A stretch of DNA of 61,909 nucleotides from an uncultured Candidatus Saccharibacteria bacterium (GTDB lineage: Bacteria; Patescibacteriota; Minisyncoccia; 2-02-FULL-40-12; GWA2-44-9). The stretch is from contig CAZZGH010000001.1 in assembly GCA_964653875.1 (NCBI GenBank), forward strand, positions 564 to 62,472. Reading direction: 5' to 3'. Below the pieces are notes generated by a model. That model made no database searches and had not been told where the DNA came from. It saw nothing but the letters and a program-made list of their open reading frames with translations. Positions 1-61,909 of this stretch are shown here, piece by piece. Numbering within the stretch: position 1 is the first letter of the stretch; every line of letters begins with the position of its first letter. The position numbers were made by a program, and so were the translations under genes.

Positions 1-55
1 ATATTGCCATATTCCGAGCTTACTCGGAAACCGCCATATGTGTGTACACATTACC
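1..55. repeat. 55-bp direct repeat, copy 1 (may extend beyond the window start)
   Basis: Identical 55/55 to 927-981. Contains the hairpin CCGAG-CTTA-CTCGG and the 10-bp palindrome TGTGTACACA. Ends 8 nt before TTGACT. Confidence 0.9.
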
Positions 56-63
56 ACATAAGC

Positions 64-92
64 TTGACTTTCTGAGTGAAAAGGCGTATAAT
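64..92 (+). promoter_or_regulatory. sigma70-like promoter: TTGACT, 17-nt spacer, TATAAT
   Basis: -35 at 64-69, 17-nt spacer, consensus -10 at 87-92. Lies about 75 nt upstream of the ATG at 169. Confidence 0.6.
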
Positions 93-168
93 TAACATGT
101 ACGTTGAAAAGGTGAGCTCGGGGCTCTGCAATTCTGTGGAGTGAGAGGCGAACCAAGGAGAAGAGAGA

Positions 169-792
169 ATGGCGAAAAGTAAGTCGTCGCTCGGAAGCGC
201 GCTCGGGTTTGTCACGCTGGTCGTCACGAAAGTGATGGCTGCGATCAAGGAGCATGGCGAGGAGATCCTCCTTGGCCTCTCCGAGGACAAGCTCGGTCCG
301 GTCATTGACCGGTTCGTTGCTGAACTTGTTGCTCTTGCCAAAGCGGCGAGCAACATTTTCTCCATTAACATCGGTGGCAACCGGACGACCGAACAGGTTG
401 TGGCGGATGGCAACTATCAGTACGTCAATTCCTGGATCAACGGCAAGAACTTTCCGTGGCGACGTCGCCAGGGAAAGCGGACGGTTGAGTTGGTGGACAT
501 GGCCGAACATGGGTTCACGAAAGGCTACTCATTCGCAGACTCACTGGCTGTTATCCAGAAACTAGGTCTCGACAGGCCTGTCTATGAGGACGGCTTGCTC
601 TTCGGGGAACAGCATTCCGAGAAGCAGCGGGAGCGATCAATCATGTTTCCGCATGAGCCGGTTCTTGTCGCCCGCGGCGGCCCGGGCGTGGTCTGTCTCT
701 GGGGCGATGCCGGCCACCGCATGCTGCGCTTGGACTGGTCGAGCGACGTGTGGTACTCGCGCACGCTCGTGGCTGGTGTCCGCAAGTCGTAG
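169..792 (+). CDS. hypothetical protein (207 aa), G+C-rich orphan of foreign composition
   Basis: ATG at 169 is preceded by AAGGAG (155-160). G+C is 36/60 in row 181-240 and 46/60 in row 661-720, versus 18/60 to 28/60 in neighbouring rows. Followed by a terminator hairpin. No family recognised by eye. Confidence 0.6.
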   Translation: MAKSKSSLGSALGFVTLVVTKVMAAIKEHGEEILLGLSEDKLGPVIDRFVAELVALAKAASNIFSINIGGNRTTEQVVADGNYQYVNSWINGKNFPWRRRQGKRTVELVDMAEHGFTKGYSFADSLAVIQKLGLDRPVYEDGLLFGEQHSEKQRERSIMFPHEPVLVARGGPGVVCLWGDAGHRMLRLDWSSDVWYSRTLVAGVRKS

Positions 793-816
793 CGTTTTGG
801 CTCTTTTTGAGTCTTT

Positions 817-854
817 GGGGCTGGGGATCTTTGATCCTTGGCCCCTTTGTTTTT
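817..854 (+). terminator. rho-independent terminator after the G+C-rich ORF
   Basis: GGGGC-tgg-GGATC ttt GATCC-ttg-GCCCC, followed by TTTGTTTTT. Confidence 0.6.
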
Positions 855-878
855 GTCAAAATTTTAAAAATTTTGTAT

Positions 879-918
879 GAGGAGCGCCCACCTTAACCGC
901 TCTTCTTTGATTGTTTTA
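879..918 (+). terminator. second hairpin plus T-rich tail
   Basis: GAGGAGCG (879-886) pairs with CGCTCTTC (898-905), with one G-U pair and an 11-nt loop. Followed by TTTGATTGTTTTA. Confidence 0.35.
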
Positions 919-926
919 GCTATACA

Positions 927-981
927 TATTGCCATATTCCGAGCTTACTCGGAAACCGCCATATGTGTGTACACATTACCG
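927..981. repeat. 55-bp direct repeat, copy 2
   Basis: Identical to 1-55. Followed after 8 nt by TTGACT (990-995). Confidence 0.9.
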
Positions 982-989
982 ACTGTGTT

Positions 990-1018
990 TGACTTAATTA
1001 AAAAAATTAAGTATACCT
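990..1018 (+). promoter_or_regulatory. putative promoter: TTGACT, 17-nt spacer, TATACC
   Basis: Same geometry relative to the 55-bp repeat as promoter 64-92. The -10 is weaker. Confidence 0.4.
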
Positions 1019-1049
1019 TTTATAGTTTATTTACAAAAATAGGATAAGA

Positions 1050-2744
1050 ATGATCATACTGGGAACCTTGACCTATTCACACGACACTTCAGCGGCGATT
1101 ATTAAAGACGGCCGGTTGCTTTATGCTGCCGAAGAAGAAAGATTTAACAGAAAAAAACACACCACCGACTTTCCGCATAACGCAATCAGGGCCTGTCTTG
1201 ACTTTGCAAAAATCAAAATGAAAGATATTGATGTCATTTGTGTACCCACTGACCCGGTTAGTCATATCCGCCTTAGGTTTATACGGCATTGGTTTAATTA
1301 CTACCCGCAGGTCGCCCCAAGAATGCTTGAAGAGTTTAAGTGGATAAGCAGAATAATTGATATTGAAAAAGATATAAGAGAAAATTTAGACTTTACGGAA
1401 AAAATATTTTTCTGCCGCCATCATGTTGCTCACATGGCAAGCGCTTATTATCTTTCAGGGTTTTCTCACAGCGCACTATTGAGTATTGACGGGGTTGGTG
1501 AAATTGAAAGCTTAATGACAGGCCAAGCTAAAGATAATCTCATTCGGACATTTGAAAGAAATAATGTTGATTGGCCAAATTCTCTAGGGGTACTTTATAC
1601 GTGTATTACCGAGTGGTTAGGATTTAAACGCCACTGTGACGAGGGCAAGGTGATGGGTTTGGCTCCCTATGGCAACGTAGAGACCTATCAAGAGATTTTT
1701 GAAGACATGGTCACCCTTCTGCCAAACGGCATGTTTGCGTTTGATTTTAGCTATTTTGATTATCCGTTCATTCAAGGATCTACAATGTCAGCCAAGTTTA
1801 CCGAACTTTGCGGTCCACCACGAAAGCCAACCGAGGATATCACCCAAAGGCACCGAGATATTGCTGCTGCCGTTCAATATATAACCGAAAGAGTTATGCT
1901 TCATAGTGCCAACCACCTGTACCGACAAACTAAAGAAAAAAACATATGTTTAGCCGGCGGAGTTGCCTTAAATTGTGTTGCTAATGGAAAAATATTAACC
2001 GAAACGCCTTTTGAAAAAATATTTATCCAACCAGCAGCTAATGATGCCGGCATCGGATTAGGTGCAGCTCTTTATTACCATTATCTCAAAAACCCGCAAG
2101 GTGAACGACAAAAAATGATAAATGCTTATCTTGGAAATGGCTATTCCGATCAGGAGATTGAAAAACTTCTAGATAGGGCTGGGCTGAAGTATGAGAAAGT
2201 AGAAAATATTTTTCCAAGAGTGGCAAGTCTATTAGAACAACAAAAAATTGTCGCTTGGTTTAGTGGACGTTCAGAATTCGGACCTCGCGCTTTAGGAAAC
2301 CGCTCAATTCTTACCGCTCCCTTCCCCGCTGAAATGAAAGATGTCTTAAACTCAAGGGTTAAGCACCGTGAGAGTTTCAGGCCATTTGCTCCGGTCGTCT
2401 TAGAAGAACGTTGCGGCGAATATTTTGACAATACGCACGAATCTCCCTACATGCTCCTGACTTATGGCGTAAAAGAAGACAAAAGAAACAAAGTGCCGGC
2501 CATTACTCACATCGACGGAACAGCTAGAGTCCAAACAGTGAACAGAGAACAAAACAATGAACTTTATTGGCTAATTCATGAATTTGGAAAATTAACCGGC
2601 GTTCATGTTGTTTTGAATACATCATTCAATGTCATGGGCCAGCCAATCGTGAACACTCCGGATGAAGCTATCGACTGTTTCTTGGGAACAGATATCGACT
2701 ATCTTGTCCTAAACGCTAAATATCTTTTGTCTAAAAGATCATAA
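1050..2744 (+). CDS. carbamoyltransferase (NodU/CmcH/TobZ family)
   Basis: 564 aa. The N-terminus ILGTLTYSHDTSAAIIKDGRLLYAAEEERFNRKKH and the C-terminal ...THIDGTARVQTV...NTSFN are typical of Carbam_trans_N/C proteins. Confidence 0.85.
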   Translation: MIILGTLTYSHDTSAAIIKDGRLLYAAEEERFNRKKHTTDFPHNAIRACLDFAKIKMKDIDVICVPTDPVSHIRLRFIRHWFNYYPQVAPRMLEEFKWISRIIDIEKDIRENLDFTEKIFFCRHHVAHMASAYYLSGFSHSALLSIDGVGEIESLMTGQAKDNLIRTFERNNVDWPNSLGVLYTCITEWLGFKRHCDEGKVMGLAPYGNVETYQEIFEDMVTLLPNGMFAFDFSYFDYPFIQGSTMSAKFTELCGPPRKPTEDITQRHRDIAAAVQYITERVMLHSANHLYRQTKEKNICLAGGVALNCVANGKILTETPFEKIFIQPAANDAGIGLGAALYYHYLKNPQGERQKMINAYLGNGYSDQEIEKLLDRAGLKYEKVENIFPRVASLLEQQKIVAWFSGRSEFGPRALGNRSILTAPFPAEMKDVLNSRVKHRESFRPFAPVVLEERCGEYFDNTHESPYMLLTYGVKEDKRNKVPAITHIDGTARVQTVNREQNNELYWLIHEFGKLTGVHVVLNTSFNVMGQPIVNTPDEAIDCFLGTDIDYLVLNAKYLLSKRS

Positions 2745-2748
2745 CCTT

Positions 2749-2772
2749 AACTGCCCTTTTCGGCAGTTTTTT
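2749..2772 (+). terminator. rho-independent terminator
   Basis: CTGCC-cttttc-GGCAG followed by TTTTTT. Confidence 0.65.
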
Positions 2773-2808
2773 ATCCCTCACCATTCAGAAAGGTGAGGGA
2801 TTTTATTT
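2773..2808 (+). terminator. second tandem terminator hairpin
   Basis: 10-bp stem ATCCCTCACC/GGTGAGGGAT, 9-nt loop, T-rich tail. Confidence 0.6.
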
Positions 2809-2835
2809 GACTAGCACATAAAAATTTTGTATACA
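2807..2835 (+). promoter_or_regulatory. promoter: TTGACT, 17-nt spacer, TATACA
   Basis: -35 at 2807-2812. -10 at 2830-2835, or alternatively TACAAT at 2832-2837. Confidence 0.5.
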
Positions 2836-2869
2836 ATACGCAAAGAACCTTAATAACTAGGGAGGCTGA

Positions 2870-4054
2870 ATGAGCACCACAAGTCCTAAATATCCTCTGG
2901 CCGGTGACACAATTGACCATCAAGATATTGAAAATGTAATTACCTGGTTAAGAACTTCGCCAAGATTAACAATGGATGAAATGACTAAGCAGTATGAAAA
3001 TAAATGGACGGAATGGTTGGGAAGAAAGTTTGCTCTTTTCTGTAATTCCGGATCCTCGGCCAATCTTCTTATGTACTATGCCCTTCTTTGCTCCAGTAAA
3101 TTAATGAATAAAAAGGTTATTGTTCCAAGTGTAGGTTGGGTAACAACGATTGCTCCGGCTATTCAATTTGGTTTTGAAGCTATCATGTGCGAAGCAGATC
3201 CGGAAACATTCGGATTGGACCTGAACCACCTAGAAGAATTGCTTAAAAAGCACCATCCTGCCACGGTAATGCTTGTCCAAGTTCTTGGAATACCTCATAA
3301 AATGGATGAGGTTTTAGCCCTGAAAAATAAATACGGATTTATTCTATTGGAAGATGCTTGCGCTTCTGTGGGTTCAAGTTACAAAGACCAAAAGGTCGGA
3401 ACATTCGGAGATATGTCCAGTTTTTCTACTTATTACGGCCACCAGTCCCCGACCGTTGAGGGAGGACTTGTCTTTACTGACGACCAAGAGTTCCATAACA
3501 TTTTGGTAATGATCAGAAGCCATGGCTGGGGCCAGCATTTGGACTCCGAGACCTACAACAGAATCTTCAACAAGTACAATATTGATACCGCCCATCGGCC
3601 ATTTGCTTTCTTCTACCCGGGATTTAATGTCCGGCCCACTGATATACAAGCGTTCATCGGCTTAGGACAATTAGACAAGCTGGGGTGGACAATCAGGCGA
3701 AGGGCAGAAAATCATGAACTTTACCGACAGTTGCTAAGCAGCCATTTTTACACTCAAAATTACGACAAGAACTCCATGGTCTCAAGTATCCATTTCGCCA
3801 TCTTAGCCAAGGATTCAACCGAAAGAGACAAGATTGCCAATGCCCTGACGGAGAACAGCATAGAAACAAGATTATACTCCGCCGGCAATCTTGGCCTCCA
3901 TCCTTTCTGGTATGACAATTATGGCAAATTTACCGCACCCATGGCTACCAGAATTTATAATTGCGGACTTTTTCTTCCTAATAATCCGTCCCTTAATCAG
4001 GGGGATATAAAATTTATATCGGACGTAGTTTTAGCAAGTGTGGAGGCGAATTAA
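2870..4054 (+). CDS. PMP-dependent NDP-4-keto-6-deoxyhexose 3-dehydratase (ColD/E1 (RfbH/DdhC)-like, DegT fold)
   Basis: YPLAGDT..., SGSSANLL, VPSVGWVTT, LLEDACASVG and PGFNVRP match the ColD/E1 pattern. The active-site motif is FSTYYGHQSPTVEGG, with His where aminotransferases carry the Schiff-base Lys. Confidence 0.8.
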   Translation: MSTTSPKYPLAGDTIDHQDIENVITWLRTSPRLTMDEMTKQYENKWTEWLGRKFALFCNSGSSANLLMYYALLCSSKLMNKKVIVPSVGWVTTIAPAIQFGFEAIMCEADPETFGLDLNHLEELLKKHHPATVMLVQVLGIPHKMDEVLALKNKYGFILLEDACASVGSSYKDQKVGTFGDMSSFSTYYGHQSPTVEGGLVFTDDQEFHNILVMIRSHGWGQHLDSETYNRIFNKYNIDTAHRPFAFFYPGFNVRPTDIQAFIGLGQLDKLGWTIRRRAENHELYRQLLSSHFYTQNYDKNSMVSSIHFAILAKDSTERDKIANALTENSIETRLYSAGNLGLHPFWYDNYGKFTAPMATRIYNCGLFLPNNPSLNQGDIKFISDVVLASVEAN

Positions 4055-4076
4055 TTAACAAAAAAATTTATCTGAT

Positions 4077-4106
4077 TATCGGCCGTATCCTCGGTCGATT
4101 TTTATT
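4077..4106 (+). terminator. rho-independent terminator
   Basis: ATCGGCCG-tatcct-CGGTCGAT (one G-U pair), followed by TTTTATTT. Confidence 0.55.
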
Positions 4107-4113
4107 TCAACAA

Positions 4114-4142
4114 GTTGACAAAGCTCTTTTTATAACATATGT
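4114..4142 (+). promoter_or_regulatory. promoter: TTGACA, 17-nt spacer, TATGTT
   Basis: Consensus -35 at 4114-4119, 17-nt spacer. Confidence 0.5.
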
Positions 4143-4180
4143 TTTTAGACGATTGAACCTTTACAATTACAGAGGAAAAA

Positions 4181-6028
4181 ATGAAACAGAGAGTCAGCGA
4201 TTATATCCTTGATTTTTTGGCAGATCATGACATTAAAGAAGTGTTTGAGGTTTATGGAGCAGCTAATGCAAATCTCATCGATGCTTTTACCCGTACTGAA
4301 AGGATCCGATATATCGCTACGATGCATGAGCAGGCTGCAGGCTTCGCTGCCGAAGGGTATGCAAAAGTAAGTCACAAGCCGGGCGTAGTTATTGCCACAA
4401 GCGGTCCTGGTGCACAAAATTTGCTCACACCTATCGGTAACTGCTTTTACGACTCCGTCCCCTGTCTTTTTTTGGTAGGCCAGATCAAATCACAATTCAT
4501 ACGCCCTGACCCGTCCGTAAGACAGGTTGGTTTTCAGGAAACTCCCATTGTTGAAATTGTTTCCTCAATAACTAAATATGCCAAACAGGTCCGCAACGCT
4601 AAAGATATTAAGTATGAACTTGAAAAAGCATGGTTCCTCTGCCAAGAAGGCAGACCCGGACCAGTTCTGCTCGATATGCCGATTGATGTTCAAAAAGAAG
4701 AAATCGATCTTAATGAGCTTCATGGTTTTGATCCGGAAATAAAAAAAACCGCATATGACACGCATTTGATTAATAGCCAAATAGATAACTTCCTCGAAGA
4801 CATAAGAAAAAGCAAGCGGCCAGTTATATTGGTTGGCGGAGGAGTGTGGATAGCCAACGCCGTCCAAGAACTTCTGGCAGCAGCAAAGGAACTAAAAATT
4901 CCCTGCCTGCCAACATTTAACGCTCTCGATGTGGTAACATCCGATTTCGAGTTCTATGGCGGACGGATCGGCACAAACGGTAGCCGAGCCGGCAATTTTG
5001 CTCTCCAAAATTCAGATCTTCTCCTTGCTATTGGTTGCCGTATTTCAGGAAGAATCACCGGAGGCAACCTTCATTCTTTTGCCAGAGAAGCAAAAAAATA
5101 TGTAGTAGATGTTGATCCGGCACTCCTTCAAAGAAAACTTCAGCAGATTCCGTTTGACGTTAACATCCGCTGTGATGCCAAAATATTTTTACAAACCTTG
5201 CTTGTAAAATTGCAAAGAGAATATTTTGCCTTAAGATACCGAAATAGTGATCACCCTCACAGCTGGTGGATGGATAAGGTTAATAAATGGAAACAAATGT
5301 ACCATCCGACCAAAGAAGAGCTCTTTTGCCGAAAAACAGATACGGTCAACCCATTTGTTTTCATGAAAAAGTTATCTGATCAGATGAAACCAGATGACAT
5401 TTTTGTTTACGACTGCGGAGGTAACGTTATTATTACGAATGCGATATTTGAAACCAAGCAGGGCCAGAGATTTATCACCAACAACGGCAATTCGCCAATG
5501 GGTTTTTCTTTTGCCGGAGCTATGGGGGCATGGTTTGCTTCTGATAAGAAAAAACAAAATGTGGTCTGCGTTATTGGTGACGGCGGATTTAACATGAATA
5601 TTCAGGAAATCCAAACTTGTATTAATTATGGTATCGGAATAAAAGTTTTTATTCTGAATAACCACATCTACGGCATTACCAAGTCTTTCCAGATAACTAA
5701 TTTCGGAGGCCGAATGGAAGCTTGTGGTCCAAAGGGCTATAGTCCGCCAGATTTTAGAAAGGTAATTGGACTCGGTTATGAAGCACCGCTGGAAGTAGTA
5801 GACAACGACGAAGAGGTTGAAGAAAAGATAAAAAAGGTCCTTAATTCAGACGGACTTATTTTCTGCGATATAAACTGCCACGAATGGCATTCGTATGGCC
5901 CTAAAATCATCGGCTGGAACACTCCGATTGAAGATATGTTTCCCTACCTGCCGAGAGATGAATTTAAAGAACAAATGATGATTGACCTTGTGCCCGGCTG
6001 GGAAAACCCGTTCACTTCAGTTGAATAA
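4181..6028 (+). CDS. thiamine-diphosphate-dependent enzyme, acetolactate-synthase-large-subunit/YerE-like
   Basis: 615 aa. N-terminal TPP_enzyme_N pattern (HEQAAGFAAEGYAK...SGPGAQNL) and ThDP-binding motif GDGGFNMNIQE...NN. Confidence 0.8.
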   Translation: MKQRVSDYILDFLADHDIKEVFEVYGAANANLIDAFTRTERIRYIATMHEQAAGFAAEGYAKVSHKPGVVIATSGPGAQNLLTPIGNCFYDSVPCLFLVGQIKSQFIRPDPSVRQVGFQETPIVEIVSSITKYAKQVRNAKDIKYELEKAWFLCQEGRPGPVLLDMPIDVQKEEIDLNELHGFDPEIKKTAYDTHLINSQIDNFLEDIRKSKRPVILVGGGVWIANAVQELLAAAKELKIPCLPTFNALDVVTSDFEFYGGRIGTNGSRAGNFALQNSDLLLAIGCRISGRITGGNLHSFAREAKKYVVDVDPALLQRKLQQIPFDVNIRCDAKIFLQTLLVKLQREYFALRYRNSDHPHSWWMDKVNKWKQMYHPTKEELFCRKTDTVNPFVFMKKLSDQMKPDDIFVYDCGGNVIITNAIFETKQGQRFITNNGNSPMGFSFAGAMGAWFASDKKKQNVVCVIGDGGFNMNIQEIQTCINYGIGIKVFILNNHIYGITKSFQITNFGGRMEACGPKGYSPPDFRKVIGLGYEAPLEVVDNDEEVEEKIKKVLNSDGLIFCDINCHEWHSYGPKIIGWNTPIEDMFPYLPRDEFKEQMMIDLVPGWENPFTSVE

Positions 6029-6032
6029 AATT

Positions 6033-6054
6033 AAACCCCGATTCGGGGTTTTTA
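6033..6054 (+). terminator. rho-independent terminator
   Basis: AAACCCCG-att-CGGGGTTT followed by a T-run. Confidence 0.65.
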
Positions 6055-6057
6055 TTA

Positions 6058-6086
6058 TTGACTAAGACTAACACAATAAGTATATT
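6058..6086 (+). promoter_or_regulatory. promoter: TTGACT, 17-nt spacer, TATATT
   Basis: -35 at 6058-6063 and -10 at 6081-6086. Confidence 0.5.
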
Positions 6087-6127
6087 GAGCCTAATCTGTT
6101 ATTTAAAACAAGGATCCAGAAGATTCC

Positions 6128-8200
6128 ATGAGACGAAAAGTAACGGTCGGTTTGTGCCAAATAAATGCCGGCTTTTCCGGCGCCAATTATCTTCCATATT
6201 CAGCAGGAATCTTGGAGGTATTTGCTCAAAAGAATATTCCGAATATCGATGACTTTCATTTTCTGCCCTATATATTTACTCGCGAATCAGTAGATTCGGC
6301 TGTGAAAAAACTTTTACCCGCAGATGTTGCGTGTTTTAGCCTTTATGTTTGGAATGACCAATTAGCCCGCAGAATAGCCAAAGAACTGAAAAAAATAAAA
6401 CCTGAAATCATTATCGTTGTCGGCGGTCCTCATGTGCCAGATAAATACAAATCTCATATTCAGAATAAACAAGCCACGCTTAAATGGGAAAATCCGAAGA
6501 AAACCGGTCAAGATATAATTGACCCCGCACTAGAAAGAACACAAACCTATTTAAGGGAAAATAATTATATTGACATCGCTGTCCATGGTGAAGGAGAAAG
6601 GCCTTTTTCAATTCTGCTCCAAAATCTATACGGCGACTGGAAAGAAATTCCTTCAATAAGTTTTTTAGATCGAGATGGCTTTATTGTCCAGACCGAAAGA
6701 ATCCCACGCTTAAAAGATCTTGACGAGGTACCTTCTCCATATCTTGAAGGAACTTTTGATTCTATTATCAAAGCATATCCGGACATGGAATGGATTACGG
6801 TTTGGGAGACAAATCGCGGATGTCCGTTTTCCTGTACATTTTGCGACTGGGGTTCAGCTATAGCGTCCAAAATAAATAAGTGGAAAATTGAAAGAGTTTA
6901 TCAAGAAATAGATTGGTTTGCAAAACATAACGTCCAGTTTATTTTTCTCGCTGACGCAAACTTCGGGATTTTGCCTCGTGATATAGAAATAGCCAAATAC
7001 TGCGCCGAAGTGAAAAGAAAGACCGGCCGTCCCAATACGATCACGGTTTCGAATACCAAAAATGCCACCGATCGGTCTTATCAGGTTCAAAAAATATTTG
7101 CCGACGCCGGCCTTGCTGCCGGAGCATCGCTATCAATGCAATCTTTAGATCCTCAAACCCTGAAAGATATAAAAAGAGATAATATCAACCTTGACTCATA
7201 CAGGGAAATTCAACGGCGAATGAAGGAGGATGGTATTTCAGCTTTTACTGATATTGTTCTTGGCTTGCCCGGAGAAACATATGACTCGTTCGCTAATGGT
7301 ATCGATGAACTTATTAGAAGTGGTCTTCATGATCGGGTTCTCTTCTATAATCTTACGATCCTGCCCAATGCCGAGATGGCCGACCCAAGTTATCAAAAAT
7401 TACATGGAATGGAGACAGTAAAAATGAGAAGTGTAAACATTCACGGCAGCAGAAAAGAAATAGAAGGAGACGTTCCTGAAGTGCAGGAGGTGGTAATCGC
7501 GACCAAAACAATGCCCAAAGAGGACTGGGTCCGGGTCTGTGTTTTTAGATGGACTTCAGCATTTCTACACTTTGATAAAATACTTCAGATTCCCCTTGTT
7601 CTCACGCATGAAATTACCGGAGCAAGTTATCGCGAATTGATAGAACTGTTTTCTGAAGACAATATTAAGAAAGCTGAAGAATTTCCCATACTAAACAGGG
7701 TGAGACAATTCTTCGTTGCTAAAGCGCAATCAATTCAGCGCGGAGAAGAAGAATTTTGTCATTCGCCAAAATATATTGATGTACGATGGCCATCTGATGA
7801 ATACATGCTCATTGATTTAGCCATTAACGGCGATCTTCCAGCATTCTATCAAGAAGCATACAGAACCTTGGAATCATTATCGGTTAAATATGGCAAAAGT
7901 GAGAATTTAGACGCAATAAAAGAAGCAGTGCAGCTTAACCAGGATATGTTAAAATTGCCATTCCGTGCCGATAGTCAGGATCTGTTGCTTTCATATAACA
8001 TTTGGGAATTCTATCACGCAGCAATTCGAGGTAAACCCATTCCCTTAGAAAAACACCGTGCTGTCATCACTATAGATTATGAGAGCGAGAAATGGAATTC
8101 ATGGGAAGATTGGTGCCGACAAGTTGTCTGGTACGGCAGTAAGCGCAGTGCTTATCTTTATGGAAACAAAGCTGTCGTTCAAATTGCGGGACATTTCTAA
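6128..8200 (+). CDS. cobalamin (B12)-binding radical SAM enzyme, long form (690 aa), paralog A
   Basis: N-terminal B12-binding Rossmann-like region (FSLYVWN...IIIVVGGPHVPD), the CX3CX2C cluster motif GCPFSCTFCDW, and a ~300-aa C-terminal extension ending AYLYGNK..QIAGHF. Confidence 0.8.
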   Translation: MRRKVTVGLCQINAGFSGANYLPYSAGILEVFAQKNIPNIDDFHFLPYIFTRESVDSAVKKLLPADVACFSLYVWNDQLARRIAKELKKIKPEIIIVVGGPHVPDKYKSHIQNKQATLKWENPKKTGQDIIDPALERTQTYLRENNYIDIAVHGEGERPFSILLQNLYGDWKEIPSISFLDRDGFIVQTERIPRLKDLDEVPSPYLEGTFDSIIKAYPDMEWITVWETNRGCPFSCTFCDWGSAIASKINKWKIERVYQEIDWFAKHNVQFIFLADANFGILPRDIEIAKYCAEVKRKTGRPNTITVSNTKNATDRSYQVQKIFADAGLAAGASLSMQSLDPQTLKDIKRDNINLDSYREIQRRMKEDGISAFTDIVLGLPGETYDSFANGIDELIRSGLHDRVLFYNLTILPNAEMADPSYQKLHGMETVKMRSVNIHGSRKEIEGDVPEVQEVVIATKTMPKEDWVRVCVFRWTSAFLHFDKILQIPLVLTHEITGASYRELIELFSEDNIKKAEEFPILNRVRQFFVAKAQSIQRGEEEFCHSPKYIDVRWPSDEYMLIDLAINGDLPAFYQEAYRTLESLSVKYGKSENLDAIKEAVQLNQDMLKLPFRADSQDLLLSYNIWEFYHAAIRGKPIPLEKHRAVITIDYESEKWNSWEDWCRQVVWYGSKRSAYLYGNKAVVQIAGHF

Positions 8201-8222
8201 AGACGCTTAAGCGTCTTTTTTG
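8199..8222 (+). terminator. rho-independent terminator
   Basis: AGACGC-ttaa-GCGTCT followed by TTTTTT. Confidence 0.7.
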
Positions 8223-8233
8223 TTCCCTTTTAG

Positions 8234-8262
8234 TTGACCAAAGAAAAATTTAACCGTATAGT
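8234..8262 (+). promoter_or_regulatory. promoter: TTGACC, 17-nt spacer, TATAGT
   Basis: -35 at 8234-8239 and -10 at 8257-8262. Confidence 0.5.
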
Positions 8263-8295
8263 TTCCAAATTGCGTTCATTAAAAATAAGGGAAAA

Positions 8296-9114
8296 ATGAC
8301 AGATATCAGTTACTTGACTCGACAAGCAAAAACAGCCAGGAAGCTGATATTGGATATGATATTTAAAGCCAAGTCGTCCCATCTTGGCTGCGCACTTTCT
8401 GTTACCGATATATTAACAGCATTATATTTTGGAGACATCCTTAAAATTGACCCCGAAAATCCAAATTGGGAAAACAGGGACAGATTCATATTGAGCAAAG
8501 GCCACGCCTGCGTAGCTCTATATGTCACTTTGGCGTTAAGGGGCTATTTCCCGTTTGAGAAACTAAAGGAATATGGCACCAACGGTACCCTGATTAGCGA
8601 CCATAATACCCTTGGATCTTTGCCAGGAATTGAAACGACCAATGGCTCCTTAGGTCATGGTCTGCCGCTTGGTATAGGAATGGCATTAGCCGAAAAAAAC
8701 GCAAGAAGGCCATCAAGAATATTTGTTTTGGTCGGAGACGGCGAGCTTCAGGAGGGTTCAAACTGGGAAGCATTAATGTTCGCTGGATTCCATAGATTAA
8801 ACAATTTAATCCTCATTATTGATAACAATAATCTTGAGACACTCGGACCAACCGACAAAATCCTTAGCCTCGCTACTATTCATAAGAAGTTGGAAAGCTT
8901 TGGATGGGATGCAGAAAATATTTCGGGGCATTGTTTTGCTGAAATTATCGGCCGGTTAAATATAAAACACGAAAAACCTTTTGCTCTGAATTGCCACACA
9001 ACAAAAAGCAAAGGCATTTCTTTTATGGAGGGCGACTACATCTGGCATGGCAAATGTCCGACCAAAGAAGAATATGAGAGGGCCAAAAAAGAATTGAGCG
9101 GAGAATTGCAATGA
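8296..9114 (+). CDS. transketolase, N-terminal (ThDP-binding) subunit
   Basis: SKGHACVALY, GSLGHGLPLGIGMA, VLVGDGELQEGSNWEA. The ATGA overlap with the next gene indicates a split TktA/TktB-type arrangement. Confidence 0.85.
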   Translation: MTDISYLTRQAKTARKLILDMIFKAKSSHLGCALSVTDILTALYFGDILKIDPENPNWENRDRFILSKGHACVALYVTLALRGYFPFEKLKEYGTNGTLISDHNTLGSLPGIETTNGSLGHGLPLGIGMALAEKNARRPSRIFVLVGDGELQEGSNWEALMFAGFHRLNNLILIIDNNNLETLGPTDKILSLATIHKKLESFGWDAENISGHCFAEIIGRLNIKHEKPFALNCHTTKSKGISFMEGDYIWHGKCPTKEEYERAKKELSGELQ

Positions 9115-10037
9115 GATTTGAAGTCATTAAGACGATTTATAAAGCCGCGTTAGCCGACCCTAAGGTGGTTTTTCTAACCGGTGATCTGGGCCATGCCCAC
9201 TTAGATGATTTCAAAGAAAATTTACCCGGCCAATATTTTAATGTTGGTATTGCCGAACAAAACATGATAGGCATTGCTGCCGGACTTGCTCTTTCAGGAC
9301 ATAGGGTATTTGCTTATTCAATTGCTCCATTTGTAACCTTGCGGTGTCTTGAACAAATTAAGGTGGATATTTGTTATCAGAATGTCGGGGTTGTAGTTAT
9401 CGGAGTGGCTGCTGGTTATGCTTATTCTACATGCGGATGCACTCACCACGCAATTGAAGATATTGCGGCCATGAAAGCATTGCCGAATATGCAAATATAT
9501 TCGCCATCTAATCCGTTTGAGGGGCGCTTAATTACAGAGTATTTAATAAAAGCATCTCATCCTGCATACCTTCGCATTGGCAAAGGCGGGGAACCAAATG
9601 CCAAAAAAGAATACGATTTGAAAATTGGAAAAGGATTAGTTGTTAAGCCCGGCAAAGACATAACCATATTTGCCACCGGCACAGTTGTAAATGAGGCTGT
9701 TGCCGCAAGCAATATTTTGGAGCAACACGGAATCAGTACAGAGGTGATAAATATACACACCATAAAACCTTTGGATAAAGAACTTATTGAAAAAACGGCC
9801 CGAACAAAAGACGCGATATTTGTCTTAGAAGAACACAACATCATCGGCGGGCTTGGAGAAAGTGTGGCAAGAGTCATTTGCGAATGTGGCGGAAACAAGA
9901 AACCGATTTTCCGATGTCTAGGTATTCCCGATGAATATAATCATCGTGTCGGATGCCATCAATATATGTTAAGCTGTTACGATCTAAACGCAGAAGCAGT
10001 TGCTAGAAAAGTTATGAATCTATATCAAGCCCCCTAA
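9111..10037 (+). CDS. transketolase, C-terminal (pyrimidine-binding) subunit
   Basis: FNVGIAEQNMIGIAAGLA, plus a C-terminal domain with IHTIKPLD. Translationally coupled to 8296-9114. Confidence 0.85.
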   Translation: MRFEVIKTIYKAALADPKVVFLTGDLGHAHLDDFKENLPGQYFNVGIAEQNMIGIAAGLALSGHRVFAYSIAPFVTLRCLEQIKVDICYQNVGVVVIGVAAGYAYSTCGCTHHAIEDIAAMKALPNMQIYSPSNPFEGRLITEYLIKASHPAYLRIGKGGEPNAKKEYDLKIGKGLVVKPGKDITIFATGTVVNEAVAASNILEQHGISTEVINIHTIKPLDKELIEKTARTKDAIFVLEEHNIIGGLGESVARVICECGGNKKPIFRCLGIPDEYNHRVGCHQYMLSCYDLNAEAVARKVMNLYQAP

Positions 10038-10050
10038 CGGGGCTTTTTTG
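10028..10050 (+). terminator. rho-independent terminator overlapping the stop codon
   Basis: AGCCCC-ctaac-GGGGCT followed by TTTTT. Confidence 0.6.
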
Positions 10051-10079
10051 TTGACAGAAACCGCAAAAAAATACATAAT
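10051..10079 (+). promoter_or_regulatory. promoter: TTGACA, 17-nt spacer, CATAAT
   Basis: Lies immediately after the terminator. Consensus -35. Confidence 0.55.
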
Positions 10080-10114
10080 ACACGCCAAGAACTTTGAAAT
10101 TGGGGTAAAAAAAT

Positions 10115-10915
10115 ATGGACCTCAACCTTAGAGGAAAAACCGCACTTATTACCGGTTCAAGTCAGGGTATAGGCAAAGCATGCGCTATCGCTTTAGCCAA
10201 AGAGGGATGCAATGTCCTTTTATGTGCACAGAATGCTTCTAAGTTAAGAAGGGTTTATGTGAAAATTGAGGAAATGTATTCCAACATTAATGGAAACTGG
10301 GCAACAGTTGATGCGACTTCTCAAGAGAGTGTTAAGAACCTTTTGAGCCAGATTCATTGTCTTGATATCCTTGTAAATAATGTCGGCGGCGGAACTGGTA
10401 AACCCCTCGGTCTTTTTGAAATAAAGGAGGATGAATGGTTGAAAATATATCAACTGAATGTTTTAAGTATGATCTGGTTTACCAAGTACGCCCTGCCCTT
10501 ACTGGAAGCATCATCGCAAGCAAGAATTATCAACATTAGCAGCGCCACCTCTCATCAGCCGGGATTATACAATCCTCATTATGGAGCGGCAAAATCTGCT
10601 ATGGATTTTCTGACAAAGCGCATGGCTAACGAGCTTGCACCGAAAAGAATTTGCGTCAACGCAATCGGTCCCCATGCCGTTCTTTGTGAGAATTGGGAAA
10701 GAGATGTCCGGGATCGCGCAGAAACCTGCAAAATATCGCTAGAGGAGGCACGGACAATAATGACCGAAGAGGTTAATGCCAAAATACCGATGAACAGGCA
10801 AGGAACATCTGAAGATGTTGCCAATTTGGTGGTCTATTTAGCTTCCGCTCAAGCCAACTTTATTACCGGCACCTACATTCCGGTGGACGGCGGCACCCTA
10901 AAGGCGCGGCCATGA
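10115..10915 (+). CDS. short-chain dehydrogenase/reductase (SDR)
   Basis: TGSSQGIGKA glycine-rich loop, NNVG, and the catalytic S...YGAAK motif. Confidence 0.8.
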   Translation: MDLNLRGKTALITGSSQGIGKACAIALAKEGCNVLLCAQNASKLRRVYVKIEEMYSNINGNWATVDATSQESVKNLLSQIHCLDILVNNVGGGTGKPLGLFEIKEDEWLKIYQLNVLSMIWFTKYALPLLEASSQARIINISSATSHQPGLYNPHYGAAKSAMDFLTKRMANELAPKRICVNAIGPHAVLCENWERDVRDRAETCKISLEEARTIMTEEVNAKIPMNRQGTSEDVANLVVYLASAQANFITGTYIPVDGGTLKARP

Positions 10916-11913
10916 AATACAGACCGCTGGGAACTTCTGGAATTATGGTATCGGAAATAGGATTTGGCGGATGGGGTATCGGCGGAGCGACAGAAGGCGC
11001 CACCTCATATGGACCAACTGATGATAACGAATCAATAAGGGCTCTGGAAACAGCCTTTGATCAAGGAATAAATTTCTACGATACTGCGGGTGTCTACGGC
11101 AAAAGTGAAGAGTTAATAGGTAGGGTTTTTAAACACCGGCGAGGCCAAGTGGTTATTGGAACCAAAGTGGGATTTCTGGAGCATCATACCCCGCAAGATT
11201 TTTCTAGAAGAAATATTATCGCCACGCTCCAAAGAAGTTTAAAAAACCTGGACACGGATTATATTGATCTTCATCAACTCCACAACCCAGACATTCAAAA
11301 ATTACCCATGGCTGAAATCATAGACGCCTTAAAAGAATTGAAAACTCAAGGACTGGTTAGGGCGTTAGGTATTTCAGTCAAACACCCCGACCACGGTTTA
11401 GTGGCACTAGGATACGAAGAGTTTGATTCTATTCAAGTCAATCTAAGTATGATTGACCAACGAGCCGTTGATAATAAACTCTTGGTATTAGCCGAGAGAT
11501 TAGGCACAGGAATTATCGCGCGTACGCCTCTGAATTTCGGTTTCCTTACCGATAATGGAAAGACAATGGATCTGAATTTCGGCCCACAGGATCATAGGTC
11601 GGTTTGGCCCATCAAACAGAGAGAAGCATGGCAAAAAGCCGCTCGATTGTTAGCAGAAGTCCACACAGAAGATTCTTTAGCTATTTTGGCTCTTCGTTAT
11701 TGTTTAAGCGTTAAAGGGGTAAGTACTGTCATTCCTGGCATGCTTACCGTAAATGATGTTTTGGCGAATACTGCCGCAAAAGGACTGACAGCCTTGAGCC
11801 ATGAAACAATGAATAGAATTAAACGGGTATATAATGAGAATGGTCAGTTTTTTGTTAGACCGGGCCAAAGCAATAGCCAGGAGTTGTTTTATCCGGCTAA
11901 TGATATGGCCTAA
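10912..11913 (+). CDS. aldo/keto reductase
   Basis: GFGGWGIGG, INFYDTAGVYG, YIDLHQLHNPD and a C-terminal VIPGM motif. ATGA overlap with the SDR gene. Confidence 0.8.
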   Translation: MKYRPLGTSGIMVSEIGFGGWGIGGATEGATSYGPTDDNESIRALETAFDQGINFYDTAGVYGKSEELIGRVFKHRRGQVVIGTKVGFLEHHTPQDFSRRNIIATLQRSLKNLDTDYIDLHQLHNPDIQKLPMAEIIDALKELKTQGLVRALGISVKHPDHGLVALGYEEFDSIQVNLSMIDQRAVDNKLLVLAERLGTGIIARTPLNFGFLTDNGKTMDLNFGPQDHRSVWPIKQREAWQKAARLLAEVHTEDSLAILALRYCLSVKGVSTVIPGMLTVNDVLANTAAKGLTALSHETMNRIKRVYNENGQFFVRPGQSNSQELFYPANDMA

Positions 11914-11930
11914 AGCACTAAAATAAATTA

Positions 11931-11960
11931 AAAACCTCCAATTACTATGGGAGGTTTTTT
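11931..11960 (+). terminator. rho-independent terminator
   Basis: AAACCTCC...GGAGGTTT hairpin followed by TTTTTT. Confidence 0.6.
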
Positions 11961-11968
11961 GATTATTA

Positions 11969-11997
11969 TTGTCAAAAGACACATTTTGATGTATAAC
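11969..11997 (+). promoter_or_regulatory. promoter: TTGTCA, 17-nt spacer, TATAAC
   Basis: -35 at 11969-11974 and -10 at 11992-11997. Confidence 0.45.
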
Positions 11998-12031
11998 TAC
12001 CCCTAAGAACCTTAATAATTAAGGGGTGCAT

Positions 12032-14179
12032 ATGAGTTCAAAAATAATTCCCCTTACGATAAGAGCCGAAAGTCCTCCACCGACTTCAATTGTTTTAAAA
12101 CCAAAAAACAAGTTAAAAATAGGGCTTGTCCAGCTTAATAACAGCTTTTCCGATCAGAATTATTTTCCCCAGTCTGTGGGAATGATTCAAGCCTATGCTC
12201 AAAAATACCTGACCCATGCTGAAGACTATGACTTTCTTTTGCCACTTTTTACTTTTATGCCGATTGACGAGGCAATAGATAAGTTAAGCGATGCCCATGT
12301 TCTGGCCATTAGTCTTTATGTTTGGAATTTTGAAAATTCTATGGCCATAGCCAAAGAATTTAAGAGACGATACCCAGAACGGTTAGTCATCGTTGGTGGA
12401 CCTCATGTACCTGATAGCAAAAAACAATTTGCCAGAATAAAAAAAAGCGACCCCAAACCGGATGATCTTAAGCGTAAAAGAATGGGCATGACTGAAAAAT
12501 TTCATCAGGATAATCCTTATATTGATACTGCTGTTCATGGCGAGGGCGAAAGAGTGTTCAAAATGATTTTAGAGCAGGTGCCGGACAGCCTTGCCAATAA
12601 AAGCCGGATTCCCTCAATAAGTTATCTCGATTCGAATGGAACTTTTCATCATAATCCCAAACTTGAACGTATGCATGATTTGTCTGAAGTTCCTTCTCCA
12701 TATTTAGACGGGGTATTTGATACTCTTATGGCAGCTCATCCAGACCAAAAATGGATTGCGATGTGGGAAACTGATCGCGGCTGTCCTTATCAATGTACAT
12801 ATTGCGATTGGGGCGGTGCTATTGAAGATAAGATAAGCCTTTTTCCGCTTGATCGCATCACAAAAGAAACTTGGTGGTTCGCAGAAAGAAAAGTCCCCTA
12901 CATCTTTATCGCTAACGCCAACTTCGGACTTCCTAAACAGGATGTGCAAATTGCAAGAGTCCTGGCTGAAGTTAAAAAGGCTACTGGATATCCCGAAGGC
13001 GTATCTGTACAGAATGCAAAGAACCCCAAACCCCACACGTTAGAAGCTCTGAAAATTCTTCAAGAAGCCGGACTGAACAAGGCAACCGTAATGTCCATCC
13101 AGTCAAAAAATCGCGAAACCCTTGAAGCTGTTCGCCGACAAAACATGAAACCGGAAGAATATCAAATAATCCAAAAAGAACTAAGGGCTCAGGGTGTTTA
13201 CACAATGACTGATTACATCATTCCGATGCCCATGGAAACATACCAAAGCGTATTAGAAGGTGTTTCAAAAATTATTGAAGATGGACAACATGACAGAATT
13301 CAGTTTAATAATCTTTCCATATTGCCTAACGCAGAAATGGGCGATCCGGAATATCAAGAAGAATATGGAATGGAAATGGTTAGGACGCCAATAACGAACA
13401 TCCATGGCAAGAAAAATGCATCCATTAGCAGCATTGAAGAATACCAAGAACTTGTCATCGCAACCAGCACCATGTCTCGAGAAGAATGGATTAAAACTCG
13501 CTCATTCTGCTATGTGGTAGGGCTTATTTATTTCAACAAGCTCCTACAGATACCAATAATGATCCTGCATGAAGTTTATGGAATACCCTATCAAAAAATA
13601 TTTGAAGTATTTATGGAAACCCCAAGACGATCTAACAAATTTCCTGTTTTCGCCGAGTTGCTAGACTTCTTTGAGGAATTCTCTCGAGGCATTCAAAATG
13701 GTACAAACGAAGAGTTTTACCATTCTAAGGAGTGTCTCAATATTCTATGGCCTCCGGACGAATATGCATTTATAAAGATATGCAGAGAAGGAAAATTTGG
13801 TCAATTTTACGAAGAGGCATTGGCGATGATGACGAACCTCGTAAGTTCAAACCAATCTGCTGAACCGCTACTAGATGCGGTGAAGCTTAACAAATCCTTG
13901 ATAAAACTGCCGTTTCAAACTACTGATTTAGAAATGGCCTTATCTTATAATATTTGGGAGGTTTATAAGGCCGCACTTATTGAACAAGAGTTGGAACTTA
14001 AAAAAGGCATACATAATTATTCTGTTGACAGAACGACAAAATCAGATTCTGCAAACACTAACGCGAGATGGGACTCATGGGAAGAATGGTATGAAAAAAT
14101 GGTCTGGTGGTGCAACCGCCGAGGAGCATATCTCTATGGAAATAAAAATCCGCACACAGAGATTGCCGGTCATCACTAA
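12032..14179 (+). CDS. cobalamin (B12)-binding radical SAM enzyme, long form (~715 aa), paralog B
   Basis: Collinear with 6128-8200 (ISLYVWN...LVIVGGPHVPD, GCPYQCTYCDW, C-terminal AYLYGNK..EIAGHH). ATG at 12032 is preferred: AAGGGG lies 5 nt upstream, whereas the ORF track starts at GTG 12026. Confidence 0.8.
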   Translation: MSSKIIPLTIRAESPPPTSIVLKPKNKLKIGLVQLNNSFSDQNYFPQSVGMIQAYAQKYLTHAEDYDFLLPLFTFMPIDEAIDKLSDAHVLAISLYVWNFENSMAIAKEFKRRYPERLVIVGGPHVPDSKKQFARIKKSDPKPDDLKRKRMGMTEKFHQDNPYIDTAVHGEGERVFKMILEQVPDSLANKSRIPSISYLDSNGTFHHNPKLERMHDLSEVPSPYLDGVFDTLMAAHPDQKWIAMWETDRGCPYQCTYCDWGGAIEDKISLFPLDRITKETWWFAERKVPYIFIANANFGLPKQDVQIARVLAEVKKATGYPEGVSVQNAKNPKPHTLEALKILQEAGLNKATVMSIQSKNRETLEAVRRQNMKPEEYQIIQKELRAQGVYTMTDYIIPMPMETYQSVLEGVSKIIEDGQHDRIQFNNLSILPNAEMGDPEYQEEYGMEMVRTPITNIHGKKNASISSIEEYQELVIATSTMSREEWIKTRSFCYVVGLIYFNKLLQIPIMILHEVYGIPYQKIFEVFMETPRRSNKFPVFAELLDFFEEFSRGIQNGTNEEFYHSKECLNILWPPDEYAFIKICREGKFGQFYEEALAMMTNLVSSNQSAEPLLDAVKLNKSLIKLPFQTTDLEMALSYNIWEVYKAALIEQELELKKGIHNYSVDRTTKSDSANTNARWDSWEEWYEKMVWWCNRRGAYLYGNKNPHTEIAGHH

Positions 14180-14186
14180 AATTATA

Positions 14187-14214
14187 AATCTGAGATAAAT
14201 TCTCAGATTTTTTA
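14187..14214 (+). terminator. rho-independent terminator
   Basis: 9-bp stem AATCTGAGA/TCTCAGATT, 5-nt loop, T-run. Confidence 0.7.
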
Positions 14215-14300
14215 TTGGATACTTACGCTTGTACAAAGGTAAAATTTATGGTAAAAACTTAAACAATCTCGTTCCTTAAAACAGAAAAGAGGGTGCAACG

Positions 14301-15275
14301 TTGAAAGCATTAATCACGGGAATTGCCGGTTCCGGAGCCAGCTATTTGGCCGAATACATCATTGCCAATAAGCCTTCGGTTGAATTACACGGCACAATCC
14401 GCTGGCATAGCACTGTTTCCCAAAAAAATATTGAGGCAATTCATGGAAAAGCAATCATCCACGACTGCGATCTAAACGATCCGATGGCCGTTTGCCGTTT
14501 AATAAATGGAATAAAACCAGACACGATTTTCCATCTCGCATCTTACGCCAACGTAAGAAAGGCCTGGGACAATCCGGTTGGCGTTTTGCAAAATAATATC
14601 ATGAGTACGATATATCTTTTAGAAGCCGTCCGGTTAACTGGAATTAAACCCACAATTCAAATGTGCAGTACACCGGAAGTATATGGACAAGTTGACCCAA
14701 AAAATATTCCTATCGATGAAAACTGCCCGATTAACCCCAACAATCCCTACGCTGTTTCAAAGTACGCCCAGGAGTCGCTGGGATATTCTTATTTTAAAGG
14801 TCATAGTTTACCGATAATCATAACCAGAATGTCTACTTACATAAACCCGCGCCGAGAGGATCTATTTGCCACATCTTTTGCCATGCAAGTGGCCAGAATA
14901 GAAGCCGGCCTGCAAAAAGAATTGCTTCATGGTAATTTGGATTCTACAAGAACAATCCTCGACGCTAGAGATTGCGCTAGTGCTTACTGGGTAGCTATGG
15001 AAAAAGGTGAGCCCGGAGAGGCCTATAATATCGGCGGTAATAAAGTTGTAACCGTTGGAGAGTTTTTGGAAATCCTGAAAAAGAAAACCCGCTGTTCCAT
15101 TCCCTCCAAAGTGGACGAAGGACTGCTCCGTCCCGTGGATGCCACTTTGCAAATAATTAATACAGAAAAATTCTTTAAACAGACCGGCTGGCAACCCGTA
15201 TATGACTTTGAAGAAAGCATAGGATTTCTTCTTGAACATTGCCGTAAAAAAATTAGCCACGAAACCCCGCGATAA
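14301..15275 (+). CDS. NAD(P)-dependent sugar dehydratase/reductase of the Gmd/Rmd branch of extended SDRs
   Basis: TTG start. N-terminus ITGIAGSGASYLAEYII resembles the Gmd [12 protein letters not shown] motif. Also has NPYAVSK (YxxxK) and a degenerate INPRRED in place of NHESPRRGE. Confidence 0.65.
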   Translation: MKALITGIAGSGASYLAEYIIANKPSVELHGTIRWHSTVSQKNIEAIHGKAIIHDCDLNDPMAVCRLINGIKPDTIFHLASYANVRKAWDNPVGVLQNNIMSTIYLLEAVRLTGIKPTIQMCSTPEVYGQVDPKNIPIDENCPINPNNPYAVSKYAQESLGYSYFKGHSLPIIITRMSTYINPRREDLFATSFAMQVARIEAGLQKELLHGNLDSTRTILDARDCASAYWVAMEKGEPGEAYNIGGNKVVTVGEFLEILKKKTRCSIPSKVDEGLLRPVDATLQIINTEKFFKQTGWQPVYDFEESIGFLLEHCRKKISHETPR

Positions 15276-15290
15276 ACGGGGCTTTTATTT
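15264..15290 (+). terminator. rho-independent terminator overlapping the stop codon
   Basis: CCCCG-cgataaa-CGGGG followed by CTTTTATTT. Confidence 0.55.
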
Positions 15291-15313
15291 ATATCGGGGT
15301 TATGATAGTTTTT

Positions 15314-15370
15314 AGGGTAGCAGGATTAGAAAAATTATAAAATAGATAACTTTATTAATCCTACTACCCT
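15314..15370. repeat. 15-bp inverted repeat (14/15 paired) with a 27-nt AT-rich loop, ending 3 nt before the ATG at 15374
   Basis: AGGGTAGCAGGATTA (15314-15328) against TAATCCTACTACCCT (15356-15370). Confidence 0.8.
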
Positions 15371-15373
15371 TTT

Positions 15374-16459
15374 ATGCAAAATGTTGCCATATATTTAAGA
15401 ACTCGCGACCGATCTGATTTTGTTATCCGCCAACTGCAATATTACGCTTCCGTCAATTGTCCTCACCCGATTTATATTGGCGATGCCAGCAACGAAGAAC
15501 ATAGCGCCCGGATTAAGAATGCAATTAAATCCTTAGAAAATAAAATCGCAGTAACTTATAAGTTATATCAAGAAACTGAAAAATTCACCCAAGAAGATTC
15601 TCACGATGATCTTTTGTCCATAATCAAGGAAAAATACGGCGCTTGTGTCGGAGACGATGATTATTTTGTACCAAATTCTCTGACCAAATGCGCACAGTTC
15701 CTAGAAGAACATCCGGATTATGTCACGGCCAGCGGTTATGCGGTAAGTTTTCGTCTCAAGAATAATGGAATTTACGGTGAATTAAACTACATCGCAGATT
15801 ATCCCAGAAAACAGGTTGAGCATGAAAGGGCATCAGAAAGAGCCATCAAATTTTTTCAAGAATATTATACGCCGATGTTTTATGTTCACCGCATGGATTC
15901 AATGCGTAAATTTTGGCGCGCATCTAAAACCATACCCGATGTTCCTTTTGCCACTGAAATCCTTCCGTCCGTCTTATTGGTTGTCGAAGGCAAGTCTAAA
16001 GTAGTTGATTGTTTAAGTCTGGTCAGGCAAATTCACAACAGGCATTATGCCCTGCCCGGTTTTATCGACCGGATAACCGGCTCTGATTGGGGTAAGTCTT
16101 ATAAAATGTTCGAGGATGCAATGGCCAAAAATATCTCTGAAAAAGATAACATAACACGCGAGGAAGCCATACTGATTACAAGACAAGCTTTTTTGACCTA
16201 TCTAAAAAAGTACATAACAAAAGAATGTGGCGAGTATGATCAGGGTCCAAAAAGTAATTATATTAACAAAAACATTATGAAACCTCTTCGTTCTAAAATT
16301 ACCAGAACATTTCCTTTTCTTAAACATATCTACCGAACACAAGTAAAGCCGAGATTAACCGGAAAAAAGGAACTTCATTATGAAGTGCTCAAAGCCGGGT
16401 CTAAGTATCACAAAGACTTTAAGCCGATAATGGACTCGTTCACCGGCTTTATCAAATAA
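15374..16459 (+). CDS. hypothetical protein, possibly a GT-A-fold glycosyltransferase-like domain
   Basis: The N-terminus VAIYLRTRDRSDFVIRQLQYYAS...IYIGDASNEEH resembles the beta-alpha-beta plus D-x-S start of GT2-like domains seen in O-antigen loci. The call is weak. Confidence 0.4.
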   Translation: MQNVAIYLRTRDRSDFVIRQLQYYASVNCPHPIYIGDASNEEHSARIKNAIKSLENKIAVTYKLYQETEKFTQEDSHDDLLSIIKEKYGACVGDDDYFVPNSLTKCAQFLEEHPDYVTASGYAVSFRLKNNGIYGELNYIADYPRKQVEHERASERAIKFFQEYYTPMFYVHRMDSMRKFWRASKTIPDVPFATEILPSVLLVVEGKSKVVDCLSLVRQIHNRHYALPGFIDRITGSDWGKSYKMFEDAMAKNISEKDNITREEAILITRQAFLTYLKKYITKECGEYDQGPKSNYINKNIMKPLRSKITRTFPFLKHIYRTQVKPRLTGKKELHYEVLKAGSKYHKDFKPIMDSFTGFIK

Positions 16460-16489
16460 ATCGTCTCGGAAAATGCCTCGCTGGTCAAA

Positions 16490-17482
16490 TTAAAAGCTAT
16501 TAGCGGGATTATTATAAATTATTTGACTCCCTGAACTTTCAAATTTGAACGGAACATTAAGAAGATGTTGAAGAGCTTTTTTAACCAGCCGTTGTTTTTG
16601 GGGTTCTACAAACAAAAGCATAAATCCACCCCCGCCGGCTCCCAAAAGTTTTCCTCCAATGGCTCCGGCCGATCTTGCCCGATTATAGGCAAGGTCAATA
16701 GAATTATTGGACACATTTTCAGAAAGTGATCTTTTAAGAAGCCATGATTCGTGAAGCATCTCGCCAAATTTATTAAGATTCCCGTCTTTTAATACTTTAA
16801 CTGCCGGTTCAACCATAGAATACATTTTTGCGAGTTCATTTTTTCTGCTTTTAAAATTTCTAATTTTTTTCTTTTCAATATCCGATGATTTTCTTATTAT
16901 ACCAGTGAAAAATAATAAAAGATGGTCTTCGAATTGTTTCAAACGTTCGGAAGGTAGAGATACCGGCGTAACAATTATTCTATCATCAGGCAAAAAATCA
17001 ATCTTATTCAATCCGCCGAAAGCGACCGCTGTTTGGTCTTGCGAGCCAACGGCGTCTTTTATCATATTTTGTTCTATGTGGATAGCTTTTAGAGCAAGGT
17101 CATGTTTTTCCATTTTTTCTCCTTGTAAAGTGCGCAAAGCATGCAAAAGACCGACAGTAAAGGATGAGCTTGTGCCCATACCCGACCAAGCTGGCAGATC
17201 ACCTTGGTGATAAATTTCAATGCCCTTTTCAATGCCGGTGTGTTTAAGACAATTTCTGACCACGGGATGAAAAATCTGGTTGATCCTATTCGGCATTTCT
17301 ATTTTTGAATAAACGATCCTATGCTTATGATTAAAAAAGGGGGGAAGATAACGGCAAGTGACATAGCAGTACTTATTGACAGTCGTGCTTAAAACACTTC
17401 CGCCGTATTTGCGGTACCAAGCTGGCAGATCAGTGCCTCCTCCGAAAAAAGATATTCTATAAGGTGTCTGGGTTATAATCAT
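16490..17482 (-). CDS. GHMP-family sugar kinase (HddA/fucokinase-like, COG2605 type)
   Basis: N-terminus TPYRISFFGGGTDLPAWY, GHMP motif PAWSGMGTSSSF, and C-terminal GGKLLGAGGGGF. Confidence 0.8.
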   Translation of the reverse strand: MIITQTPYRISFFGGGTDLPAWYRKYGGSVLSTTVNKYCYVTCRYLPPFFNHKHRIVYSKIEMPNRINQIFHPVVRNCLKHTGIEKGIEIYHQGDLPAWSGMGTSSSFTVGLLHALRTLQGEKMEKHDLALKAIHIEQNMIKDAVGSQDQTAVAFGGLNKIDFLPDDRIIVTPVSLPSERLKQFEDHLLLFFTGIIRKSSDIEKKKIRNFKSRKNELAKMYSMVEPAVKVLKDGNLNKFGEMLHESWLLKRSLSENVSNNSIDLAYNRARSAGAIGGKLLGAGGGGFMLLFVEPQKQRLVKKALQHLLNVPFKFESSGSQIIYNNPANSF

Positions 17483-19471
17483 CTAGGAACTAAAAAACGG
17501 TTTTAAATTGCTTGAATGTATTAACCAGGCATAACCGCGCCACAGGTCTTTTTTTGTAATTTCGTGGAGAATTAAGTCCCTAAAACTTGTTACCTCTCCT
17601 TCGTGTACCCAGATTCTGCTCGTCCCGTATGTTTTAAATTTAACAGTAGCTATTTTTTCTATTTCTTTTGTCTCCAAAAGCCTATTTAGCACAGGGTCCA
17701 CGGTATAATCACCATTGGCTATAGCTTCTTTTTCGGATTCCATGCTTATTGATTTACTGCTAGTTCCGGGTATGGCTATCCAACCATCGGCAACATCAGC
17801 AATGCTTTTTATGTATACCACTTCAAACGGCGCAGAAATATTTTTATCAGGCATAAAATCAGAAACCGCAATACCGGGAACTCCTTCAACAAAACATTTA
17901 TTAAAATTGGTTTTATAAGTATATAGTCTTTTTATTTTTAGAGAATCAATCTTTTCCATCAGATTAACAATCGTCATTCTTGATGGAAAAACATCGGATA
18001 AAAATATTTTACCGCTTGTAACCGCGGCAACACCTAGAATAAAAAGTAAAATAAAGAAATAGTAATCGCTAATATGCGTCAACAGAGAAAAAGAATAACC
18101 CACAAAGAGTATGGTGCCGACAAAGCCAGGAGAATAAGTTCTGACTACCTGTGGAGCTCCGGTGAGCTCTGCCCACAAAATTGGAGATAGAGAAAGAAAA
18201 AGAATTATTGCTCCGTTAATTGCCACATCAAGGTTTTTTAATACAATAATCTGGAAAATAAAAAATGCCAGTCCGACCATAAAAACAACTGTATAAACGG
18301 GCGCCATACGGAAGAAAATTTTCGGAAGCCATCGCATCCCCGCACCACGGTATTCTCTAGTGACGGTAATTCCTCTTTCGGCAAAAAAGTCTATATAAAG
18401 TTTAAAACGATGCTTGTTCAAAATCTGGGTATTTTTCAAATAGTCATAGTAATGACCAAATGACTCTCCGATATTGGGAAGATTGAGTGCAAAAAACACG
18501 ATAGCAAAGCCGATAACAATAGACGCCGTCCATAATAATCCCAGTAGGTTTATCAAAAATACAAAAAAGACAAATATAAAAACAGAAAATGGGACAATTT
18601 GTTTAAGTTTCCTTTTTGCATGTTCTAAGTAGTGGTCAAGATCAAATTTTTCTCTACTCACAATTATCTGATTCAAAAAAGGCAAAGCCTGGTTTTTGTA
18701 AATTAAAATTACTATTTTTTTGTATAAAAGCTTGACTACAATAAAAGATAGGACGGCTAAAACGACCAAAAATAAACTAAGCAAAAAATGGTCATTTGTT
18801 TTAATAAGCAAATTTAATCCTAAGAAGCCGTTTTTGCCGTTAGATATCAGATTATATTTTTCATAAACGACAGCGCCCCAAAATAACGGCAAATATTTGA
18901 AGGAGGAGGCCGATGAAAATAGAGTCAAACACAAAACTCCTCCGGCAGTCATCAACCAAAAAAACTGGCCTCCCACAAGATCGCTAGCGCCCGCTTGATG
19001 CACAAAAAAAATAGAGAGAAGCGAAACGGCCATAGCAACATTAGTGTGTCCGCCATAGAGAGCCGTTTGCCAAGGCCATAAAGATAAAAGCAGTAAAAAC
19101 CCCATAAAAAGTCCGATGGTCGGAGTCCAATAATTACTGCCTATTAAAAAAATTAAAACAGCTGATACGGCCACCATTGTCCCGCTCAAAGTTGTGTAAG
19201 TGTGGTCTGATGTTTTGTCTCTTAAAATCTTTTGAAACACAGATATCAATATCACCGTAAATTCTTTCATTCCCATTTTAAACGGGCTAAGACTGTATTT
19301 GTGAAGATCGGATAACCAGCGCCATTTATAGGACTGGGCAGCAGCATGCACCATCAATTCATTATCTGTATTTGGTCCGTTAAACAAAATATGACGAGTG
19401 GCTATGGAAAACAAAACAGCAAACAAGGATGAGCTAAATATAATTATTTCCAAGCCGAGATTATATGACAT
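17483..19471 (-). CDS. polytopic membrane protein with a C-terminal ~170-aa soluble domain (function unknown)
   Basis: 662 aa with more than 12 hydrophobic segments. Its stop abuts the kinase start. No catalytic motif recognised. Confidence 0.5.
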   Translation of the reverse strand: MSYNLGLEIIIFSSSLFAVLFSIATRHILFNGPNTDNELMVHAAAQSYKWRWLSDLHKYSLSPFKMGMKEFTVILISVFQKILRDKTSDHTYTTLSGTMVAVSAVLIFLIGSNYWTPTIGLFMGFLLLLSLWPWQTALYGGHTNVAMAVSLLSIFFVHQAGASDLVGGQFFWLMTAGGVLCLTLFSSASSFKYLPLFWGAVVYEKYNLISNGKNGFLGLNLLIKTNDHFLLSLFLVVLAVLSFIVVKLLYKKIVILIYKNQALPFLNQIIVSREKFDLDHYLEHAKRKLKQIVPFSVFIFVFFVFLINLLGLLWTASIVIGFAIVFFALNLPNIGESFGHYYDYLKNTQILNKHRFKLYIDFFAERGITVTREYRGAGMRWLPKIFFRMAPVYTVVFMVGLAFFIFQIIVLKNLDVAINGAIILFLSLSPILWAELTGAPQVVRTYSPGFVGTILFVGYSFSLLTHISDYYFFILLFILGVAAVTSGKIFLSDVFPSRMTIVNLMEKIDSLKIKRLYTYKTNFNKCFVEGVPGIAVSDFMPDKNISAPFEVVYIKSIADVADGWIAIPGTSSKSISMESEKEAIANGDYTVDPVLNRLLETKEIEKIATVKFKTYGTSRIWVHEGEVTSFRDLILHEITKKDLWRGYAWLIHSSNLKPFFSS

Positions 19472-19477
19472 ATCAAT

Positions 19478-19723
19478 TTACCAAGTCTTAATTTTACGTT
19501 TAACTTTCTTCTTCAAACGCTGATATGTTTCAACAGCCTTTTTTTCTATACGGGGAGACACAATCCTCAAAAGCTCTTTACCTAAAACACGATAATGCCC
19601 ACCAACTTTATTAGCTTGAATAAGTTTATTTTTCAAAAGCCGCTTCACGGTACTTTTGCTGATCTTTAAAAGAGACTGGACTTCCGACGTTGTATAAACT
19701 TCATTTGGATTAATTTCACTCAT
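19478..19723 (-). CDS. excisionase/MerR-superfamily helix-turn-helix DNA-binding protein (81 aa)
   Basis: YTTSEVQSLLKISKSTVKRLLKNKLIQANKVGGHYRV matches the HTH_17/excisionase pattern. Confidence 0.7.
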   Translation of the reverse strand: MSEINPNEVYTTSEVQSLLKISKSTVKRLLKNKLIQANKVGGHYRVLGKELLRIVSPRIEKKAVETYQRLKKKVKRKIKTW

Positions 19724-19741
19724 ATATGGTCAAACTCAACG

Positions 19742-19768
19742 GTATCAAAACGTATCAAAAGGTGTCAA
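19742..19768 (-). promoter_or_regulatory. three 10-bp-phased direct repeats (GTATCAAAA, GTATCAAAA, GTGTCAA) upstream of the HTH gene; the third overlaps a TTGACA -35 on the minus strand
   Basis: Read directly at 19742-50, 19752-60 and 19762-68. They lie 19-45 nt upstream of the start at 19723. Confidence 0.4.
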
Positions 19769-19799
19769 CCCCCAAAAGTGGATATCCGACTAAAAAATT

Positions 19800-20786
19800 T
19801 TAATTTTTCTTTCCGATCAAATAGAAATTTTGAGGCAAATGGCTTATCTCATAATTAGTCCAGTCATACTCCGAATTGTTTTTCATATATTCTTGAAAAT
19901 ATTTCACATTGTCTATCGTCTCAAAATTTGCCTGATAAGCCACGAGCACATACTTGGGTTTGCCTATTCTTTTGAAAAATTCATTCCGCAATTCGATTGG
20001 CGATTCACTTAAAGACCAAGTGGCTATAAAAATATCAGGATTAGGATCACCCAGTTTTTCTGTTTGATTGATAAAATTAAAATTGCCTTCTGCGTTGCTT
20101 GAGCGCAGGTAATATTTTTGAAGGGCCAAGAGTTCCGGTATATCGAAAATTATATATTTTCCCTTGAATCCCAAATTATTCACGAGATTAGCCATGCAAC
20201 CATATCCGCCGCCAAATTCTATTATTTTGCCGGCTTGTTTTACATCAAATTTATAGTGGTCAACCAGCCGAGAAAGGTTATAGGCAGTATTAATAAAATT
20301 ACCGCTGCTTTTTTGATAGTATTTATATTTTGGCGGATTGCCGACCCACGTTTCTTTTATTGCCGCTGACCATTTGCCCCAGTTATTATTTGCCAAATAG
20401 TCGTATTCGGGTCTCCGAGCCCCCGCAGACATTGTTTCAACAATGGGTTCCCATCTTAAAAAATTTCTTGGATCTTTCTTTAATATACACAACCTTACAT
20501 GCTTTCTATATTTGTCCCACAAACTCGTACATTCGGCTGTTTGGCTATCAATATCTGTTATGGAGCCGACCAACTCAATTCTATTCATTCTCTCGCTCGG
20601 GGTTTCGTTTTTTAATCTTACTTTCAGTTCTTCCAGATTATTTTTTATTATCTTTATTATCTTTATCTTGCGGCTAATGCTGATTGATTTATTTTTTGTT
20701 TTATTTGCCAGATTTATTGCCCGCTTCGGCAGCATTTTTCTGCAAAATTCTTTAAAACAAACCGAAAAAGAAGGTATGCGTGCCAT
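19800..20786 (-). CDS. class I SAM-dependent methyltransferase, putative sugar O-methyltransferase
   Basis: IIEFGGGYGCMA glycine-rich SAM motif followed by IIFDIPE. The context is glycan genes. Confidence 0.5.
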   Translation of the reverse strand: MARIPSFSVCFKEFCRKMLPKRAINLANKTKNKSISISRKIKIIKIIKNNLEELKVRLKNETPSERMNRIELVGSITDIDSQTAECTSLWDKYRKHVRLCILKKDPRNFLRWEPIVETMSAGARRPEYDYLANNNWGKWSAAIKETWVGNPPKYKYYQKSSGNFINTAYNLSRLVDHYKFDVKQAGKIIEFGGGYGCMANLVNNLGFKGKYIIFDIPELLALQKYYLRSSNAEGNFNFINQTEKLGDPNPDIFIATWSLSESPIELRNEFFKRIGKPKYVLVAYQANFETIDNVKYFQEYMKNNSEYDWTNYEISHLPQNFYLIGKKN

Positions 20787-20790
20787 TGGT

Positions 20791-22620
20791 TTATGAAATT
20801 TCCCCGTCTTTAATGTGATAGCTCTTATATAAATAAGAATCCTGGTTTTTTATCAATTCAGCCGGAGGGCCAGATTCAATTAACGTCCCATTGTCTATGG
20901 CCATAATTCTGTCTGAACTTATTACAGTAGACAGACGATGGGCAATTACCAAGACCGTAACTTTGCCTTTCAGGTTATTTATCGCTGTTTGGATTAAAGC
21001 TTCTGATTCGTTATCTATGGAACTAGTCGCCTCGTCAAGAACCAAAATGGGGCATTTTTTAGCTAAAACTCTGGCTAAAGCTACGCGCTGTCTTTGGCCA
21101 CCAGATAATTTAACACCCCGTTCCCCTACCTGTGTTTCAAATTTATTCGACAATCCTTGGATAAAATCATAAATATTTGCCATCTTGGAAGCGTTCACTA
21201 TATTTTCATGGGAAATATCTTTATCGTAGAAACGTATATTTGCCTCAACGGTATCATTCAACAGGAAAACCTCTTGCGATACATATCCTATATTTTTTCG
21301 CCAATCTGTCAAAAAAACAGAGTCAATATCAATTCCATCGATCTTGATAACTCCTCTCTGGGGTTTTAATAATCTCAAAAAAATATCCACTAAAGTTGTC
21401 TTACCAGCACCCGAAGGTCCGATTATGCCGATCATCTCACCTTTTTGAATTGAAAAATCAATATCTGACAACGTATTTGATTTGATGTTCGGATAAGAAA
21501 AACCGATACCCTGAATATTTATTTCTTTTTCAAATTTAAATGGTTTTGCGCCAGACACTTCTTCTTTATACTGTTGGACATCTTTTTGGTAATTAAGCAT
21601 TGTCTCCAGATAAGTAAACGAGGAATTTATGCCGTCCAATTTTCCTTGGATTCCTTGAATAAAGGAGTACATTTTTTGAATAAGATAAATTATTACCGCA
21701 AAAGAAGCGATGTTAAAATCTGGGGATTTAAAAGAATAAGCAAATATCACGGAAATAAAAAGGAGGGAGACCGGTTCAAATAATGAACCCTGGAAACTGC
21801 TTATTAAGGATGTTTTAAGGCGGGCTTTTCTTAGTTCTTCAAAATACAAGGAGCCCTTTCTGATTACCGGCGATTCAACGGCAAAAGCTTTCAAGGTTTT
21901 AACTCCTATCAAGCTCTCGTTGATAAGATGGCTTAATTGTTTGCCGGTAATATTTACATGCCTGGCAAGTTTTCTTGATCTAAAGAAAAGGGGTTTTAAA
22001 ACCACAAGAATAAGCACGCCCCCAACCAAAGACATAACGGTTATAGAAACGGATAATTTAAGTGCAATTGAGGCATATGTTATTAAACTCGCGATTCGAA
22101 GCATCAATTCGCTGATAGCTTTCAATATATTTGCCCCGGCGCCAACATCGCTAAAAATAACTCTGTCAAGATATCCGACTTTCTGATTCATTAGAAAGGT
22201 CCAGTCCGCTTCAAGGGTCTTTTTGAATAACATGGAACTGGTATCACGTTCATATTGCGCGGAGATTTTATCACTAATGTGGATAGTGAAGATCGTTATG
22301 ACGGCTTTGCCGATAAAAAACGAGACCATCAAAGCCAGAAGAACCGGCAAGTTGTATCCCAGATGAAGAATGGAGAAAACTTTTGCAATAAGATTATAAA
22401 AAGTAGTGGAAGGGCCGGTACTATTTTGCTGAGTAACAAAAGCAAAAAGAGGAATAAGCATGCCGATACCCAAACCTCCCATAAGACTGCTGACAAATCC
22501 CAATAAAGTCGTAACTAAAATCCGCCACCTATATTGCCAGTAGGCATGTTTGAAAATTATAAATACCTTATAAATTTTTCTGATATTTTGGAAATGCGTC
22601 TCAATAAATTCCTTGAGCAT
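20791..22620 (-). CDS. ABC exporter, fused permease-ATPase (MsbA/PglK type)
   Basis: Six-TM N-terminal half, Walker A GPSGAGKTT, signature LSGGQRQR, Walker B ILVLDEATS. Confidence 0.9.
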   Translation of the reverse strand: MLKEFIETHFQNIRKIYKVFIIFKHAYWQYRWRILVTTLLGFVSSLMGGLGIGMLIPLFAFVTQQNSTGPSTTFYNLIAKVFSILHLGYNLPVLLALMVSFFIGKAVITIFTIHISDKISAQYERDTSSMLFKKTLEADWTFLMNQKVGYLDRVIFSDVGAGANILKAISELMLRIASLITYASIALKLSVSITVMSLVGGVLILVVLKPLFFRSRKLARHVNITGKQLSHLINESLIGVKTLKAFAVESPVIRKGSLYFEELRKARLKTSLISSFQGSLFEPVSLLFISVIFAYSFKSPDFNIASFAVIIYLIQKMYSFIQGIQGKLDGINSSFTYLETMLNYQKDVQQYKEEVSGAKPFKFEKEINIQGIGFSYPNIKSNTLSDIDFSIQKGEMIGIIGPSGAGKTTLVDIFLRLLKPQRGVIKIDGIDIDSVFLTDWRKNIGYVSQEVFLLNDTVEANIRFYDKDISHENIVNASKMANIYDFIQGLSNKFETQVGERGVKLSGGQRQRVALARVLAKKCPILVLDEATSSIDNESEALIQTAINNLKGKVTVLVIAHRLSTVISSDRIMAIDNGTLIESGPPAELIKNQDSYLYKSYHIKDGEIS

Positions 22621-22704
22621 ATCTTTTAAGCTTTGCCATCAAAAGATACCAACTTTTTCTAAATTTTGCAACAAGGAGTGTCAAAAAGAGTCAAAAAGGC
22701 TTAT

Positions 22705-22741
22705 TTAAAGATAAAATTAAAACCGCTTTAAGCGGTTTTTT
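22705..22741 (-). terminator. rho-independent terminator for fcl (stop codon lies in the loop)
   Basis: ACCGC-tttaa-GCGGT flanked by A- and T-runs. On the minus strand it is followed by UUUUAAUUUUAU. Confidence 0.6.
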
Positions 22742-23684
22742 GTACTCGGGACAAATACCAGTCAATTGTTTTTCTTAACCCTTCGTCAAAATCCGTCTTC
22801 GCCTTAAAGCCGAATTCTCTTTCAGCCCTTGAAACATCGAGGCATCTTCGCGGCTGGCCATCCGGTTTTGTATGATCCCACATTATCGAACCATTGAAAT
22901 CCATGAGTTTACAAATTTTGTATGCCAGCTCTCTTATGGTAATCTCAAATCCGGCACCGATATTTACAGGCTCTGCTCCTTCGTAATTTTCGGCCGCAAG
23001 AACTATCGCTTCAGCTGCATCTTCCACATACAAAAACTCTCTTGATGCATTACCCGTACCCCACAATTTGAGATAATGCTGATTAAATTTCTGGGCATCT
23101 GCCACTTTTTTGATTAGCGCCGGAATGACATGGCTTCTTTCCGGTTCAAAATGGTCTCCAGGACCATATAAATTAACCAGCAGAAGATATATCGAATTAA
23201 ACCCATACTGTCGTCGATACGCCTGACCTTGGACTAAAAGCATTTTCTTTGCCAAGCCATAAGGTGCATTTGTTTCTTCCGGATATCCATCCCATAAATT
23301 TTTTTCATTAAAAGGAACCGGAGTAAATTTAGGATAAGCACATATCGTACTTATGGTGACGAATTTTCCCACTCCTGCTTGACGTGCCGCCTCCATCAGT
23401 TGGCAACCCATCGTTATATTGTCATACACAAGCTCTCCTGGCTTTTCTTGGTTATATCCTATGCCGCCAACATTTCCTGCAAGATGAATTACAATATCAG
23501 GTTTCTTCGATTTGAGTAGAACTTCACAGTTTTCCTTTTTTCTTAGGTCGAAAAATTTGGATCTGGGAACATAAATTTGATACGGTTTTATCCCAAAATC
23601 AAGAAGTCTTTTTATAACATGCCTGCCAAGAAATCCCGAGCCACCGGTAATTAAAAAAGGTTTGTCGGTAAATTTTTGATCCAT
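22728..23684 (-). CDS. fcl: GDP-L-fucose synthase (GDP-4-keto-6-deoxy-D-mannose 3,5-epimerase/4-reductase)
   Basis: Collinear with E. coli Fcl motifs: [75 protein letters not shown]. Confidence 0.85.
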
Positions 23685-23763
23685 TGAACCTGCCTTTTGT
23701 GAATGTGCTAATTATCTTAATTATTTACTACATTTACTATTTAATGTAAAGTATGCCGTAGGG

Positions 23764-24972
23764 ATGAATATACTCCAAATAAACACAACCGATATTCGCG
23801 GCGGAGCAGCTAAGGTGGCCTACTCAATCAAACAAGAGCTTGAAAAAAATGGCCATACAACCAGTATGTTTGTCGGTCAGAAATATTCGTCTGACCCAAA
23901 TGTTCATATCTTAAATGACAAAAAATCGCTTTCCGGAAAAATTAGAAGAAAACTGGCTTATTGGCTTGCTAATGACATTGATGTTTTTTCTTCCGACCAC
24001 ATCCTCAACACTCAAGAATTTAAAAAAGCAGATATAGTTCACTGTCACAATCTACATTCAAGTTATTTTAATCTTGGAACCTTAGAAAAAATTTCGGCCT
24101 TAAAACCTGTTATCTGGACTCTCCACGATATGTGGCCTATAACCGCCCACTGCGCCCACTCTTTTGACGGCGCATTAAAAAGCAATAATTTTTTTACCTG
24201 TCCCAGTTTGGATATTTATCCTCCGATAGCTTGGCATAATGAAAAATATTTAGAAAAGAAGAAAAGCCGTATTTACAAAAATTCCAAATTCCATATTGTG
24301 ACGCCCTCAAAATGGCTAGCCGATAAAGTCAGGCAAAGCGTTCTCAAAGACAAGCCGTTATCGATAATATATAACGGCATTGATGATTCTGTTTTTAAGC
24401 CTCGCGATAAACAAGAATGCCGCTGGTCGTTAAATCTTCCACTCGATAAGCATATTGCCCTCATCGTGGCAAAAAGGGGTCAATCTAATCCATGGAAAGG
24501 AGGCAATTATGCCCAAGACGTCATAAAAGCTTTTCAAGATAATTCTTCCGTTTTTTTTGTTGATCTAGGAGGCGACAACAATAAAAACAACGATAAAGTT
24601 AAAATTGTAAGCTACACAAGCGACCGGACAACATTATCAAAATATTACTCTGCTGCCGATATTCTTCTATATCCTTCCGTAGCTGACAATTGTCCCCTTG
24701 TGGTGCTTGAAGCCATGGCCTGCGGCTTGCCGATTGTCAGTTTTGAAACTGGGGGCATACCTGAACTTATTGAACACAAGGTCAATGGTTATATTGCCGA
24801 ATATAAAAATACTGATGACCTGAAAAGAGGGATGGAGCATTTGCTAAACCTCTCCACCCAAGAATTAGAAAAAATAAGTCAGTGCTCCATCAATAAAATA
24901 CATGTTAATTTTAATATTGAAAAAATGACCGATCAATATACGAATCTGTATCATAAAATACTGAACAGATAA
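23764..24972 (+). CDS. glycosyltransferase, GT-B fold (GT4-like)
   Basis: N-terminus GGAAKVA, and C-terminus LLYPSVADNCPLVVLEAMACGLPIVSFETGGIPE (E-x7-E region). Confidence 0.8.
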   Translation: MNILQINTTDIRGGAAKVAYSIKQELEKNGHTTSMFVGQKYSSDPNVHILNDKKSLSGKIRRKLAYWLANDIDVFSSDHILNTQEFKKADIVHCHNLHSSYFNLGTLEKISALKPVIWTLHDMWPITAHCAHSFDGALKSNNFFTCPSLDIYPPIAWHNEKYLEKKKSRIYKNSKFHIVTPSKWLADKVRQSVLKDKPLSIIYNGIDDSVFKPRDKQECRWSLNLPLDKHIALIVAKRGQSNPWKGGNYAQDVIKAFQDNSSVFFVDLGGDNNKNNDKVKIVSYTSDRTTLSKYYSAADILLYPSVADNCPLVVLEAMACGLPIVSFETGGIPELIEHKVNGYIAEYKNTDDLKRGMEHLLNLSTQELEKISQCSINKIHVNFNIEKMTDQYTNLYHKILNR

Positions 24973-24984
24973 CTCTCGCCAAAT

Positions 24985-25012
24985 AAAAAACCCTTCTTTT
25001 AAAGAAGGGTGG
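24985..25012. terminator. hairpin between convergent genes, best as a minus-strand terminator
   Basis: CCCTTCTT/AAGAAGGG stem. The T-run is on the minus-strand side (AAAAAA at 24985-90). Confidence 0.55.
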
Positions 25013-25017
25013 GGGGT

Positions 25018-26598
25018 TTATCCCATCGGCGTAGGCGCCATAGAGCGGATTATCGCAATTCGCTCCGGTTTATTAATAAACTCCCAAGCTTTTCTGGAAA
25101 CAAATTCTATATATTTAGGATCCATAAATGTTTTTATGGATGGGTGCACCCAATCCAGATCCGCTACATCAATGCCTGGAAGCAACAGATCGTTTTGGAT
25201 AACATAATCATAGAGGGCTGTTCCCGGAAAAGGAGTTACGATAGTAAAATTCACATATTCAGAACCCGCATCCATGTGTCTTTTGGAAACTAAGATTGTT
25301 TGGAGTAATTCTTCATATGTCTCATCGGGATAACCGATAAGATAACAGCTTGAAACGGTAATACCTAACGCATTGGCTCTTTTAATCAATGCAGATATAT
25401 CATATGTTTCGTGGCTAATCTTACCGGAAGCCCATTTATCGATTATCCTTTGGGAACCCGATTCAACAGGAAACGAGAGCCGTTTAAAACCGGCTTCCGC
25501 CATTGCTTCCAGCATTTCATCATCAATTATTATTCGGCCGCTACCATCGTTCTTATGCAAGTGAGATAAATTAATACCATTTACATCACCCAGTCTAAAA
25601 CCAAATTGAATCATCATCTTGAAGATGTTCAACGCTCTTTTCTTATTTGCCAAGAGAGAATCATCTTCAATATAAATATCTTCTGCTCCAAGTTTCTTGA
25701 TAGAAAACATCTCTCTTTCTACCCGTTCTACAGATTGAAACCTGAACTTGCCTATATAACCGGTTTCGGAACCTTTTTGTTCTCCGGAAATATGACAAAA
25801 AGCGCATTTTTTATAAGGACAACCCCTGGAAGTCATAACTGATACATACGGCAAGGGCTTATCAAGCTGACCGACGGTAAGAACACCGCCGTGCGGCCGG
25901 GCGATTTTCCAAATGCGTTCAAGGGGCAGTAGATCTCTGGCCGGAAAGGGTAGTAGATCTAGATTATCCTCGACAAACACCATCGGGTTGATTTGCATTC
26001 TTTCATCATACATAAAAGCAATCCCAGATAAATCGAAAAAATCCCGACTTCCCTTTCTAAGAATATGGCCAATTTCAACTATTGTCCTCTCCGCCTCTGA
26101 AAGACAAATAAGATGAGCACCGGCTTTAAAAAATCTGCTCATTTGAGTGCGAGCATTGATGCCACCCATTATAATTAACTTCTCCGGATAAGCTTGTGAA
26201 ATTAGTCTTACCGTTTCTTCAACTGTATATGTCTGGGGAGTAAAAATTGAACTTATACCGACAACGTCATACTCCGCTACTTCCTGTAAAATGTCTTCCG
26301 GAGCCATACCGATTCTTACCTTGCCATTTGGTAATGGTGTTTGGCGATAAAAACTTTGTTCAAGTGAATATCTGTCATTACCCAAACAACAATCTAAGAC
26401 ATTGACATCAAATCCCTTGTCTCGAAGAGCTCCGGCAAGATATAGATTACCCAAAGACGCTTCCGGTTTTACCGCACCGAAACGCAGGTCAAAACGCTGG
26501 GGCGCATACATCAGCAAGAATTTTGGTTCTTTGGTATTTGCGGCTAAATTAGGAGCTGCTCTTATTCCTTTTATCTGTATCCCTGTCTGTACTTCCAT
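25018..26598 (-). CDS. cobalamin-binding radical SAM enzyme with atypical cluster spacing
   Basis: B12-domain pattern (GISSIFTPQ...LIIMGG). The cluster motif is RGCPYKKCAFCHI, which is CX4CX2C. ATG at 26598 is preferred; the ORF track starts at TTG 26604. Confidence 0.8.
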   Translation of the reverse strand: MEVQTGIQIKGIRAAPNLAANTKEPKFLLMYAPQRFDLRFGAVKPEASLGNLYLAGALRDKGFDVNVLDCCLGNDRYSLEQSFYRQTPLPNGKVRIGMAPEDILQEVAEYDVVGISSIFTPQTYTVEETVRLISQAYPEKLIIMGGINARTQMSRFFKAGAHLICLSEAERTIVEIGHILRKGSRDFFDLSGIAFMYDERMQINPMVFVEDNLDLLPFPARDLLPLERIWKIARPHGGVLTVGQLDKPLPYVSVMTSRGCPYKKCAFCHISGEQKGSETGYIGKFRFQSVERVEREMFSIKKLGAEDIYIEDDSLLANKKRALNIFKMMIQFGFRLGDVNGINLSHLHKNDGSGRIIIDDEMLEAMAEAGFKRLSFPVESGSQRIIDKWASGKISHETYDISALIKRANALGITVSSCYLIGYPDETYEELLQTILVSKRHMDAGSEYVNFTIVTPFPGTALYDYVIQNDLLLPGIDVADLDWVHPSIKTFMDPKYIEFVSRKAWEFINKPERIAIIRSMAPTPMG

Positions 26599-26664
26599 TG
26601 TCAAAGTGCCTCGGACAATTTATCTTCAAATTAGAGTACCAAAAAAATATTCCGAAAACAACCC

Positions 26665-27720
26665 TCAAATAGTTTCTATTCTGTCCAACAAATCTTGAGC
26701 TAAAATACGAGATTTTAATTTATCTTGATACAATAGATAACCGTTTTCAGCTACTTTTTCTGCGGTTGAATAATTATCTTTGATCCACAATATTTTCTCG
26801 GTTAACGATTGAGTGTCGGCAGGATTGCAGACCAAACAGGTTTTATTTGGAGTTAGGAGCTCGAGTATGCCGCTGTTAGCGGCCGTCAAATACGGCAATT
26901 TCATGGCTAAACTTTCATAGGCCTTATGTGGTATTGTCCGGCTAAGCCGATTATGGTCAGAAAGTTGGCCAAGCGATAAATGACATTTCTGCATTATATT
27001 TCTTAATTTTTCATAAGGCACATAATCTTTTATATATTCCATGTTTTTAGGATTTAATTCATTAATTAATTCCTTTATCCTTCCGGAAAGAATACCTCCT
27101 CCAATCATAATAAACCTAATATCTTTATCTTCTAACGATTTGGCTGCTCTTACAACATACTTTGCACCGGCTTCAGGCATTAACGCACCCCTAAAAAAAA
27201 CAGTAAAAGCGTCAAATTTTTGCCGCGATTGATCGCAGAAGAAATTACTTTCATCAACTCCTATCCAATTCCTGCATATTTTCTTTTCAGAAATTCTGAA
27301 CATTTTTTTAAAAAAATTTAATTGGTGATTGGTTTCAACGGTAGTCAAATCCGCCAAATGAACCGCTGCAAGATCGAGTAGCCAATAATAAACCGCTTTT
27401 AAGGAAAAACGGGGAGCTAATTTCCTCGATATTATCATCCTCTCGTATTCAGAGAGCACTGCATTAAAAACTATTTTCTTTCGACAAAAAAAACGGAAAA
27501 AAATGACCAGAGCCGGACTATTATAACCGATCATCACTAAATCCGTGTCTTTTGAATTATTCCGATAAAAAGAGAGGGCCTTGGCTAAGCCCCGAATACC
27601 TTTATCTTGAACATGAAAATCCAAGACATTTATGCCGTTTTCCCTTAAACCTTTTATGCGGACGACATTAAGAGAATATTCCGGACGCGTATATGTTATA
27701 TAGATAATATTCTTGATCAT
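26665..27720 (-). CDS. glycosyltransferase, GT-B fold
   Basis: The C-terminal IPHKAYESLAMKLPYLTA is GT1/GT4-like, and the N-terminus is similar to 43227-44333. ATG at 27720 is preferred over TTG 27726. Confidence 0.65.
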   Translation of the reverse strand: MIKNIIYITYTRPEYSLNVVRIKGLRENGINVLDFHVQDKGIRGLAKALSFYRNNSKDTDLVMIGYNSPALVIFFRFFCRKKIVFNAVLSEYERMIISRKLAPRFSLKAVYYWLLDLAAVHLADLTTVETNHQLNFFKKMFRISEKKICRNWIGVDESNFFCDQSRQKFDAFTVFFRGALMPEAGAKYVVRAAKSLEDKDIRFIMIGGGILSGRIKELINELNPKNMEYIKDYVPYEKLRNIMQKCHLSLGQLSDHNRLSRTIPHKAYESLAMKLPYLTAANSGILELLTPNKTCLVCNPADTQSLTEKILWIKDNYSTAEKVAENGYLLYQDKLKSRILAQDLLDRIETI

Positions 27721-27726
27721 TTTCAA

Positions 27727-28482
27727 TTATAACGAGTTGAGCAACTCTAATTCTTTTTTCCAATTATATTTCCAGTGAGAACAATTTTCTTTTAGCATCT
27801 CGTCCTCAAAACCGGGATGACAGCCAAGCTCAACTATTTGATCAGGATTATTGTAACTAATTTTTTCTGCTTTTAATATATCCCCACGGGTTAAATTGCC
27901 GGCATTGATAAAACCGACAAAATAATCATTATGCAAAAGTCCGGCTTTCTTAATTTTCGGTTTGGCAAGTTTTGACAAAAAATTCAAAAACAATAGCTGG
28001 ACATTCCTGGCCACCTTCCTTGTGCCAAAAGAAGTGGATTCATTAATCACTCTAACATACGGAATGCCGTATTTTTTTGCCAGCCCTATCATAATATCCA
28101 TTATGCCAGGCAAGAGATGGAGATGCTGATTGCCGTTTATAAAAGAGGGTTTTATTCCGGCTTGAATGCATTTTCTGATTTGTGCTTCCGCTTCTTCCTT
28201 AATATATTCCTTTTTTACCAAGCCCAATAAATATTTAAAAAAGAAAATCCTGTGATTTTTTGGCATTAACTTGCCTGATATTAGCGATCTTTCCTCCACA
28301 AAATTTATGTGAATCCCGATATTGGCACTAGGCACGCTTTTCAGTCTGGTTATCGCATCATCAAATGCGTTAGCATTAGTCATCAAAGACGCTCCTTCAA
28401 TTTTACCAGTTTTCAACAAAAAAATTATTCCGTCGTTAACGGATGTATGGAGGCCCAGATCATCAGCAATAATTCTCAACAT
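27727..28482 (-). CDS. YdjC/ChbG-family carbohydrate deacetylase
   Basis: The N-terminus RIIADDLGLHTSVNDGI is the YdjC signature (D-D-x-G), and HLHL occurs mid-protein. Confidence 0.8.
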   Translation of the reverse strand: MLRIIADDLGLHTSVNDGIIFLLKTGKIEGASLMTNANAFDDAITRLKSVPSANIGIHINFVEERSLISGKLMPKNHRIFFFKYLLGLVKKEYIKEEAEAQIRKCIQAGIKPSFINGNQHLHLLPGIMDIMIGLAKKYGIPYVRVINESTSFGTRKVARNVQLLFLNFLSKLAKPKIKKAGLLHNDYFVGFINAGNLTRGDILKAEKISYNNPDQIVELGCHPGFEDEMLKENCSHWKYNWKKELELLNSL

Positions 28483-28518
28483 TCAAAATTTAGAAATTAG
28501 TAATTAGAAATTAGAAAC

Positions 28519-29502
28519 TTATAACACATGTATTCCATACAGGCTTTTTTCTATCTTTTCTTTATCTACGTTGCAAGTATCGCTTACAATATAGAGGGGC
28601 CTGCCTTTCACTTCATGAAACATTTTATAGAGATACTCTCCGACGACTCCCAATACTATCATCTGCAAGCTTCCCAAGAATAAAATCAGTATAACAATGG
28701 TGGAATTGCCCTTATTAAGCGGGTCGGGGTTGGTGTAATGATCCCAAAAAACATAGCCAGAAAAGATAATGCTGAACATGAACACAATTAAACCAACACC
28801 AAACGCCAGTCTTAGGGGAAAGGCAGAAAACGAAGTTATTCCATTAATAACAAAACCAAACAGCAATCTTTTAAATGAATATTTTGATTGTCCGTGTTTT
28901 CTGGCCTCCGCCGTATAGGGTAAATATTTTTTATTAAAACCGACCCACTGAACCATTCCCCGCAAAAATCTTTCTTTCTCCGGCAACCGCTTAATGACTT
29001 TCAAAACCGGCCTTTTGTATAATGTAAAGTCTGAAACATTTTTGAATTCAAGATCGGTAACATAACTCAAAAATTTATAAAATACCTTGCCCACATTCTC
29101 TCTGATAAAAGAATTTTGTTCGTTTGTGATTCGTTCTCCAATAACAATATCCGATCCGCCTTCGGCGTGTTTTATAAATTCTGGAATAATTCTGGGCGGA
29201 TGCTGCAAATCGCTGTCCATAGTTATAATAAGATCGCCCGCGGCAACATCCATACCGGCACTCAGAGCCGCTTGATGGCCGAAATTACGGGAAAAGCGCA
29301 ATACTTTTATTCGAGGGTCTTTGGAAGCGAATTGACTTAAAATTTCCGGGGTTTTGTCGTAAGAATTATCATCCACAAAAATTATTTCATAATTCTTATT
29401 TAGAGAGTCGCAAACAGAATAAAGCTCCCCCACCAATACCGGGAGAGTCTCCTCTTCATTAAAAACCGGTAAAACCAAAGATAAATCTATGTTTTTCGAC
29501 AT
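28519..29502 (-). CDS. polyprenyl-phosphate glycosyltransferase, GT2 (ArnC/GtrB/DPM1-like) with two C-terminal TM helices
   Basis: LSLVLPVFNEE, VDDNSYDKT, MDSDLQHPP, and C-terminal hydrophobic helices. ATG at 29502 is preferred over TTG 29505. Confidence 0.85.
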   Translation of the reverse strand: MSKNIDLSLVLPVFNEEETLPVLVGELYSVCDSLNKNYEIIFVDDNSYDKTPEILSQFASKDPRIKVLRFSRNFGHQAALSAGMDVAAGDLIITMDSDLQHPPRIIPEFIKHAEGGSDIVIGERITNEQNSFIRENVGKVFYKFLSYVTDLEFKNVSDFTLYKRPVLKVIKRLPEKERFLRGMVQWVGFNKKYLPYTAEARKHGQSKYSFKRLLFGFVINGITSFSAFPLRLAFGVGLIVFMFSIIFSGYVFWDHYTNPDPLNKGNSTIVILILFLGSLQMIVLGVVGEYLYKMFHEVKGRPLYIVSDTCNVDKEKIEKSLYGIHVL

Positions 29503-29534
29503 CAAAGTATATTACCATAAAAATACAGTTTTGT

Positions 29535-31187
29535 CTATATTCTTGAACAATCAAATACATAGGATTCTATTTTCTTATCTTGGAATTTTTTCAACAAAGA
29601 GCATCGGGTTATCAACGGCCAGTATCGGTCATTTTTATCAATAGCCGGAAAATCCACTATCATGTAGTGTCCCTTAAAAGTTGCCATCTTTTTCGTATAA
29701 TCTCTTTCCGGAGCCGTATAAAATCTGGATCCGTATTTACCGCTTTTTTTGAGATCATATGGCGCAATATCGTTATAGGTTATGACTTTTGTTATCGACG
29801 GCTCATTCAAAACATAGTTTAGCGTCTGACGAACTACTCTGTCCGGACTGCCATACAGGTCGCCACGCAAAAGCTCGTTTGCAAAAATAATATTATAGCC
29901 AAAACCGAATACTACAAATAGCGCAAAAATATAAGTGTTATATCTAGTTTGTCTTATTAATAAATAGCCCCCCAAAAGCGCGGCCGCGACAACCCACGAC
30001 CACAAAATAAACTGCGCCGAGAAATAAAACCCTATCGGCCCCGACCCGCTTGAAAAAGGAATTAAAAAATCAAAATTTAATTCTTTGACGTGATTAATGT
30101 AAGCGATTTTCGGATTTAACGGCAAAACGTCGTTAACTCTCAAAAGTATAATAAAAGCAAAGGCCAAGAAGACGCCAAGACCGACAACAAGTCCCCTAAA
30201 CAGGTGTTTCAAATTTTTCTTTTTATAAAAATAATACAACACATCACCGGTTATAATAACTGCAGGGACTATCAAAAACATGAAATAGCGTTCTATTGTT
30301 AATTTGGCAAAATCAATTAGCACCAGATAAAAAAGCAAATTAATAAAAACATAAAGATACCAAAATCTTTGCCTGTCTCTAATTTCTTTTATAAACAAGC
30401 CAACGAGCGCGGGCAGAGTTAACAAGGGGGACAACCAGACAAATGATTTGATAACCTTGAAAACAAGGTCAAGATAGGCCCTAGAGGCAAAATCAAAAGA
30501 CTTAAAATTCATCGCGTAATCTATTACCGCATGAAGGCGGGAATAATAAAAATAAAACAGCACAACCATCAACGCCAATATCGGTATACTCATTTTCAAA
30601 GCCCGCTTTATTACATTCAAAAAATTGTCCTTATGCTCATCACGCAAAACGAATACATAGTCCAACATCAACGCCGCCAGAAATAAGACAAAACTTGTCT
30701 TGGTAAATAATCCCCCGACGACGGCAACGCCTAACAAAAAAAGAGAACGTTTTTGGTGTTCTTTTTTGATAAAATTAGAGTACCCATAATAGCCTAGGAG
30801 AATGAAGAAGGGTAATATTGCCCCATCCATATCGACTTGAAGTCCGGCAACCAAGCCATAAACATTAACGGTAAAAAGAGTAATTGCGGTTAAAGCCGCT
30901 TTTTTATTCCCGGAAATATTTTTGACTACCAGATATATCAACCATAGATTAAGGAAACTGAAGAACACGGACAAAATTCTAAGATTATTAAAACCGACAA
31001 TGGCTCCGGTTAATTTCATCAGAATTAACGTCAAAGGCGGATGAGGAACATCTTCTCGCACTGTTTCGTCAGCCAATTGCACCCACCTGTGCTCATCCTG
31101 ATGGTAAACGAAATCAACACCCGAAAATCGCGTCACCAAGAAAATAATAATTACAACCAGAAAAGCCGCCTTATACTTTTTGCTCAT
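29535..31187 (-). CDS. GT-C-fold membrane glycosyltransferase (ArnT/PMT, GT39/83-like)
   Basis: 550 aa and polytopic. The first-loop acidic motif YHQDEHRW...VPHPPLTLILMKL resembles the DE...HPPL of ArnT/PMT_2. Confidence 0.65.
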   Translation of the reverse strand: MSKKYKAAFLVVIIIFLVTRFSGVDFVYHQDEHRWVQLADETVREDVPHPPLTLILMKLTGAIVGFNNLRILSVFFSFLNLWLIYLVVKNISGNKKAALTAITLFTVNVYGLVAGLQVDMDGAILPFFILLGYYGYSNFIKKEHQKRSLFLLGVAVVGGLFTKTSFVLFLAALMLDYVFVLRDEHKDNFLNVIKRALKMSIPILALMVVLFYFYYSRLHAVIDYAMNFKSFDFASRAYLDLVFKVIKSFVWLSPLLTLPALVGLFIKEIRDRQRFWYLYVFINLLFYLVLIDFAKLTIERYFMFLIVPAVIITGDVLYYFYKKKNLKHLFRGLVVGLGVFLAFAFIILLRVNDVLPLNPKIAYINHVKELNFDFLIPFSSGSGPIGFYFSAQFILWSWVVAAALLGGYLLIRQTRYNTYIFALFVVFGFGYNIIFANELLRGDLYGSPDRVVRQTLNYVLNEPSITKVITYNDIAPYDLKKSGKYGSRFYTAPERDYTKKMATFKGHYMIVDFPAIDKNDRYWPLITRCSLLKKFQDKKIESYVFDCSRI

Positions 31188-31926
31188 AATCAGATTCGGT
31201 TTTTTCTAAAATAGCCAATATTGAAACCCCAAACGGAAAATTAACAAATTTTAATAAATATGTCTCAAGATTAAATAAAAAGTAAAACAAAGCGCTTAAT
31301 ACCCGATTATCAATTTCAAAATCCGATTCTCTCTTTTTTAAATTTAACCACCTAGATAAAACTCTAACGATAGCAATCGGCGCAAATAAGAATGTATTGA
31401 AATGTGTCTTGCGGATAATTTTAAAATTACCAACCCGTTTAATTATGCCCGTCAGACCAGGCATTGTATATCTCCTGAAATGGTGGGCAATCTCGTCCTG
31501 AACGCCCCACATCCATTGATATGCCGGAACAGTAATAATGGCTATTCCCCCTGGTTTTAAGGCCCTTTTTAGGGCTTTAATGGCCTCAAGGTCGTCTTTT
31601 GTATGCTCAATGACGTCTAAGGCCAAAATCAGGTCAAATCCCCCTTCCGGAAAAGAAATCCCGCCCTCATGGGCTACTGATAAATTACGTATGCCATTAG
31701 CTAAACCAAACTCGATAGCTTCAGCCGAAACATCGGCTCCAGATGCATTATACCCAATTTTTTGCAATTCCCCCACCAAATATCCCGATCCGCACCCAAA
31801 ATCAAAAACTTTGGAACCAGGTTTAGCATATTTTTTCACAAAGAAAGTCAGTATTTTTTTCCTAACCCGAAAAAACCAGTGCTTCCTTTCCAGGATAAAA
31901 TAATTTTTATAATAACTCTTTTCCAC
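31171..31926 (-). CDS. class I SAM-dependent methyltransferase
   Basis: VFDFGCGSGYL, LILALDVIEH, LKPGGIAIITVP. GTG start. Overlaps both neighbouring genes. Confidence 0.8.
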   Translation of the reverse strand: MEKSYYKNYFILERKHWFFRVRKKILTFFVKKYAKPGSKVFDFGCGSGYLVGELQKIGYNASGADVSAEAIEFGLANGIRNLSVAHEGGISFPEGGFDLILALDVIEHTKDDLEAIKALKRALKPGGIAIITVPAYQWMWGVQDEIAHHFRRYTMPGLTGIIKRVGNFKIIRKTHFNTFLFAPIAIVRVLSRWLNLKKRESDFEIDNRVLSALFYFLFNLETYLLKFVNFPFGVSILAILEKTESDYEQKV

Positions 31927-32803
31927 TTAAATATGAGGCTATGTCTGACAGGGCCTCTGGTAATATAAGACCCAGTGATAACGCCTTGTTCACATTAAGC
32001 CACATTTCTTTCGGTCGCTCTGCTACTTGATTTTCACTGTCCATGCTAATTAAGTCAAGATTACCAGAATAATTAGGAAAAAACTTTTTAACCTCCAAAC
32101 CTACGTCAGCTTTTGAGACTACGTCACGACTGCCCAAATGGATAATTCCGCCATCAAGTAGGGGTGTAGCTTTTGAAATCATTGTAGATAAAGTGGTTAT
32201 CGTTAAGGGATTTATCATGGCATCGGTAAAGAGGTTGATATTTCGATTGTTTTTAAAAGAATCAACAAGCCACTCCAAAAAACTTGCCGGTTTTCTCCTT
32301 GCAGAATGAAGACCAATCGGAACGGTTCTAACAACTAATCCCTTCTTGTATTCAAGAACATGGTTTTCTCCTTGGACTTTAGAAAAATTATAATAATTTA
32401 TCGGATTTGTTTTATCCGACTCTTCGTAATTTCCTTTCTTGCCGTCAAAAACAGACGGGGTAGAGATATAGAAAAGTTTCGATTTCGTATGGCAAGCAAG
32501 TTCGCAAATATTTTTGGTTCCATCAATATTTACCGCCTTGCATAATTCTTTATTTTTCTCGCATAGATCAACATTAGTGATGGCCGCGCAATGCACAATC
32601 AGGGATGGAAATTTAATGTGATCTTTTAAAGACAGGGTGGCCTTTCTACTGGAAATATCGCATTTGATTTTGGTTACATCTGTTGTGATCAACTCCGGAT
32701 TTTGGTTAAAGACAGCCAACACTTCATGGCCTTGGTCTTTAAATGTTTGCGCAAGTTGAGAACCTAAAAGTCCGCTTGCACCGATAACTATGGTTTGAAC
32801 CAT
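31907..32803 (-). CDS. NAD(P)-dependent sugar reductase (RmlD/CapF N-domain-like SDR)
   Basis: IVIGASGLLGSQL Rossmann start, 298 aa, directly downstream of the CapE-like gene. Confidence 0.7.
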   Translation of the reverse strand: MVQTIVIGASGLLGSQLAQTFKDQGHEVLAVFNQNPELITTDVTKIKCDISSRKATLSLKDHIKFPSLIVHCAAITNVDLCEKNKELCKAVNIDGTKNICELACHTKSKLFYISTPSVFDGKKGNYEESDKTNPINYYNFSKVQGENHVLEYKKGLVVRTVPIGLHSARRKPASFLEWLVDSFKNNRNINLFTDAMINPLTITTLSTMISKATPLLDGGIIHLGSRDVVSKADVGLEVKKFFPNYSGNLDLISMDSENQVAERPKEMWLNVNKALSLGLILPEALSDIASYLSGKELL

Positions 32804-32804
32804 A

Positions 32805-33860
32805 TTATTTATAAAAGTTACCCTTTCTAAGAAGACTTAGCTCTTTTTTGATTTCCGGCAGAGACAACAGAAGTTTCTTAACTCCTTGAACGGTTAATCT
32901 AACAGTATTGGCGGAAGTGTATCCTTCAACTGGAATGTCGAGCCTGTTTTCGCCTTTGAAAAAATACTCTCTCGGATCAATATTTGGCAGTTCGGGTAAA
33001 ATCTTATAGTAATTCCCCATATCACTAGTCCGTCTAAGTTCTTCTGATGAAATAAGCGTCTCATGGGTTTTTTCTCCGGGTCTAATTCCTATATACTTAA
33101 TTCCTTTTTTATATTTAAACAGCTCCACTAAGGCCTGGGCAATATCGCCTACCGTGGCTGCGGGAGATTTGCGTACATAAATTTCCCCGTTTTTTCCATT
33201 GACAAGGGCAAAGAGAACCAAATCCACCGAATCATCCAGGGACATCATAAATCTCGTCATGTCCTTATTTGTCACCGAGAGGGGTTGTCTTGCTTTCATT
33301 TGGTTTACAAAGAACGGGATTACTGATCCGCGTGTGTATATTACATTGCCATAACGAGTACCGGACAAGGTCGTTTTGCCCCTTTCTTGGCGAGAAGCGG
33401 CAATCATGGTTCTTTCGGCCAGCGCTTTGGACATTCCCATCACGCTTACTGGGTAAACGGCTTTGTCTGTGCTCAATAAAACTAAATTCTTTACTCCATT
33501 ATCAATAGCGGCATTGATTACGTTGAATGAGCCGAGAATATTGGTTTGTACTGCCTCTGTCGGGAAAAATTCACAATTTGGAACTTGTTTCAATGCGGCC
33601 GCGTGAAAAACCATATCCACTCCATGCAAAGCATGTTCTATTGATTGCCTGTGGCGAACATCCCCAATGATAAACCTAAGGCGGTCATTGTTAAACTTAT
33701 TATTCATGTCAAATTGTTTTTTCTCGTCCCGACTAAAAACAACCACCCTCTTGGGGTTATAACTTAATAGTTTATTAACAACTTCCTCGCCAAAAGAGCC
33801 GGTTCCACCGGTAACCAAAACTGTCTTGTCTCTTAAAACTCGCTTGAGATCTGTTACCAT
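32805..33860 (-). CDS. capE: UDP-N-acetylglucosamine 4,6-dehydratase/5-epimerase (CapE/FnlA/WbjB family)
   Basis: Near-collinear with S. aureus CapE: TGGTGSFG, FSRDEKKQ, FHAAALKQVPNCEFFP, SVMGMSK (Met-Lys in place of Tyr-Lys), GTRYGNV..RGSVIPFF, MTRFMMSLDDSVDLV. Confidence 0.85.
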   Translation of the reverse strand: MVTDLKRVLRDKTVLVTGGTGSFGEEVVNKLLSYNPKRVVVFSRDEKKQFDMNNKFNNDRLRFIIGDVRHRQSIEHALHGVDMVFHAAALKQVPNCEFFPTEAVQTNILGSFNVINAAIDNGVKNLVLLSTDKAVYPVSVMGMSKALAERTMIAASRQERGKTTLSGTRYGNVIYTRGSVIPFFVNQMKARQPLSVTNKDMTRFMMSLDDSVDLVLFALVNGKNGEIYVRKSPAATVGDIAQALVELFKYKKGIKYIGIRPGEKTHETLISSEELRRTSDMGNYYKILPELPNIDPREYFFKGENRLDIPVEGYTSANTVRLTVQGVKKLLLSLPEIKKELSLLRKGNFYK

Positions 33861-33883
33861 AGGTCAAAATAATACAATATTTA

Positions 33884-34900
33884 TCAGGTTTTTACAAGGC
33901 CGGCTATTTTTATTATTTCTCCAATTCTTTTGATGTAGGTGTGGTCTTTCTTGGCTCTGTTAAATCCTGCTTCGGCAATTTTTAATCTTTCCTCTTCGTG
34001 ATTTAAATAATATTCCACCTTTTGGCGCACATCATCAACCCCAGAAAAAGAAATAAATTCTTTCCCATCCTCGAAAATATTAAAAATATCCTTTCTGTCA
34101 TCACGATTTAGTAGCATAGCTCCTGCCGATGTGGCCTCAAATGTCCTTAAATTTACCCCCGTTCCCAATACTTCTCTTGAAATATCGGCATTAATTACAA
34201 TTTTACTGTTCCTATAAATATTTTGGATATCTCCGGTTCTTACTCGCCCTTTATAATAATTTTTCAAGGAGGTGTTCAGCCAGGCCTCATTCCCCCAAAG
34301 ACACAAGCCCAGGTCTTTGATTTCGTTTAAAATATGTTCGCGTTCGCCATATAACTTCTGGTCATAAGTTCCAATAAAAGAAATCTCATAAAGATATTTT
34401 TCAGGTCTCGCCCATTGGTCATTTTCGTTTAAATCAGCCGAGAACGGAACATACAAGGCATTTTTAAATCCTTCTTTTTTCATCATTTCTACCACATAAG
34501 GGTCATAGTTAACAAAATAATCATAGCATGGTGCGATTTTTTTAATTAAATCCCACTGATCCATTGTCTCCGGGTAGTAATTAATTGCGGGACAGATCTT
34601 TCTTAAAAAACTTAAAGTTTCAGGATAAAGATTGGGAGCTTTTACAGCAAAGACACAATCGGGTTTAACCTTTATAGCTTGGCCGAGTATTTTTTTATTT
34701 ATTTTTTGTTTGGCATATTTTTTAAAACGGCCATACATTGGCAAAGTTTTTGCCAAACGGTGAATTATGCTATCAGGATTAGTGGTAAAGTTGCCACGAT
34801 AGTCAATTGTAAATACGTTAAATCCATGAAATTCAAACGCACTGCGTAACGGGGCATACATGGTCGAAGAAACCGGCGCAATTAATAGTATTTTGTTCAT
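33884..34900 (-). CDS. CgeB-like/DUF3880-type glycosyltransferase
   Basis: C-terminal NLRTFEATSAGAMLLN...FISFSGVDDVRQKVEYYLNHEEERLKIAEAG is typical of the CgeB-family Glyco_trans_1_2 domain. Confidence 0.55.
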   Translation of the reverse strand: MNKILLIAPVSSTMYAPLRSAFEFHGFNVFTIDYRGNFTTNPDSIIHRLAKTLPMYGRFKKYAKQKINKKILGQAIKVKPDCVFAVKAPNLYPETLSFLRKICPAINYYPETMDQWDLIKKIAPCYDYFVNYDPYVVEMMKKEGFKNALYVPFSADLNENDQWARPEKYLYEISFIGTYDQKLYGEREHILNEIKDLGLCLWGNEAWLNTSLKNYYKGRVRTGDIQNIYRNSKIVINADISREVLGTGVNLRTFEATSAGAMLLNRDDRKDIFNIFEDGKEFISFSGVDDVRQKVEYYLNHEEERLKIAEAGFNRAKKDHTYIKRIGEIIKIAGLVKT

Positions 34901-36000
34901 GGCCTATTTATTTTTGGTTTATAAAAATCGGCAATTTTATTGCAGATAAATTTAATATCTGAGTCTTTGAGAAAAGATGATGATGGCAACCATAAACCAT
35001 GCTGTCCGGCATAAGTCGCCATAGGAAAACTTCCCCGAACACGTTTAAAGATTGGCTGACTGTGAAGCGCCGGATAAAAAATCCTCGAACCGATGTTACT
35101 GTCTTTTAAATGCTTCTGCAGCGCCAACGGATCGGGGACAATAACATCGATAAACCACGGGGAAACATCATTTAGATCCGTCCCGATAAGCTTAACCTCA
35201 TTCACGCCAGTCAAATATTTTTTATAAAGCAAATAAATGTCTTTTTTTAATTTAGTTCTTTGAGGTAGCTTTTTCATTTGTTCTATTCCAAAAACAGCCT
35301 GTAAGTCGGTAAACTTAAAGTTCCAGCCGATATCGTCATGCCAGTCAATTCCGGCTCCAACTCTGCCGAAATCTTTTAGTTTTTCTATTTTGTCATAGAC
35401 ATCCTTATTATCAGTAACAAGAGCCCCGCCCTGACCGGTGGTAATAATCTTGGGAACACTGAAAGAAAAACTCCCAATAACGCCGTGCCTGCCCAAATGT
35501 TTGTTGTTGTAAAACGACCCCAGTGATTGAGCTGCATCCTCCACTAAATATATTTCTTTATCTTTACATAACTTTTTGAGTTTATTTAAGTCCCCAGCTC
35601 GACCATTAATTGATACATGGATTACGGCTTTTGTTTTGGCGGTTATGGCTTTTTTTACAAGTTCCGTATTTAAACACAAAGAATCATTAACATCCACAAA
35701 AACTGGTTTCGCGCCCGCCATTACTACCGAATTTGGCGTAGCGATCATGGTATAATCGGGCACAATAACTTCATCGCCCGCTTTAATTCCAAGGGCTTTT
35801 AAGGCCAGGAACAAACTGACTGTCCCGTTCGATACGACACTGCAATATTTTGCCCCAGTATAGTCGCAAATCATTTTTTCGAACTCTTCAGTTTTTTTAA
35901 ATTCCATCAACCATCCGCCCGAATTTAAATAATCGAGAATTGCCTTCTTTTCTTCCTTACCATACCATGGCTCCATTTGATTTATATTTTTAACTTTCAT
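34897..36000 (-). CDS. DegT/DnrJ/EryC1/StrS-family PLP-dependent sugar aminotransferase
   Basis: SNGTVSLFLALKALGI, VEDAAQSLGS and SFSVPKIITTGQGGAL, with the Schiff-base Lys retained. Confidence 0.85.
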   Translation of the reverse strand: MKVKNINQMEPWYGKEEKKAILDYLNSGGWLMEFKKTEEFEKMICDYTGAKYCSVVSNGTVSLFLALKALGIKAGDEVIVPDYTMIATPNSVVMAGAKPVFVDVNDSLCLNTELVKKAITAKTKAVIHVSINGRAGDLNKLKKLCKDKEIYLVEDAAQSLGSFYNNKHLGRHGVIGSFSFSVPKIITTGQGGALVTDNKDVYDKIEKLKDFGRVGAGIDWHDDIGWNFKFTDLQAVFGIEQMKKLPQRTKLKKDIYLLYKKYLTGVNEVKLIGTDLNDVSPWFIDVIVPDPLALQKHLKDSNIGSRIFYPALHSQPIFKRVRGSFPMATYAGQHGLWLPSSSFLKDSDIKFICNKIADFYKPKINRP

Positions 36001-36563
36001 GCTTTTTTAGCTTCTAAATTCAAGCTGATTAAAATACCGTTCTTTTTGTCAAGGTGAGGAATATATGCCTGTGAATGATCGTCATAATTCTTATGAATCG
36101 TTTTCTCCCAATCGTATCTTCGAATATTCTTAAATCCGGCCATTTGCAGCATTTTTTTCAAGGATTTAAAATCATAAACTGTCTTGTGATAAATTACCCT
36201 GCTTTCTTTGTCTTTTTCCTTAATGATCATGCGGCCGAAAAGAGGTCCTAAAATACCTTTGTGTTCAATGTCTTTTCTGTATTTTAAATAAACGTGGGTT
36301 ATTGCTTCAAAATCAGGAACGGCAATTCTTAGAATGCCTCCGGGCTTTAAAACGCGATGCCATTCTTTCAAAACCTTCTCTCCTTCCTGTCTGTCGAAAT
36401 ATTCAAAACTATGGGAAGTGTAAATTAAATCCACCGATTTGTCGGAAAACATCGGCAAGTCAGCTATATTGTGCTTGTAAGCCAGGTGTGGATAGTCATC
36501 CAGGTCAATATGAATAAAACCCGGAATAAATCTTTTTCCAGACCCTAAATAAAGTTTAATCAT
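35997..36563 (-). CDS. SAM-dependent methyltransferase (Methyltransf_11-like)
   Basis: LYLGSGKRFIPGFIHIDL, LKPGGILRIAVPD. Confidence 0.7.
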   Translation of the reverse strand: MIKLYLGSGKRFIPGFIHIDLDDYPHLAYKHNIADLPMFSDKSVDLIYTSHSFEYFDRQEGEKVLKEWHRVLKPGGILRIAVPDFEAITHVYLKYRKDIEHKGILGPLFGRMIIKEKDKESRVIYHKTVYDFKSLKKMLQMAGFKNIRRYDWEKTIHKNYDDHSQAYIPHLDKKNGILISLNLEAKKA

Positions 36564-36940
36564 AGTAAGATCTTGTCTTCAATAAATGGACCGTTTTTTA
36601 GCTCTATTATTTCTGCGTCTTCCAAGATATGGATGCCAAGGCCGGCGTTTATTAGAATAAGGAGATCTCCTGTCTTCATGATTAATTTCTTGAACATTTT
36701 CTTATCGGGACCGTATAAATCAATTTTGATCTTTCCTTTTTTAACAATTAGACACTCCTGCATTTTTTCGGTCTGTCTTTTGGTGGGTTTGTGAGTATGA
36801 GCCACCAGGTATTTACCCTTTGAATGTTTCAGGGTTACCAGCTGAAGCGGTTCTTTGCCGTCAGTCTGAGGAATACTGCCACGAGGAAAACGGCCAAGAA
36901 AAATAGCTACTAATTTATTTTTATATTTTATTTCAGCCAT
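36560..36940 (-). CDS. small cupin-fold protein (WbuC/CapF C-domain-like)
   Basis: 126 aa with H-T-H...E..L-x-G beta-barrel motifs (VAHTHKP, CLIVKKGKIKIDL). Sits in an L-FucNAc-type gene context. Confidence 0.45.
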   Translation of the reverse strand: MAEIKYKNKLVAIFLGRFPRGSIPQTDGKEPLQLVTLKHSKGKYLVAHTHKPTKRQTEKMQECLIVKKGKIKIDLYGPDKKMFKKLIMKTGDLLILINAGLGIHILEDAEIIELKNGPFIEDKILL

Positions 36941-36941
36941 A

Positions 36942-39188
36942 TTATATTCGGTTAACTTTAACTTTTCGATTGCTTGTGTTTTTTACATTATCAAAATCAT
37001 GTTCGGTCATTAATTGAGCCAGTTTTTTAAAGGTAACTTTTGGCTTCCATCCCAAAATTTTTTTTGCTTTTGAAGCATCACCTATCAACAGATCCACTTC
37101 CGAAGGCCTGAACAGAACCTTATCCACACAGACCAAGAGCTTGCCTGTTTTTTTATCGTAACCCCTCTCATCAACGCCTTTTCCTCGCCATACGATATTG
37201 TATCCGAGATTCTTGCCGACTTCTTCAACAAATTCTCTGACTGTGTGGGTTTCACCGGTAGCAATTAAAAAATCGTCCGGTTCTTTGTGCTGTAAGATCC
37301 TCCATATCGCTTCCACATAGTCCTTGGCATAACCCCAATCTCTTTTTGCATCTAAATTCCCCAAAGAAAGCACATCTTGAAGACCCAGTTTAACCCGCGC
37401 CAAACCTATGGTAATTTTTCTGGTAACAAACGTCTCGCCCCGACGCGGCGAATTGTGAACATAACATTTACCAATGCCGCAATGAAATGTTCCCGACATT
37501 GTTTCTAAATCATAGAACCAACCGGCGTATTCCGGCAAATCTATTATTTTCTTAACTTCAAGAGGATCTTTTTTTAAGTGATGAATAACGCACGCAGTAC
37601 CGCCGTTTTGTATTTTTCTTATAAAAGTTCTCGAAATTGACGTCAATCTGTTCATTTCTCTCTGGGATATGTTTTTCAACATCAGTTTTTTTATTTCTCC
37701 CTCTTTTGTGAAGTTGTTTTGAGTGGTGAGAATATTAAGAGAATAAAATATTCTCCCGTCATCCTTCATTTCTAAGGTGAGATTTATATCCTGACCGGTT
37801 GTTTTGTCTATCAAATACCATAAACCCATTGCCAGTGTCGCAGAGTTTGTTTTAAAGTTTCTAAATTCGTAAGTACAGAGGTTTTCTTTTAACCCATCCG
37901 TTAAATTGTAACCTTTTAAAAAAGCCAGCATAATGTTTGAAGAAGAATTTAAAATTATCGCAGGTACTTTTTTTGTCTTATCTTTGTTATAAATATCTAA
38001 ACTTCTTAGCCAATTGTTTCCGCCCACTAACCTTAATTGCCCGACTATCTTCTTGGGATTAAAACCAGATTTTGACGGGTAAAATGCCGTATGGCCGCCA
38101 GTGACTTTTCGCCAAAGAAAATCAAAATAACTCCTCAATTCTTCGGATGAATTGGTGAATTTTCCGTTTAAACCAACGCCATTTTTTGCGCGAGTAACTG
38201 ATCCGTCTCCAACCATCATTCCCATCAGCTCTGCTTCAGTTTCCGATATAGTATTCCGCAAGTTTTTTATAAGAGGTAGTTCTATCGAGGATAAACGATG
38301 GCCAACTTGCAGGTCTTTTACCTTTTTTTCTATTCCATCCGACATAAACGCGACATGACTCGATGTTGCCATAAAAGCGCCCGATCTTGAGTTTACGAAT
38401 CGTGGGAATTTATTATCCTTTTTTATATTATGGGGGTATGCTGACGCAAAAGTGACATTAACCCACCCTTTCTTGTCCCAAACTTGAATTCCCGAGACTT
38501 TTTTTGACTGATAGCTCTTTTTAGATTCGTCAAATTCTACTATTTCACAAACTGGTTTTATGTCTAAATATTCTTCATCAGATTTTTTATAAAACATTGG
38601 CATAAATGAAGCTATCGTTTCGTGGTTAAATAAAATTCCGTTTGAAGCGAAAAGGCCATATGCATTTCGATGAACTTTGGTCATCCAGTAGGCAAGCGCT
38701 TTAGAGACACCATAGGGTGATTGCGGATTAAACGGCGTGGTTTCTTTTTGGGGTACTTCAAGAACCTTGCCGAACATTTCACTGGATGAAGCCTGATAGT
38801 ATTTAGTCTTAATGCCTGAATCTTTTATCGCGTCCAGAAGCCGCAACGCCCCCAGCCCGGTAACATTAGCCGTATATTCTGGAATATGAAAACTGACGCC
38901 GACGTGGCTCTGTGCTCCCAAATTGTAAATTTCATCAGGTTTAATTTTTTCCAGTAACCGGCTCAAATTTGAACCGTCGGATAAGTCTCCATAAACTGTC
39001 GTAAAATTAGGATACTTTGGATTGTCGTACAGATGATCAATCCTAGCCGTATTGAAAGTGCTGGTCCGGCGCTGAAGGCCGTAGACCCTGTATCCTTTTT
39101 CAAGCAAAAATTCGGCTAAATAAGATCCGTCCTGGCCGGTAACACCCGTAATCAAAGCCGTTTTGAGGGATTGTTTAGACCTTTTCAT
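36942..39188 (-). CDS. gmd: GDP-mannose 4,6-dehydratase interrupted by a 389-aa intein
   Basis: The exteins (190 + 169 aa) match Gmd: [47 protein letters not shown]|...|[14 protein letters not shown]. The joined length of 359 aa is normal for Gmd. Confidence 0.9.
37452..38618 (-). mobile_element. intein with a LAGLIDADG homing-endonuclease domain, inserted in gmd (aa 191-579)
   Basis: Block B TSSH (ATSSHVAF). LAGLIDADG motifs [12 protein letters not shown] and [12 protein letters not shown]. Blocks [23 protein letters not shown], followed by the +1 Ser. The first residue is Thr (ACG, 38618-38616). Confidence 0.85.
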
Positions 39189-39236
39189 GTTTACGTAATT
39201 TATAATAATATAAACCTTGTTTCAAGAGCCAATAAC

Positions 39237-40418
39237 CTAAAAGAATCCTATAATCTTTTCCGCCCTTTTGGCCCAAGTATATTCTTGAACATCTTCTAGG
39301 GCTTTCCTGGCTATTCTTTCTACTAATTCCTTATTATTGTCATCAAAAACCCAAGCTATCTTTTCAGCCAAATCTTTAGCGTCACCCGCTTTAGCAAGAA
39401 CCGAATTATTCTCATTTAAGACCTCTCTAAAGGATGGCAGATCTTGTGCCACAATCGGACAACCGGAAGCCATATATTCAAACATCTTGAGAGGAGAAGT
39501 ATATCTTGCTGAAATAGTTTCCGTCTCTTTTCCGGTTAAAATAGCACAATCGGCAGCTACTAAAATCTTGGCTATGTCTTTATGCGGCAACCTGCCATAA
39601 AACGGCACAATATTTGGGTGCATACCTCTCTTCAAGTTTTCAACATCTTTATCGGCACCGCCAACAATCCAAATAAGGAAATTAGGGTTATGTTGTTTTA
39701 AATATTCTGCAACACTTATTAAAATATCGGCTCCTTTCCAAGTATAGAGGTTACCTATATAAACTGCTATCTTTTTACGTCTATAGGAGTCAAAGTGATT
39801 AGTAAAAAGTTTTTCTCTTAGTTCTTTTTGCTTTTTTTCTCGTTCTTCTCTTTTAATTAGTTGGAATTCTCCAAGATCCACACCATCTGAAGCTACTAAA
39901 ATATTCTCCGGCTTAAAGCCTGTTTTTGTAAAATCTTCTCTAAGGTATTTTGTAATAACTACTAACTTTATGTTTCTTTTTTTAAATCTCCTATAGAATA
40001 TTTTTCGTGATTTAGATAAATTATGAGCCTCAAATATTAAATTTCTCTTGAAAAAACTTAACAAAAAGAGAGGTAATTCGTCCCGAGAATAAATAATATC
40101 TGATTTTTTAAATAGAGCATAAGCGCTCAAAAAAATCGCCGATATAAGACTTTTTATTAGAACCGATGCGATGTCTAACTTGCCTGGAAAATAGAAATCA
40201 GGAGCCCAGATCCTTTTGGCCTCAAAATTATTTTTGACTGATTGAACCGAATAGTAATCAAAAATATTTTCTTTGATATTCGGATTATTTCTCTTTGGAT
40301 AAAGCAGTGTAATCCCCAACCCGGAATCCGCAAACGCCTCGCACGTTTTGGCGATTTGGATGCCATAGGCCTTCTCGGTCGGTAATCTTAAATTTGCTAT
40401 ATATAATAAACTTCGCAC
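39237..40418 (-). CDS. glycosyltransferase, GT-B fold (GT4)
   Basis: LYIANLRLPTEKAYGIQI is a typical GT4 N-terminus, and the C-terminus has FEYMASGCPIVA. GTG 40418 is preferred. The ORF-track start at 40481 is TTG and would bury the TTGACC-17-TATAGT promoter inside the CDS. Confidence 0.75.
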   Translation of the reverse strand: MRSLLYIANLRLPTEKAYGIQIAKTCEAFADSGLGITLLYPKRNNPNIKENIFDYYSVQSVKNNFEAKRIWAPDFYFPGKLDIASVLIKSLISAIFLSAYALFKKSDIIYSRDELPLFLLSFFKRNLIFEAHNLSKSRKIFYRRFKKRNIKLVVITKYLREDFTKTGFKPENILVASDGVDLGEFQLIKREEREKKQKELREKLFTNHFDSYRRKKIAVYIGNLYTWKGADILISVAEYLKQHNPNFLIWIVGGADKDVENLKRGMHPNIVPFYGRLPHKDIAKILVAADCAILTGKETETISARYTSPLKMFEYMASGCPIVAQDLPSFREVLNENNSVLAKAGDAKDLAEKIAWVFDDNNKELVERIARKALEDVQEYTWAKRAEKIIGFF

Positions 40419-40424
40419 TAAAAA

Positions 40425-40453
40425 ACTATAGAACAAAAAATATACAGGGTCAA
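40425..40453 (-). promoter_or_regulatory. promoter: TTGACC, 17-nt spacer, TATAGT. The -10 ends 6 nt before GTG 40418 (leaderless geometry)
   Basis: Minus-strand -35 is at 40453-40448 and -10 at 40430-40425. Confidence 0.45.
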
Positions 40454-40455
40454 TA

Positions 40456-40484
40456 TTGAAAACAAACAAATATTGTTCCAAAAT
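40456..40484 (+). promoter_or_regulatory. divergent promoter: TTGAAA, 17-nt spacer, CAAAAT, for the radical SAM gene
   Basis: -35 at 40456-61 and -10 at 40479-84. AAGGAGG lies at 40507-14 before the ATG at 40520. Confidence 0.4.
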
Positions 40485-40519
40485 AATCGAAATTCAAGTT
40501 CGTTTAAAAGGAGGTCGGA

Positions 40520-42025
40520 ATGAAAATTTGCCTGATAATCCCTCCGTCTATTTTCCTTTTAGACGAACGGGTTTTTATGACACTGGGCATATTAAAAGTT
40601 GCGGCTGTTTTGGAAAATTCTGGCCGGAAAGTTGATGTAATAGATCTGTCTGGAATATCTAACTATGAAAAGGTGATCGAGGACTATTGTCGTGAAAACA
40701 CAATCACAATCTTCGGGCTAACAGCTACCACGCCTCAATTACCGGCAACGATCAAAGTTCTTGAAACGATAAGAGTTTACAAACCGGAAGCCAAGATAAT
40801 TCTGGGAGGCCCCCATATCACACTGGTAAACGCCGCTTACAAGAGAGAGAGAAAGTTAAACATTAACGGACGGGCAACTACGGCATTTGACCAGTTGAGC
40901 CATGATTTTGACGTTTTAGTGGCCGGCGATGGAGAAGAAGCGATCTTTGAGGCGCTTAAAGAAAAAGCTCCCAAACTAATAGACGCAGACATTCCATCCA
41001 AGCCAACTGACACGAGCATTAAACCGGTTCTTTTTTTAACCAACAAACGTTTAAACGAATTGCCCTTTCCCGCTCGACACCTGGTAGACGTAGATAGCTA
41101 TAACTACACAATAGATAATATCCGGGCACTAAGTATGATCGCCCAACTGGGATGTCCGTTTAACTGCGGATTTTGCGGAGGCCGGGAGTCCGCTATGCTT
41201 CGCCGGATACGGATGCGGACAAGCGACAATATCGTAGCTGAAATGAGCCACATATTTCAAACATACGGCATTAGGGGTTTCATGATGTATGACGATGAGT
41301 TGAATGTAAATACAAAAATCGTTGAGCTGATGAAATTGATTGCCCAGACCCAAAAGACACTGGGTACAGAATTCCGTCTCCGGGGTTTTATCAAGTCGGA
41401 ACTTTTTACCGAAGAGCAGGCCGAGGTGATGTACGAGGCCGGTTTCCGCTGGATATTGGTCGGATTTGAATCCGGCTCTCCGAGAATTCTTGAGAACATA
41501 AACAAAAAAGCTTCTCGTGAAGACAACACCCGCTGTCTCAAAATTGCTAGAAAGCATGGTCTTAAGGTTAAAGCTCTAATGTCCATAGGCCACCCGGGCG
41601 AGTCCAAAGAAACAGTCATGGACACCCGTGATTGGCTCCTTCAGGTTAAGCCGGATGACTTTGATGTTACTATTATTACCACTTATCCCGGAACGCCATA
41701 TTATGACCATGCAGTCCCCCATGAAACTGAATCCGGAATTTGGGTTTATACTTACGAAAAAACCGGCGATAAGCTATACAGCAAAGAAGTTGATTACAGA
41801 ACTACCGCCGATTACTACAAAGGCGACCCCGAAGGCGGGTATCAATCATTTGTCTATACTGACTTTTTGAGTCCCGAACAACTCGTCGAACTAAGAGACT
41901 TTGTCGAAAAAGATGTTCGGGCTAAATTAGATATTCCCTTCAACCCAAGTGCTCCGGCTATTCGCTACGAGCATTCCATGGGACAGACAAATATTCCAAA
42001 CCACATTTTGAGATCAACATCCTAA
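40520..42025 (+). CDS. cobalamin-binding radical SAM enzyme
   Basis: The N-terminal B12 domain (FGLTATTPQ...IILGGPH), the QLGCPFNCGFCGG motif (CX3CX2C), and GFESGSPRIL. Confidence 0.8.
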   Translation: MKICLIIPPSIFLLDERVFMTLGILKVAAVLENSGRKVDVIDLSGISNYEKVIEDYCRENTITIFGLTATTPQLPATIKVLETIRVYKPEAKIILGGPHITLVNAAYKRERKLNINGRATTAFDQLSHDFDVLVAGDGEEAIFEALKEKAPKLIDADIPSKPTDTSIKPVLFLTNKRLNELPFPARHLVDVDSYNYTIDNIRALSMIAQLGCPFNCGFCGGRESAMLRRIRMRTSDNIVAEMSHIFQTYGIRGFMMYDDELNVNTKIVELMKLIAQTQKTLGTEFRLRGFIKSELFTEEQAEVMYEAGFRWILVGFESGSPRILENINKKASREDNTRCLKIARKHGLKVKALMSIGHPGESKETVMDTRDWLLQVKPDDFDVTIITTYPGTPYYDHAVPHETESGIWVYTYEKTGDKLYSKEVDYRTTADYYKGDPEGGYQSFVYTDFLSPEQLVELRDFVEKDVRAKLDIPFNPSAPAIRYEHSMGQTNIPNHILRSTS

Positions 42026-42048
42026 AATCCCGCATTGGGATTTTTTTA
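42025..42048. terminator. bidirectional-looking terminator between convergent genes
   Basis: AAATCCC-gcatt-GGGATTT followed by TTTT. Confidence 0.6.
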
Positions 42049-42060
42049 ATTAAGAAGTTT

Positions 42061-43230
42061 TTAATTATCTGACATGCTATGGAAAAATTTTTCAAATTTG
42101 GCAGCAACGACATCATGGCCAAAACTTTCAATCATGAATATTCTGGCTTCCTTGCCTAACCTTTTTCTTAATTCTTCATCAGAACCAAGTTTTATCATAG
42201 CTTCTTTTAGTTCGTCCAAATTATCGGGTGCAACCAAAAGACCTGTTTTATTATCTATCACAACCTCATCAAGAGAGCCGGAATTGGTGGTAATAACGGG
42301 CAATTCCATTAATGATGCTTCCATGGTTGAGTATCCCAACTGGTCAGCCCATCCTTTATAAGGCAAACTGGGGTAAACAAAAACGTTAGAAATTGAGAGC
42401 AATTCCCTCATTTCTTCATGGTTTATCCAAGGAGCTCTGAAAATATACTGGGTCATTCCTGTTTCTTTTATAACTTTGTCTATCTCTTCTTCATACTCCC
42501 CGCTTCCGGCAATAAAAAGAACTGCATTTGGTATTTTCTCAATAACATCCTTCAATGCCTTGACTATTAAATGGATGCCCTTACGATAGCTTATCGAACC
42601 AACAAAAGAATAGACAACTTTTCCCTTAAAATCATGCCCTCTGAATTTTTTATCCAGTTCAAGGTGTTTAAAGAAGTCTTTATCTACCCCGCTCATGGGG
42701 ATAACTGGGGTAGGTTTTTTTGTATACTCTTTCATTATCGCTGCCGCCTTTTGGTTCCCGCAAATAATGGCATCGCTCAAAAACATATTGAGTTTTATGA
42801 CTGTTCTTTTAAAAAGCAGGTTCAATCCGTGAAATTTGTTTTGGTAAGGTATATTTTCCCATGTAAAAAGAACATGCTTGATTCCAAATATTTTGGCCCA
42901 AATGCTTTGATAAAGAGCCGTCAAAAGAGACGGTTCGGTGGCGCTGAATAATATTTCAAATTTCTTTTTTCTATACCGGAGCAAAAAAAACGGCAGCCAA
43001 GGCATCCAACCCTTTAATAATCCACCTAGTAGCGGGTATTGGGAGTGATGAAAAAAAGTCTCGGTCGTAAAAATATTTTCTTCCACGGGCGGCCGATAAA
43101 CAACTTTACCGCCTTTTATTTTCCATGTTTTCGGCAATAGAAAGTAGATACTATCGTTTCCACGGTAATATTTGAAAACATCCAAATAATTTTTCCTTAC
43201 GAAAGCGTAGCCGGTAATTAGAATATTCAT
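42061..43230 (-). CDS. glycosyltransferase, GT-B fold (GT4)
   Basis: C-terminal VFVYPSLPYKGWADQLGYSTMEASLMELPVITTNSGSLDEVV. Confidence 0.8.
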   Translation of the reverse strand: MNILITGYAFVRKNYLDVFKYYRGNDSIYFLLPKTWKIKGGKVVYRPPVEENIFTTETFFHHSQYPLLGGLLKGWMPWLPFFLLRYRKKKFEILFSATEPSLLTALYQSIWAKIFGIKHVLFTWENIPYQNKFHGLNLLFKRTVIKLNMFLSDAIICGNQKAAAIMKEYTKKPTPVIPMSGVDKDFFKHLELDKKFRGHDFKGKVVYSFVGSISYRKGIHLIVKALKDVIEKIPNAVLFIAGSGEYEEEIDKVIKETGMTQYIFRAPWINHEEMRELLSISNVFVYPSLPYKGWADQLGYSTMEASLMELPVITTNSGSLDEVVIDNKTGLLVAPDNLDELKEAMIKLGSDEELRKRLGKEARIFMIESFGHDVVAAKFEKFFHSMSDN

Positions 43231-44333
43231 AATTTATAGCCCTTTTCTCTTAGGGTGTTTATTAAATCTTTGGCTATTTCTTTTTTACTAAATTTAGCCG
43301 TAAATAATTCATAACTATTTTTTGTTATTTTATTCATAAGTACGGTATCATTTTTCAGTTTTAATATTGCTTCAGCTAAACTATCGGGGTCTGCTTTCCG
43401 GCAAAATATTATGTTTTCTCCGTCTTTAAATATTTCTCTCACGGCTTCGGTATCGGCCGTGATAATGGCCTTTCCCATAGCGATAACCTCAAAAATTTTA
43501 TTCGGTATGACCGTTTCTGTTTTGGTTGTGTCTCCAAATATCCCCAAACAGACATCGGCTTTATTTATAAAAGGAGGTAAGTTTTCATAAGGCACACGGC
43601 CGATCCAAATAATATTTTTAAGCCCAAAATTATCTGCCATTTTCCGGCTTGCATCATAATCATGCCCCTTTCCGACAATCTGGAATTTAATATTTTCATT
43701 CTTTAATATATTTGCCGCCTGAACAATATATGGAACCCCATGAAGAGGCATAAAATTGCCATGAAAATTAACCAAAAAACTATGCGGTTCATTTATTTCA
43801 CGCTCATCCACTAATGTAGGATCAGGTTTTTTTAAAAGATCATCATCTGCTCCGTTAAAAACCGTGATCATTTTTTTCGCGGGAATTCCTAATTCATCGG
43901 TCAAAAATTTACCGCCTAAAGCACAGTTAACAATAGCAAAATTAGCCAACCTAACGGCAGTTCTGTCGAGCCATTTGTACCATTTTGCATGAAGACTTTG
44001 AGGAGAATACTTCTTTCGGTCTAGTATATATCCTTCGTAATGAGAAGTAAGCATGTCAACTATAACTGGAATGCGCTGAAACAGGCGCATGAAAGACAAT
44101 ATGGGAGCCATTGCCACCATTGTCTCTTGCGGCGGAAATGCCACTATGACAAAGTCAAAACGTTTATCGGAAATTTTAAAATATTCGGCCACTAATCTCC
44201 AAAATTTTCTAACCCCTCCCGTACTACCGCCATTGCAACAGATTACTTCTGCCCCATTTTCAATCATTCCTTTGACAAGGATGCGGTTCCTGGCATATCC
44301 GGGATCATAATTGCCTAAAAATAAAGTTCTCAT
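43227..44333 (-). CDS. glycosyltransferase, GT-B fold
   Basis: The N-terminus LFLGNYDPGYARNRILVKGMIENGAEV is related to 26665-27720. The C-terminus has IPNKIFEVIAMGKAIITADT. Confidence 0.7.
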   Translation of the reverse strand: MRTLFLGNYDPGYARNRILVKGMIENGAEVICCNGGSTGGVRKFWRLVAEYFKISDKRFDFVIVAFPPQETMVAMAPILSFMRLFQRIPVIVDMLTSHYEGYILDRKKYSPQSLHAKWYKWLDRTAVRLANFAIVNCALGGKFLTDELGIPAKKMITVFNGADDDLLKKPDPTLVDEREINEPHSFLVNFHGNFMPLHGVPYIVQAANILKNENIKFQIVGKGHDYDASRKMADNFGLKNIIWIGRVPYENLPPFINKADVCLGIFGDTTKTETVIPNKIFEVIAMGKAIITADTEAVREIFKDGENIIFCRKADPDSLAEAILKLKNDTVLMNKITKNSYELFTAKFSKKEIAKDLINTLREKGYKL

Positions 44334-45388
44334 ATCAATGAAGCAATTTGGTTAATTAGTTTGCCCAACGAATGGTGTTTGGCAACTGATTCTACCATAA
44401 AATCACTTATACCTTTTTTAATTTCCGGAGAAAGCTTGCTTAAACCGATTATTTTTTCAGCTAAATCTTTAGCGTTTTTGTGGCCAAAAATCGGTATATA
44501 ATCGGACATTTGGGAATCAGATGTCAAATATTTTCTATTTACTTCGTTAGATGTAAGGATCAAGCATCCCGAAGCCATGCCTTCCAAAATTGTTTTATCT
44601 AGCCCCCCCTTGGGTGTCAAACCGATAACAATGTCTGATTTTTTATAATAGTCGGCAATATAATTGTGAGGCACAAATCCAGTAAATTGAACGACATCAC
44701 TCAAGCCCAGTTTTTCATTCAATGATTTTAATGATTCAAAATAAGAAAAATCGGGCGGCATAATCGGCCGGCCGATTATTTCTATTTTAAAATTGATTTT
44801 ATTTTCTTTGAGGATTTGGGCCGCATAAAGTAGGGTCTCATAATCTTTTATTTTGGATATTCTCCCCACGCTTAAAATTTTGACCGCTTCATCTGTCCAA
44901 TTTCTGTCTGTTTTAAACCTGTCCACACTGATTCCATGGCCTGTTTCTATTATTTTCTTGCTTTCAAGGGCCAAGCTTTCTTTATCTGCGGTAACAATTT
45001 TATAGCACAGCTTTTCGGCTATTTTGAGTTTTGTGTCTATTGAGCGATGCAAGTACCATAAAATTATCTTTTTCCTAAAAATCAAGGCTAATGGCCAGGA
45101 TGCTATAACATACCTTGCCGATGTGTGAGCAAAAATTCCATTTGATCTTGGCGCTAGTTTAAATAAGTATTTATAAAAATTAAACGCCATGGCAACTTTT
45201 GAATTGCCCTTTTCTTTGCCCAAAGAATAAACAGAAACATTCTCGGGTAAGTGATATTTCCCCTCTGCAAGTGCTATGATAAATACTCGGTCAAAATGTT
45301 TCGCAAATTCTTTTATCCATTCAATAAAAAACCCGAGTAGATCATCTTCTTCATTGACTTCTCGGGTAATTATAAGTAGATTTCGCAT
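44330..45388 (-). CDS. glycosyltransferase, GT-B fold (GT4-like)
   Basis: C-terminal GLDKTILEGMASGCLILTSN. Overlaps the neighbouring GT genes. Confidence 0.7.
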   Translation of the reverse strand: MRNLLIITREVNEEDDLLGFFIEWIKEFAKHFDRVFIIALAEGKYHLPENVSVYSLGKEKGNSKVAMAFNFYKYLFKLAPRSNGIFAHTSARYVIASWPLALIFRKKIILWYLHRSIDTKLKIAEKLCYKIVTADKESLALESKKIIETGHGISVDRFKTDRNWTDEAVKILSVGRISKIKDYETLLYAAQILKENKINFKIEIIGRPIMPPDFSYFESLKSLNEKLGLSDVVQFTGFVPHNYIADYYKKSDIVIGLTPKGGLDKTILEGMASGCLILTSNEVNRKYLTSDSQMSDYIPIFGHKNAKDLAEKIIGLSKLSPEIKKGISDFMVESVAKHHSLGKLINQIASLI

Positions 45389-45426
45389 TGATTAATACTA
45401 AAATAAAGGAGACGTAAAATCAACAT

Positions 45427-45466
45427 AAAAACACCCAGCCCCACTGGTGGGGCTGGGTGTTTTTTG
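45427..45466. terminator. strong bidirectional terminator
   Basis: 12-bp stem ACACCCAGCCCC/GGGGCTGGGTGT flanked by AAAA and TTTTT. Confidence 0.8.
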
Positions 45467-45484
45467 TCAGATTGCCAGATACTA

Positions 45485-46477
45485 CTACTTTGCTCTCACA
45501 TATGACGGGATCTGATTTACTGATGTATAAGGAGTGCCTTGTTTATACCAGTTGAACTCATTACTATTGATGCAAAATACTTTTTTGAAAAAGTTAGGAT
45601 CGTCGGCAACCGCTTGATCTCCAGTCGTATTAACCCAATGCAGAATACCCGTATCTTCGCCGGTGGTTTCTACCCCATATACTTTTTTGTCATTCGTTTC
45701 ACAATTTCTGAAAAGACCGGAAGTAACAAGGGTGTCTCTTGTCGGAACAACTATGGTTTTAACTTTAGAAAATCCGCCAAGATGGCCGTAGAATTTAAAT
45801 ATCGCAGGATTTAAGAACAATCTCTTGTAGCCCCAGACGTTAACAATGTATACATCCGGATCGCTTGAGCCAGCGGCACTAATCACGTCACCTTCTTTTA
45901 ACTTTAAGGCAGACAGATTGGTGAACCCTTTTGAAGCTGGCGTCGGTCCTGCACCCATAGGAGAAGATACCGGTGTTAAAACGGGGGTTGTAGCGGGAGT
46001 TGGTGTCGGTGTAGCAGTTGGAGTTGGAGTTGGAGTTGGGGTCAAGGTTGGGCCTCCGCCACCGCCGCCATATGATACAACCGTAGAGCCTCCAACACTA
46101 GTAGAACCACAGGTAGTTGAACTGGGCGTTATTACTACTGTTGTTGTGACTGTTGCAGTAATAGTAAGCGATGATTTGTCTTCAGAGCATGAGGTCGCAT
46201 AAGATCCGTCGTTGTCCAACAATTTTCGGTCGGCTGATTGAAAGATAAAAGTTTGGCCGGAAGAAACTACAACAGTTACTTTGGCATTGGTTGTTGTTAC
46301 TGAATCCGCATCAGAACCACCCGCTATCACAAAGTTGCCCATATCAAGAGCAACCGTAGTGTCTTGAGGGAAATAAGCATCACCGACAGCTTTTGCCTGA
46401 TTAACTCCGATCAAAATTACTCCGCTAACCAAAAGGCTTATAATAAATAAATCAAATTTATTTTTTATTTGTTTCAT
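45485..46477 (-). CDS. secreted or wall-associated protein with a Gly5 plus Thr/Pro-rich linker
   Basis: ATG at 46477 (MKQIKNKFDLFIISLLVSGVILIGVNQAKA is signal-peptide-like). Linker GGGGGGPTLTPTPTPTPTATPTPTPATTPVLTPVSSP lies at about 45932-46069. A C-terminal globular domain follows. Confidence 0.7.
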   Translation of the reverse strand: MKQIKNKFDLFIISLLVSGVILIGVNQAKAVGDAYFPQDTTVALDMGNFVIAGGSDADSVTTTNAKVTVVVSSGQTFIFQSADRKLLDNDGSYATSCSEDKSSLTITATVTTTVVITPSSTTCGSTSVGGSTVVSYGGGGGGPTLTPTPTPTPTATPTPTPATTPVLTPVSSPMGAGPTPASKGFTNLSALKLKEGDVISAAGSSDPDVYIVNVWGYKRLFLNPAIFKFYGHLGGFSKVKTIVVPTRDTLVTSGLFRNCETNDKKVYGVETTGEDTGILHWVNTTGDQAVADDPNFFKKVFCINSNEFNWYKQGTPYTSVNQIPSYVRAK

Positions 46478-46478
46478 T

Positions 46479-46892
46479 TTATTTTGTTTGAGATTGTGCG
46501 CCCCGAATAGTATTAACAACCGGGGAATCGGTTTTTAAGTTTTCCCAGAATAAAACTTGATCTTGATTTATTATCATTTCGTCTTTTGGCCCATGAGGTT
46601 CATTCACACCAAGTTTGACAAGCTGGCCAGCTCCGTTTTCGTTTACTTTGACATAATAAACATCTGACAGAATCAAATAATCGGGACTTATGCTATTTAA
46701 ATGCCCAAAATATATCTGATCGTTTGTTAAAAATATAGCTTGATATGAATTAGGATCAATAAATTGATTTTTATCATATCGGCCGTATTTAGCTGAATCT
46801 ATCAGGGGCAATAGACTTAGAAATCCTACCACCACAGCCAGAATCGCAACGCTTACCGCCGTAATAATTGGAATGTGCTTGCTGGTAATCAT
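46479..46892 (-). CDS. small N-terminally membrane-anchored protein (137 aa)
   Basis: Single TM segment IPIITAVSVAILAVVVGFLSLL. The stop lies 1 nt from the next start. Confidence 0.55.
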   Translation of the reverse strand: MITSKHIPIITAVSVAILAVVVGFLSLLPLIDSAKYGRYDKNQFIDPNSYQAIFLTNDQIYFGHLNSISPDYLILSDVYYVKVNENGAGQLVKLGVNEPHGPKDEMIINQDQVLFWENLKTDSPVVNTIRGAQSQTK

Positions 46893-46910
46893 GAATTATA
46901 TTCCAATTAA

Positions 46911-47873
46911 TTACTGATGGCACTTTATATTATTAATAGTAAATTCCGTACCTCCGGCTAGGACACGTGCATAAACCCATGTTCCTCCGGCATCTTTAAA
47001 CTGAAAACATGTACCTTTGGTTGAAGCGGCGCTTCCGCCAAATAAAACACTTACTGTAGCAGTATTGGTACCCCCGCCAAATTCAGCCGAATAAATAGTA
47101 CTGGAACTGGCGACATTATGACCAACAACAAGATCAGTTTTGAAAAATCCTTGTGATGCCGAAACATAACCTACTGCTTCAAAATCGCTACCCACCGAAG
47201 CGGTACCATCAAAGAAAGACTTACCATCAACCTCTAAAGCGCCCGATATAAGCACATCATTTGAAGCATTTATATCTACGGTATGACCAGCAGTGCCGGT
47301 TCCAAATCTTGACCAGGTAACCGATGCGGTAGCACCAGGCGCACCAGCCACCTGAATCCCGTTTTGGGTGAAGAAGAAAGATGCCGATGCCGTACCTTGA
47401 ACTTCAAAAGTCGTTGAAGGTCCAGTACCACCAATTCCAACCTTGGCATCAAAGAAAACATTGTCATCAAATTCTACCAAGCCCGAAACTAAGATATCAT
47501 CTGCCGCAGCTAATGAGTGGCCCGTTGTCCCCGTTCCAAATCTTGAATAAGCTACCGATGCAGTAGCGCCAGGTACACCGGCTATTTGAATTGTATTTTG
47601 AGTAAAGAAATAAGATGCCGATGCCGTACCTTGCACTTCAAAAGTCGTTGAAGCGGCGGCGCCGACACCGACCCTTATTTTGGCAGTATCAACAGCAAGC
47701 ACGGTAATTGTACCAGCTGCATCTTGGAACAATGCCGCAGTAGCAGAACCAACCGTCTGTGTAAAAGTACCCGTAGTACTCATGTTAGTTCCAATAATAC
47801 TTGATGCATTAGCCATTCCAGTTAATGCCAAAGACAGAACGACCAAAAGAGAGATGACAAAATATTTTTTCAT
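46911..47873 (-). CDS. secreted Gly/Thr/Ala/Ser-rich protein with a tandem 78-aa repeat and a C-terminal Cys pair
   Basis: Signal peptide MKKYFVISLLVVLSLALTGMANA. Repeats STTFEVQGTASAS(Y/F)FFTQN..., and Cys289/Cys318. Confidence 0.7.
   Translation of the reverse strand: MKKYFVISLLVVLSLALTGMANASSIIGTNMSTTGTFTQTVGSATAALFQDAAGTITVLAVDTAKIRVGVGAAASTTFEVQGTASASYFFTQNTIQIAGVPGATASVAYSRFGTGTTGHSLAAADDILVSGLVEFDDNVFFDAKVGIGGTGPSTTFEVQGTASASFFFTQNGIQVAGAPGATASVTWSRFGTGTAGHTVDINASNDVLISGALEVDGKSFFDGTASVGSDFEAVGYVSASQGFFKTDLVVGHNVASSSTIYSAEFGGGTNTATVSVLFGGSAASTKGTCFQFKDAGGTWVYARVLAGGTEFTINNIKCHQ
47190..47651 (-). repeat. intragenic tandem duplication, period 234 bp (78 aa)
   Basis: AGATGCCGATGCCGTACCTTG(A/C)ACTTCAAAAGTCGTTGAAG occurs at 47379 and at 47613. 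Confidence 0.85.
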
Positions 47874-47880
47874 ATTCTTA

Positions 47881-47908
47881 ATTATAAACTAGGATTTAGA
47901 GGATACAA
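47881..47908 (-). promoter_or_regulatory. promoter: TTGTAT, 16-nt spacer, TATAAT. The -10 ends 7 nt before the ATG at 47873 (leaderless geometry)
   Basis: Minus-strand -10 is at 47886-47881. No Shine-Dalgarno sequence lies between it and the ATG. Confidence 0.45.
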
Positions 47909-47928
47909 TAGATAAAATGTGGATAACT

Positions 47929-49044
47929 TTATCCGAGAATTTCTTTTAGTTTTTCCGCATAATTCTTAATTGCCGCTTTTTTCTCAAATTGTCTTGCAAT
48001 TTCCAAACCAGCCGTTGCCATGCTGTCTCTTTCGTCCTCATTGCCCAAAAGATCTTTGATCTTTTGGGCAATATCTTCGGCATTCCAGTCAATTATTTTA
48101 ACCGCATTTTTATCGGCAAAATCAGGTATCAAACCAACCTTGGTAGCCAGAACCGGCACCCCGCAAGCCATTGCTTCCACAACCACTCTCGGACCGCCCT
48201 CGTTGTATGATGGCATCAGCAATACCCGAGACTCATTCATAAGCCCCGCTACATCTTTACTGTTTTCAACACCAGGACTAAAAGACACATTAGAAAGCCT
48301 GTCGATGTAATCTTTAACAATTTTATTAAGAGAACCATCACCAACGATTTTAAATTTTAGATCCGGAAGAAGTTTAATTACCTGGAGTAACAGATCGATT
48401 CCTTTATTTGTTTCCAGACGACCGACAAAAATTACATCATATTTTTTAAACACACTCATTGGTTTAAATACTTCCGAATCTATATACATGGATGGTATAT
48501 AAATTATTTTCTTCTCGGGTACTCCGGCTTTCTTTAAAAATTCCGGCGTTTGTTTTGGATTTACCACTCTAATTTTCAATGCTTTTGAGCCAATAAATAT
48601 TCTGTGAATCTTCCATAGCCATAAATTTGAGTATATTTTCTCTTTCAAATTCGCAGCTTTTGGATAACCAGGAATGTGATGAATCTCTAAAACATAAGGC
48701 ACCCTAGTAAATACGGAGGCAATAAGTCCCCCAATACCGTTATAAAAAGGTGGATAATCTTGAACTGTCATCAAGTTAAATTTAATATCTCTAAAAAAAC
48801 GGAGGCTTAATATTTTAAAAAAGAAGAAAATTGGGTAAAAAAGTAGAGGCAATGGCGAAGAATGAATAAAAACATTACCAAAAATAATATTTTTTTTCGG
48901 ACTACCGATTCGGGGAGCTATAATATCAATTCTGTCCCAATACTCATGAAATTCCTCCAAAGTATTATAAAACGCCCCGTATCTGCCAGAGGCCAGGTCC
49001 TTAGCACTGCCAATTCCAGTTATCATTAAGAGATTTTTGGCCAT
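47929..49044 (-). CDS. glycosyltransferase, GT-B fold (GT4)
   Basis: C-terminal LLMPSYNEGGPRVVVEAMACGVPVLATKVGLIPD. Confidence 0.8.
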   Translation of the reverse strand: MAKNLLMITGIGSAKDLASGRYGAFYNTLEEFHEYWDRIDIIAPRIGSPKKNIIFGNVFIHSSPLPLLFYPIFFFFKILSLRFFRDIKFNLMTVQDYPPFYNGIGGLIASVFTRVPYVLEIHHIPGYPKAANLKEKIYSNLWLWKIHRIFIGSKALKIRVVNPKQTPEFLKKAGVPEKKIIYIPSMYIDSEVFKPMSVFKKYDVIFVGRLETNKGIDLLLQVIKLLPDLKFKIVGDGSLNKIVKDYIDRLSNVSFSPGVENSKDVAGLMNESRVLLMPSYNEGGPRVVVEAMACGVPVLATKVGLIPDFADKNAVKIIDWNAEDIAQKIKDLLGNEDERDSMATAGLEIARQFEKKAAIKNYAEKLKEILG

Positions 49045-49045
49045 A

Positions 49046-50218
49046 TTATTTTGTCAGAATTTTAACCGTTTCTTCAATCATTTTTTCGGAGCTAAAGTGT
49101 TCGGCTGTTTTTTTGCCTTCTTTTTTAAATTCTTCCTGCAGTTCTGGATTTTGCCAAAGAGATTTAATCGCCTCTACGAGATTGAACTCGTCCTGATATT
49201 TAATCATAAAACCATTTTCTCCTTGCCTGATAACTTCTTTGTTTCCTCCCACGGCTGTCGTAATGACAGGCACGCCAGCCGTCATGACTTCCAGTATTTG
49301 ATGCGAAAAACCTTCATAACCGCTATCGAGAACAAACATGTCCGCCGCCGCCAGATAAATTGCCAGCTCTTCCTGCGATTTTCTGCCGACTAGATAAACT
49401 TTTCTCTCCAAACCAAGATTTTTAATCATTGATTCAAGCATTTTTTGGTCAGGCCCATCACCGACTATAACCAAGCGAAAAAGCTGACTTACTTCCGAAA
49501 GTCGAGGCATAATCTTGATCAGCATGCGAAAACCTTTCCAAGGAACCAGGCGCCCTGCAGATAGTATAATGTCTCCATAAATTCCTATTTTTTTCTTGGC
49601 TTCCTCTCTACTAATGTCTGCGCCTTTAAATTCAACTCCGTTATAAACGACCTTGATCTTGCTTGCCGAAATGCCCCAGCCATGGACAATACTTGCCAGA
49701 TATTTCGAAGGCACGATAATCTCATCGGCTCTCTTGCAAGCCCATGTTTGGATCTTGTGCAAAAACCAAATCCAGCCTGTTTTTTTAATTTTTTGAAAAT
49801 CATCTATCAGTAATGGCGTTTTATTTTTTTCTACTGCAACTTGCCAAGCATAATCACCGGCAATTCTAATATAAAACTTCTTTTTAAAAAATCCCGCTCC
49901 GATCAAAGACGGAATTGCTCCGCTTAAAGAGCTCAGCGAATATACAATGTCGCTGTTTTTGCAGGCACAAAAAACTTTTGACGCATATAAAGCATGTCTT
50001 AAAAACCAGGGTATTTTCTTCCAAACCCGTTTTGTTTTAAATGGATAATTTTTGTCTTGTTCATATTTTTTTACTGATGAATACGTAATAATTTTAACTT
50101 CGTAATCTTTTGATAGTCTTTGAGCCAAAATTCTGGCATACGAAGCCGGACCACCTATGTCGGGAGGAAATATACCAGTTACAATTAAAAAATTTTTATT
50201 TAATTTTTCATTTTTCAT
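49046..50218 (-). CDS. glycosyltransferase, GT-B fold (GT4)
   Basis: N-terminal PPDIGGPASY, and C-terminal MFVLDSGYEGFSHQILEVMTAGVPVITTAVGGNKE. Confidence 0.8.
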   Translation of the reverse strand: MKNEKLNKNFLIVTGIFPPDIGGPASYARILAQRLSKDYEVKIITYSSVKKYEQDKNYPFKTKRVWKKIPWFLRHALYASKVFCACKNSDIVYSLSSLSGAIPSLIGAGFFKKKFYIRIAGDYAWQVAVEKNKTPLLIDDFQKIKKTGWIWFLHKIQTWACKRADEIIVPSKYLASIVHGWGISASKIKVVYNGVEFKGADISREEAKKKIGIYGDIILSAGRLVPWKGFRMLIKIMPRLSEVSQLFRLVIVGDGPDQKMLESMIKNLGLERKVYLVGRKSQEELAIYLAAADMFVLDSGYEGFSHQILEVMTAGVPVITTAVGGNKEVIRQGENGFMIKYQDEFNLVEAIKSLWQNPELQEEFKKEGKKTAEHFSSEKMIEETVKILTK

Positions 50219-50244
50219 TTTTATTTTTTAATTTAAGATTCAAT

Positions 50245-50988
50245 CTACTTACGAGTAAATAGGTTGAATCTGATGATGTGCCAAATCGCGGCCAATCCGT
50301 CTTTCCAGTTAATTTTTTTGCCCTCTTTGTACGTGCGCCCCGAGTAAGAAATCGGCACTTCTGTAATTCTTAAATTAAATTTCCCCACCCAAGCCGTAAG
50401 TTCAGGATCAATGCCAAATCTTTTAGATATAAGATGGGGGTAGATTTGATTTATTGAGTCCCTGGAAAAAACCTTATAACAAGTGTACATATCGGTTAAC
50501 CTAACTCCGCTGAAAACATTGGACATCCAATTCAAGACCCTGCTAAATAAGTAGCCGTGCTTATAAACGATAGTGTTATTGCGCCCCAACTCAAGAAAAC
50601 GAGAACCATAAACAACATCTGCCACACCATCCATAATCGACCTAATCAGAGCAGGATAATCCTGAGGGTCATATTCCAAATCAGCATCTTGGATTAAAAC
50701 AATGTTTCCCGTCGCCTCCTGAAATCCCCTTTTTACGGCCGCTCCCTTGCCAGAGTTCTTATCCAAAAAAACCACCTTATACCCCACCTGTGGATTAACG
50801 ACACTGAATGTCGTTATATTAAAACTGTGGATAACTTCTCGGGAACCATCCGTAGAGCAGTCATCAACAAGAATTATCTCTTTTTCAAGCGGTAGCTCTA
50901 CGCTTTTCACGGCAGAAATAAGCCGGGTCAGCGTTTTTTCTTCATTAAAAACCGGTATAATTATGCTTAACTTTTTATATTCCATCAT
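50245..50988 (-). CDS. glycosyltransferase family 2 (soluble, DPM1/GtrB-like catalytic domain)
   Basis: LSIIIPVFNEEKTL, VDDCSTDGS, QDADLEYDP. Confidence 0.85.
   Translation of the reverse strand: MMEYKKLSIIIPVFNEEKTLTRLISAVKSVELPLEKEIILVDDCSTDGSREVIHSFNITTFSVVNPQVGYKVVFLDKNSGKGAAVKRGFQEATGNIVLIQDADLEYDPQDYPALIRSIMDGVADVVYGSRFLELGRNNTIVYKHGYLFSRVLNWMSNVFSGVRLTDMYTCYKVFSRDSINQIYPHLISKRFGIDPELTAWVGKFNLRITEVPISYSGRTYKEGKKINWKDGLAAIWHIIRFNLFTRK
50795..50840. repeat. near-palindrome TTAACGACACTGAATGTCGTTA plus TGTGGATAACT (DnaA-box-containing 11-mer)
   Basis: Related at the DNA level to 61845-61900 but lying in a different reading frame. Confidence 0.75.
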
Positions 50989-52192
50989 ATATTTTCCTAA
51001 ATTCTACCGCTATTTTATCCCAGTTGTATTTTTCTTGAACCAATTTTCTGCCGTTATTTATTAATTTTATTCTTAACTCACTGTCAGTCAAAAGTATCTT
51101 TATTTTTTCGGCTAAGTCTTGCGGATCGCCGACATTGCAAAAAAGACCCGTTTCGCCATCTTTGAGAAAGTCGGGGATCCCGCCTACTGGGGTACCGATA
51201 ACCGGCAGTCCCGCTGCCATCGCTTCCAGAAATGCCGTGCCAAGACCTTCCGAAAGCGAAGGTCTGACAAAAATATCCGCCATGGATAAATATTTCAAGG
51301 TTAATTCATTTGAAATTTCTCCCAAAAATTCAATATTACTTTCCAACTTTAAATTTTTAACTTTTAACTTTAACTTTTTTTCCAACGAGCCGCCTCCAAC
51401 TATCAACAGCTTCGGATTTTCCATTTTCCAGTTCCCATTTGTCGTTGATTTATCATTTACCAAGATGGTCATCGCCTCGATTAAATCTTCTATGCCGTTT
51501 TTCTCAACCAATCTCGAGACCGTAATAATGACTTTTCCGTGATTCATGATTCGTGATTCACGATTCGTGAATTTTTCCAAGTCCACTCCATTTGGTATCA
51601 CGCTCACAGGTAATTTTTGATTTTGAGACTCAACATATCGAGCAAGATAATTGCTGATTGCTGTAGCTTGATCCGCTTTCTTGAAAATGAGGTATCGAAA
51701 AAATTTCATCAGCCATGGCTGTTGGTTCAAATCTTTTCCTTCCTGAATAGTAATAATAAACGGGATAGCGGGATACCTCCATTTTAGCAACCATCCTCCG
51801 CCGGCAGCCTGTGAAGCTTGATAGGCATGAATTATATTGTATGGACCGAATTTGCGCATTAATTGGCATGTTTTAAAAAAAACGGCCACTGGGAAAAAAC
51901 TTTTAGGCAACAAAAAATTGAGGCGGCTGAACGAGTTGCCAACACGATATATATTTACATTACCCGCCTGTTCGTATTCGGAAACATTTTTAGAGAAGCG
52001 AGAGGTAATTAAATCAAAGTGAATTCCAGGCAATCTGTCTGTTGTATTTTTTATAGCAAGTTCAGAACCGCCTATTTGAGGCAAATATGCCGTCGTAAGT
52101 ATTAGAACTCTTTTCGGAGTGGTCTCCTGGCGGTGCTTTAGCCCGCCAAGGAACTCTGTAGATTTTTGAGTCATTTTGTGGTATTTTGGCAT
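50975..52192 (-). CDS. glycosyltransferase, GT-B fold (GT4)
   Basis: VLILTTAYLPQIGGSE, and C-terminal IFVRPSLSEGLGTAFLEAMAAGLPVIGTPVGGIPD. The start could instead be the second ATG at 52174. Confidence 0.8.
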   Translation of the reverse strand: MPKYHKMTQKSTEFLGGLKHRQETTPKRVLILTTAYLPQIGGSELAIKNTTDRLPGIHFDLITSRFSKNVSEYEQAGNVNIYRVGNSFSRLNFLLPKSFFPVAVFFKTCQLMRKFGPYNIIHAYQASQAAGGGWLLKWRYPAIPFIITIQEGKDLNQQPWLMKFFRYLIFKKADQATAISNYLARYVESQNQKLPVSVIPNGVDLEKFTNRESRIMNHGKVIITVSRLVEKNGIEDLIEAMTILVNDKSTTNGNWKMENPKLLIVGGGSLEKKLKLKVKNLKLESNIEFLGEISNELTLKYLSMADIFVRPSLSEGLGTAFLEAMAAGLPVIGTPVGGIPDFLKDGETGLFCNVGDPQDLAEKIKILLTDSELRIKLINNGRKLVQEKYNWDKIAVEFRKIYDGI

Positions 52193-52211
52193 AAAATACC
52201 AATGGAATCAA

Positions 52212-52276
52212 CCCCGTAGTAGATTTTCCGATTGCGACAAAGTCGCTCAAGAAACCTCGGAAAATTCACTACGGGG
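52212..52276. promoter_or_regulatory. nested inverted repeat in a divergent intergenic region
   Basis: 19-nt arms at 52212-52230 and 52258-52276 (17 Watson-Crick pairs, 1 G-U, 1 mismatch) enclose an inner hairpin GCGAC-aaa-GTCGC (52234-52246). The right arm overlaps the -35 region of TTCACT-18-TATAAT (52265-52294). Confidence 0.7.
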
Positions 52277-52298
52277 TCAAACCCAACATATAATCACC

Positions 52299-53495
52299 AT
52301 GCAAAACGAAACCACCCCATACATAACTAGTACAGGAGACCTCAAAAAGAGGATTTTATTCGTAATTACACTATCAGAATTAGGGGGAGCCCAAAGATTC
52401 TTATCCAACCTCATTTCTCATCTAAACAGAGATGTTTACGAATTCCTGGTGGCAGTTGGTTCAAGCGGAAACGGAGATTTTTTGAGAGTTTTAAGAGCCG
52501 AGGGCATCCCCCATCAAACACTTAGATTTCTAGAACGTGAACCGACATTAAGCGACATCAAAGCCGTTTTTGAAATCCGCAATTTAATCAAAAACTATCG
52601 TCCCGATGTTTTATTTTTAAATAGTTCTAAGGCCGGATTTATCGGTTCTTTAGCGGTAAAATTCCCGACAAGAATAAATGCTCTAAAAGTTATTTATAGA
52701 ATAGGCGGCTGGTCATTCAATGATCCGTGGCCAAGGTGGAAAAACTGGCTTTGGATAACCCTGGAACGGTTAAGCGCAAAATGGAAAGACATTATAATCG
52801 TAAATAATCAGCACGATCTGGATCAGGCAAAAAAACTTAAAATAAGACCCCGAATGCAAATGGTTCTGGTTCATAACGGCATTGAGGTGTATAAGTTAGA
52901 TCTTTTGCAGCCGGGAGAAGCGCGGACAAAGTTGCTTGAAAAGGCCGCGAAATATTATGGTACAAACATTCCAGCCAAAAACATTATAGGCACAATCGCC
53001 AATTTTTACCCAACCAAGGGGTTGGAGTATCTTATCGGGGCTGCTGATTATTTTAACAACAATGACGACGTTGTTTTCTTTATTATTGGAGACGGGGAAT
53101 TAAGACCGGAACTGGAAAAAATGATACAAGAAAAAGGATTGGGAGAGAAAGTTTTTCTTTTGGGTCGGATTCCGGACGCATACCGATTTCTGCCGGCCTT
53201 TGATGTTTTCGTTCTCCCGTCGGTAAAGGAAGGTTTCCCTTGGGCTTTAATTGAGGCAATGTCGGCCAAATTGCCAGTTATTGCTACTGATGTCGGAGCA
53301 GTACCGGAAATAATTGATGACCACAAAAATGGTATGCTTGTCAAACCCAAAGACCCGGCTGGTTTAGCGCATAAAATTAAAGAAATTCTTGCAAACGACC
53401 GGATAAAAAACGAGCTGGGAATACAGGCTCATCAGACAGTACTTTTTAAGTTCGAGCTTGATAAAATGGTAAAAAAGATTGAGGAACTACTCTAA
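52299..53495 (+). CDS. glycosyltransferase, GT-B fold (GT4)
   Basis: ATG at 52299 (MQNETTPY...KRILFVITLSELGGAQ) is preferred over the ORF-track start at 52176, which would read through the structured intergenic region. C-terminus VFVLPSVKEGFPWALIEAMSAKLPVIATDVGAVPE. Confidence 0.8.
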   Translation: MQNETTPYITSTGDLKKRILFVITLSELGGAQRFLSNLISHLNRDVYEFLVAVGSSGNGDFLRVLRAEGIPHQTLRFLEREPTLSDIKAVFEIRNLIKNYRPDVLFLNSSKAGFIGSLAVKFPTRINALKVIYRIGGWSFNDPWPRWKNWLWITLERLSAKWKDIIIVNNQHDLDQAKKLKIRPRMQMVLVHNGIEVYKLDLLQPGEARTKLLEKAAKYYGTNIPAKNIIGTIANFYPTKGLEYLIGAADYFNNNDDVVFFIIGDGELRPELEKMIQEKGLGEKVFLLGRIPDAYRFLPAFDVFVLPSVKEGFPWALIEAMSAKLPVIATDVGAVPEIIDDHKNGMLVKPKDPAGLAHKIKEILANDRIKNELGIQAHQTVLFKFELDKMVKKIEELL

Positions 53496-55765
53496 AGGTT
53501 TCTGCCGAGACTCCTTAAGAAAACTCTGGCATCAGCCTCAAAAGATGGATCAACCTGAACCGCCTTGCGAGCCATTGCCACAGCTTCGTCTATCCTACCC
53601 AAATTAACATAAGCAGTTGCCAACGATGCATAATATTGAGGATTTTTGGGGTTCAGCGGAATAATTCTCTCAAAAGCATTTGCAATTTTAGCAAAATCGT
53701 TGGTTTTAAGATAAAAATTTATTAATCTTAAATAATCTTGTTCATTCGGACTGTATCTGTTTTCACCAGTCAATGCTCTCTCCATATCTTTGATCCCGCC
53801 CATGTCACCACTTTCCAACTTAGCCGCTCCAAGATACCAATAAGATAAGCCCGTTTTAGGATTAAGATCCACGGCTTTTTGGAAAAACTCAATAGCTTTG
53901 GGGAAATCCTTTTTGTTAAGGTAAGCTTGGGCTATCTCATAATAAGTTCTCACAAAAGTCGGCGAAAGTTCCAACGCCTTCATCGAATAATATAAGGCCT
54001 TGTCATTATGCGGCGACCTCGGATCATCTTTGCCAAGTACGACATTTAATCGCGAAGCATAAAGATACGGAAGATTATCAATGGAATTTTCTTTGATATT
54101 TTTATCGACTTCCAATAAAGCAAGTTCATAAGCATCTCTCACCACTTTTTCTTTCACACTCGGACCGCCTGCGCCAATAAGATATTGGGCAAATCTGTGC
54201 CTATATTCATACTTGCCTGGCACACTATAAGACAAAGCTTCTTTGTATTTTGCTAAAGCACCATCAAAATCACTAGCCCATCCGCGAACAATCGCCCTGG
54301 TAGTTGCGTAATTGGCCTTAGCCGGTAAAATGTTTGTTTTATATATCAGTATAGATACTAAAACAATCAAAATCATGGCTACTAAATTTGTAAATGACCC
54401 GCTTGTTGTAACCGTTGGCCGAGCAACTTGAGTCTCTTTTTTAATATCGAAATTAAGAAAGGAGACAAAACCAGTAATTGTAAAAAATGTAATAAAATTG
54501 GCCGAGGTGTCGAAAATAAAGGAATTGTGAATTATATATGCAATAATTGCCGGTATAAGACCTATGCCGTAAATGGCAAAATCATTATTTTTTAACATCT
54601 TGCGTAAAAAAGCAAATAAAGACGCAAAAATATTTATATAAGCCAGAAGTCCGACGATCCCCATGGTAACAAGAATCTCCACGAACATATTATGAGCTCT
54701 GTCAAAAAGCGTTTCTGCACCTGAACCGACAAAAAAATTTGGATTAAAATGTTTTGAAAAAGGAATATTAAAGTTTTCCGGCCCCCAACCGAGAAGAATA
54801 GCCTTGGGGCTTTCAATCCAACCCTTAAGTCCGGCTTGCCATGCCCAAAAACGAGTTTGAACAGTAATCGAAGTAATCGAAAGATCCGTTATCCTGCTCA
54901 AATACTTGGATCCCTTAATAAAAGAAGAATCGCCAAACAAAGACGCGAACACAATAAATAAAATTATCAAACCAATCAAGGTATTGAAAACTGATTTTCC
55001 AATACGAGATTTGGTATATCTCATCCACAGAAAAGCAAAGACCGTAAGCCCCACCACATAACCCAAAACTGAACCTCTTACTGCAGTTGTCAAAACAGCG
55101 ATAGAGGTGGCAACGAAAGCAAATAGATAAAACACCTTGCTTGAAGGCTGATAAAAACTTAGTTTTTGAGTATTTTTAAGATTCAAATACATTAGCAGGG
55201 ACAGGAATACGACAAGTAGCTGGTAGCCGGCAAATAAGGCCGGATTGCCGATAGTGCCAAATATTCTTTCTCTGCCCCCGGAACCGACAAAAAACTGAAT
55301 ATCTGTTTTCTGGCCAAATCCGTAAAACGCCGATAAAACCCCCGCAAAAATAGTCAAATCCAACAATCTTTTCCAGTGTTCTCTTTTTGTAAGCACAGAA
55401 GTTGAAATTATGAAAAATATAAAATAATGCCAAAATGTCCAAAGTCCGCCCATTCTCTCAAGCGTACCCCAAAAACTTGGATATTTTAAAACACTAGTTA
55501 AAGTAGCCAAAGTAAACGCCAAAACAAAAAACAGGAAAGCCCAAAATATTCTATCCCGACGAGGCAGATAGGAACGTTCTTTGAGAATTAAGATTAAATA
55601 AGCTCCCCCCAAAATCTCAATTAAACTCCTAAAAACTATAACCTTCCCAAAATGAAATGGGGAAATAAAATCTTTCCAAATAACAAGGGAGATAAACGCC
55701 GTCAGATAAATCCCAAAGCGAATAAATTTTGCCAAATTTGACTCCCGTGAGTCTTGTTTTTGCAT
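53492..55765 (-). CDS. O-antigen-ligase-like (Wzy_C) polytopic membrane protein fused to C-terminal TPR repeats
   Basis: RIFGTIGNPALFAGY and DRAHNMFVEILVTMGIVGL match the Wzy_C signature. The last ~270 aa are TPR (AQAYLNKKDFPKAIEFFQKAVDLNP, among others). Confidence 0.8.
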   Translation of the reverse strand: MQKQDSRESNLAKFIRFGIYLTAFISLVIWKDFISPFHFGKVIVFRSLIEILGGAYLILILKERSYLPRRDRIFWAFLFFVLAFTLATLTSVLKYPSFWGTLERMGGLWTFWHYFIFFIISTSVLTKREHWKRLLDLTIFAGVLSAFYGFGQKTDIQFFVGSGGRERIFGTIGNPALFAGYQLLVVFLSLLMYLNLKNTQKLSFYQPSSKVFYLFAFVATSIAVLTTAVRGSVLGYVVGLTVFAFLWMRYTKSRIGKSVFNTLIGLIILFIVFASLFGDSSFIKGSKYLSRITDLSITSITVQTRFWAWQAGLKGWIESPKAILLGWGPENFNIPFSKHFNPNFFVGSGAETLFDRAHNMFVEILVTMGIVGLLAYINIFASLFAFLRKMLKNNDFAIYGIGLIPAIIAYIIHNSFIFDTSANFITFFTITGFVSFLNFDIKKETQVARPTVTTSGSFTNLVAMILIVLVSILIYKTNILPAKANYATTRAIVRGWASDFDGALAKYKEALSYSVPGKYEYRHRFAQYLIGAGGPSVKEKVVRDAYELALLEVDKNIKENSIDNLPYLYASRLNVVLGKDDPRSPHNDKALYYSMKALELSPTFVRTYYEIAQAYLNKKDFPKAIEFFQKAVDLNPKTGLSYWYLGAAKLESGDMGGIKDMERALTGENRYSPNEQDYLRLINFYLKTNDFAKIANAFERIIPLNPKNPQYYASLATAYVNLGRIDEAVAMARKAVQVDPSFEADARVFLRSLGRNL

Positions 55766-55797
55766 GATTAATACAATAGCACCAATCTAGATGTCTT

Positions 55798-57141
55798 TCA
55801 ATTAGTTCTTGTGCTGTTTGGAGTTACCCTATATATCATTCCAGCAGAATCATCTGACACATAAAGTGCTCCGTCCGAGCCGAATTTCAAATCAACCGGC
55901 CGGCCTGATATTTTGCCATCTGCCCCCAGCCATCCCGATATAAAATCCTCTGGCTTTTGAGATAGAACCTTGCCGTTGACATCTAAATCGTACCTTACTA
56001 TTTTGTACCCGACAGGAACACTCGAATTCCAAGACCCATGAAACGCCACCAAAAGGTCCCCTGCCCATTCTTTTGGCCATCCATTGCCGGATGGAATAAA
56101 CGCCAAGCCCAAAGGAGCTGAATGGGCTTGCACTTGTATGATTGACGGCTCTGTCTGTGTGCAATCGGAAGACAGATCCTTCCTTTCTATTTTTTCGGGA
56201 TTAAATGTTTTATCTCTCACTTGGTTGCCGTAACAAAATGGCCAACCATATTTTTTGGCAGTGAACTTATCTTCCGATCCTGCAACTTTAATAATGTTTA
56301 TTTCGTCCGGCGGCAGATTATCCCCCAAATTATCGCGCCCCATTTCGGTTGCCCAAATTTCTTTGGTTTTCGGATGAAAAGTAAAAAATACGGAGTTTCT
56401 TAATCCACCGGCGAATTCGGCCGTAAATGTTTTTCCCTCAGGGTCAGTTTCTAACATTGCCGCCCTTTTCCAGGTAGTAGTTTCAACACAAACGTCGCAA
56501 GACGAACCGACGCTTATATATAACTTGACTTCAGAAAGAGTGGTATCGCCTTTTTTCCCCGGAAGTAGGGAAGTTTTTCTAAAATTAGGGCCGAATAATA
56601 TCGTTCTTGTGAAATGTCTCCCATCAGCGGGAAAATTGGTAATATTCTGACCTTTATCGGACATTACTGTTCCACTTTTAATATCATATGCATAACGAGC
56701 CACCTGCTGTGTCTCCGCTACATACAAATAAATAGTTTCCCCGGACTTATAAAATGCCAAGCCATGGGGTTTGTTCAATCCGCTTAGTATGGTCGTTTTT
56801 GCTTCAGCGATGCCGTCCTTATCTTTATCTTTTAAGAAAACCACTTTTCCGGATTTAGTTTCACTGACAAACGTTCTCCCCAACGAATCAAAAGTTATAA
56901 CTCTCGGATCTTCCAGATCTTTCGCAAAAGTATTAATTTTAAACCCCTCCGGAAGTTTAAGGTATGAAAGCGATGAGTCGCTGGTTTGGGATACGATGGG
57001 TTTTTTAAACTGAGGAAGATCGTATCCAGCCAATTTTTTTAATAAGTAAAAATCGGTAAAAAATAAGTAAGCCAAAAAGACCAAAATTACAATAAAAAAA
57101 GCCTTTAACTTAAAACTAGAAGTTAAAAATTTAAAATTCAT
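55798..57141 (-). CDS. membrane-anchored PQQ-dependent sugar (glucose/sorbosone) dehydrogenase-like beta-propeller
   Basis: N-terminal TM segment, PHGLAF, and GRDNLGDNLPPDEINII, which are typical of the GSDH family. Confidence 0.75.
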   Translation of the reverse strand: MNFKFLTSSFKLKAFFIVILVFLAYLFFTDFYLLKKLAGYDLPQFKKPIVSQTSDSSLSYLKLPEGFKINTFAKDLEDPRVITFDSLGRTFVSETKSGKVVFLKDKDKDGIAEAKTTILSGLNKPHGLAFYKSGETIYLYVAETQQVARYAYDIKSGTVMSDKGQNITNFPADGRHFTRTILFGPNFRKTSLLPGKKGDTTLSEVKLYISVGSSCDVCVETTTWKRAAMLETDPEGKTFTAEFAGGLRNSVFFTFHPKTKEIWATEMGRDNLGDNLPPDEINIIKVAGSEDKFTAKKYGWPFCYGNQVRDKTFNPEKIERKDLSSDCTQTEPSIIQVQAHSAPLGLAFIPSGNGWPKEWAGDLLVAFHGSWNSSVPVGYKIVRYDLDVNGKVLSQKPEDFISGWLGADGKISGRPVDLKFGSDGALYVSDDSAGMIYRVTPNSTRTN

Positions 57142-58705
57142 ATACCAAAAATGTGTACCCTATTCTATCAATGGGTTGATATAAAGATAACCAGTCTAAA
57201 TTTTTATCCTTTGATTTTTGACTTAACTCTCTTAGCCTGACCAGGAAATGGATATTCACGGCATATTTTCCAGACGGATTTAAAAACGATTTTTCTACAG
57301 AAGGTATAATGTTTTTAATCCCGTAATATCCCGGATCAAAAAATATATTAAAATCAGAATTTACTACCTTCATTCCGGGGTGGTTTTTTTGATATTCCGC
57401 AAGACGTTTCAAATCATGCTTCCACTCCAAGTTTGAGTCATCCAAATATTTATAACCGTTAACCGGTCCCCCAATAAATTCATTGAAATAAGCCAGATAA
57501 TCAGGGTGGATACTCACGGCAGAAAAAATATACCACAACCCTAAAACAATGACAACAACCGAAATTGACACAGATTTGACGCCGTCCCATTTTATTCTAA
57601 TCACCCGAACCAATCCTCCCGCAAAAAGAATTAGAAAGGGGAAAGCCGGCAATAAATAACGAATACTAAGATTATGAGCTTTTAAGCTTGTGACAATCGA
57701 GAAAAAAATCATAGGCAGAAATATAAACAACTTGTCACGATTATTGATATGTAACTTCCTATAGAAAACAAGGGCAGCTGTAAAAGCAATAAGCGCGGGA
57801 ATGGGGGTCTTTATCAAAAATGCCTCCAAAAAATAATACCACCAGCCGTTTTTTGAAAACTGGCCGTTCAAATAGAAATTGTAAGAACTATTTGCATCTG
57901 CATAAATTGTATTCACACCCCTTAAGTAAAACCCCAGGTCTGTCGGCAGAAGGTAAGAAAAATATACAACAATAGCGGCCGGAAAAATTATTATGGCTGT
58001 TATTTTGACAGATCGGCGCATGATTTGATAAAAATCATTTTGCTTAGATTTAATGTTAATAAAAATTAAAAATAAAATTACCGGTAGAAACAGGACAGCC
58101 GAGAATTTAGAGCTTAATGCCAAACCAAGAAACAGTCCGGAATAAATTAAATATCTGTTAAAATTGGTTCTAACAAACTTCCATAAATAATAGAGAGCGG
58201 CAAACGAGAAAGAAGATAAAGCCAAATCGGTGGTTACAAATTGAGCGTGGGCAATAACATTCGGCATAAAGGCGTAAAGAAACAAGGACAGAGCACCTGC
58301 TTGGGGACTGAATATTTCGGAAGTCCATCGATAAACATAAAACCCCAATAAAACAGACAAGAGCATAACGGGCAATCTCCCCCAAAACAGCAATTTGTCA
58401 ACGTCATTAGAAAGCAGAAATTTTTTGCCGAATATCCACTCATTTTTAAAAGGACCAGATAAATCAGGGTCTTGGCTGTCAAACTTTAAATCCATAAACA
58501 GCAAAGGAAAGGAAGAGATTAATTTAACAAAAGGCGGGTGTTGAGGATTTAAAGTAATTTGTCCCATTTTCCAATAAGAGTAGCCACTTGGAAGATGGGT
58601 TATTTCGTCGTTTGCTGGACTAAAATTTTGTGCGCTAAAAAACGGCAGTAGAAATGTAATCGCCAACAAAATTGATACTATAATCTTTATTTTCACGCCA
58701 TTCAT
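57131..58705 (-). CDS. GT-C-fold glycosyltransferase (PMT_2/ArnT, GT39-like)
   Basis: NDEITHLPSGYSYW...NPQHPPFVKL first-loop motif. Polytopic, 524 aa. Confidence 0.75.
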   Translation of the reverse strand: MNGVKIKIIVSILLAITFLLPFFSAQNFSPANDEITHLPSGYSYWKMGQITLNPQHPPFVKLISSFPLLFMDLKFDSQDPDLSGPFKNEWIFGKKFLLSNDVDKLLFWGRLPVMLLSVLLGFYVYRWTSEIFSPQAGALSLFLYAFMPNVIAHAQFVTTDLALSSFSFAALYYLWKFVRTNFNRYLIYSGLFLGLALSSKFSAVLFLPVILFLIFINIKSKQNDFYQIMRRSVKITAIIIFPAAIVVYFSYLLPTDLGFYLRGVNTIYADANSSYNFYLNGQFSKNGWWYYFLEAFLIKTPIPALIAFTAALVFYRKLHINNRDKLFIFLPMIFFSIVTSLKAHNLSIRYLLPAFPFLILFAGGLVRVIRIKWDGVKSVSISVVVIVLGLWYIFSAVSIHPDYLAYFNEFIGGPVNGYKYLDDSNLEWKHDLKRLAEYQKNHPGMKVVNSDFNIFFDPGYYGIKNIIPSVEKSFLNPSGKYAVNIHFLVRLRELSQKSKDKNLDWLSLYQPIDRIGYTFLVYEF

Positions 58706-60516
58706 AGGTCTCTAATTTTTTTCTCCGCTATTTTTATCATCTCTTCTATCCCCGAGGCTTTATTTCCGAAAGTCTGCGCATTTTTCAGGTAAACTAATGC
58801 CTGCTCGTAATCTTTTTTAACAAAATAGGCAGTCCCGACTACCGCACTCACATCGGGGTGGCTGAAATTGGAACTAAAGTATTTATTTATCATATCTAAC
58901 GCTTTATCCGGTTTATTCAAGGCAATTTGTATGTAAGAGTATCTGACCACGTATTCAGTCGTGGAATAAAAATTAATAACCGTGAGAAAGTTTTCCCCGG
59001 CTTCCTGGAGCCGTCCCTGATTTAGATATAGCTCCGCTAAATTTATGGACGTATCTGTTGCATTTGGATTCAGTTCCAAAGATTTTTTAAATTTTTCTTC
59101 AGCTAAGACATAGTTCCCTTCATGATCGGCAACAACTCCAAATAGGTTTTGCAGATGGGAATTGTTCTCATATACTCTTCGGGCTATTTCAAGTTGTTCT
59201 TTTGCCAAGTCCCACTCATCCGCTCTTATATACACGCCGGCTAGTGCCGTTCTGGTTATTAAGCTATTCGGCGACTCTTTAACTGTCGCGTTAAATAATG
59301 TTCTACTGTCATGCCAGTCCTTATTTCTAATAAAAGTTCTTACTCCATAGAAAACCACAAGAAAAACCAATAAAGAGAAGCCGACAATTTTATAAAACCT
59401 CCTCTTGTTTAAAAATTTATCTATAACCAAGGCCGAAACAACCGCAAATCCGAGAGAGGGAAAATACATAAGCCGCTCCCCCATTATTGTCCCAATCGGA
59501 ACCATAAGATTCGATATCATCAAATATGGAAATAAAAACATGGCAGCCGCGAAACTGAAACCAATACGAGTTTTACATAAAATCAAAACAACAAGGCCGG
59601 CCAATAAAATTAAGCCCGTGATTGACGGCCACGAAGTAAATATGTTTTTAACGACAGGAATAGCATTGTAAGAATAATCCGCGGACAAATGAACGGGCCA
59701 AATAAGTTTTCCGGCATACAAAACAAGCACCTTTAGCGCCGTAAAAATTCTTTCCGGCAAAGAGACAAATATCAGTATATTCGAGACGATAGTTGTATTA
59801 ATTTCCCCGGCAAAATACCGGCCAAGAGCCATATATCTCAAAAATCCATATAAGGCGAGAGGGGCAATAAAGAATAGGTTATCAGTTACGGCTTTCCACC
59901 AATTTTTTTTAGAAAACAGTATGTCTATATAGAAAACAATCGGCAGAACCATTAGAGCTACCTCTTTGCTCATCATAGCAAAGAGGAAAGCCACCGCGGC
60001 TAATATCTTGTCATTCTTTGAAAGTAGATAAATCGTTGCCAGAGACCAAAAGAAAGCCAATAATTCTGCCCTACCCACAATTGAAGTTACGGCTTCGGTG
60101 TGGATTGGGTGAAGCAGGAATAAAAGAGAAGAAATATAAGCGACAGGCCGGGATTTTAAAAACCAAATAACCAGCCAAAAAACAAGAAACGAGTTCAGGG
60201 CGTGAATAAGAATATTTACCGCATGAAAACCGACAGGGGAAGAGCCAAAAATATTATGATTTAAAGAATACGTGGCCATCGTAAACGGACGATAAAGACC
60301 TGATTTGGGGGTATTTTGATGATAAGGAGAAACAAACAAATTAAAAAAATTACCGGGATCTCTTAGGTCGCCCCTGTTTTGAACCACCGTTACATCATCA
60401 AAAACAAACTCGCCGGAAATACCATTCCCGAAAACCAAAAAAGACAAAATAACCGAAATTAAAAAAACCAAAAACATCTCATGTCTTTTTTGAAAATTGA
60501 TAAATTTAAAATTCAT
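58702..60516 (-). CDS. TMTC-like GT-C O-glycosyltransferase (DUF1736-type) with C-terminal TPR repeats
   Basis: FVFDDVTVV and LYRPFTMATYSLNHNIFGSSPVGFHAVNILIHALNS match the TMTC/PMT2 loop pattern. The last ~200 aa are TPR. Confidence 0.75.
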   Translation of the reverse strand: MNFKFINFQKRHEMFLVFLISVILSFLVFGNGISGEFVFDDVTVVQNRGDLRDPGNFFNLFVSPYHQNTPKSGLYRPFTMATYSLNHNIFGSSPVGFHAVNILIHALNSFLVFWLVIWFLKSRPVAYISSLLFLLHPIHTEAVTSIVGRAELLAFFWSLATIYLLSKNDKILAAVAFLFAMMSKEVALMVLPIVFYIDILFSKKNWWKAVTDNLFFIAPLALYGFLRYMALGRYFAGEINTTIVSNILIFVSLPERIFTALKVLVLYAGKLIWPVHLSADYSYNAIPVVKNIFTSWPSITGLILLAGLVVLILCKTRIGFSFAAAMFLFPYLMISNLMVPIGTIMGERLMYFPSLGFAVVSALVIDKFLNKRRFYKIVGFSLLVFLVVFYGVRTFIRNKDWHDSRTLFNATVKESPNSLITRTALAGVYIRADEWDLAKEQLEIARRVYENNSHLQNLFGVVADHEGNYVLAEEKFKKSLELNPNATDTSINLAELYLNQGRLQEAGENFLTVINFYSTTEYVVRYSYIQIALNKPDKALDMINKYFSSNFSHPDVSAVVGTAYFVKKDYEQALVYLKNAQTFGNKASGIEEMIKIAEKKIRDL

Positions 60517-60543
60517 CGAAAATTTTAAATCGAAAATTAAAAA

Positions 60544-61909
60544 TTATTTCCTAATCTGTTCGATAAGATTCCTCATCAACTCGCCAGTTTGAGGATCCAG
60601 TTCGGCATATTTTAATCCTTCTTGCAAATCTTTCAATGCCTGCTTTTTATTATTTAGAGCAACATAAACTAGCGCCGAGTTATAATAAACACGGGGATTA
60701 TTCGAGAGAAGGATTTTAAGCTTCTCTATATTCTCAATGGCTTTGGCCAAATTGCCTTGCTGGGCATAAATAACGGAAAGATTTTGATAAGGATAGTAAA
60801 AATTAGGATTTATTTCTATTGCTTTTTCGTATAATTTAATGGCTCCATAGATATCTCCTCTGGATTGCAAAATAGTTCCTAGATTAAAATGGGGTTCTGC
60901 AAATATATCTTTTTGAGAGGCGGCTATCTTATAATATTTCTCGGCATTTCCCATGTCATTCATGTTGTAATAAATATTCCCTACATTATTATTTATCCTG
61001 GAACTGTCCGGTTCATATTTTAGGATATCAAGATAAAAAGCAAGCTGGTTGCCCCACAGAAGATTGCGTTGAATAGACTGATAAGCAAAGAATGAGAGAT
61101 ATGCAACCAATGCAGCGATTACCAAGGTTCGACAGAGTTCCCAAGGAGTGGGATTCCCACTCCGAGAACCTTGAATCTTCAAAAAGGTCGAACCTTTAAA
61201 ATCCAAAAGTTTCACAAGATAAAAAGAAACTATGAGCCAAAAACCGACCATCGGCAAATAGAGCCAGTGTTCATATATCAATGCATTTATAGGAGTGATG
61301 CCGGAAACAGGACCAAGGGGAACAAAAAACAAAGCCACGCCTAAAAACCATACTCGATATCTTGATATTTCGAAATTTCTAAACAAGACACCGTTGACCC
61401 TTTCTTTTTTGTATAAATGCCTAAGCCATGCCAGCAGAGTAACCAATGCGACTCCGACTATCCAAACCGGCCACTGAAACAGCGAGGTATAGACAATGGC
61501 GCTTCGTTCCATATGAAGCCCGGCGGGAATTATCAAAAGTTTTAGATATTCCCAAAGTATAGGCAGAAAGGTAAATACTCTGACATATAGATTTTCAGAA
61601 TAAATATTGGGTTCAGCGTAAAAATTAAGAGTATTCTGAAAATTTAAAACCGTAAGCCGCAAGATGCCGTAGGAAATAATTACCGTAAAATACGGCCAAG
61701 TTTTTATGATACCCCGTTTGATGGATTTCAAAAATCGTTCTTTTGAAACAGTAGAGACATAAAAAGCGAGAGCTAAAAATGGAAAGATTATGGCAGTTTC
61801 CCGGCTTAAAAGAGCAAATATCAGAAAAACACAAGAAAGCACTTTTAACGACATTGAATGTCGTTGTGGATAACTCTCTCTAACGACATTCAATGTCGTT
61901 AATTCTGAT
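60544..61909 (-). CDS. membrane protein with C-terminal TPR repeats (TMTC-like paralog), 5' end probably outside the window
   Basis: The reading frame stays open to the window edge (the ORF-track start at 61893 is TTG). TM region followed by TPR (NLGTILQSRGDIYGAIKLYEKAIEINP). Confidence 0.65.
   Translation of the reverse strand, partial: SELTTLNVVRESYPQRHSMSLKVLSCVFLIFALLSRETAIIFPFLALAFYVSTVSKERFLKSIKRGIIKTWPYFTVIISYGILRLTVLNFQNTLNFYAEPNIYSENLYVRVFTFLPILWEYLKLLIIPAGLHMERSAIVYTSLFQWPVWIVGVALVTLLAWLRHLYKKERVNGVLFRNFEISRYRVWFLGVALFFVPLGPVSGITPINALIYEHWLYLPMVGFWLIVSFYLVKLLDFKGSTFLKIQGSRSGNPTPWELCRTLVIAALVAYLSFFAYQSIQRNLLWGNQLAFYLDILKYEPDSSRINNNVGNIYYNMNDMGNAEKYYKIAASQKDIFAEPHFNLGTILQSRGDIYGAIKLYEKAIEINPNFYYPYQNLSVIYAQQGNLAKAIENIEKLKILLSNNPRVYYNSALVYVALNNKKQALKDLQEGLKYAELDPQTGELMRNLIEQIRK
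61845..61900. repeat. two inverted copies of the 21-bp near-palindrome TTAACGACATTGAATGTCGTT flanking GTGGATAACTCTCTC
   Basis: Copies at 61845-61865 and 61881-61900. They differ only at the central base. TGTGGATAA (61865-61873) is a consensus DnaA box. Confidence 0.85.

Follow-up and report, generated by a model that had tools for sequence, protein, structure and literature searches.

The locus described here raises the question whether an intein that begins with threonine can be a functional splicing element. Within the window, i.e. the whole stretch of 61,909 nucleotides that was analysed, a gene encoding a GDP-mannose 4,6-dehydratase (Gmd) is interrupted by an insert of 389 aa whose first residue is Thr, whereas position 1 of inteins is given in the literature as "cysteine or serine" (PMC10663303, PMC13014065). 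We consider it very probable that the insert, which sits in gmd at NHE|SPRRG (the bar marks the insertion point), is a genuine intein of class-1 type that still functions today and carries a LAGLIDADG homing endonuclease within it. The features of the locus are collected in Table 1.

The interrupted gmd gene and the boundaries of the insert

Judged by its sequence, the host protein is GDP-mannose 4,6-dehydratase. Its exteins score 504 bits on the Gmd equivalog TIGR01472 (cutoff 415), in two stretches and despite the insert, and the product spliced in silico aligns to the solved Gmd structures 7kf3, 5in4 and 1db3 with 450 bits (E = 5.8e-134 for 7kf3) and without a gap over the junction. The precursor is partitioned into 190 + 389 + 169 aa, at exactly the coordinates that the sequence-only reading had proposed. 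The operon genes located 3' of gmd use the pathway of the Gmd product and are syntenic with a Candidatus Yanofskybacteria locus (L064) that carries a gmd without intein, the exteins of the two loci being 94% identical. This synteny suggests that the window comes from a genome of the Patescibacteria, similar to Candidatus Yanofskybacteria.

This empty allele and the spliced alignment both bear out the proposed insertion point. The gmd of L064 is contiguous between positions 10558 and 10559, where the window holds an insert of 1167 bp, and the DNA alignment breaks precisely there (the N-extein of the window aligns to L064 positions 10010-10558 with 83.5% nucleotide identity); the peptides that flank the insertion point are identical in the two loci and the empty site reads GCCTCAAATGGAATCCTGTTTAATCATGAA|TCGCCCCGCCGGGGCGAGACATTCGTCACG. 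In the window the N-terminal junction reads AAC CAC GAA|ACG ATA GCT (NHE|TIA) and the C-terminal junction TAT GTT CAC AAT|TCG CCG CGT (YVHN|SPR). The boundaries of the intein are exact, because the spliced product aligns gaplessly to Gmd and the empty allele is contiguous at the insertion point. Shifted junctions were rejected: NHESPRRG is restored only by the combination E|T...N|S, with which the empty allele agrees. The GC content of the intein is 35.9%, versus 42.7% for the exteins. NHESPRRG is an invariant motif, and its invariance is enough to explain the choice of the homing site.

A second reading frame (14301-15275) had been suggested as a Gmd-family gene that might buffer a loss of function. 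It was rejected as a backup Gmd and belongs to a different extended-SDR enzyme: it scores 125 bits on TIGR01472 (cutoff 415) and has TYINPRRED in place of FNHESPRRGE. Scans of the window for Rfam families and tRNAs gave no matches.

Table 1. Positions in the window of the gmd precursor, its intein and the adjoining operon
Feature	Positions	Strand	Remarks
Complete precursor ORF	36942..39188	-	748 aa; Gmd N-extein, intein and Gmd C-extein
N-extein	38619..39188	-	Gmd residues 1-190, ending in ...GILFNHE
Intein residue 1	38616..38618	-	Thr (ACG), proposed N-terminal nucleophile
Intein	37452..38618	-	389 aa; predicted HINT splicing domain, nested LAGLIDADG endonuclease and HTH-like module
Block B	38355..38366	-	T85-S-S-H88 (TxxH); T85 and H88 invariant
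LAGLIDADG motif 1	38199..38240	-	GMMVGDG; predicted catalytic Asp138
LAGLIDADG motif 2	37884..37934	-	GYNLTDG; predicted catalytic Asp241
HTH-like module	37578..37721	-	three helices, residues 300-347, between endonuclease and block F
Block F	37488..37535	-	Asp370 at F:4
Block G	37452..37478	-	GIGKCYVHN; His388-Asn389
Ser+1	37449..37451	-	TCG; residue 1 of the C-extein, proposed second nucleophile
C-extein	36942..37451	-	residues 191-359 of spliced Gmd, and stop codon
Downstream operon	33884..36940	-	co-directional; 126-aa ORF, methyltransferase, DegT-type aminotransferase, glycosyltransferase

Domain architecture and intein class

The Pfam Hint/Intein_splicing and the NCBIfam intein N-/C-terminal models gave no match to the insert at E ≤ 1; among the NCBIfam/Pfam models only weak matches to the intein-containing DnaB and V-ATPase equivalogs were found, and Pfam LAGLIDADG_3 scored 21.5 bits, just under its cutoff of 22.5. 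Since the curated intein HMMs miss the insert, it was assigned to the inteins from its predicted structure, from where its motifs lie and from profile matches. The AF2 model of the insert (pLDDT 86.9, pTM 0.85) was compared with the PDB using Foldseek and the top matches were all inteins: the TliVMA intein (7qsu, 1.3e-18), PI-PfuI, PI-PkoII and PI-SceI. Mini-inteins also matched its splicing domain, and its LAGLIDADG fold matched I-SceI, I-DmoI and I-WcaI at E-values of 1e-6 to 1e-8. A profile search with the insert recovered PI-PkoII (2.6e-11). All the motifs that had been named beforehand (TSSH, WFYDLET, VHN|S and a pair of LAGLIDADG motifs) were located and their coordinates confirmed; together with the predicted endonuclease-bearing intein fold they agree with the LAGLIDADG intein reading.

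Both LAGLIDADG Asp residues (D138 and D241) are kept in nearly all of the 57 loci that were compared, and endonuclease activity is predicted from the fold and these retained residues. The HTH-like module occurs in most members of the clade of inteins with Thr at position 1 (Thr1) and is missing from approximately 89% of the Cys/Ser relatives; its match to Pfam HTH_19 (E = 0.01) is below the cutoff.

As to class, the insert displays the block B TxxH, Asp at F:4, the terminal His-Asn, a +1 nucleophile, a predicted HINT fold and an excision that restores the host protein. Thr as residue 1 falls within Perler's formal definition of class 1 (Ser1/Thr1/Cys1; PMC5222942) and outside the "cysteine or serine" wording, and in relation to that wording the earlier remark that Thr1 is atypical was correct. 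A class 3 intein was rejected, since there is no WCT triplet (Ala at B:12, Asp370 at F:4, Val at G:5) and residue 1 is Thr, and so was a class 2 intein (KlbA-type, Ala1), since Ala is never residue 1 in approximately 75 family junctions. Judged by its predicted fold, the placing of its motifs and its profile matches, the insert belongs to the class-1-type inteins and has a LAGLIDADG endonuclease nested in it.

Many of the relatives in the databases are C-terminal fragments of approximately 310 aa on long contigs. That these would be broken or split genes was rejected: the frames of the two that were followed upstream (L001 and L002) are open and the precursors complete, so that the fragments are start-codon annotation artefacts. 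Current intein HMMs miss the family, and NCBI annotation shortens such genes to C-terminal fragments.

Recurrence of Thr1 and selection on the precursor

The Thr codon at intein position 1 was confirmed, and two worries had been attached to it: that ACG is a read error and that the element is degenerate. We compared the gmd alleles of GTDB genomes (species representatives) and found Thr1 in 32 of the 57 loci with a readable junction, in uninterrupted precursor ORFs and with all four Thr codons (ACG 10, ACA 14, ACC 6 and ACT 2), and furthermore in 18 viral contigs with intact precursor ORFs, giant viruses being among the carriers. Were ACG a sequencing or assembly artefact, the true codon would be one for Ser (TCG/AGC) or Cys, and a single base, as between ACG and TCG, would be enough to hide a Ser. 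The chance of this is practically negligible, given that ACG recurs in ten other independent genomes, that 22 more have ACA, ACC or ACT, and that the 18 viral contigs have Thr codons too. By these comparisons, Thr1 is a maintained natural variant and not an error.

Across the approximately 75 family junctions position 1 is C, S or T only, a pattern that is predicted by the requirement for a side-chain nucleophile. The Thr1 inteins form one deep clade and a second separate lineage; the lineages sister to the clade have Ser or Cys at position 1 and never a non-nucleophile. Within the clade T1, T85, H88, D370, H388, N389 and S+1 are invariant, and no Cys is. Residue 380 is Cys in 61% of the clade versus Ala in 83% of the Cys/Ser relatives. 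The columns S59, Y61, F368 and H388 co-vary with Thr1, a signal that is confounded by phylogeny.

These data bear on the possibility that splicing is real and is started elsewhere, with Thr1 merely tolerated: either Ser+1 would attack directly (class-2-like) or an internal residue would (class-3-like). Natural inteins of both kinds are known (PMC2807308, PMC5222942), Thr is the poorer, beta-branched nucleophile and the frequent Cys380 would offer a candidate. This is nevertheless very improbable, because the WCT triplet is missing, because Cys380 is absent from 39% of a clade that has no invariant Cys, and because the junctions never have the Ala, Pro or Gln of classes 2 and 3. Most likely, as far as the conservation pattern tells, the intein splices with Thr1 as the nucleophile of the N-O acyl shift.

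Whether the element could be splicing-dead was assessed from the selection on both its parts. The exteins of the window have a dN/dS of 0.025 with respect to the empty allele of L064, the lowest in the operon and tighter than that of all neighbours, a value that integrates the time before and after the insertion. For pairs of Thr1 genomes the ω was 0.02-0.24 for the exteins and 0.05-0.33 for the intein, as obtained from the 9 usable of 245 within-clade pairs, the rest being saturated in dS. These ratios point to purifying selection on exteins and intein alike. In the Bacteroidota-type Thr1 lineage the intein co-diverges with the host gene (r = 0.71) and the exteins stay 75% identical.

The rival reading is that the Thr1 intein is dead or impaired, gmd being effectively a pseudogene that is kept by a selfish endonuclease or tolerated in a dispensable pathway. 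It would fit with the failure of the intein HMMs to recognise the element and with the fact that Gmd is non-essential, so that an insert that fails to splice might be selected against less strongly than in replication genes. We regard it as highly improbable: against it stand the 94% identity of the window's exteins to the intein-less ortholog and their low dN/dS, the co-divergence and the extein ω values given above, the open precursor frames in all 32 Thr1 genome loci, the need of the downstream operon enzymes for the Gmd product and the lack of a true Gmd paralog in the window that could compensate. With at least 50 independent Thr1 precursors intact and apparently under purifying selection, the earlier worries of degeneration and of a read error were not substantiated, and the reading as a functional intein is preferred.

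The mobility of the element was examined by comparing intein and host gene. In the clade of the window the mean identity is 68% for the intein versus 60% for the exteins, the intein is the better conserved part in 180 of the 190 pairs, and for one pair of loci (L017 and L018) the dS is 0.92 for the intein versus 2.0 for the exteins. The 120 closest relatives of the window's exteins are all without an intein. That the inteins of this clade resemble each other more than the host genes do suggests horizontal mobility, probably with recent homing, and the lower GC content of the intein is in line with this.

Proposed splicing path and relation to known inteins

In the path that we propose, the hydroxyl of Thr1 would attack the carbonyl of Glu(-1) in an N-O acyl shift with support from Thr85 and His88 of block B and Asp370 of block F, after which the N-extein would pass to Ser+1 by trans-esterification. 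Cyclisation of Asn389, aided by His388, would then release the intein, and an O-N shift would remake the peptide bond of NHE-SPRRG, to give an active Gmd of 359 aa and a free intein; its endonuclease would cleave gmd alleles that have no insert, and homing would follow. The occurrence of Thr1 alongside a strictly retained penultimate His may reflect a splicing chemistry that has been tuned and is perhaps slower or conditional.

Taken together, and with a confidence that stays a little short of even, we tentatively read these elements as the first documented natural class-1 inteins with a Thr1 nucleophile: splicing-competent and cysteine-independent, homing among Patescibacteria, Omnitrophota, Bacteroidota and giant viruses, and with Ser1 ancestors that would have given rise to Thr1 on two or more occasions at one site. 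At least 50 intact Thr1 inteins that seem to be under purifying selection would imply that nature uses Cys, Ser and Thr at step 1. The family then constitutes a natural Cys/Ser/Thr series at one insertion site, in which the active-site tuning of a beta-branched N-O acyl shift can be tested. Cysteine-independent inteins are wanted for protein ligation in oxidising conditions, and the element can serve as a tracer of gene flow among uncultivated bacteria and giant viruses.

The searchable literature, which excludes subscription-only papers and supplementary tables, yielded no description of a Gmd intein or of an intein with a natural Thr1, and one explicit statement that Thr1 has never been observed naturally. 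The sole reported precedent for splicing with Thr1 is engineered: the Tli Pol-2 intein splices when it carries the S1T mutation (PMC2807308). Inteins of class 3 (WCT) and class 2 (KlbA Ala1) are likewise outside the Cys/Ser rule at position 1. They lack a nucleophile there and use Cys F:4 or the residue at +1 instead, whereas the intein of the window has Thr1, Asp at F:4 and no WCT.

The top structural match is the VMA intein of Thermococcus litoralis (7qsu/7qss; TM 0.54-0.60, profile E = 3.7e-10), which like the intein of the window is of class 1 with a nested LAGLIDADG endonuclease, and differs in having Cys1 (crystallised in the C1A form), a V-ATPase host and an archaeal origin. By sequence, the closest of the solved structures is PI-PkoII, intein 2 of the Thermococcus kodakarensis DNA polymerase (2cw7; Foldseek E = 8e-14). 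It has the HINT + LAGLIDADG architecture in common with the window intein and differs by its DNA polymerase host, its natural Ser1 and the lack of an HTH-like insert, with approximately 14% identity in the structural alignment. We take PI-PkoII and the T. litoralis Pol-2 intein to be orthologous pol-c-site inteins. The non-Gmd relatives of the window intein are located at ...YGD|S junctions and have Ser1.

The inteins PolB16 OarG, Aes123 PolB1 and GOS-TerL catalyse splicing independently of Cys, with oxygen nucleophiles at positions 1 and +1 (PMC10189870, PMC13014065), and the family of the window resembles such cysteine-less inteins in having no invariant Cys. These three are naturally split mini-inteins with Ser1, whereas the intein of the window is contiguous, carries an endonuclease and starts with Thr.

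Junctions of the gmd precursor and its empty-site allele

The 748-aa gmd ORF proposed by the sequence-only reading is present, and the limits proposed for its insert were exact, giving 190 aa + 389 aa + 169 aa. The junction DNA (slashes mark junctions) reads AAC CAC GAA/ACG ATA GCT TCA TTT (NHE/TIASF) upstream and TAT GTT CAC AAT/TCG CCG CGT CGG (YVHN/SPRR) downstream, and when an alternative junction was looked for the motif was restored by NHE/T...N/S alone. The exteins match the Gmd (GDP-mannose 4,6-dehydratase) equivalog model TIGR01472 in two stretches (504 bits; cutoff 415), and the 359-aa spliced product, excised in silico, aligns gap-free across the junction with solved Gmd structures (7kf3, E = 5.8e-134). 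GC content is lower in the intein (35.9%) than in the exteins (42.7%).

In a search of 5.8 billion proteins with the spliced extein sequence, each of the best 120 matches was an intein-less Gmd (345-387 aa), the top one, 94% identical, being from Candidatus Yanofskybacteria (locus L064). The gene order of this locus is that of the window: glycosyltransferase, B12/radical-SAM enzyme, glycosyltransferase, gmd, 126-aa ORF, methyltransferase, DegT aminotransferase and glycosyltransferase. By blastn the two are collinear (77-83% nucleotide identity), and L064 is unbroken exactly where the window holds 1167 bp. The flanks of the site encode identical peptides, with 47/60 nucleotides matching. Because this empty allele is contiguous at the same point, the boundaries of the insert are settled. 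Going by the synteny with L064, the host would belong to the Patescibacteria. The downstream aminotransferase and transferases of the operon need the Gmd product, and the gmd exteins show the tightest constraint in the operon: dN 0.028, dS 1.15 and ω = 0.025 against the empty allele, a comparison that includes the time before insertion, vs ω 0.04 to 0.16 for the neighbours. The glycosyltransferase just upstream of gmd has diverged far more from its L064 counterpart (61% aa identity, ω = 0.16) than its neighbours have (74-94% identity). No rRNA or tRNA genes were found on scanning the window.

The supposed second Gmd proved to be a different extended SDR (125 bits vs the cutoff of 415), with TYINPRRED where Gmd has FNHESPRRGE, and no Gmd substitute was found within the window. 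This gene matches the broad Pfam GDP_Man_Dehyd domain, carries YxxxK besides the TYINPRRED loop, and by its sequence probably encodes an Rmd-type reductase or another NDP-sugar enzyme. The window holds one large glycan-biosynthesis cluster, containing three B12-binding radical-SAM enzymes, many GT1/GT2 enzymes, PMT-like transferases, TPR proteins, an O-antigen-ligase-like protein, a carbamoyltransferase and an Fcl-like gene, which suggests an elaborately modified surface glycan.

Coordinates of features in the window and in related loci
Feature	Window (strand)	Related locus	Remark
gmd precursor ORF	36942-39188 (-)		
Intein	37452-38618 (-)		
HTH-like module	37578-37721 (-)		intein residues 300-347
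Collinear block, N-extein side	39168-38619	L064 10010-10558	blastn
Collinear block, C-extein side	37451-33907	L064 10559-14122	blastn
Glycosyltransferase upstream of gmd	39237-40481 (-)	L064 8813-9955	
Extended SDR	14301-15275 (+)		TTG start
B12-binding radical-SAM enzyme	6128-8200		
B12-binding radical-SAM enzyme	12026-14179		
B12-binding radical-SAM enzyme	40520-42025		
Fcl-like gene	22728-23684		
Full gmd-intein frame, truncated in NCBI		L001 2696-4951	
Full gmd-intein frame, truncated in NCBI		L002 3392-5647	

Fold, motifs and splicing class

The curated intein HMMs did not recognise the insert; Pfam LAGLIDADG_3 fell just under its cutoff, and intein-containing DnaB and V-ATPase equivalogs matched weakly. 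Modelling with AlphaFold2 on 25 family sequences gave a confident structure (pLDDT 86.9, pTM 0.85), and its best PDB matches, the T. litoralis VMA intein (E = 1.3e-18), PI-PfuI, PI-PkoII and PI-SceI, are all full-length endonuclease-bearing inteins, with free-standing LAGLIDADG enzymes and mini-inteins ranking below them. The family profile likewise matched PI-PkoII (E = 2.6e-11) and the T. litoralis intein (E = 3.7e-10). Invariant in the clade are T85-x-x-H88 (block B), Asp370 (block F), His388-Asn389 (block G) and Ser+1, the first C-extein residue, and the acidic residues D138 and D241 are kept in both LAGLIDADG motifs. Class-3 identity was rejected as the WCT signature is absent (B:12 = Ala, F:4 = Asp, G:5 = Val).

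An HTH-like three-helix module (weak match to Pfam HTH, E = 0.01) separates the endonuclease core from block F; it is found in most Thr1-clade members (Thr1, Ser1 and Cys1 denoting intein residue 1) and missing from ~89% of Cys/Ser relatives, and may be an additional DNA-binding domain that helps to recognise the target. In P0016, and in the likely related L070 and L071, the intein contains a further Cys/His-rich, zinc-finger-like insert (CCYCNHIFARKSNYDKHIDKC in P0016) ahead of the first LAGLIDADG motif.

Threonine at residue 1 across the family

Searches with the insert only gave 52 word-index matches, every one in Gmd, and 504 matches in exhaustive mode, the top ~100 being mostly Gmd at the same site. 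Where the N-junction was visible in these proteins, residue 1 was Cys in 31, Thr in 20 and Ser in 16, seeming exceptions being explained by variant -1 residues. In a tree of 54 full inteins, Thr1 forms one deep clade (pairwise identity down to ~40%) with scattered Ser or Cys members nested within it, and a second, separate lineage (P0152, P0147). When one genome per GTDB species was scanned, 61 loci emerged: 32 with Thr (ACG 10, ACA 14, ACC 6, ACT 2), 20 with Ser (TCN and AGC), five with Cys (TGC) and four with an unreadable junction; the precursor frame was uninterrupted in all 32 Thr1 loci. A further 18 intact Thr1 precursors come from IMG/VR, where 'viral' calls may include cellular contigs. 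Since the codons vary synonymously and the amino acid does not change, Thr is selected. Cys, Ser and Thr are reachable by single steps through the codon network TGC-AGC/TCC-ACC. Host proteins other than Gmd hold some 40 relatives, many of them at a ...YGD/S junction; every one is Ser1, which roots the family among Ser1 inteins that do not depend on cysteine. Across the family junctions position 1 was never a non-nucleophile, and the Thr1 clade has no invariant Cys; this argues that the residue-1 hydroxyl would be required and disfavours class-2 or class-3 chemistry.

The penultimate His (G:6) occurs in 100% of Thr1 inteins vs 61% of Cys/Ser relatives; many of the latter have AN, GN or SN at the end. 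The difference may stem from functional coupling to the weaker nucleophile, or from phylogeny alone. In NCBI only a ~305-550-aa C-terminal fragment of intein-bearing gmd genes is called, from an internal Met (L001, L002, P0019, P0023, P0025, P0028, P0032), one being labelled 'XRE family transcriptional regulator', probably as standard intein HMMs miss the family; in L001 and L002 the frames are open upstream of the annotated start, giving complete 751-aa precursors. Open frames of 1058-1206 aa, far beyond Gmd plus intein, occur with Cys1/Ser1 inteins (L033, L036, L047, L063) and may be fusions, further inserts or plain stop-free upstream sequence.

Selection, mobility and comparison with known inteins

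In the other Thr1 genomes ω was 0.02-0.24 for exteins and 0.05-0.33 for inteins, taken from unsaturated pairs alone as dS was saturated in most. In the Bacteroidota-type Thr1 group, divergence of the intein tracks that of the extein (r = 0.71), a sign that the intein has long been inherited vertically along with a host gene under constraint. Members of the window's own group come from Patescibacteria, Omnitrophota and Planctomycetia, along with two contigs assigned to DPANN archaea; these two are short (3.5 and 7.9 kb), a length at which MAG binning is unreliable. Here the inteins are on average more identical than the exteins (68% vs 60%), though exteins are normally very conserved; the intein is the more conserved in 180/190 pairs, the correlation is weak (r = 0.41), and in L017/L018 it is younger than its host gene at synonymous sites too (dS 0.92 vs 2.0). 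This pattern is, on sequence grounds, the mark of probable horizontal homing, a process that needs an endonuclease able to cut and, in practice, an intein able to splice. The element is best described as a class-1-type LAGLIDADG intein, predicted to be functional and mobile and to use its natural Thr1 as the nucleophile; junctions, empty allele, fold and relatives all support the original reading of such an intein at NHE/SPRRG of Gmd.

Other sites and carriers were also seen. In Rmd-like extended-SDR paralogs (P0113, P0117, P0118, P0132), Ser1 members of the same family occupy the site that corresponds to the one in Gmd (...TRAFNH/SVSRRTP..., ...RMFTH/SISYDSP...), which suggests cross-paralog homing. 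The Gmd fragment P0052 (611 aa) holds the C-terminal end of the present intein and then, at another site, a second, unrelated one (...WGHAKDY/CIDLDT...VSGN/CEAMHL...), so Gmd has at least two insertion sites. Many of the IMG/VR Thr1 contigs are low-GC and 65-470 kb long; L067-L087 comprise giant-virus MAGs (e.g. contigs L071, L082, L084) and other large low-GC viral contigs (e.g. L070, 473 kb, GC 27%), in which Gmd with a Thr1 intein is encoded by intact ORFs of 720-800 aa. Viruses may ferry the intein between cellular lineages.

Perler's class-1 definition covers Ser1, Thr1 or Cys1 (PMC5222942), and position 1 is given as cysteine or serine in a 2023 review (PMC10663303) and a 2026 research paper (PMC13014065). 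The engineered S1T mutant of the Tli Pol-2 intein is reported to splice (PMC2807308), and Thr1 is reported never to have been seen in a natural intein. In the open-access literature an exact-word search for 'Thr1' and 'intein' returned no report of a natural Thr1 intein, and nothing relevant was found on a Gmd intein. The proposed mechanism would therefore be the known class-1 pathway with Thr at step 1; what is new, with respect to open-access text, is that Thr stands at that step in nature, is widespread there and has been maintained, together with the Gmd insertion site.

Follow-up and report, generated by a model that had tools for sequence, protein, structure and literature searches.

The window analysed here is a single stretch of 61,909 nucleotides of DNA from an uncultured bacterium, and ORF calls within it place three co-oriented genes, here designated A, B and C, on the minus strand at the site where an original prediction put three secreted or anchored proteins. 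These genes and the regulatory elements around them are as follows, with positions counted from the first nucleotide of the window.

47918-47926, minus strand: TTATCCACA, which agrees with the DnaA-box consensus and lies upstream of the A promoter, 9 nt from its -35-like hexamer
47881-47908, minus strand: promoter of A-B-C, with TTGTAT at 47903-47908, a 16-nt spacer and TATAAT at 47881-47886
46911-47873, minus strand: gene A, an ORF of 320 aa
46479-46892, minus strand: gene B, an ORF of 137 aa
45485-46477, minus strand: gene C, an ORF of 330 aa
45427-45464, minus strand: intrinsic terminator of A-B-C, a hairpin with a 17-bp stem, recognized by its folding energy

With gaps of only 18 nt between A and B and 1 nt between B and C, a promoter of its own and a strong terminator, A-B-C is one unit. 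The start codon of C is most likely the ATG at 46477, rather than the TTG further upstream at 46519. The -10 box of the promoter ends 7 nt before the ATG of A and a Shine-Dalgarno sequence is absent, a geometry of the leaderless type. The promoter is missing from the list returned by a consensus scan because its -35 box matches at only three of six positions. The strong leaderless-type promoter that had been proposed is upheld by conservation, as the -10 box and its spacing are kept upstream of the orthologues of A (TATAAT lies 7-9 nt before the ATG at loci L001, L003, L021 and L022). A genome-wide count likewise places a peak of TAnAAT boxes 6-9 nt before ATGs, and Shine-Dalgarno-like motifs are scarce across the genome (13% vs 7% in a control window). 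The strong terminator expected at the end of the unit is also there: the hairpin, with 9 G-C pairs in its stem and an A-run and a U-run on its flanks, has a folding energy of -35.6 kcal/mol (z = -6.5), and none of 200 shuffled sequences folds equally well. The motif TTATCCACA overlaps the end of the GT4 gene upstream of A and occurs in the window in four exact copies, compared with 0.57 expected; it is found at the equivalent site upstream of A in L001, and the copy in L021 has one mismatch (TTATCAACA). Plus-strand ORFs overlapping A-B-C were rejected as genes, since they mirror the low-complexity coding strand, and no Rfam RNA family was detected within 44000-49500, save one sub-threshold match.

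Protein A consists of the following parts.

aa 1-23, minus strand: signal peptide, predicted to be of the Sec type
aa 24-40, minus strand: mature N-terminus, near-invariant in the family
aa 76-153 (nt 47415-47648), minus strand: repeat 1, of ~78 aa
aa 154-231 (nt 47181-47414), minus strand: repeat 2, of ~78 aa
C-terminal part, minus strand: small β domain closed by Cys289 and Cys318, an invariant pair

The protein starts with MKKYFVISLLVVLSLALTGMANA/SS (the slash marking the predicted cleavage site); Ala, Gly and Thr each make up 13% of its residues and Ser 10%, in agreement with its earlier description as a signal-peptide protein rich in these four residues. The C-terminal Cys pair noted before is equally real: Cys289 and Cys318, the only Cys residues of A, are invariant across 81 homologues. 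The mature protein has a pI of 4.6 and a mass of 30 kDa. A different fate awaited the claim that the repeats represent a recent, near-identical tandem duplication of 78 aa, which is excluded by the identity of the repeats, by their number in the family and by their grouping. Over 136 nt the two 234-nt units share 79% identity, with 29 of 30 positions matching only at the spot cited earlier, TRF detects no tandem array in the region, and at the protein level 48 of 80 aligned positions match. Two repeats are the norm in the family, being the commonest state (62 of 120 homologues) in a range of 0-5 by motif count, and repeat 1 clusters with repeat 1 of other species (100/100 support), not with repeat 2 of the same protein.

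Compared with its closest syntenic relatives, A is the most diverged protein of the island (48% vs ~72% for L003 and 46% vs ~70% for L005). Profile searches yielded no match for A in Pfam, NCBIfam, PHROGs or PDB (the best E-values against PHROGs being 0.1-0.2), and no tail-fibre family was matched in the PHROGs, PDB profile and fold searches. The AlphaFold model, built with 81 homologues, is poor (pLDDT 63), a result compatible with an obligate oligomer but uninformative; a Foldseek search with this low-confidence model returned nothing from the PDB at E <= 0.001. A lipoprotein or LPXTG anchor was dismissed, as neither motif is present in the sequence. Because the ~78-aa module also occurs in open frames of 884-6621 aa, i.e. 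in giant surface proteins of the class, the most likely role of A is that of a short fibre or coat subunit exposed on the cell, where the fibre nature is read from composition, repeats and paralogues only. One giant paralogue, encoded on contig C83, has nothing but a sub-threshold match to DUF2793 in Pfam.

The architecture of protein C is the following.

aa 1-30, minus strand: predicted signal peptide
aa 31-125 (nt 46103-46387), minus strand: Thr-rich β-sandwich, pLDDT ~95 in the AlphaFold model
aa 137-173 (nt 45959-46069), minus strand: Gly6 and Thr/Pro linker with the sequence GGGGGG-PTLTPTPTPTPTATPTPTPATTPVLTPVSSP
aa 184-330 (nt 45488-45928), minus strand: basic C-terminal domain, pI 8.5, highly conserved

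This layout matches the earlier view of C as a signal-peptide protein with two domains joined by a linker. The signal-peptide junction reads ...VNQAKA/VGD, the Gly-run and the Thr/Pro linker are kept family-wide, and the model shows the linker as disordered (pLDDT 30-40), so that C is predicted to combine a signal peptide with a disordered Thr/Pro region of the acceptor type. Four Cys residues (97, 123, 259 and 302) are invariant; the occurrence of invariant Cys residues in pairs in A and C, the signal peptides of both and the N-terminal helix of B all speak for export. Most orthologues add a C-terminal SH3_3 (SH3b) domain, which the protein encoded in the window lacks. No family was found for C in Pfam, NCBIfam or PHROGs, the PDB profile search matched only the SH3b part present in the orthologues alone, and Foldseek searches with the model gave nothing at E <= 0.001 among PDB and viral structures. 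Weak hints at a fold come from EccB1 (E ~1) and from glycosidase β-sandwich domains (E 0.02), the N-terminal domain showing weak fold matches to the latter modules and to a CBM2 domain. Two further proteins of the same genome, one of 1329 aa and an exported one of 565 aa, also contain the C-terminal domain, and three exported proteins of this genome carry it. We regard C as most likely a tether and its C-terminal domain as a candidate new anchoring domain.

Protein B has a single N-terminal hydrophobic (transmembrane) helix and a conserved domain of ~100 aa that presumably faces outwards. Its family is large (2909 representative clusters), and we obtained no match for it in Pfam, NCBIfam, PHROGs or PDB, nor any match above threshold when distant relatives were searched against Pfam. 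Elsewhere, B-like genes occur in surface-protein operons devoid of island-type neighbours, and B thus resembles an accessory factor more than a substrate. Of the proposal that all three proteins are substrates of the surrounding enzymes, the part concerning A and C is partly supported, by genetics only, and the part concerning B looks less likely.

The unit is flanked by GT4 and GT2 genes, and PMT_2, TMTC-like and Wzy_C-TPR genes are present in the window; Pfam matches for PMT_2 and, marginally, for TMTC agree with the GT-C enzymes predicted to be encoded there together with GT2 synthases. The product of 57131-58705 scores 56.6 bits with PF13231 PMT_2 (cut-off 26.1) and 33.3 bits with PF02366 PMT (cut-off 22.7), and carries an NDE motif after TM1. 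The product of 58702-60516 has clear TPR repeats, an FVFDD motif after TM1 and a marginal match to PF08409 TMTC_DUF1736 (26.9 bits vs a cut-off of 27). Acidic first-loop motifs among the GT-C enzymes comprise FVFDD, NDE and QDE. Among the GT2 proteins, the product of 50245-50988 has as its best PDB match the dolichol-phosphate-mannose synthase 5mlz (E 6e-17) and as its best NCBIfam match AglJ, at 101 bits and far under the cut-off of 325. Another GT2 gene, 28519-29505, is located 16 kb from the A-B-C operon, its product matching NF047588 PgfS over the full length (E 1e-77, 261 bits, equivalog cut-off 500). The Wzy_C domain, at 55.6 bits vs a cut-off of 31.7, belongs to an enzyme with ~270 aa of TPR repeats, and the PDB matches of this enzyme cover the TPR part only. 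Wzy_C domains are common to O-antigen ligases, polymerases and O-oligosaccharyltransferases, and TPR domains typically bind proteins. The window further encodes a PglK/MsbA-like ABC exporter, and contig C9 carries genes for a phosphoglycosyl transferase and for Wzx. The island includes ~ten GT4 genes, with the 1329-aa protein bearing the C-terminal domain of C encoded at its edge; this protein and two others of the island (400 aa and 211 aa) had nothing above threshold in Pfam.

The gene order A-B-C is kept in all ten further loci that we examined, which belong to a single order and are spread over several genera and four families or more. The island shared around the triad comprises GT4, GT2, GSDH-like, Wzy_C-TPR, TMTC-like TPR and PMT_2 genes. 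A check for homologues lacking glycosyltransferase neighbours, named with the original prediction, found no such triad: the island is present at 10/10 loci, and the triad occupies two or more different positions inside it and is never located outside. In one genome (G206), a repeat-less A' is followed by C, a Wzx-like flippase and Wzy_C-TPR. Across 13 genomes of the order, TMTC-like genes are present in all seven with the triad and in two of the six without it, these being small and phylogenetically non-independent counts. The Wzy_C-TPR gene has a much wider occurrence, in 211 of 301 genomes of the class vs ~7 for the triad, and ~nine ORFs of this genome have Thr/Ser/Pro-rich stretches; the latter make a dedicated surface-glycoprotein system unlikely, and we do not follow the original prediction on this point. 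Its actinobacterial framing does not fit either, since all named homologues come from Patescibacteria and the host, with a GC content of ~39%, is Yanofskybacteria-like.

The explanation that we favour, with moderate confidence and on grounds of sequence, is that A-B-C specifies an exported envelope set that is kept in the island through dependence on it and is most likely O-glycosylated. It is a self-contained operon, which would serve the cell envelope of a Yanofskybacteria-like Patescibacteria bacterium and would be retained inside an envelope-glycan island because its products depend on that island. A, acidic, fast-evolving and repetitive, would be the fibre or coat subunit exposed at the surface. 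C would act as a tether by means of its Thr-rich β-sandwich, disordered Gly/Thr-Pro spacer and basic C-terminal domain, followed in most orthologues by an SH3b domain of the peptidoglycan-binding type, and B would be a membrane-anchored accessory factor in assembly or anchoring. The Thr/Pro linker of C would most likely be O-glycosylated outside the membrane, as would probably Ser and Thr residues of A and of the β-sandwich of C. Genes for two such routes are present: GT-C enzymes (the TMTC-like TPR proteins or PMT_2) may use polyprenyl-phosphate sugars supplied by GT2 synthases, or the ligase-like Wzy_C-TPR enzyme may move an oligosaccharide en bloc. What the sequences show is the anatomy of the operon, its export signals, the conservation of the families and their genetic linkage to the island. 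The status of A-B-C as candidate substrates is partly backed by this linkage, the conserved linker and the co-occurrence with TMTC-like genes, whereas surface location, the roles of the three proteins and glycosylation itself we infer rather than observe.

Known systems provide partial parallels. In streptococci, a pair of GT-A and GT-C enzymes O-glycosylates Ser/Thr-rich disordered regions extracellularly, and cnm and the pgf genes are transcribed together in Streptococcus mutans (PMC5856776; PMC12041528). The Pgf system (cnm-pgfS-pgfM1-pgfE-pgfM2) resembles the island, as does GtrB/PgtC2, in that a substrate gene (here a candidate one) sits with glycosylation genes, that a GT-A polyprenyl-phosphate-sugar synthase is paired with a PMT_2-type GT-C acting outside the membrane (represented here by genes), and that Thr/Ser-rich disordered segments of exported proteins are the targets (here candidates). 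PgfS is also the best NCBIfam match of the 28519-29505 product, although the score stays below the equivalog cut-off. However, to judge from its promoter and terminator, A-B-C is a separate transcription unit, its link to the glycosylation genes being one of neighbourhood, not co-transcription; A, B and C belong to unrelated, undescribed families without an LPXTG signal; and the island, known here from its genes, adds TMTC-like TPR enzymes, the Wzy_C-TPR enzyme and the GT4 set.

PMT-dependent O-mannosylation of Thr/Pro-rich linkers is familiar from Actinobacteria, and C shares with its substrates Sec export and a Thr-Pro linker, with a PMT/PMT_2 GT-C and a synthase resembling polyprenyl-phosphate-mannose synthase encoded nearby. 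The host here, however, is a member of Patescibacteria, and no more than 4 of 13 genomes of the order have a strong orthologue of the PMT_2 gene (57131-58705). Eukaryotic TMTC1-4 are O-mannosyltransferases for cadherin β-sandwich domains; like them, the island enzymes join a GT-C membrane domain, whose first loop has an FVFDD-type motif, to C-terminal TPR repeats, and they are encoded beside a protein with a Thr-rich β-sandwich, the N-terminal domain of C. The setting differs in being bacterial, the TMTC_DUF1736 match is marginal, and the likeness is one between genes. A more daring version of our explanation, which we consider rather unlikely, would be a bacterial TMTC-type O-glycosylation with cognate substrates (the linker and β-sandwich of C, and the GTASAS segments of A), combined with a new C-terminal anchoring module for a polymer attached by Wzy_C-TPR. 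The TPR-bearing GT-C enzymes might then glycosylate the folded β-sandwich of C, as TMTC proteins do on cadherin domains, and the C-terminal module, common to C, the 1329-aa coat-like protein and a metalloprotease-like enzyme, might tether these proteins to the polymer.

A possible, if tentative, alternative is that the island makes a secondary wall glycopolymer and that the C-terminal domain of C binds it non-covalently, tethering A and other proteins bearing the domain, much as SLH and CWB2 domains do with the wall polymers of Firmicutes. The polymer would be made by the phosphoglycosyl transferase, GT4 enzymes, flippase and Wzy_C-TPR ligase, and protein glycosylation would be unnecessary. 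The glycan made by the island might also be a free polysaccharide, with C as its binding protein. Such a role fits the near-universal presence of Wzy_C-TPR in the class, independent of the triad, and the basic character of the C-terminal domain, its presence in three different exported proteins and the SH3_3 domain of most C orthologues. It also fits the triad-less relatives, in 4/5 of which proteins with this C-terminal domain are encoded 3-6 kb from Wzy_C-TPR; both loci inspected in detail also have genes for a WbaP-like transferase and a Wzx-like flippase close by. This explanation, however, accounts neither for the conserved Thr/Pro linker nor for several TPR-bearing GT-C enzymes and their co-occurrence with the triad, and the PDB profile and fold searches with C revealed, for the C-terminal domain, no match to a known wall-binding fold or sequence.

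In Geobacillus stearothermophilus, the gene for the S-layer glycoprotein SgsE stands beside the slg cluster, which includes the Wzy_C-type O-oligosaccharyltransferase WsaB. The arrangement studied here is similar, with a structural-protein gene placed by nucleotide-sugar genes, glycosyltransferases, an ABC exporter and a Wzy_C membrane enzyme. We nevertheless find it distinctly unlikely that A forms a two-dimensional lattice with the island as its S-layer glycosylation cluster. A is acidic, secreted and rich in Thr, Ser, Ala and Gly, with one conserved Cys pair, and has its own strong promoter and terminator and a Wzy_C-domain enzyme in the cluster, all as might be expected of an S-layer protein. 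It is, however, small at 30 kDa in mature form and confined to a subset of the clade (3-4 of 9 genomes of the family and ~7 of 301 of the class), no SLH, CWB2 or other S-layer or anchoring domain was found in A, B or C with Pfam and NCBIfam, and the 1329-aa protein at the island's edge would make a better lattice candidate. The Wzy_C enzyme, too, differs in its TPR repeats and its near-universality in the class.

It is still less probable that the three proteins are accessory parts of glycan assembly or export, such as a carbohydrate-binding scaffold or chain-length factor, and neither substrates nor surface structure. The tight, conserved linkage to glycan genes, the weak resemblance of the N-terminal domain of C to glycosidase modules and CBM2, and the bitopic topology of B, shared with some co-polymerases, would suit this role, but A evolves faster than the enzymes and varies in repeat number, its module is present in giant surface proteins, most enzyme-bearing genomes are without the triad, and B-like genes also accompany surface proteins away from island-type neighbours. 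Least credible is that the neighbourhood reflects inherited synteny, or a hitch-hiking cassette derived from phage tail fibres, functionally uncoupled from the island. Although all loci examined come from one order, so that shared ancestry inflates the count of 10/10, and some motifs in the giant paralogue of contig C83 may be reminiscent of tail-fibre-like proteins, the triad has been relocated inside the island and never out of it, PHROGs and viral folds gave no match, and neither integrase nor phage genes turned up in the window among the listed ORFs or in Pfam scans.

To our knowledge, no surface glycoprotein has been identified in bacteria of the candidate phyla (Patescibacteria), and a full-text literature search found no description of the A-B-C cassette or of surface-protein glycosylation in Patescibacteria, whose attachment to host cells is believed to be mediated by the envelope. 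B represents a widespread family of small membrane proteins (~2900 representative clusters) found alongside surface-protein operons. All three proteins are small, could be produced in the laboratory and come from large undescribed families, and their genetic link is to a defined set of enzymes for glycan transfer, which makes the targets of the TPR-fused GT-C and Wzy_C enzymes directly testable. As judged from their sequences, the three proteins are good candidates for a sugar-coated structure at the cell surface.

The window (GC content ~39%) carries minus-strand coding genes over most of its right half, and three of these, co-oriented and with GT4 glycosyltransferase genes on both sides, encode the exported proteins A, B and C:

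46911-47873, minus strand, gene A, ORF of 320 aa
46479-46892, minus strand, gene B, ORF of 137 aa
45485-46477, minus strand, gene C, ORF of 330 aa when ATG is taken as the start

The original prediction proposed these proteins as candidate glycosylation substrates of the surrounding cluster of glycan genes (the island), and its description was accurate for signal peptides and amino-acid composition, for the Cys pair of A and for the Gly6 and Thr/Pro linker of C. The stop of A is followed after 18 nt by the start of B, and the stop codon of B after 1 nt by the ATG of C. The promoter 5' of A (TTGTAT, 16 nt, TATAAT), whose -10 box ends 7 nt from the ATG, lacks a Shine-Dalgarno (SD) motif, and it is absent from the consensus-scan list because its -35 box agrees at only three of six positions. 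It is credible since four other genomes keep the TATAAT box at 7-9 nt spacing in front of their A orthologues, and since TAnAAT boxes across the window's own genome cluster sharply, with box ends 6-9 nt from the ATG (49/576 ORFs). SD-like motifs 5' of start codons are barely enriched in this genome (13% vs 7% in a control window), which, together with the TAnAAT peak, suggests widespread leaderless translation; such starts seem habitual here, with A heading the transcription unit. A hairpin (17-bp stem, -35.6 kcal/mol, z = -6.5) lies 3' of C, and the three genes, with their own promoter in front, thus form an autonomous operon amid glycosyltransferase genes.

The exact DnaA-box consensus, TTATCCACA, occurs four times in the window vs 0.57 expected:

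37120-37128, plus strand, exact consensus match
47918-47926, minus strand, exact consensus match
50826-50834, minus strand, exact consensus match
61865-61873, minus strand, exact consensus match

The copy at 47918-47926, just 5' of the A promoter, may be a regulatory site; the same motif occupies the same site in one relative (locus L001), and a one-mismatch copy, TTATCAACA, is found there in another (L021).

The original prediction took homologues lacking neighbouring glycosyltransferase genes as counter-evidence, and on this test it held up. In all ten further loci (four reached through identical-protein records, six through whole-genome matches; the set covers at least four families, with several genera, of a single order) the A-B-C triad lies inside the island, always in this order. 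Each of these islands comprises a GSDH-like β-propeller, Wzy_C-TPR and TMTC-like TPR proteins, PMT_2, a GT2 resembling dolichol-phosphate-mannose (DPM) synthase and a GT4 block. The triad sits among or directly beside the TMTC-like/PMT genes in six loci; in three more, as in the window itself, two GT4 genes enclose it, and in one it lies between GT2-like genes downstream of a GT4 block. The operon has shifted position within the island, never out of it. In one relative's genome (G206), which lacks B, C comes straight after a repeat-less version of A, and then come a Wzx-like flippase and Wzy_C-TPR. The island enzymes reach far beyond the triad: of 301 genomes sampled from the class, 211 have Wzy_C-TPR and seven a full A with a strong B. 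In a set of 13 genomes from the order, TMTC-like genes occur in 7/7 with the triad vs 2/6 without, the GSDH-like gene in 5/7 vs 2/6, and a strong PMT_2 orthologue in only four of the 13; the numbers are low and phylogenetically non-independent.

The enzymes themselves are recognizable to varying degrees. Matches to PMT_2 and PMT exceed the Pfam cut-offs and Wzy_C with TPR repeats is clear, while the TMTC signature is marginal (26.9 bits, cut-off 27). The GT-C enzymes have acidic first-loop motifs (FVFDD, NDE and QDE), which we take to be catalytic. A 247-aa GT2 product is similar to dolichol-phosphate-mannose synthase and AglJ, a 328-aa GT2 product to PgfS and ArnC, and an ABC exporter to PglK and MsbA, all below equivalog cut-offs. 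There is precedent for a GT-A and GT-C pair that O-glycosylates Ser/Thr-rich disordered regions extracellularly, and for a substrate gene, cnm, placed beside its pgf genes (PMC5856776; PMC12041528). The comparison with Actinobacteria made in the original prediction holds as an analogy only, all named homologues belonging to Patescibacteria, Parcubacteria or Candidatus Yanofskybacteria. Thr/Ser/Pro-rich stretches occur in about nine of the ~714 ORFs of the 0.8 Mb genome, seven of them with hydrophobic N-termini; a system that added glycans to linkers of this kind would be a general one, with C as one of several targets.

Protein C combines a confidently predicted N-terminal β-sandwich (aa 31-125, pLDDT about 95), a linker that is disordered in the predicted structure, and a C-terminal domain (pI 8.5) that is extremely conserved, yet modelled with moderate confidence; Cys97, Cys123, Cys259 and Cys302 are invariant across the family. 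The main rival to glycosylation starts from this last domain: the island would make a wall-bound glycopolymer to which the domain binds, the genetic coupling then reflecting anchoring. In its favour, most orthologues of C, at about 400 aa, carry an extra C-terminal SH3_3 domain matching cell-wall-binding SH3b modules of lysins in the PDB; this domain is absent from the window's own C. In triad-less family members, a protein with the C-type C-terminal domain lies within 3-6 kb of Wzy_C-TPR in four of five cases, with a WbaP-like phosphoglycosyl transferase and a Wzx-like flippase alongside in the two loci inspected in detail. Another contig of the window's own genome, which has WbaP-like and Wzx-like genes as well, encodes a protein with this domain at its C-terminus:

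Contig C9, 14227-15921, 565-aa exported protein near the phosphoglycosyl transferase and flippase genes

Secreted proteins of this kind (565-589 aa) also occur in two relatives (L037, 3852-5621; L040, 5659-7392), again with a C-related C-terminal domain; the proteins of these two relatives have an HExxH-type motif, HEFQHL, and adjoin a WbaP-like phosphoglycosyl transferase. Wzy_C-TPR is close by in both, and L040 adds a Wzx-like flippase.

Protein A, with homologues numbering in the hundreds, is acidic (pI 4.6) and has a near-invariant mature N-terminus (SSIIGTNMSTTGT...), a most conserved block (FEVQGTASASYFF) opening each repeat, and a small C-terminal β domain closed by the family-invariant pair Cys289/Cys318; its monomer AlphaFold model is poor (pLDDT 63). 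The original prediction described a recent tandem duplication with near-identical DNA. The 234-nt units are only 79% identical over 136 nt, the 29/30 identity being confined to the spot it cited, and Tandem Repeats Finder reported no array; the translated units agree at 48 of 80 aligned positions. Two repeats are the commonest architecture (62 of 120 homologues; range 0-5 by motif count), and in a tree of repeat units repeat 1 of the window clusters with repeat 1 of other species (100/100 support), not with its own repeat 2. The original observation is largely real, but the duplication is old, a recent one not being supported, and the taxonomic frame was wrong.

Very long open frames from the same class (up to 6621 aa) likewise contain the ~78-aa module of A, and A is the most diverged island gene in the closest syntenic relatives (48% vs a median near 72% in L003; 46% vs about 70% for island genes in L005). 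Taken together, repeats, giant-frame module, acidity and divergence fit an exposed, fast-evolving fibre or coat subunit. A 2654-bp contig of the same genome, C83, is spanned by one open frame, which encodes part (at least 884 aa) of a giant surface protein and holds one A-type repeat (…STKFEVQGTASASYLLTGNTLQVGGFASVAYSRFGT…); its motifs LNAxYLDG and GFLxPRMTTxQRDAI resemble ones of tail-fibre-like proteins, and its sole Pfam match, DUF2793, is sub-threshold.

Protein B is the most conserved of the three (63-79% identity), and its family, which has no Pfam entry, is very large (2909 representative clusters at E <= 0.001). Among six more distant genomes of the class, four place B-like genes between giant proteins and secreted ones of cohesin-like appearance (judged by eye), and island-type neighbours were found in none of the six; occurring in surface-protein operons without the island, B looks like a general accessory factor of such operons rather than a glycosylation substrate. 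The distant B-like genes of L030-L033 (other Paceibacteria) belong to another conserved surface-protein operon, in which the B-like gene comes after a giant protein (917-2218 aa in L030, L031 and L033) and before a secreted protein with a mature start of the approximate pattern E-F/Y-T-S-x-x-F-K/I-I/V-x-D/E-P-V. Several proteins that look cohesin-like by eye come next, the adjacent one ending in a hydrophobic segment in L030; tblastn showed no island-type neighbour in these four.

The end of the window contig (61909) overlaps the reverse complement of contig C28 of the same genome by 55 nt, in frame; the island therefore runs on into C28, and the TPR gene at 60544-61909, open at its 5' end, encodes the C-terminal portion of a complete TMTC-like GT-C. 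The genes upstream of it, on C28, encode a further TPR-bearing GT-C (693 aa), two exported proteins of about 400 and 211 aa in which Ser/Pro-rich stretches occur, and an exported protein of 1329 aa that begins with the C-type C-terminal domain (75% identity). The latter is a better candidate than A for an S-layer or coat protein; L003, L005 and L006 show the same arrangement with proteins of 1200-1250 aa.

The best single reading of these sequence data is that A, B and C would be surface glycoprotein substrates of the island, because the neighbourhood and the acceptor-like linker are conserved and the enzymes co-occur. We see an even chance for the extended model, O-glycosylation of at least C and probably also of A; glycosylation and anchoring could both hold. 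A, B and C have no match in Pfam, NCBIfam, PHROGs or PDB sequences, and their families are undescribed. An arrangement of this kind is already known; the setting, candidate-phyla bacteria with TPR-fused GT-C and Wzy_C enzymes, is new.

Follow-up and report, generated by a model that had tools for sequence, protein, structure and literature searches.

What would a bacterium of the candidate phyla (Patescibacteria), with a genome of 0.8 Mb, do with a battery of membrane enzymes that appear to transfer sugars outside the membrane, and what is a PQQ-type sugar dehydrogenase doing among them? Members of the candidate phyla spend their lives attached to other cells, and there has been hardly any work on their surfaces. 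The window, that is, the whole stretch of 61,909 nucleotides analysed here, together with a second contig of the same assembly (C28), brings the share of the genome given to glycan genes to more than 70 kb; at least four TPR-armed membrane enzymes predicted to face outward are encoded, two of them clear relatives of the human TMTC O-mannosyltransferases. The reading put forward here, to which an even chance is given, is that five genes at the end of the window are the 3' two-thirds of a longer operon for extracytoplasmic glycosylation working on lipid-linked sugars.

The locus and its relatives

A first-pass annotation had described five consecutive co-oriented genes, and recomputation of the ORF coordinates recovered all of them at the same positions, on the minus strand:

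53492..55765, minus strand: g1, Wzy_C membrane domain followed by TM helix 13 and some 275 aa of predicted extracytoplasmic TPR, 757 aa (Pfam, AF2)
55798..57141, minus strand: g2, membrane-anchored six-bladed propeller of the sGDH/AA12 (PQQ- and Ca-dependent) family, 447 aa (Pfam)
57131..58705, minus strand: g3, PMT_2/ArnT-like GT-C with a C-terminal soluble domain, without TPR, 524 aa (Pfam)
58702..60516, minus strand: g4, TMTC-like GT-C with a predicted extracytoplasmic C-terminal TPR region, 604 aa (Pfam, motifs, AF2 model)
about 60544..61909, minus strand: g5, divergent TMTC-like GT-C with TPR, C-terminal 454 codons, open at the window end (paralogy)
61855..61909, no strand: 55 bp shared with the end of contig C28, assembly break inside g5 (exact overlap)

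Neighbouring genes either overlap (g4/g3 by 4 nt, g3/g2 by 11 nt) or are separated by 27 nt (g5-g4) and 32 nt (g2-g1), and Pfam matches agree with the domains annotated for g1, g2, g3 and g4. All five genes are present, but the set is larger than had been supposed: 55 bp of C28 are identical to the window end read as its reverse complement, and C28 adds four co-oriented genes upstream of g5, one for a 693-aa protein with 12 TM helices and TPR, and three for secreted proteins, one of them of 1310 aa. The 693-aa protein belongs to an uncharacterised family with at least 1797 database homologs.

The order g5-g4-(g3)-g2-g1 is found in four related Patescibacteria MAGs (loci L002 to L005) at 60-80% identity, g3 being present in L002 and L005 and absent from L003 and L004. 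In the window, the block stands at the end of a 62-kb island rich in polysaccharide-type genes, which comprises at least 10 GT4/GT2 genes, sugar-nucleotide enzymes and an ABC exporter.

GT-C enzymes predicted to face outward

TMTC1-4 (CAZy GT105) are eukaryotic protein O-mannosyltransferases of the ER, and the human TMTC enzymes modify cadherins. The likeness of g4 to this group, proposed in the first-pass annotation, is confirmed, as is the statement that its bacterial homologs are essentially uncharacterised, since a literature search found no characterised bacterial TMTC-like enzyme. Against TMTC_DUF1736 (PF08409), for which the Pfam cut-off is 27 bits, g4 scores 26.9 bits with hmmscan and 27.9 bits in a six-frame genome search. 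At least 961 database homologs of g4 exist, many of them annotated with PF08409, and the family as a whole is uncharacterised.

Seven ligand-binding motifs have been defined for the TMTC enzymes (M1-M7: DD, SHKSYRP, RxD, KE(T/Q)xxT, DW, PxxP and ERxxY; PMC7801869). Six of them (M1-M5 and M7) are retained in g4 as DD (40-41), KSGLYRP, RAE, KE (184-185), DY (280-281) and ERLMY (347-351), with M4 and M5 matching in part and M6 (PxxP) not recognised in this comparison. None of the residues concerned (D40-D41, R76-P77, R149-x-E151, K184-E185, D280-Y281 and E347-R348-x-x-Y351) varies among 40 homologs. The loop motifs annotated as FVFDD and YRPxT...GFHxVNxLxH were found again as GEFVFDDVTVV and LYRPFT...GFHAVNILIH, and the catalytic acidic loop residues are intact. 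The AF2 model of g4 (pLDDT 86.9, pTM 0.82) has 11 membrane helices followed by TPR at residues 404-603 (395-600 in Pfam); the N-terminus is basic, and the TPR tail is placed outside the membrane by the model.

With TMTC1-4, g4 shares the loop-1 DD, the (K)S..YRP, RxE, KE, D-[YW] and ERxxY signatures, the 11 TM helices and, as modelled, a C-terminal TPR region on the non-cytoplasmic side; its match to the PF08409 loop, which lies between TM7 and TM8, is a borderline one. It differs from them in being bacterial, in its size of some 600 aa and its number of TPR pairs, about 5, in a PF08409 score that lies only at the cut-off, in having DY where the TMTC enzymes have DW, in the missing T/Q and T positions of M4 and in the lack of an evident M6.

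The annotation of g5 as a second TMTC-like gene stands as well, although the gene is a divergent one. The gene is cut short solely because the contig ends: its first 172 codons, including FWDDED and KSNYYRP, lie on C28 (C28:8190-8705), and joining the contigs gives a protein of 626 aa, orthologs in L002-L005 having 589-617 aa. The two genes g5 and g4 are paralogs, 25% identical along some 600 aa (E 3e-34), and g5 retains DD, KSNYYRP and RGD, but neither the Pfam scan nor the six-frame genome search matched it to PF08409, only TM helices and TPR being recognised, and M4, M5 and M7 fail in the sequence comparison. In place of SKE.., SADYS and ERxxY it has SRET, LHMERS and YEHWLY, which are conserved in its orthologs and set it further from TMTC1-4 than g4.

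The third GT-C enzyme, g3, exceeds the Pfam cut-offs of both PMT_2 (56.6 bits) and PMT (33.3 bits) and has at least 9 TM helices. An [NS]-D-E motif in its first outer loop is conserved in 3 orthologs, and at the place of this acidic pair E. coli ArnT has PDETRYAE. A comparison of g3 with PDB sequences gave no match. More generally, fold and profile searches did not tie the membrane domains of the block to solved GT-C or WaaL structures.

The TPR regions of the block match the NCBIfam TPR models of PgaA, PrsT and PilW; as the first two matches illustrate, TPR domains occur in polysaccharide-export scaffolds too.

The Wzy_C-TPR enzyme

The membrane part of g1 matches Wzy_C with 55.6 bits (cut-off 31.7) at residues 215-377, and the TPR region extends over about 580-745. 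In the AF2 model (pLDDT 83), 12 TM helices are followed by TM13 at 456-478 and then by the TPR tail, which in this model is outside the membrane. A histidine motif, H-[NSQ]-x9-G-x2-[GTY], is located at H358 and kept in all 40 family members compared; R230, R305 and D355-R-A-H-N359 are likewise invariant. At least 762 Patescibacteria homologs, each some 750 aa in length, were found; the family is uncharacterised.

Like WaaL and the O-oligosaccharyltransferases of PglL/WsaB type, g1 has a Wzy_C domain, and its catalytic histidine motif, too, opens the helix that follows the large outer loop; its 13th TM helix and 275-aa TPR arm set it apart from them. Sequence and profile comparison gave no significant alignment of g1 with E. 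coli WaaL. Classical O-antigen ligation was ruled out: LpxC is absent from the 92%-complete genome, four LPS-bearing controls scoring over the cut-off in the same search, and g1 therefore cannot be a classical WaaL, the lipid A-core acceptor pathway not having been found.

It has also to be considered whether g1 polymerises, as a Wzy-type enzyme, a repeat-unit glycan that some other enzyme, for instance an LCP-type ligase encoded elsewhere, attaches to its acceptor. Pfam Wzy_C covers polymerases too, and the weak NCBIfam match of g1 is to Wzy_C proteins of IctB type. This possibility is nevertheless held to be doubtful, since no family member departs from the WaaL-type H-N-x9-G-x2-G, which corresponds to H338 in E. 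coli K-12 WaaL, and since an extra TM helix with an extracytoplasmic TPR arm suits acceptor capture better than processive polymerisation. Moreover, WsaB and WsfB are Wzy_C enzymes that act as O-oligosaccharyltransferases of Gram-positive S-layer glycoproteins.

Lipid-linked donors and the proposed route

Two GT2 genes of the island encode candidates for the synthesis of the GT-C donors:

50245..50988, minus strand: DPM1/AglJ/PpgS-like GT2, candidate polyprenyl-phosphate-sugar synthase (NCBIfam)
28519..29505, minus strand: PgfS/ArnC-like GT2 with C-terminal TM helices, second candidate polyprenyl-phosphate-sugar synthase (NCBIfam)

The best NCBIfam matches of the former are AglJ, ArnC, PgfS, PpgS and a Dol-P-hexose transferase, all below the equivalog cut-offs; the latter matches PgfS with E 1e-77 (261 bits against a cut-off of 500) and ArnC with E 4e-48. 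A GtrA-like domain is encoded away from the locus, on contig C20, and two Bac_transf initiating transferases (PGTs) elsewhere in the genome. Among Patescibacteria, a DPM1/PgfS-like GT2 lies at most 3 genes away from TMTC-like genes in 14 of 39 genomes, as against 1 of 32 control loci (p=5.6e-4). This recurrent pair of a DPM1-like GT2 and a TMTC-like GT-C constitutes a compact, testable two-gene module for a first bacterial TMTC-type activity.

A route can be proposed on this basis. The DPM1/PgfS/ArnC-type GT2 enzymes would load single sugars onto polyprenyl phosphate in the cytoplasm, and the lipid sugars would be flipped outward, possibly by the GtrA-like protein, to serve as donors for g3, g4 and g5, whose catalytic acidic loop motifs are predicted to face outward. 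In parallel, the many GT4 enzymes of the island, with initiation by the Bac_transf transferases, may build an oligosaccharide on polyprenyl diphosphate, which g1, with its WaaL/PglL-type histidine motif, would transfer or polymerise. The outside TPR tails of g1, g4, g5 and the 693-aa protein would most likely hold the acceptor, for which the co-encoded secreted proteins are the most likely candidates, and g2 would either oxidise a sugar of the pathway or be a passenger gene.

The same logic of a GT2 Und-P-sugar synthase and an outward-facing GT-C is known from the streptococcal Pgf (PgfS/PgfM1/PgfE/PgfM2) and GtrB/PgtC2 systems, which modify Ser/Thr-rich regions of surface proteins and have their substrates encoded in the same cluster; the PgfS-like GT2 at 28519-29505 extends the likeness. 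The streptococcal GT-C enzymes are, however, of YfhO type without TPR, whereas those found here are of TMTC and PMT_2 types, with TPR tails on the TMTC type, and not of the YfhO/GtrC type of GtrA/GtrB/GtrC systems. Furthermore, the locus adds a Wzy_C-TPR enzyme and a PQQ dehydrogenase.

Candidate acceptors

The TPR tails had been taken in the first-pass annotation as a sign of protein acceptors, and a co-occurrence analysis had been proposed with secreted proteins encoded elsewhere in the window:

45485..47873, minus strand: u1, u2 and u3, three secreted or anchored proteins, candidate acceptors (sequence inspection)

Such a co-occurrence is seen in L003, where homologs of u1, u2 and u3 all lie between g4 and g2, inside the block. 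None of the three has a Pfam match. A (T/P)-rich linker in u3 carries PTLTPTPTPTPTATPTPTPATTPVLTP, and the C-terminal domain of u3 recurs with 75% identity in the 1310-aa surface protein of C28, which is rich in T/S/G/A; two other secreted proteins of C28 have P/S/T linkers. Secreted proteins with such linkers are co-operonic with the battery here and in all the relatives, and large S/T-rich proteins also adjoin g4-like genes in two further loci (L074 and L075). Across the phylum, large S/T-rich secreted neighbours of TMTC-like genes are not significantly enriched (8 of 39 versus 3 of 32, p=0.17). Of the earlier argument, then, the co-operonic linker proteins speak for protein acceptors, while the result of the neighbour test and the occurrence of TPR in export scaffolds speak against drawing that conclusion from the tails. 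Protein acceptors are plausible for the battery, and the co-encoded secreted proteins (the 1310-aa protein, the two P/S/T-linker proteins of C28 and u1-u3) have a slightly better than even chance of being the ones used.

The same enzymes could alternatively act on a non-protein acceptor. In that case the GT-C enzymes would decorate a lipoglycan or cell-wall glycopolymer with single sugars on the outer side of the membrane, g1 would polymerise or ligate the polymer, and the TPR tails would scaffold an assembly complex or bind glycan. There are precedents: teichoic acids and O-antigen are acceptors of enzymes of YfhO/GtrC type, and arabinogalactan and LAM are those of the mycobacterial Emb/Aft/Pim GT-C enzymes. 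The surroundings fit as well, since the block ends an island dominated by polysaccharide-type genes with an ABC exporter, the TPR regions match models of the export proteins PgaA and PrsT, and S/T-rich neighbours show no significant enrichment in the phylum; in Bacillus and Listeria, YfhO homologs glycosylate teichoic acids, as cited in 10.1101/2024.05.05.592596. Yet, among characterised enzymes, those nearest to g4 (TMTC1-4) and to the Pfam families of g3 (PMT) are protein O-mannosyltransferases, and the P/S/T-linker proteins share the operon in all relatives and lie inside the block in L003. A non-protein acceptor is considered possible, if rather unlikely, and protein acceptors are preferred.

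The PQQ-type sugar dehydrogenase

All the Pfam scores of g2 (TrAA12 53.6, DUF7133 44 and GSDH 42 bits) are over the cut-offs; a single N-terminal TM helix is present, and the protein aligns over its full length to 6I1T (E 4e-15). The PQQ, Ca and catalytic residues of TrAA12 are Arg57, His153, Arg220/Asp221, Ser240, Asp242, His330 and His350 (PMC6881810), and their equivalents in g2, in the same order, are R80, H176, R248/N249, G268, D270, H340 and H368; H176 is retained by no fewer than 90% of 30 homologs, and the others by all of them. The suspicion that g2 might be a pseudo-enzyme is not borne out, all of these positions being kept at the sequence level, and from its sequence g2 is predicted to work as a PQQ/Ca sugar dehydrogenase, with its anchor keeping it on the outer face. 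This propeller family is, to our knowledge, uncharacterised.

The sGDH/AA12 enzymes (A. calcoaceticus sGDH, E. coli YliI, TrAA12 and CcPDH) share with g2 the full-length six-blade propeller, the catalytic His, the Arg/Asn dyad, the Ca ligands, the PQQ-binding His/Arg and a conserved disulfide pair. Unlike them, g2 has an N-terminal membrane anchor, lacks a cytochrome partner domain and is placed in a GT-C operon. The hosts differ too: PQQ synthesis, which the first-pass annotation had proposed to look for, was not found, PqqC and PqqE being absent from our searches of the genome, and neither a secreted CxxCH protein nor an evident c-type cytochrome was detected in it. In the 36 other g2-positive genomes PqqC was not found either; the search for PqqC carried no positive control. 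Since neither PqqC/PqqE nor a c-type cytochrome was found, g2 would have to use scavenged PQQ, as E. coli does, and another electron acceptor. A question is thereby posed about a PQQ-dependent dehydrogenase working in organisms without PQQ synthesis and without a respiratory chain.

Does g2 modify the transferred glycan, as had been suggested? The possibility that it is functionally unrelated to the glycosyltransferases, an aldose dehydrogenase of general use outside the cytoplasm, comparable to E. coli YliI or sGDH, which merely landed in the operon, is judged to be evenly balanced between right and wrong; free environmental or host sugars would then be oxidised with scavenged PQQ. The family occurs in 37 of 301 Patescibacteria genomes, only 10 of these 37 having a TMTC-like gene and 27 lacking it, and it is usually stand-alone, conserved neighbours being missing in 34 of the 36 other loci examined. 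Characterised relatives, in addition, oxidise free monosaccharides at C1 (PMC6881810). Against a mere passenger speak the place of g2, which separates the GT-C genes from g1 in four of four relatives although its surroundings differ (g3, u1-u3 or an additional TMTC paralog), the 11-nt overlap with g3, and the adjacency to TMTC-like genes in two further, distant families (G155 and G279; loci L050 and L058), for which the estimated chance expectation is about 0.06 among 9 co-occurring genomes. Of the suggestion, therefore, what stands is a weak but recurrent link of g2 to the glycosylation battery, seen in this lineage and in two unrelated families, against which its mostly stand-alone occurrence has to be set; a role in the pathway is tentative and on the unlikely side.

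The mycobacterial DprE1/DprE2 system, in which an oxidoreductase acting on a polyprenyl-phosphate sugar supplies GT-C arabinosyltransferases, offers an analogy only for what g2 could do, DprE1 being a flavoenzyme of unrelated fold. By this analogy, and as a long shot, g2 might be a working part of glycosylation that oxidises an extracellular sugar on polyprenyl phosphate or on a surface protein. If so, the product would be a keto, epimerised or acidic sugar of a kind not available from cytoplasmic pathways and, as PQQ synthesis and cytochromes were not found, this step and the final surface glycan would need a cofactor from the host or community. If, in addition, TPR transferases of TMTC type act on the surface proteins encoded alongside, TMTC-style protein O-glycosylation would be an old bacterial system with redox tailoring added. 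A further difference from TrAA12 is an invariant S-S-C-x-x-C insertion in g2 (C215/C218).

Organisation of the locus and extension onto a second contig

The five ORFs at 53492-61909 all lie on the minus strand in the same orientation, exactly where the first-pass annotation had placed them, and the domain make-up claimed for their products is upheld by Pfam and NCBIfam. The locus is very probably an extracytoplasmic battery of polyprenyl-sugar-dependent transferases equipped with TPR arms. It varies the known GT-C and Wzy_C glycosylation systems, and its component bacterial families are large and wholly uncharacterised. The glycan-transfer battery thus stands as first described, and is extended beyond five genes by a second contig, C28, while protein acceptors and a role for the PQQ enzyme are only partly supported.

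Genes of the block and of contig C28 (locus L057)
53492-55765, minus strand: g1, Wzy_C domain and TPR
55798-57141, minus strand: g2, PQQ-type propeller
57131-58705, minus strand: g3, PMT_2 protein without TPR
58702-60516, minus strand: g4, TMTC-like protein with TPR
60544-61909, minus strand: g5, paralog of g4, continued on C28
L057 6109-8190, plus strand: 693-aa protein directly upstream of g5; about 12 TM helices, soluble domain, TPR tail
C28, co-oriented, upstream of g5: 211-aa anchored protein with P/S/T linker
C28, co-oriented, upstream of g5: 400-aa protein with signal peptide and S/P-rich linker
C28, co-oriented, upstream of g5: 1310-aa T/S/G/A-rich protein with N-terminal hydrophobic segment

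The genes are tightly packed, with overlaps of 4 nt (g4/g3) and 11 nt (g3/g2), the remaining two gaps being of 27 and 32 nt. The block is no richer in promoter-like sites than shuffled sequence, so that the operon boundaries are drawn solely from gene spacing and synteny. In the 32-nt gap before g1, a TTGAAA-17-(TG)TATTGT site (55773-55801, minus strand) stops 7 nt short of the ATG at 55765, and given this leaderless-type geometry g1 may have its own promoter.

In the assembly (805 kb, 92%-complete), the window forms one end of contig C1, which interrupts g5. C28 (8.8 kb) has an exact 55-bp overlap with the reverse complement of this end and supplies the N-terminal 172 residues of g5, including FWDDED, KSNYYRP and RGD; the joined protein of 626 aa agrees with its orthologs of 589-617 aa. 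The common stretch corresponds to 61855-61909 of the window and 8705-8759 of L057, the assembly break falling inside g5. It forms part of a near-palindromic, DnaA-box-like repeat that recurs at 50795-50840, inside the DPM1-like GT2 gene, so that two of the island's coding regions contain a short DNA repeat.

The MAG relatives found with g4 are Patescibacteria, labelled Yanofskybacteria, Patescibacteria group or 'Saccharibacteria'. The order surface protein-400-211-693-g5-g4-(g3)-g2-g1 is conserved in three syntenic loci (L002, L003 and L005), a fourth, L004, being a shortened form without g3. L002 has an additional TMTC-like paralog with TPR between g2 and g1, and in L003 the place of g3 is occupied by homologs of u1-u2-u3, the secreted or anchored proteins encoded at 45485-47873 of the window. 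The slot between g4 and g2/g1 (L003 9879-12379; L002 12746-14434) is variable in relatives: g3 occupies it in the window, in L002 and in L005, and the u1-u2-u3 homologs do so in L003, whereas in L004 it is empty.

GT-C enzymes and their probable donor supply

The TMTC_DUF1736 score of g4 (604 aa) lies at the cut-off (26.9 to 27.9 bits), and TPR repeats occupy residues 395-600. The FVFDD and YRPxT...GFHxVNxLxH motifs reported from the sequence were found. Seven ligand-binding motifs have been defined for TMTC (PMC7801869), of which only PxxP was not recognised in g4: DD (40-41), KSGLYRP, RAE, KE (184-185), DY (280-281), where TMTCs carry DW, and ERLMY (347-351) are invariant across 40 homologs of 51-82% identity. 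The catalytic acidic loop residues, whose loss would have spoken against protein acceptors, are retained. The AF2 model (pLDDT 86.9, pTM 0.82) has 11 membrane helices followed by a TPR superhelix, the TMTC topology, which would place the TPR domain and the catalytic loops on the same side. Fold and profile searches linked the membrane domains to no solved GT-C or WaaL structure: Foldseek of the full g4 and g1 models against the PDB gave only TPR proteins (OGT, SPY, APC/C, designed CTPR) among the best 50 matches; phmmer/hmmsearch against PDB sequences matched both full proteins by their TPR only, and g3 and the g4 N-terminal profile not at all. By hhalign, this profile aligned weakly with E. 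coli ArnT (E 0.018), the SKE lysine region falling at about ArnT residue 200.

The g4 family counts at least 961 homologs in the databases, most of them MAG proteins from Patescibacteria; they go by the names 'DUF1736 domain-containing' and 'TPR protein', or 'protein O-mannosyl-transferase' in JGI annotation. Literature searches gave no paper characterising a bacterial member, in keeping with the earlier remark that these homologs are essentially uncharacterised. The g4 paralog g5 (25% identity, E 3e-34) likewise combines TM helices with TPR; the clade-specific replacements SRET, LHMERS and EHWLY are conserved, as would fit a changed donor or metal environment better than decay. Finally, g3 (524 aa) is assigned to PMT_2/PMT by Pfam, and its conserved loop-1 [NS]-D-E resembles PDET of E. 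coli ArnT.

Two of the island's GT2 genes would be of the polyprenyl-phosphate-sugar synthase kind, judging from NCBIfam matches that are all below equivalog cut-offs: the one at 28519-29505 matches PgfS (E 1e-77) and ArnC, and that at 50245-50988 matches AglJ, ArnC, PgfS, PpgS and Dol-P-hexose transferases. A GtrA-like flippase candidate is encoded on contig C20. Among 301 Patescibacteria genomes, 39 have the TMTC-like domain; taking one locus per genome, a homolog of these GT2 genes is at most three genes away from the TMTC-like gene in 14/39 and immediately adjoins it in 10/39, compared with 1/32 control loci centred on g2 homologs (Fisher p=5.6e-4 against 14/39). The module that recurs combines a DPM1-like GT2 with a TMTC-like GT-C carrying TPR, and the data warrant no stronger general statement; its logic is shared with DPM1 plus TMTC or PMT, and with PgfS plus PgfM1.

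The Wzy_C protein and the C28 693-aa family

The Wzy_C domain of g1 (757 aa) covers residues 215-377, scoring 55.6 bits against a cut-off of 31.7, and TPR repeats extend over about 580-745. Homologs of g1, at least 762 in number and some 750 aa long, bear the name 'O-antigen ligase family protein'. The H-N-x9-G-x2-G motif at H358, present in 40/40 family members, is that at H338 of E. coli K-12 WaaL, and R230, R305 and D355-R356 are also invariant; hhalign of the family profile against E. coli WaaL gave no alignment. Both hydropathy and the AF2 model (pLDDT 83) add to the customary 12 helices a 13th (456-478), on which the TPR arm is predicted to be borne outside. LpxC was not found in the genome, in searches that detect LPS-bearing controls, which excludes a lipid A-core acceptor, and two Bac_transf initiating transferases (contigs C9 and C11) indicate that polyprenyl-PP-linked glycans can be made. 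Taken together, g1 would be either a polymerase or an oligosaccharyltransferase/ligase whose acceptor is not LPS.

The 693-aa protein of C28 belongs to a family whose database homologs, at least 1797, are without exception named 'hypothetical' and whose membrane part has no Pfam model. Its loops carry the invariant motifs QD.GRH.K.G...W.T, N.FS.TE, F.NHHWLSEV, R...RPE, YGY.I.ENQ, FNNFD.G and FVD.RPEAY. The family profile has no match in PDB sequences and gave an empty hhalign result with the g4 N-terminal profile; these may be undescribed outward-facing glycan-handling enzymes.

The PQQ-type dehydrogenase

One N-terminal TM helix precedes a TrAA12/GSDH/DUF7133 propeller in g2 (447 aa), whose closest PDB match, over the full length, is TrAA12 (6I1T; E 4e-15). 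The functional residues of TrAA12 (PMC6881810) were transferred by alignment, with the offset fixed by D152/H153.

TrAA12 functional residues and their g2 counterparts
Arg57: R80
His153 (catalytic base): H176
Arg220/Asp221: R248/N249 (Arg/Asn, as in sGDH)
Ser240: G268 (Gly, as in sGDH)
Asp242: D270
His330: H340
His350: H368

These positions are invariant in 30 family members, except for H176, retained in at least 90%, so that by sequence g2 is no pseudo-enzyme lacking cofactor-binding residues, a possibility raised in the first-pass annotation. Residues 212-221 (G-S-S-C-x-x-C-x-E, with C215/C218) show no variation among the 30 Patescibacteria homologs, and TrAA12 lacks this motif at the corresponding position; the two cysteines may form a structural disulfide, or else a redox-active pair close to the active face.

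As to PQQ synthesis, neither PqqC nor PqqE was found in the genome, nor PqqC in the 36 other g2-positive genomes in a search run without a positive control. No secreted CxxCH protein was evident, none of five CxxCH ORFs in the genome looking secreted. For its cofactor g2 would have to use scavenged PQQ. The family occurs in 37/301 Patescibacteria genomes, and at 34 of the 36 other loci it is flanked by neither GT-C nor TPR genes, nor by any conserved gene, for which reason a general coupling to GT-C or TPR genes was rejected. A g2 homolog does directly adjoin a TMTC-like gene in two genomes (loci L050 and L058), against an estimated chance expectation of about 0.06 such adjacencies among the nine genomes having both genes. 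The link is therefore recurrent and far from obligatory, and a role of g2 in the glycosylation pathway is possible, if doubtful.

Acceptors

Proteins are the best guess for the acceptors, a reading that we favour slightly. It is consistent with the TMTC and PMT families, which modify proteins, and with streptococci, where a GT2 together with a GT-C O-glycosylates surface proteins encoded in the same cluster, in their Ser/Thr-rich regions. Co-operonic secreted proteins with P/S/T linkers occur in all relatives, the u1-u3 homologs lying within the block in L003; a 154-aa domain is common to u3 and the 1310-aa C28 protein (75% identity), and large S/T-rich proteins adjoin g4-like genes in two loci (L074 and L075). 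Against protein acceptors, TPR domains also scaffold polysaccharide export, and phylum-wide the enrichment of large S/T-rich secreted neighbours of TMTC-like genes is not significant (8/39 against 3/32, p=0.17), leaving a general flanking by such proteins statistically unsupported. Neither u1-u3 nor the three secreted C28 proteins match Pfam or NCBIfam.

Contig C9 of the same genome (12565-13113 and 15559-15918) has the u3/C28 surface-protein domain once more, as a diverged third copy (33% identity) some 2.5 kb away from a Bac_transf initiating phosphoglycosyltransferase, one of two in the genome.

The surrounding glycan island

The remainder of the window encodes GT4 and GT2 enzymes, sugar-nucleotide enzymes, B12-radical-SAM enzymes, an ABC exporter and further multi-pass membrane proteins. 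Glycan-biosynthesis genes fill the whole window almost entirely and, with C28, make up more than 70 kb, about 9% of the 805-kb genome. At least seven multi-pass putative extracytoplasmic transferases are present: g1, g3, g4, g5, the C28 693-aa protein, and the products of 29535-31187 and 17483-19471, the last two being putative GT-C proteins with no Pfam or NCBIfam match. In a distant Patescibacteria genome (L074, 1093-13145), one gene string resembles the island: an S/T-rich 869-aa protein, a g4-like GT-C and a TPR-less Wzy_C protein are followed by GMD, cupin, methyltransferase and DegT genes, these four being homologs of window genes, so that part of the island's logic is kept across families.
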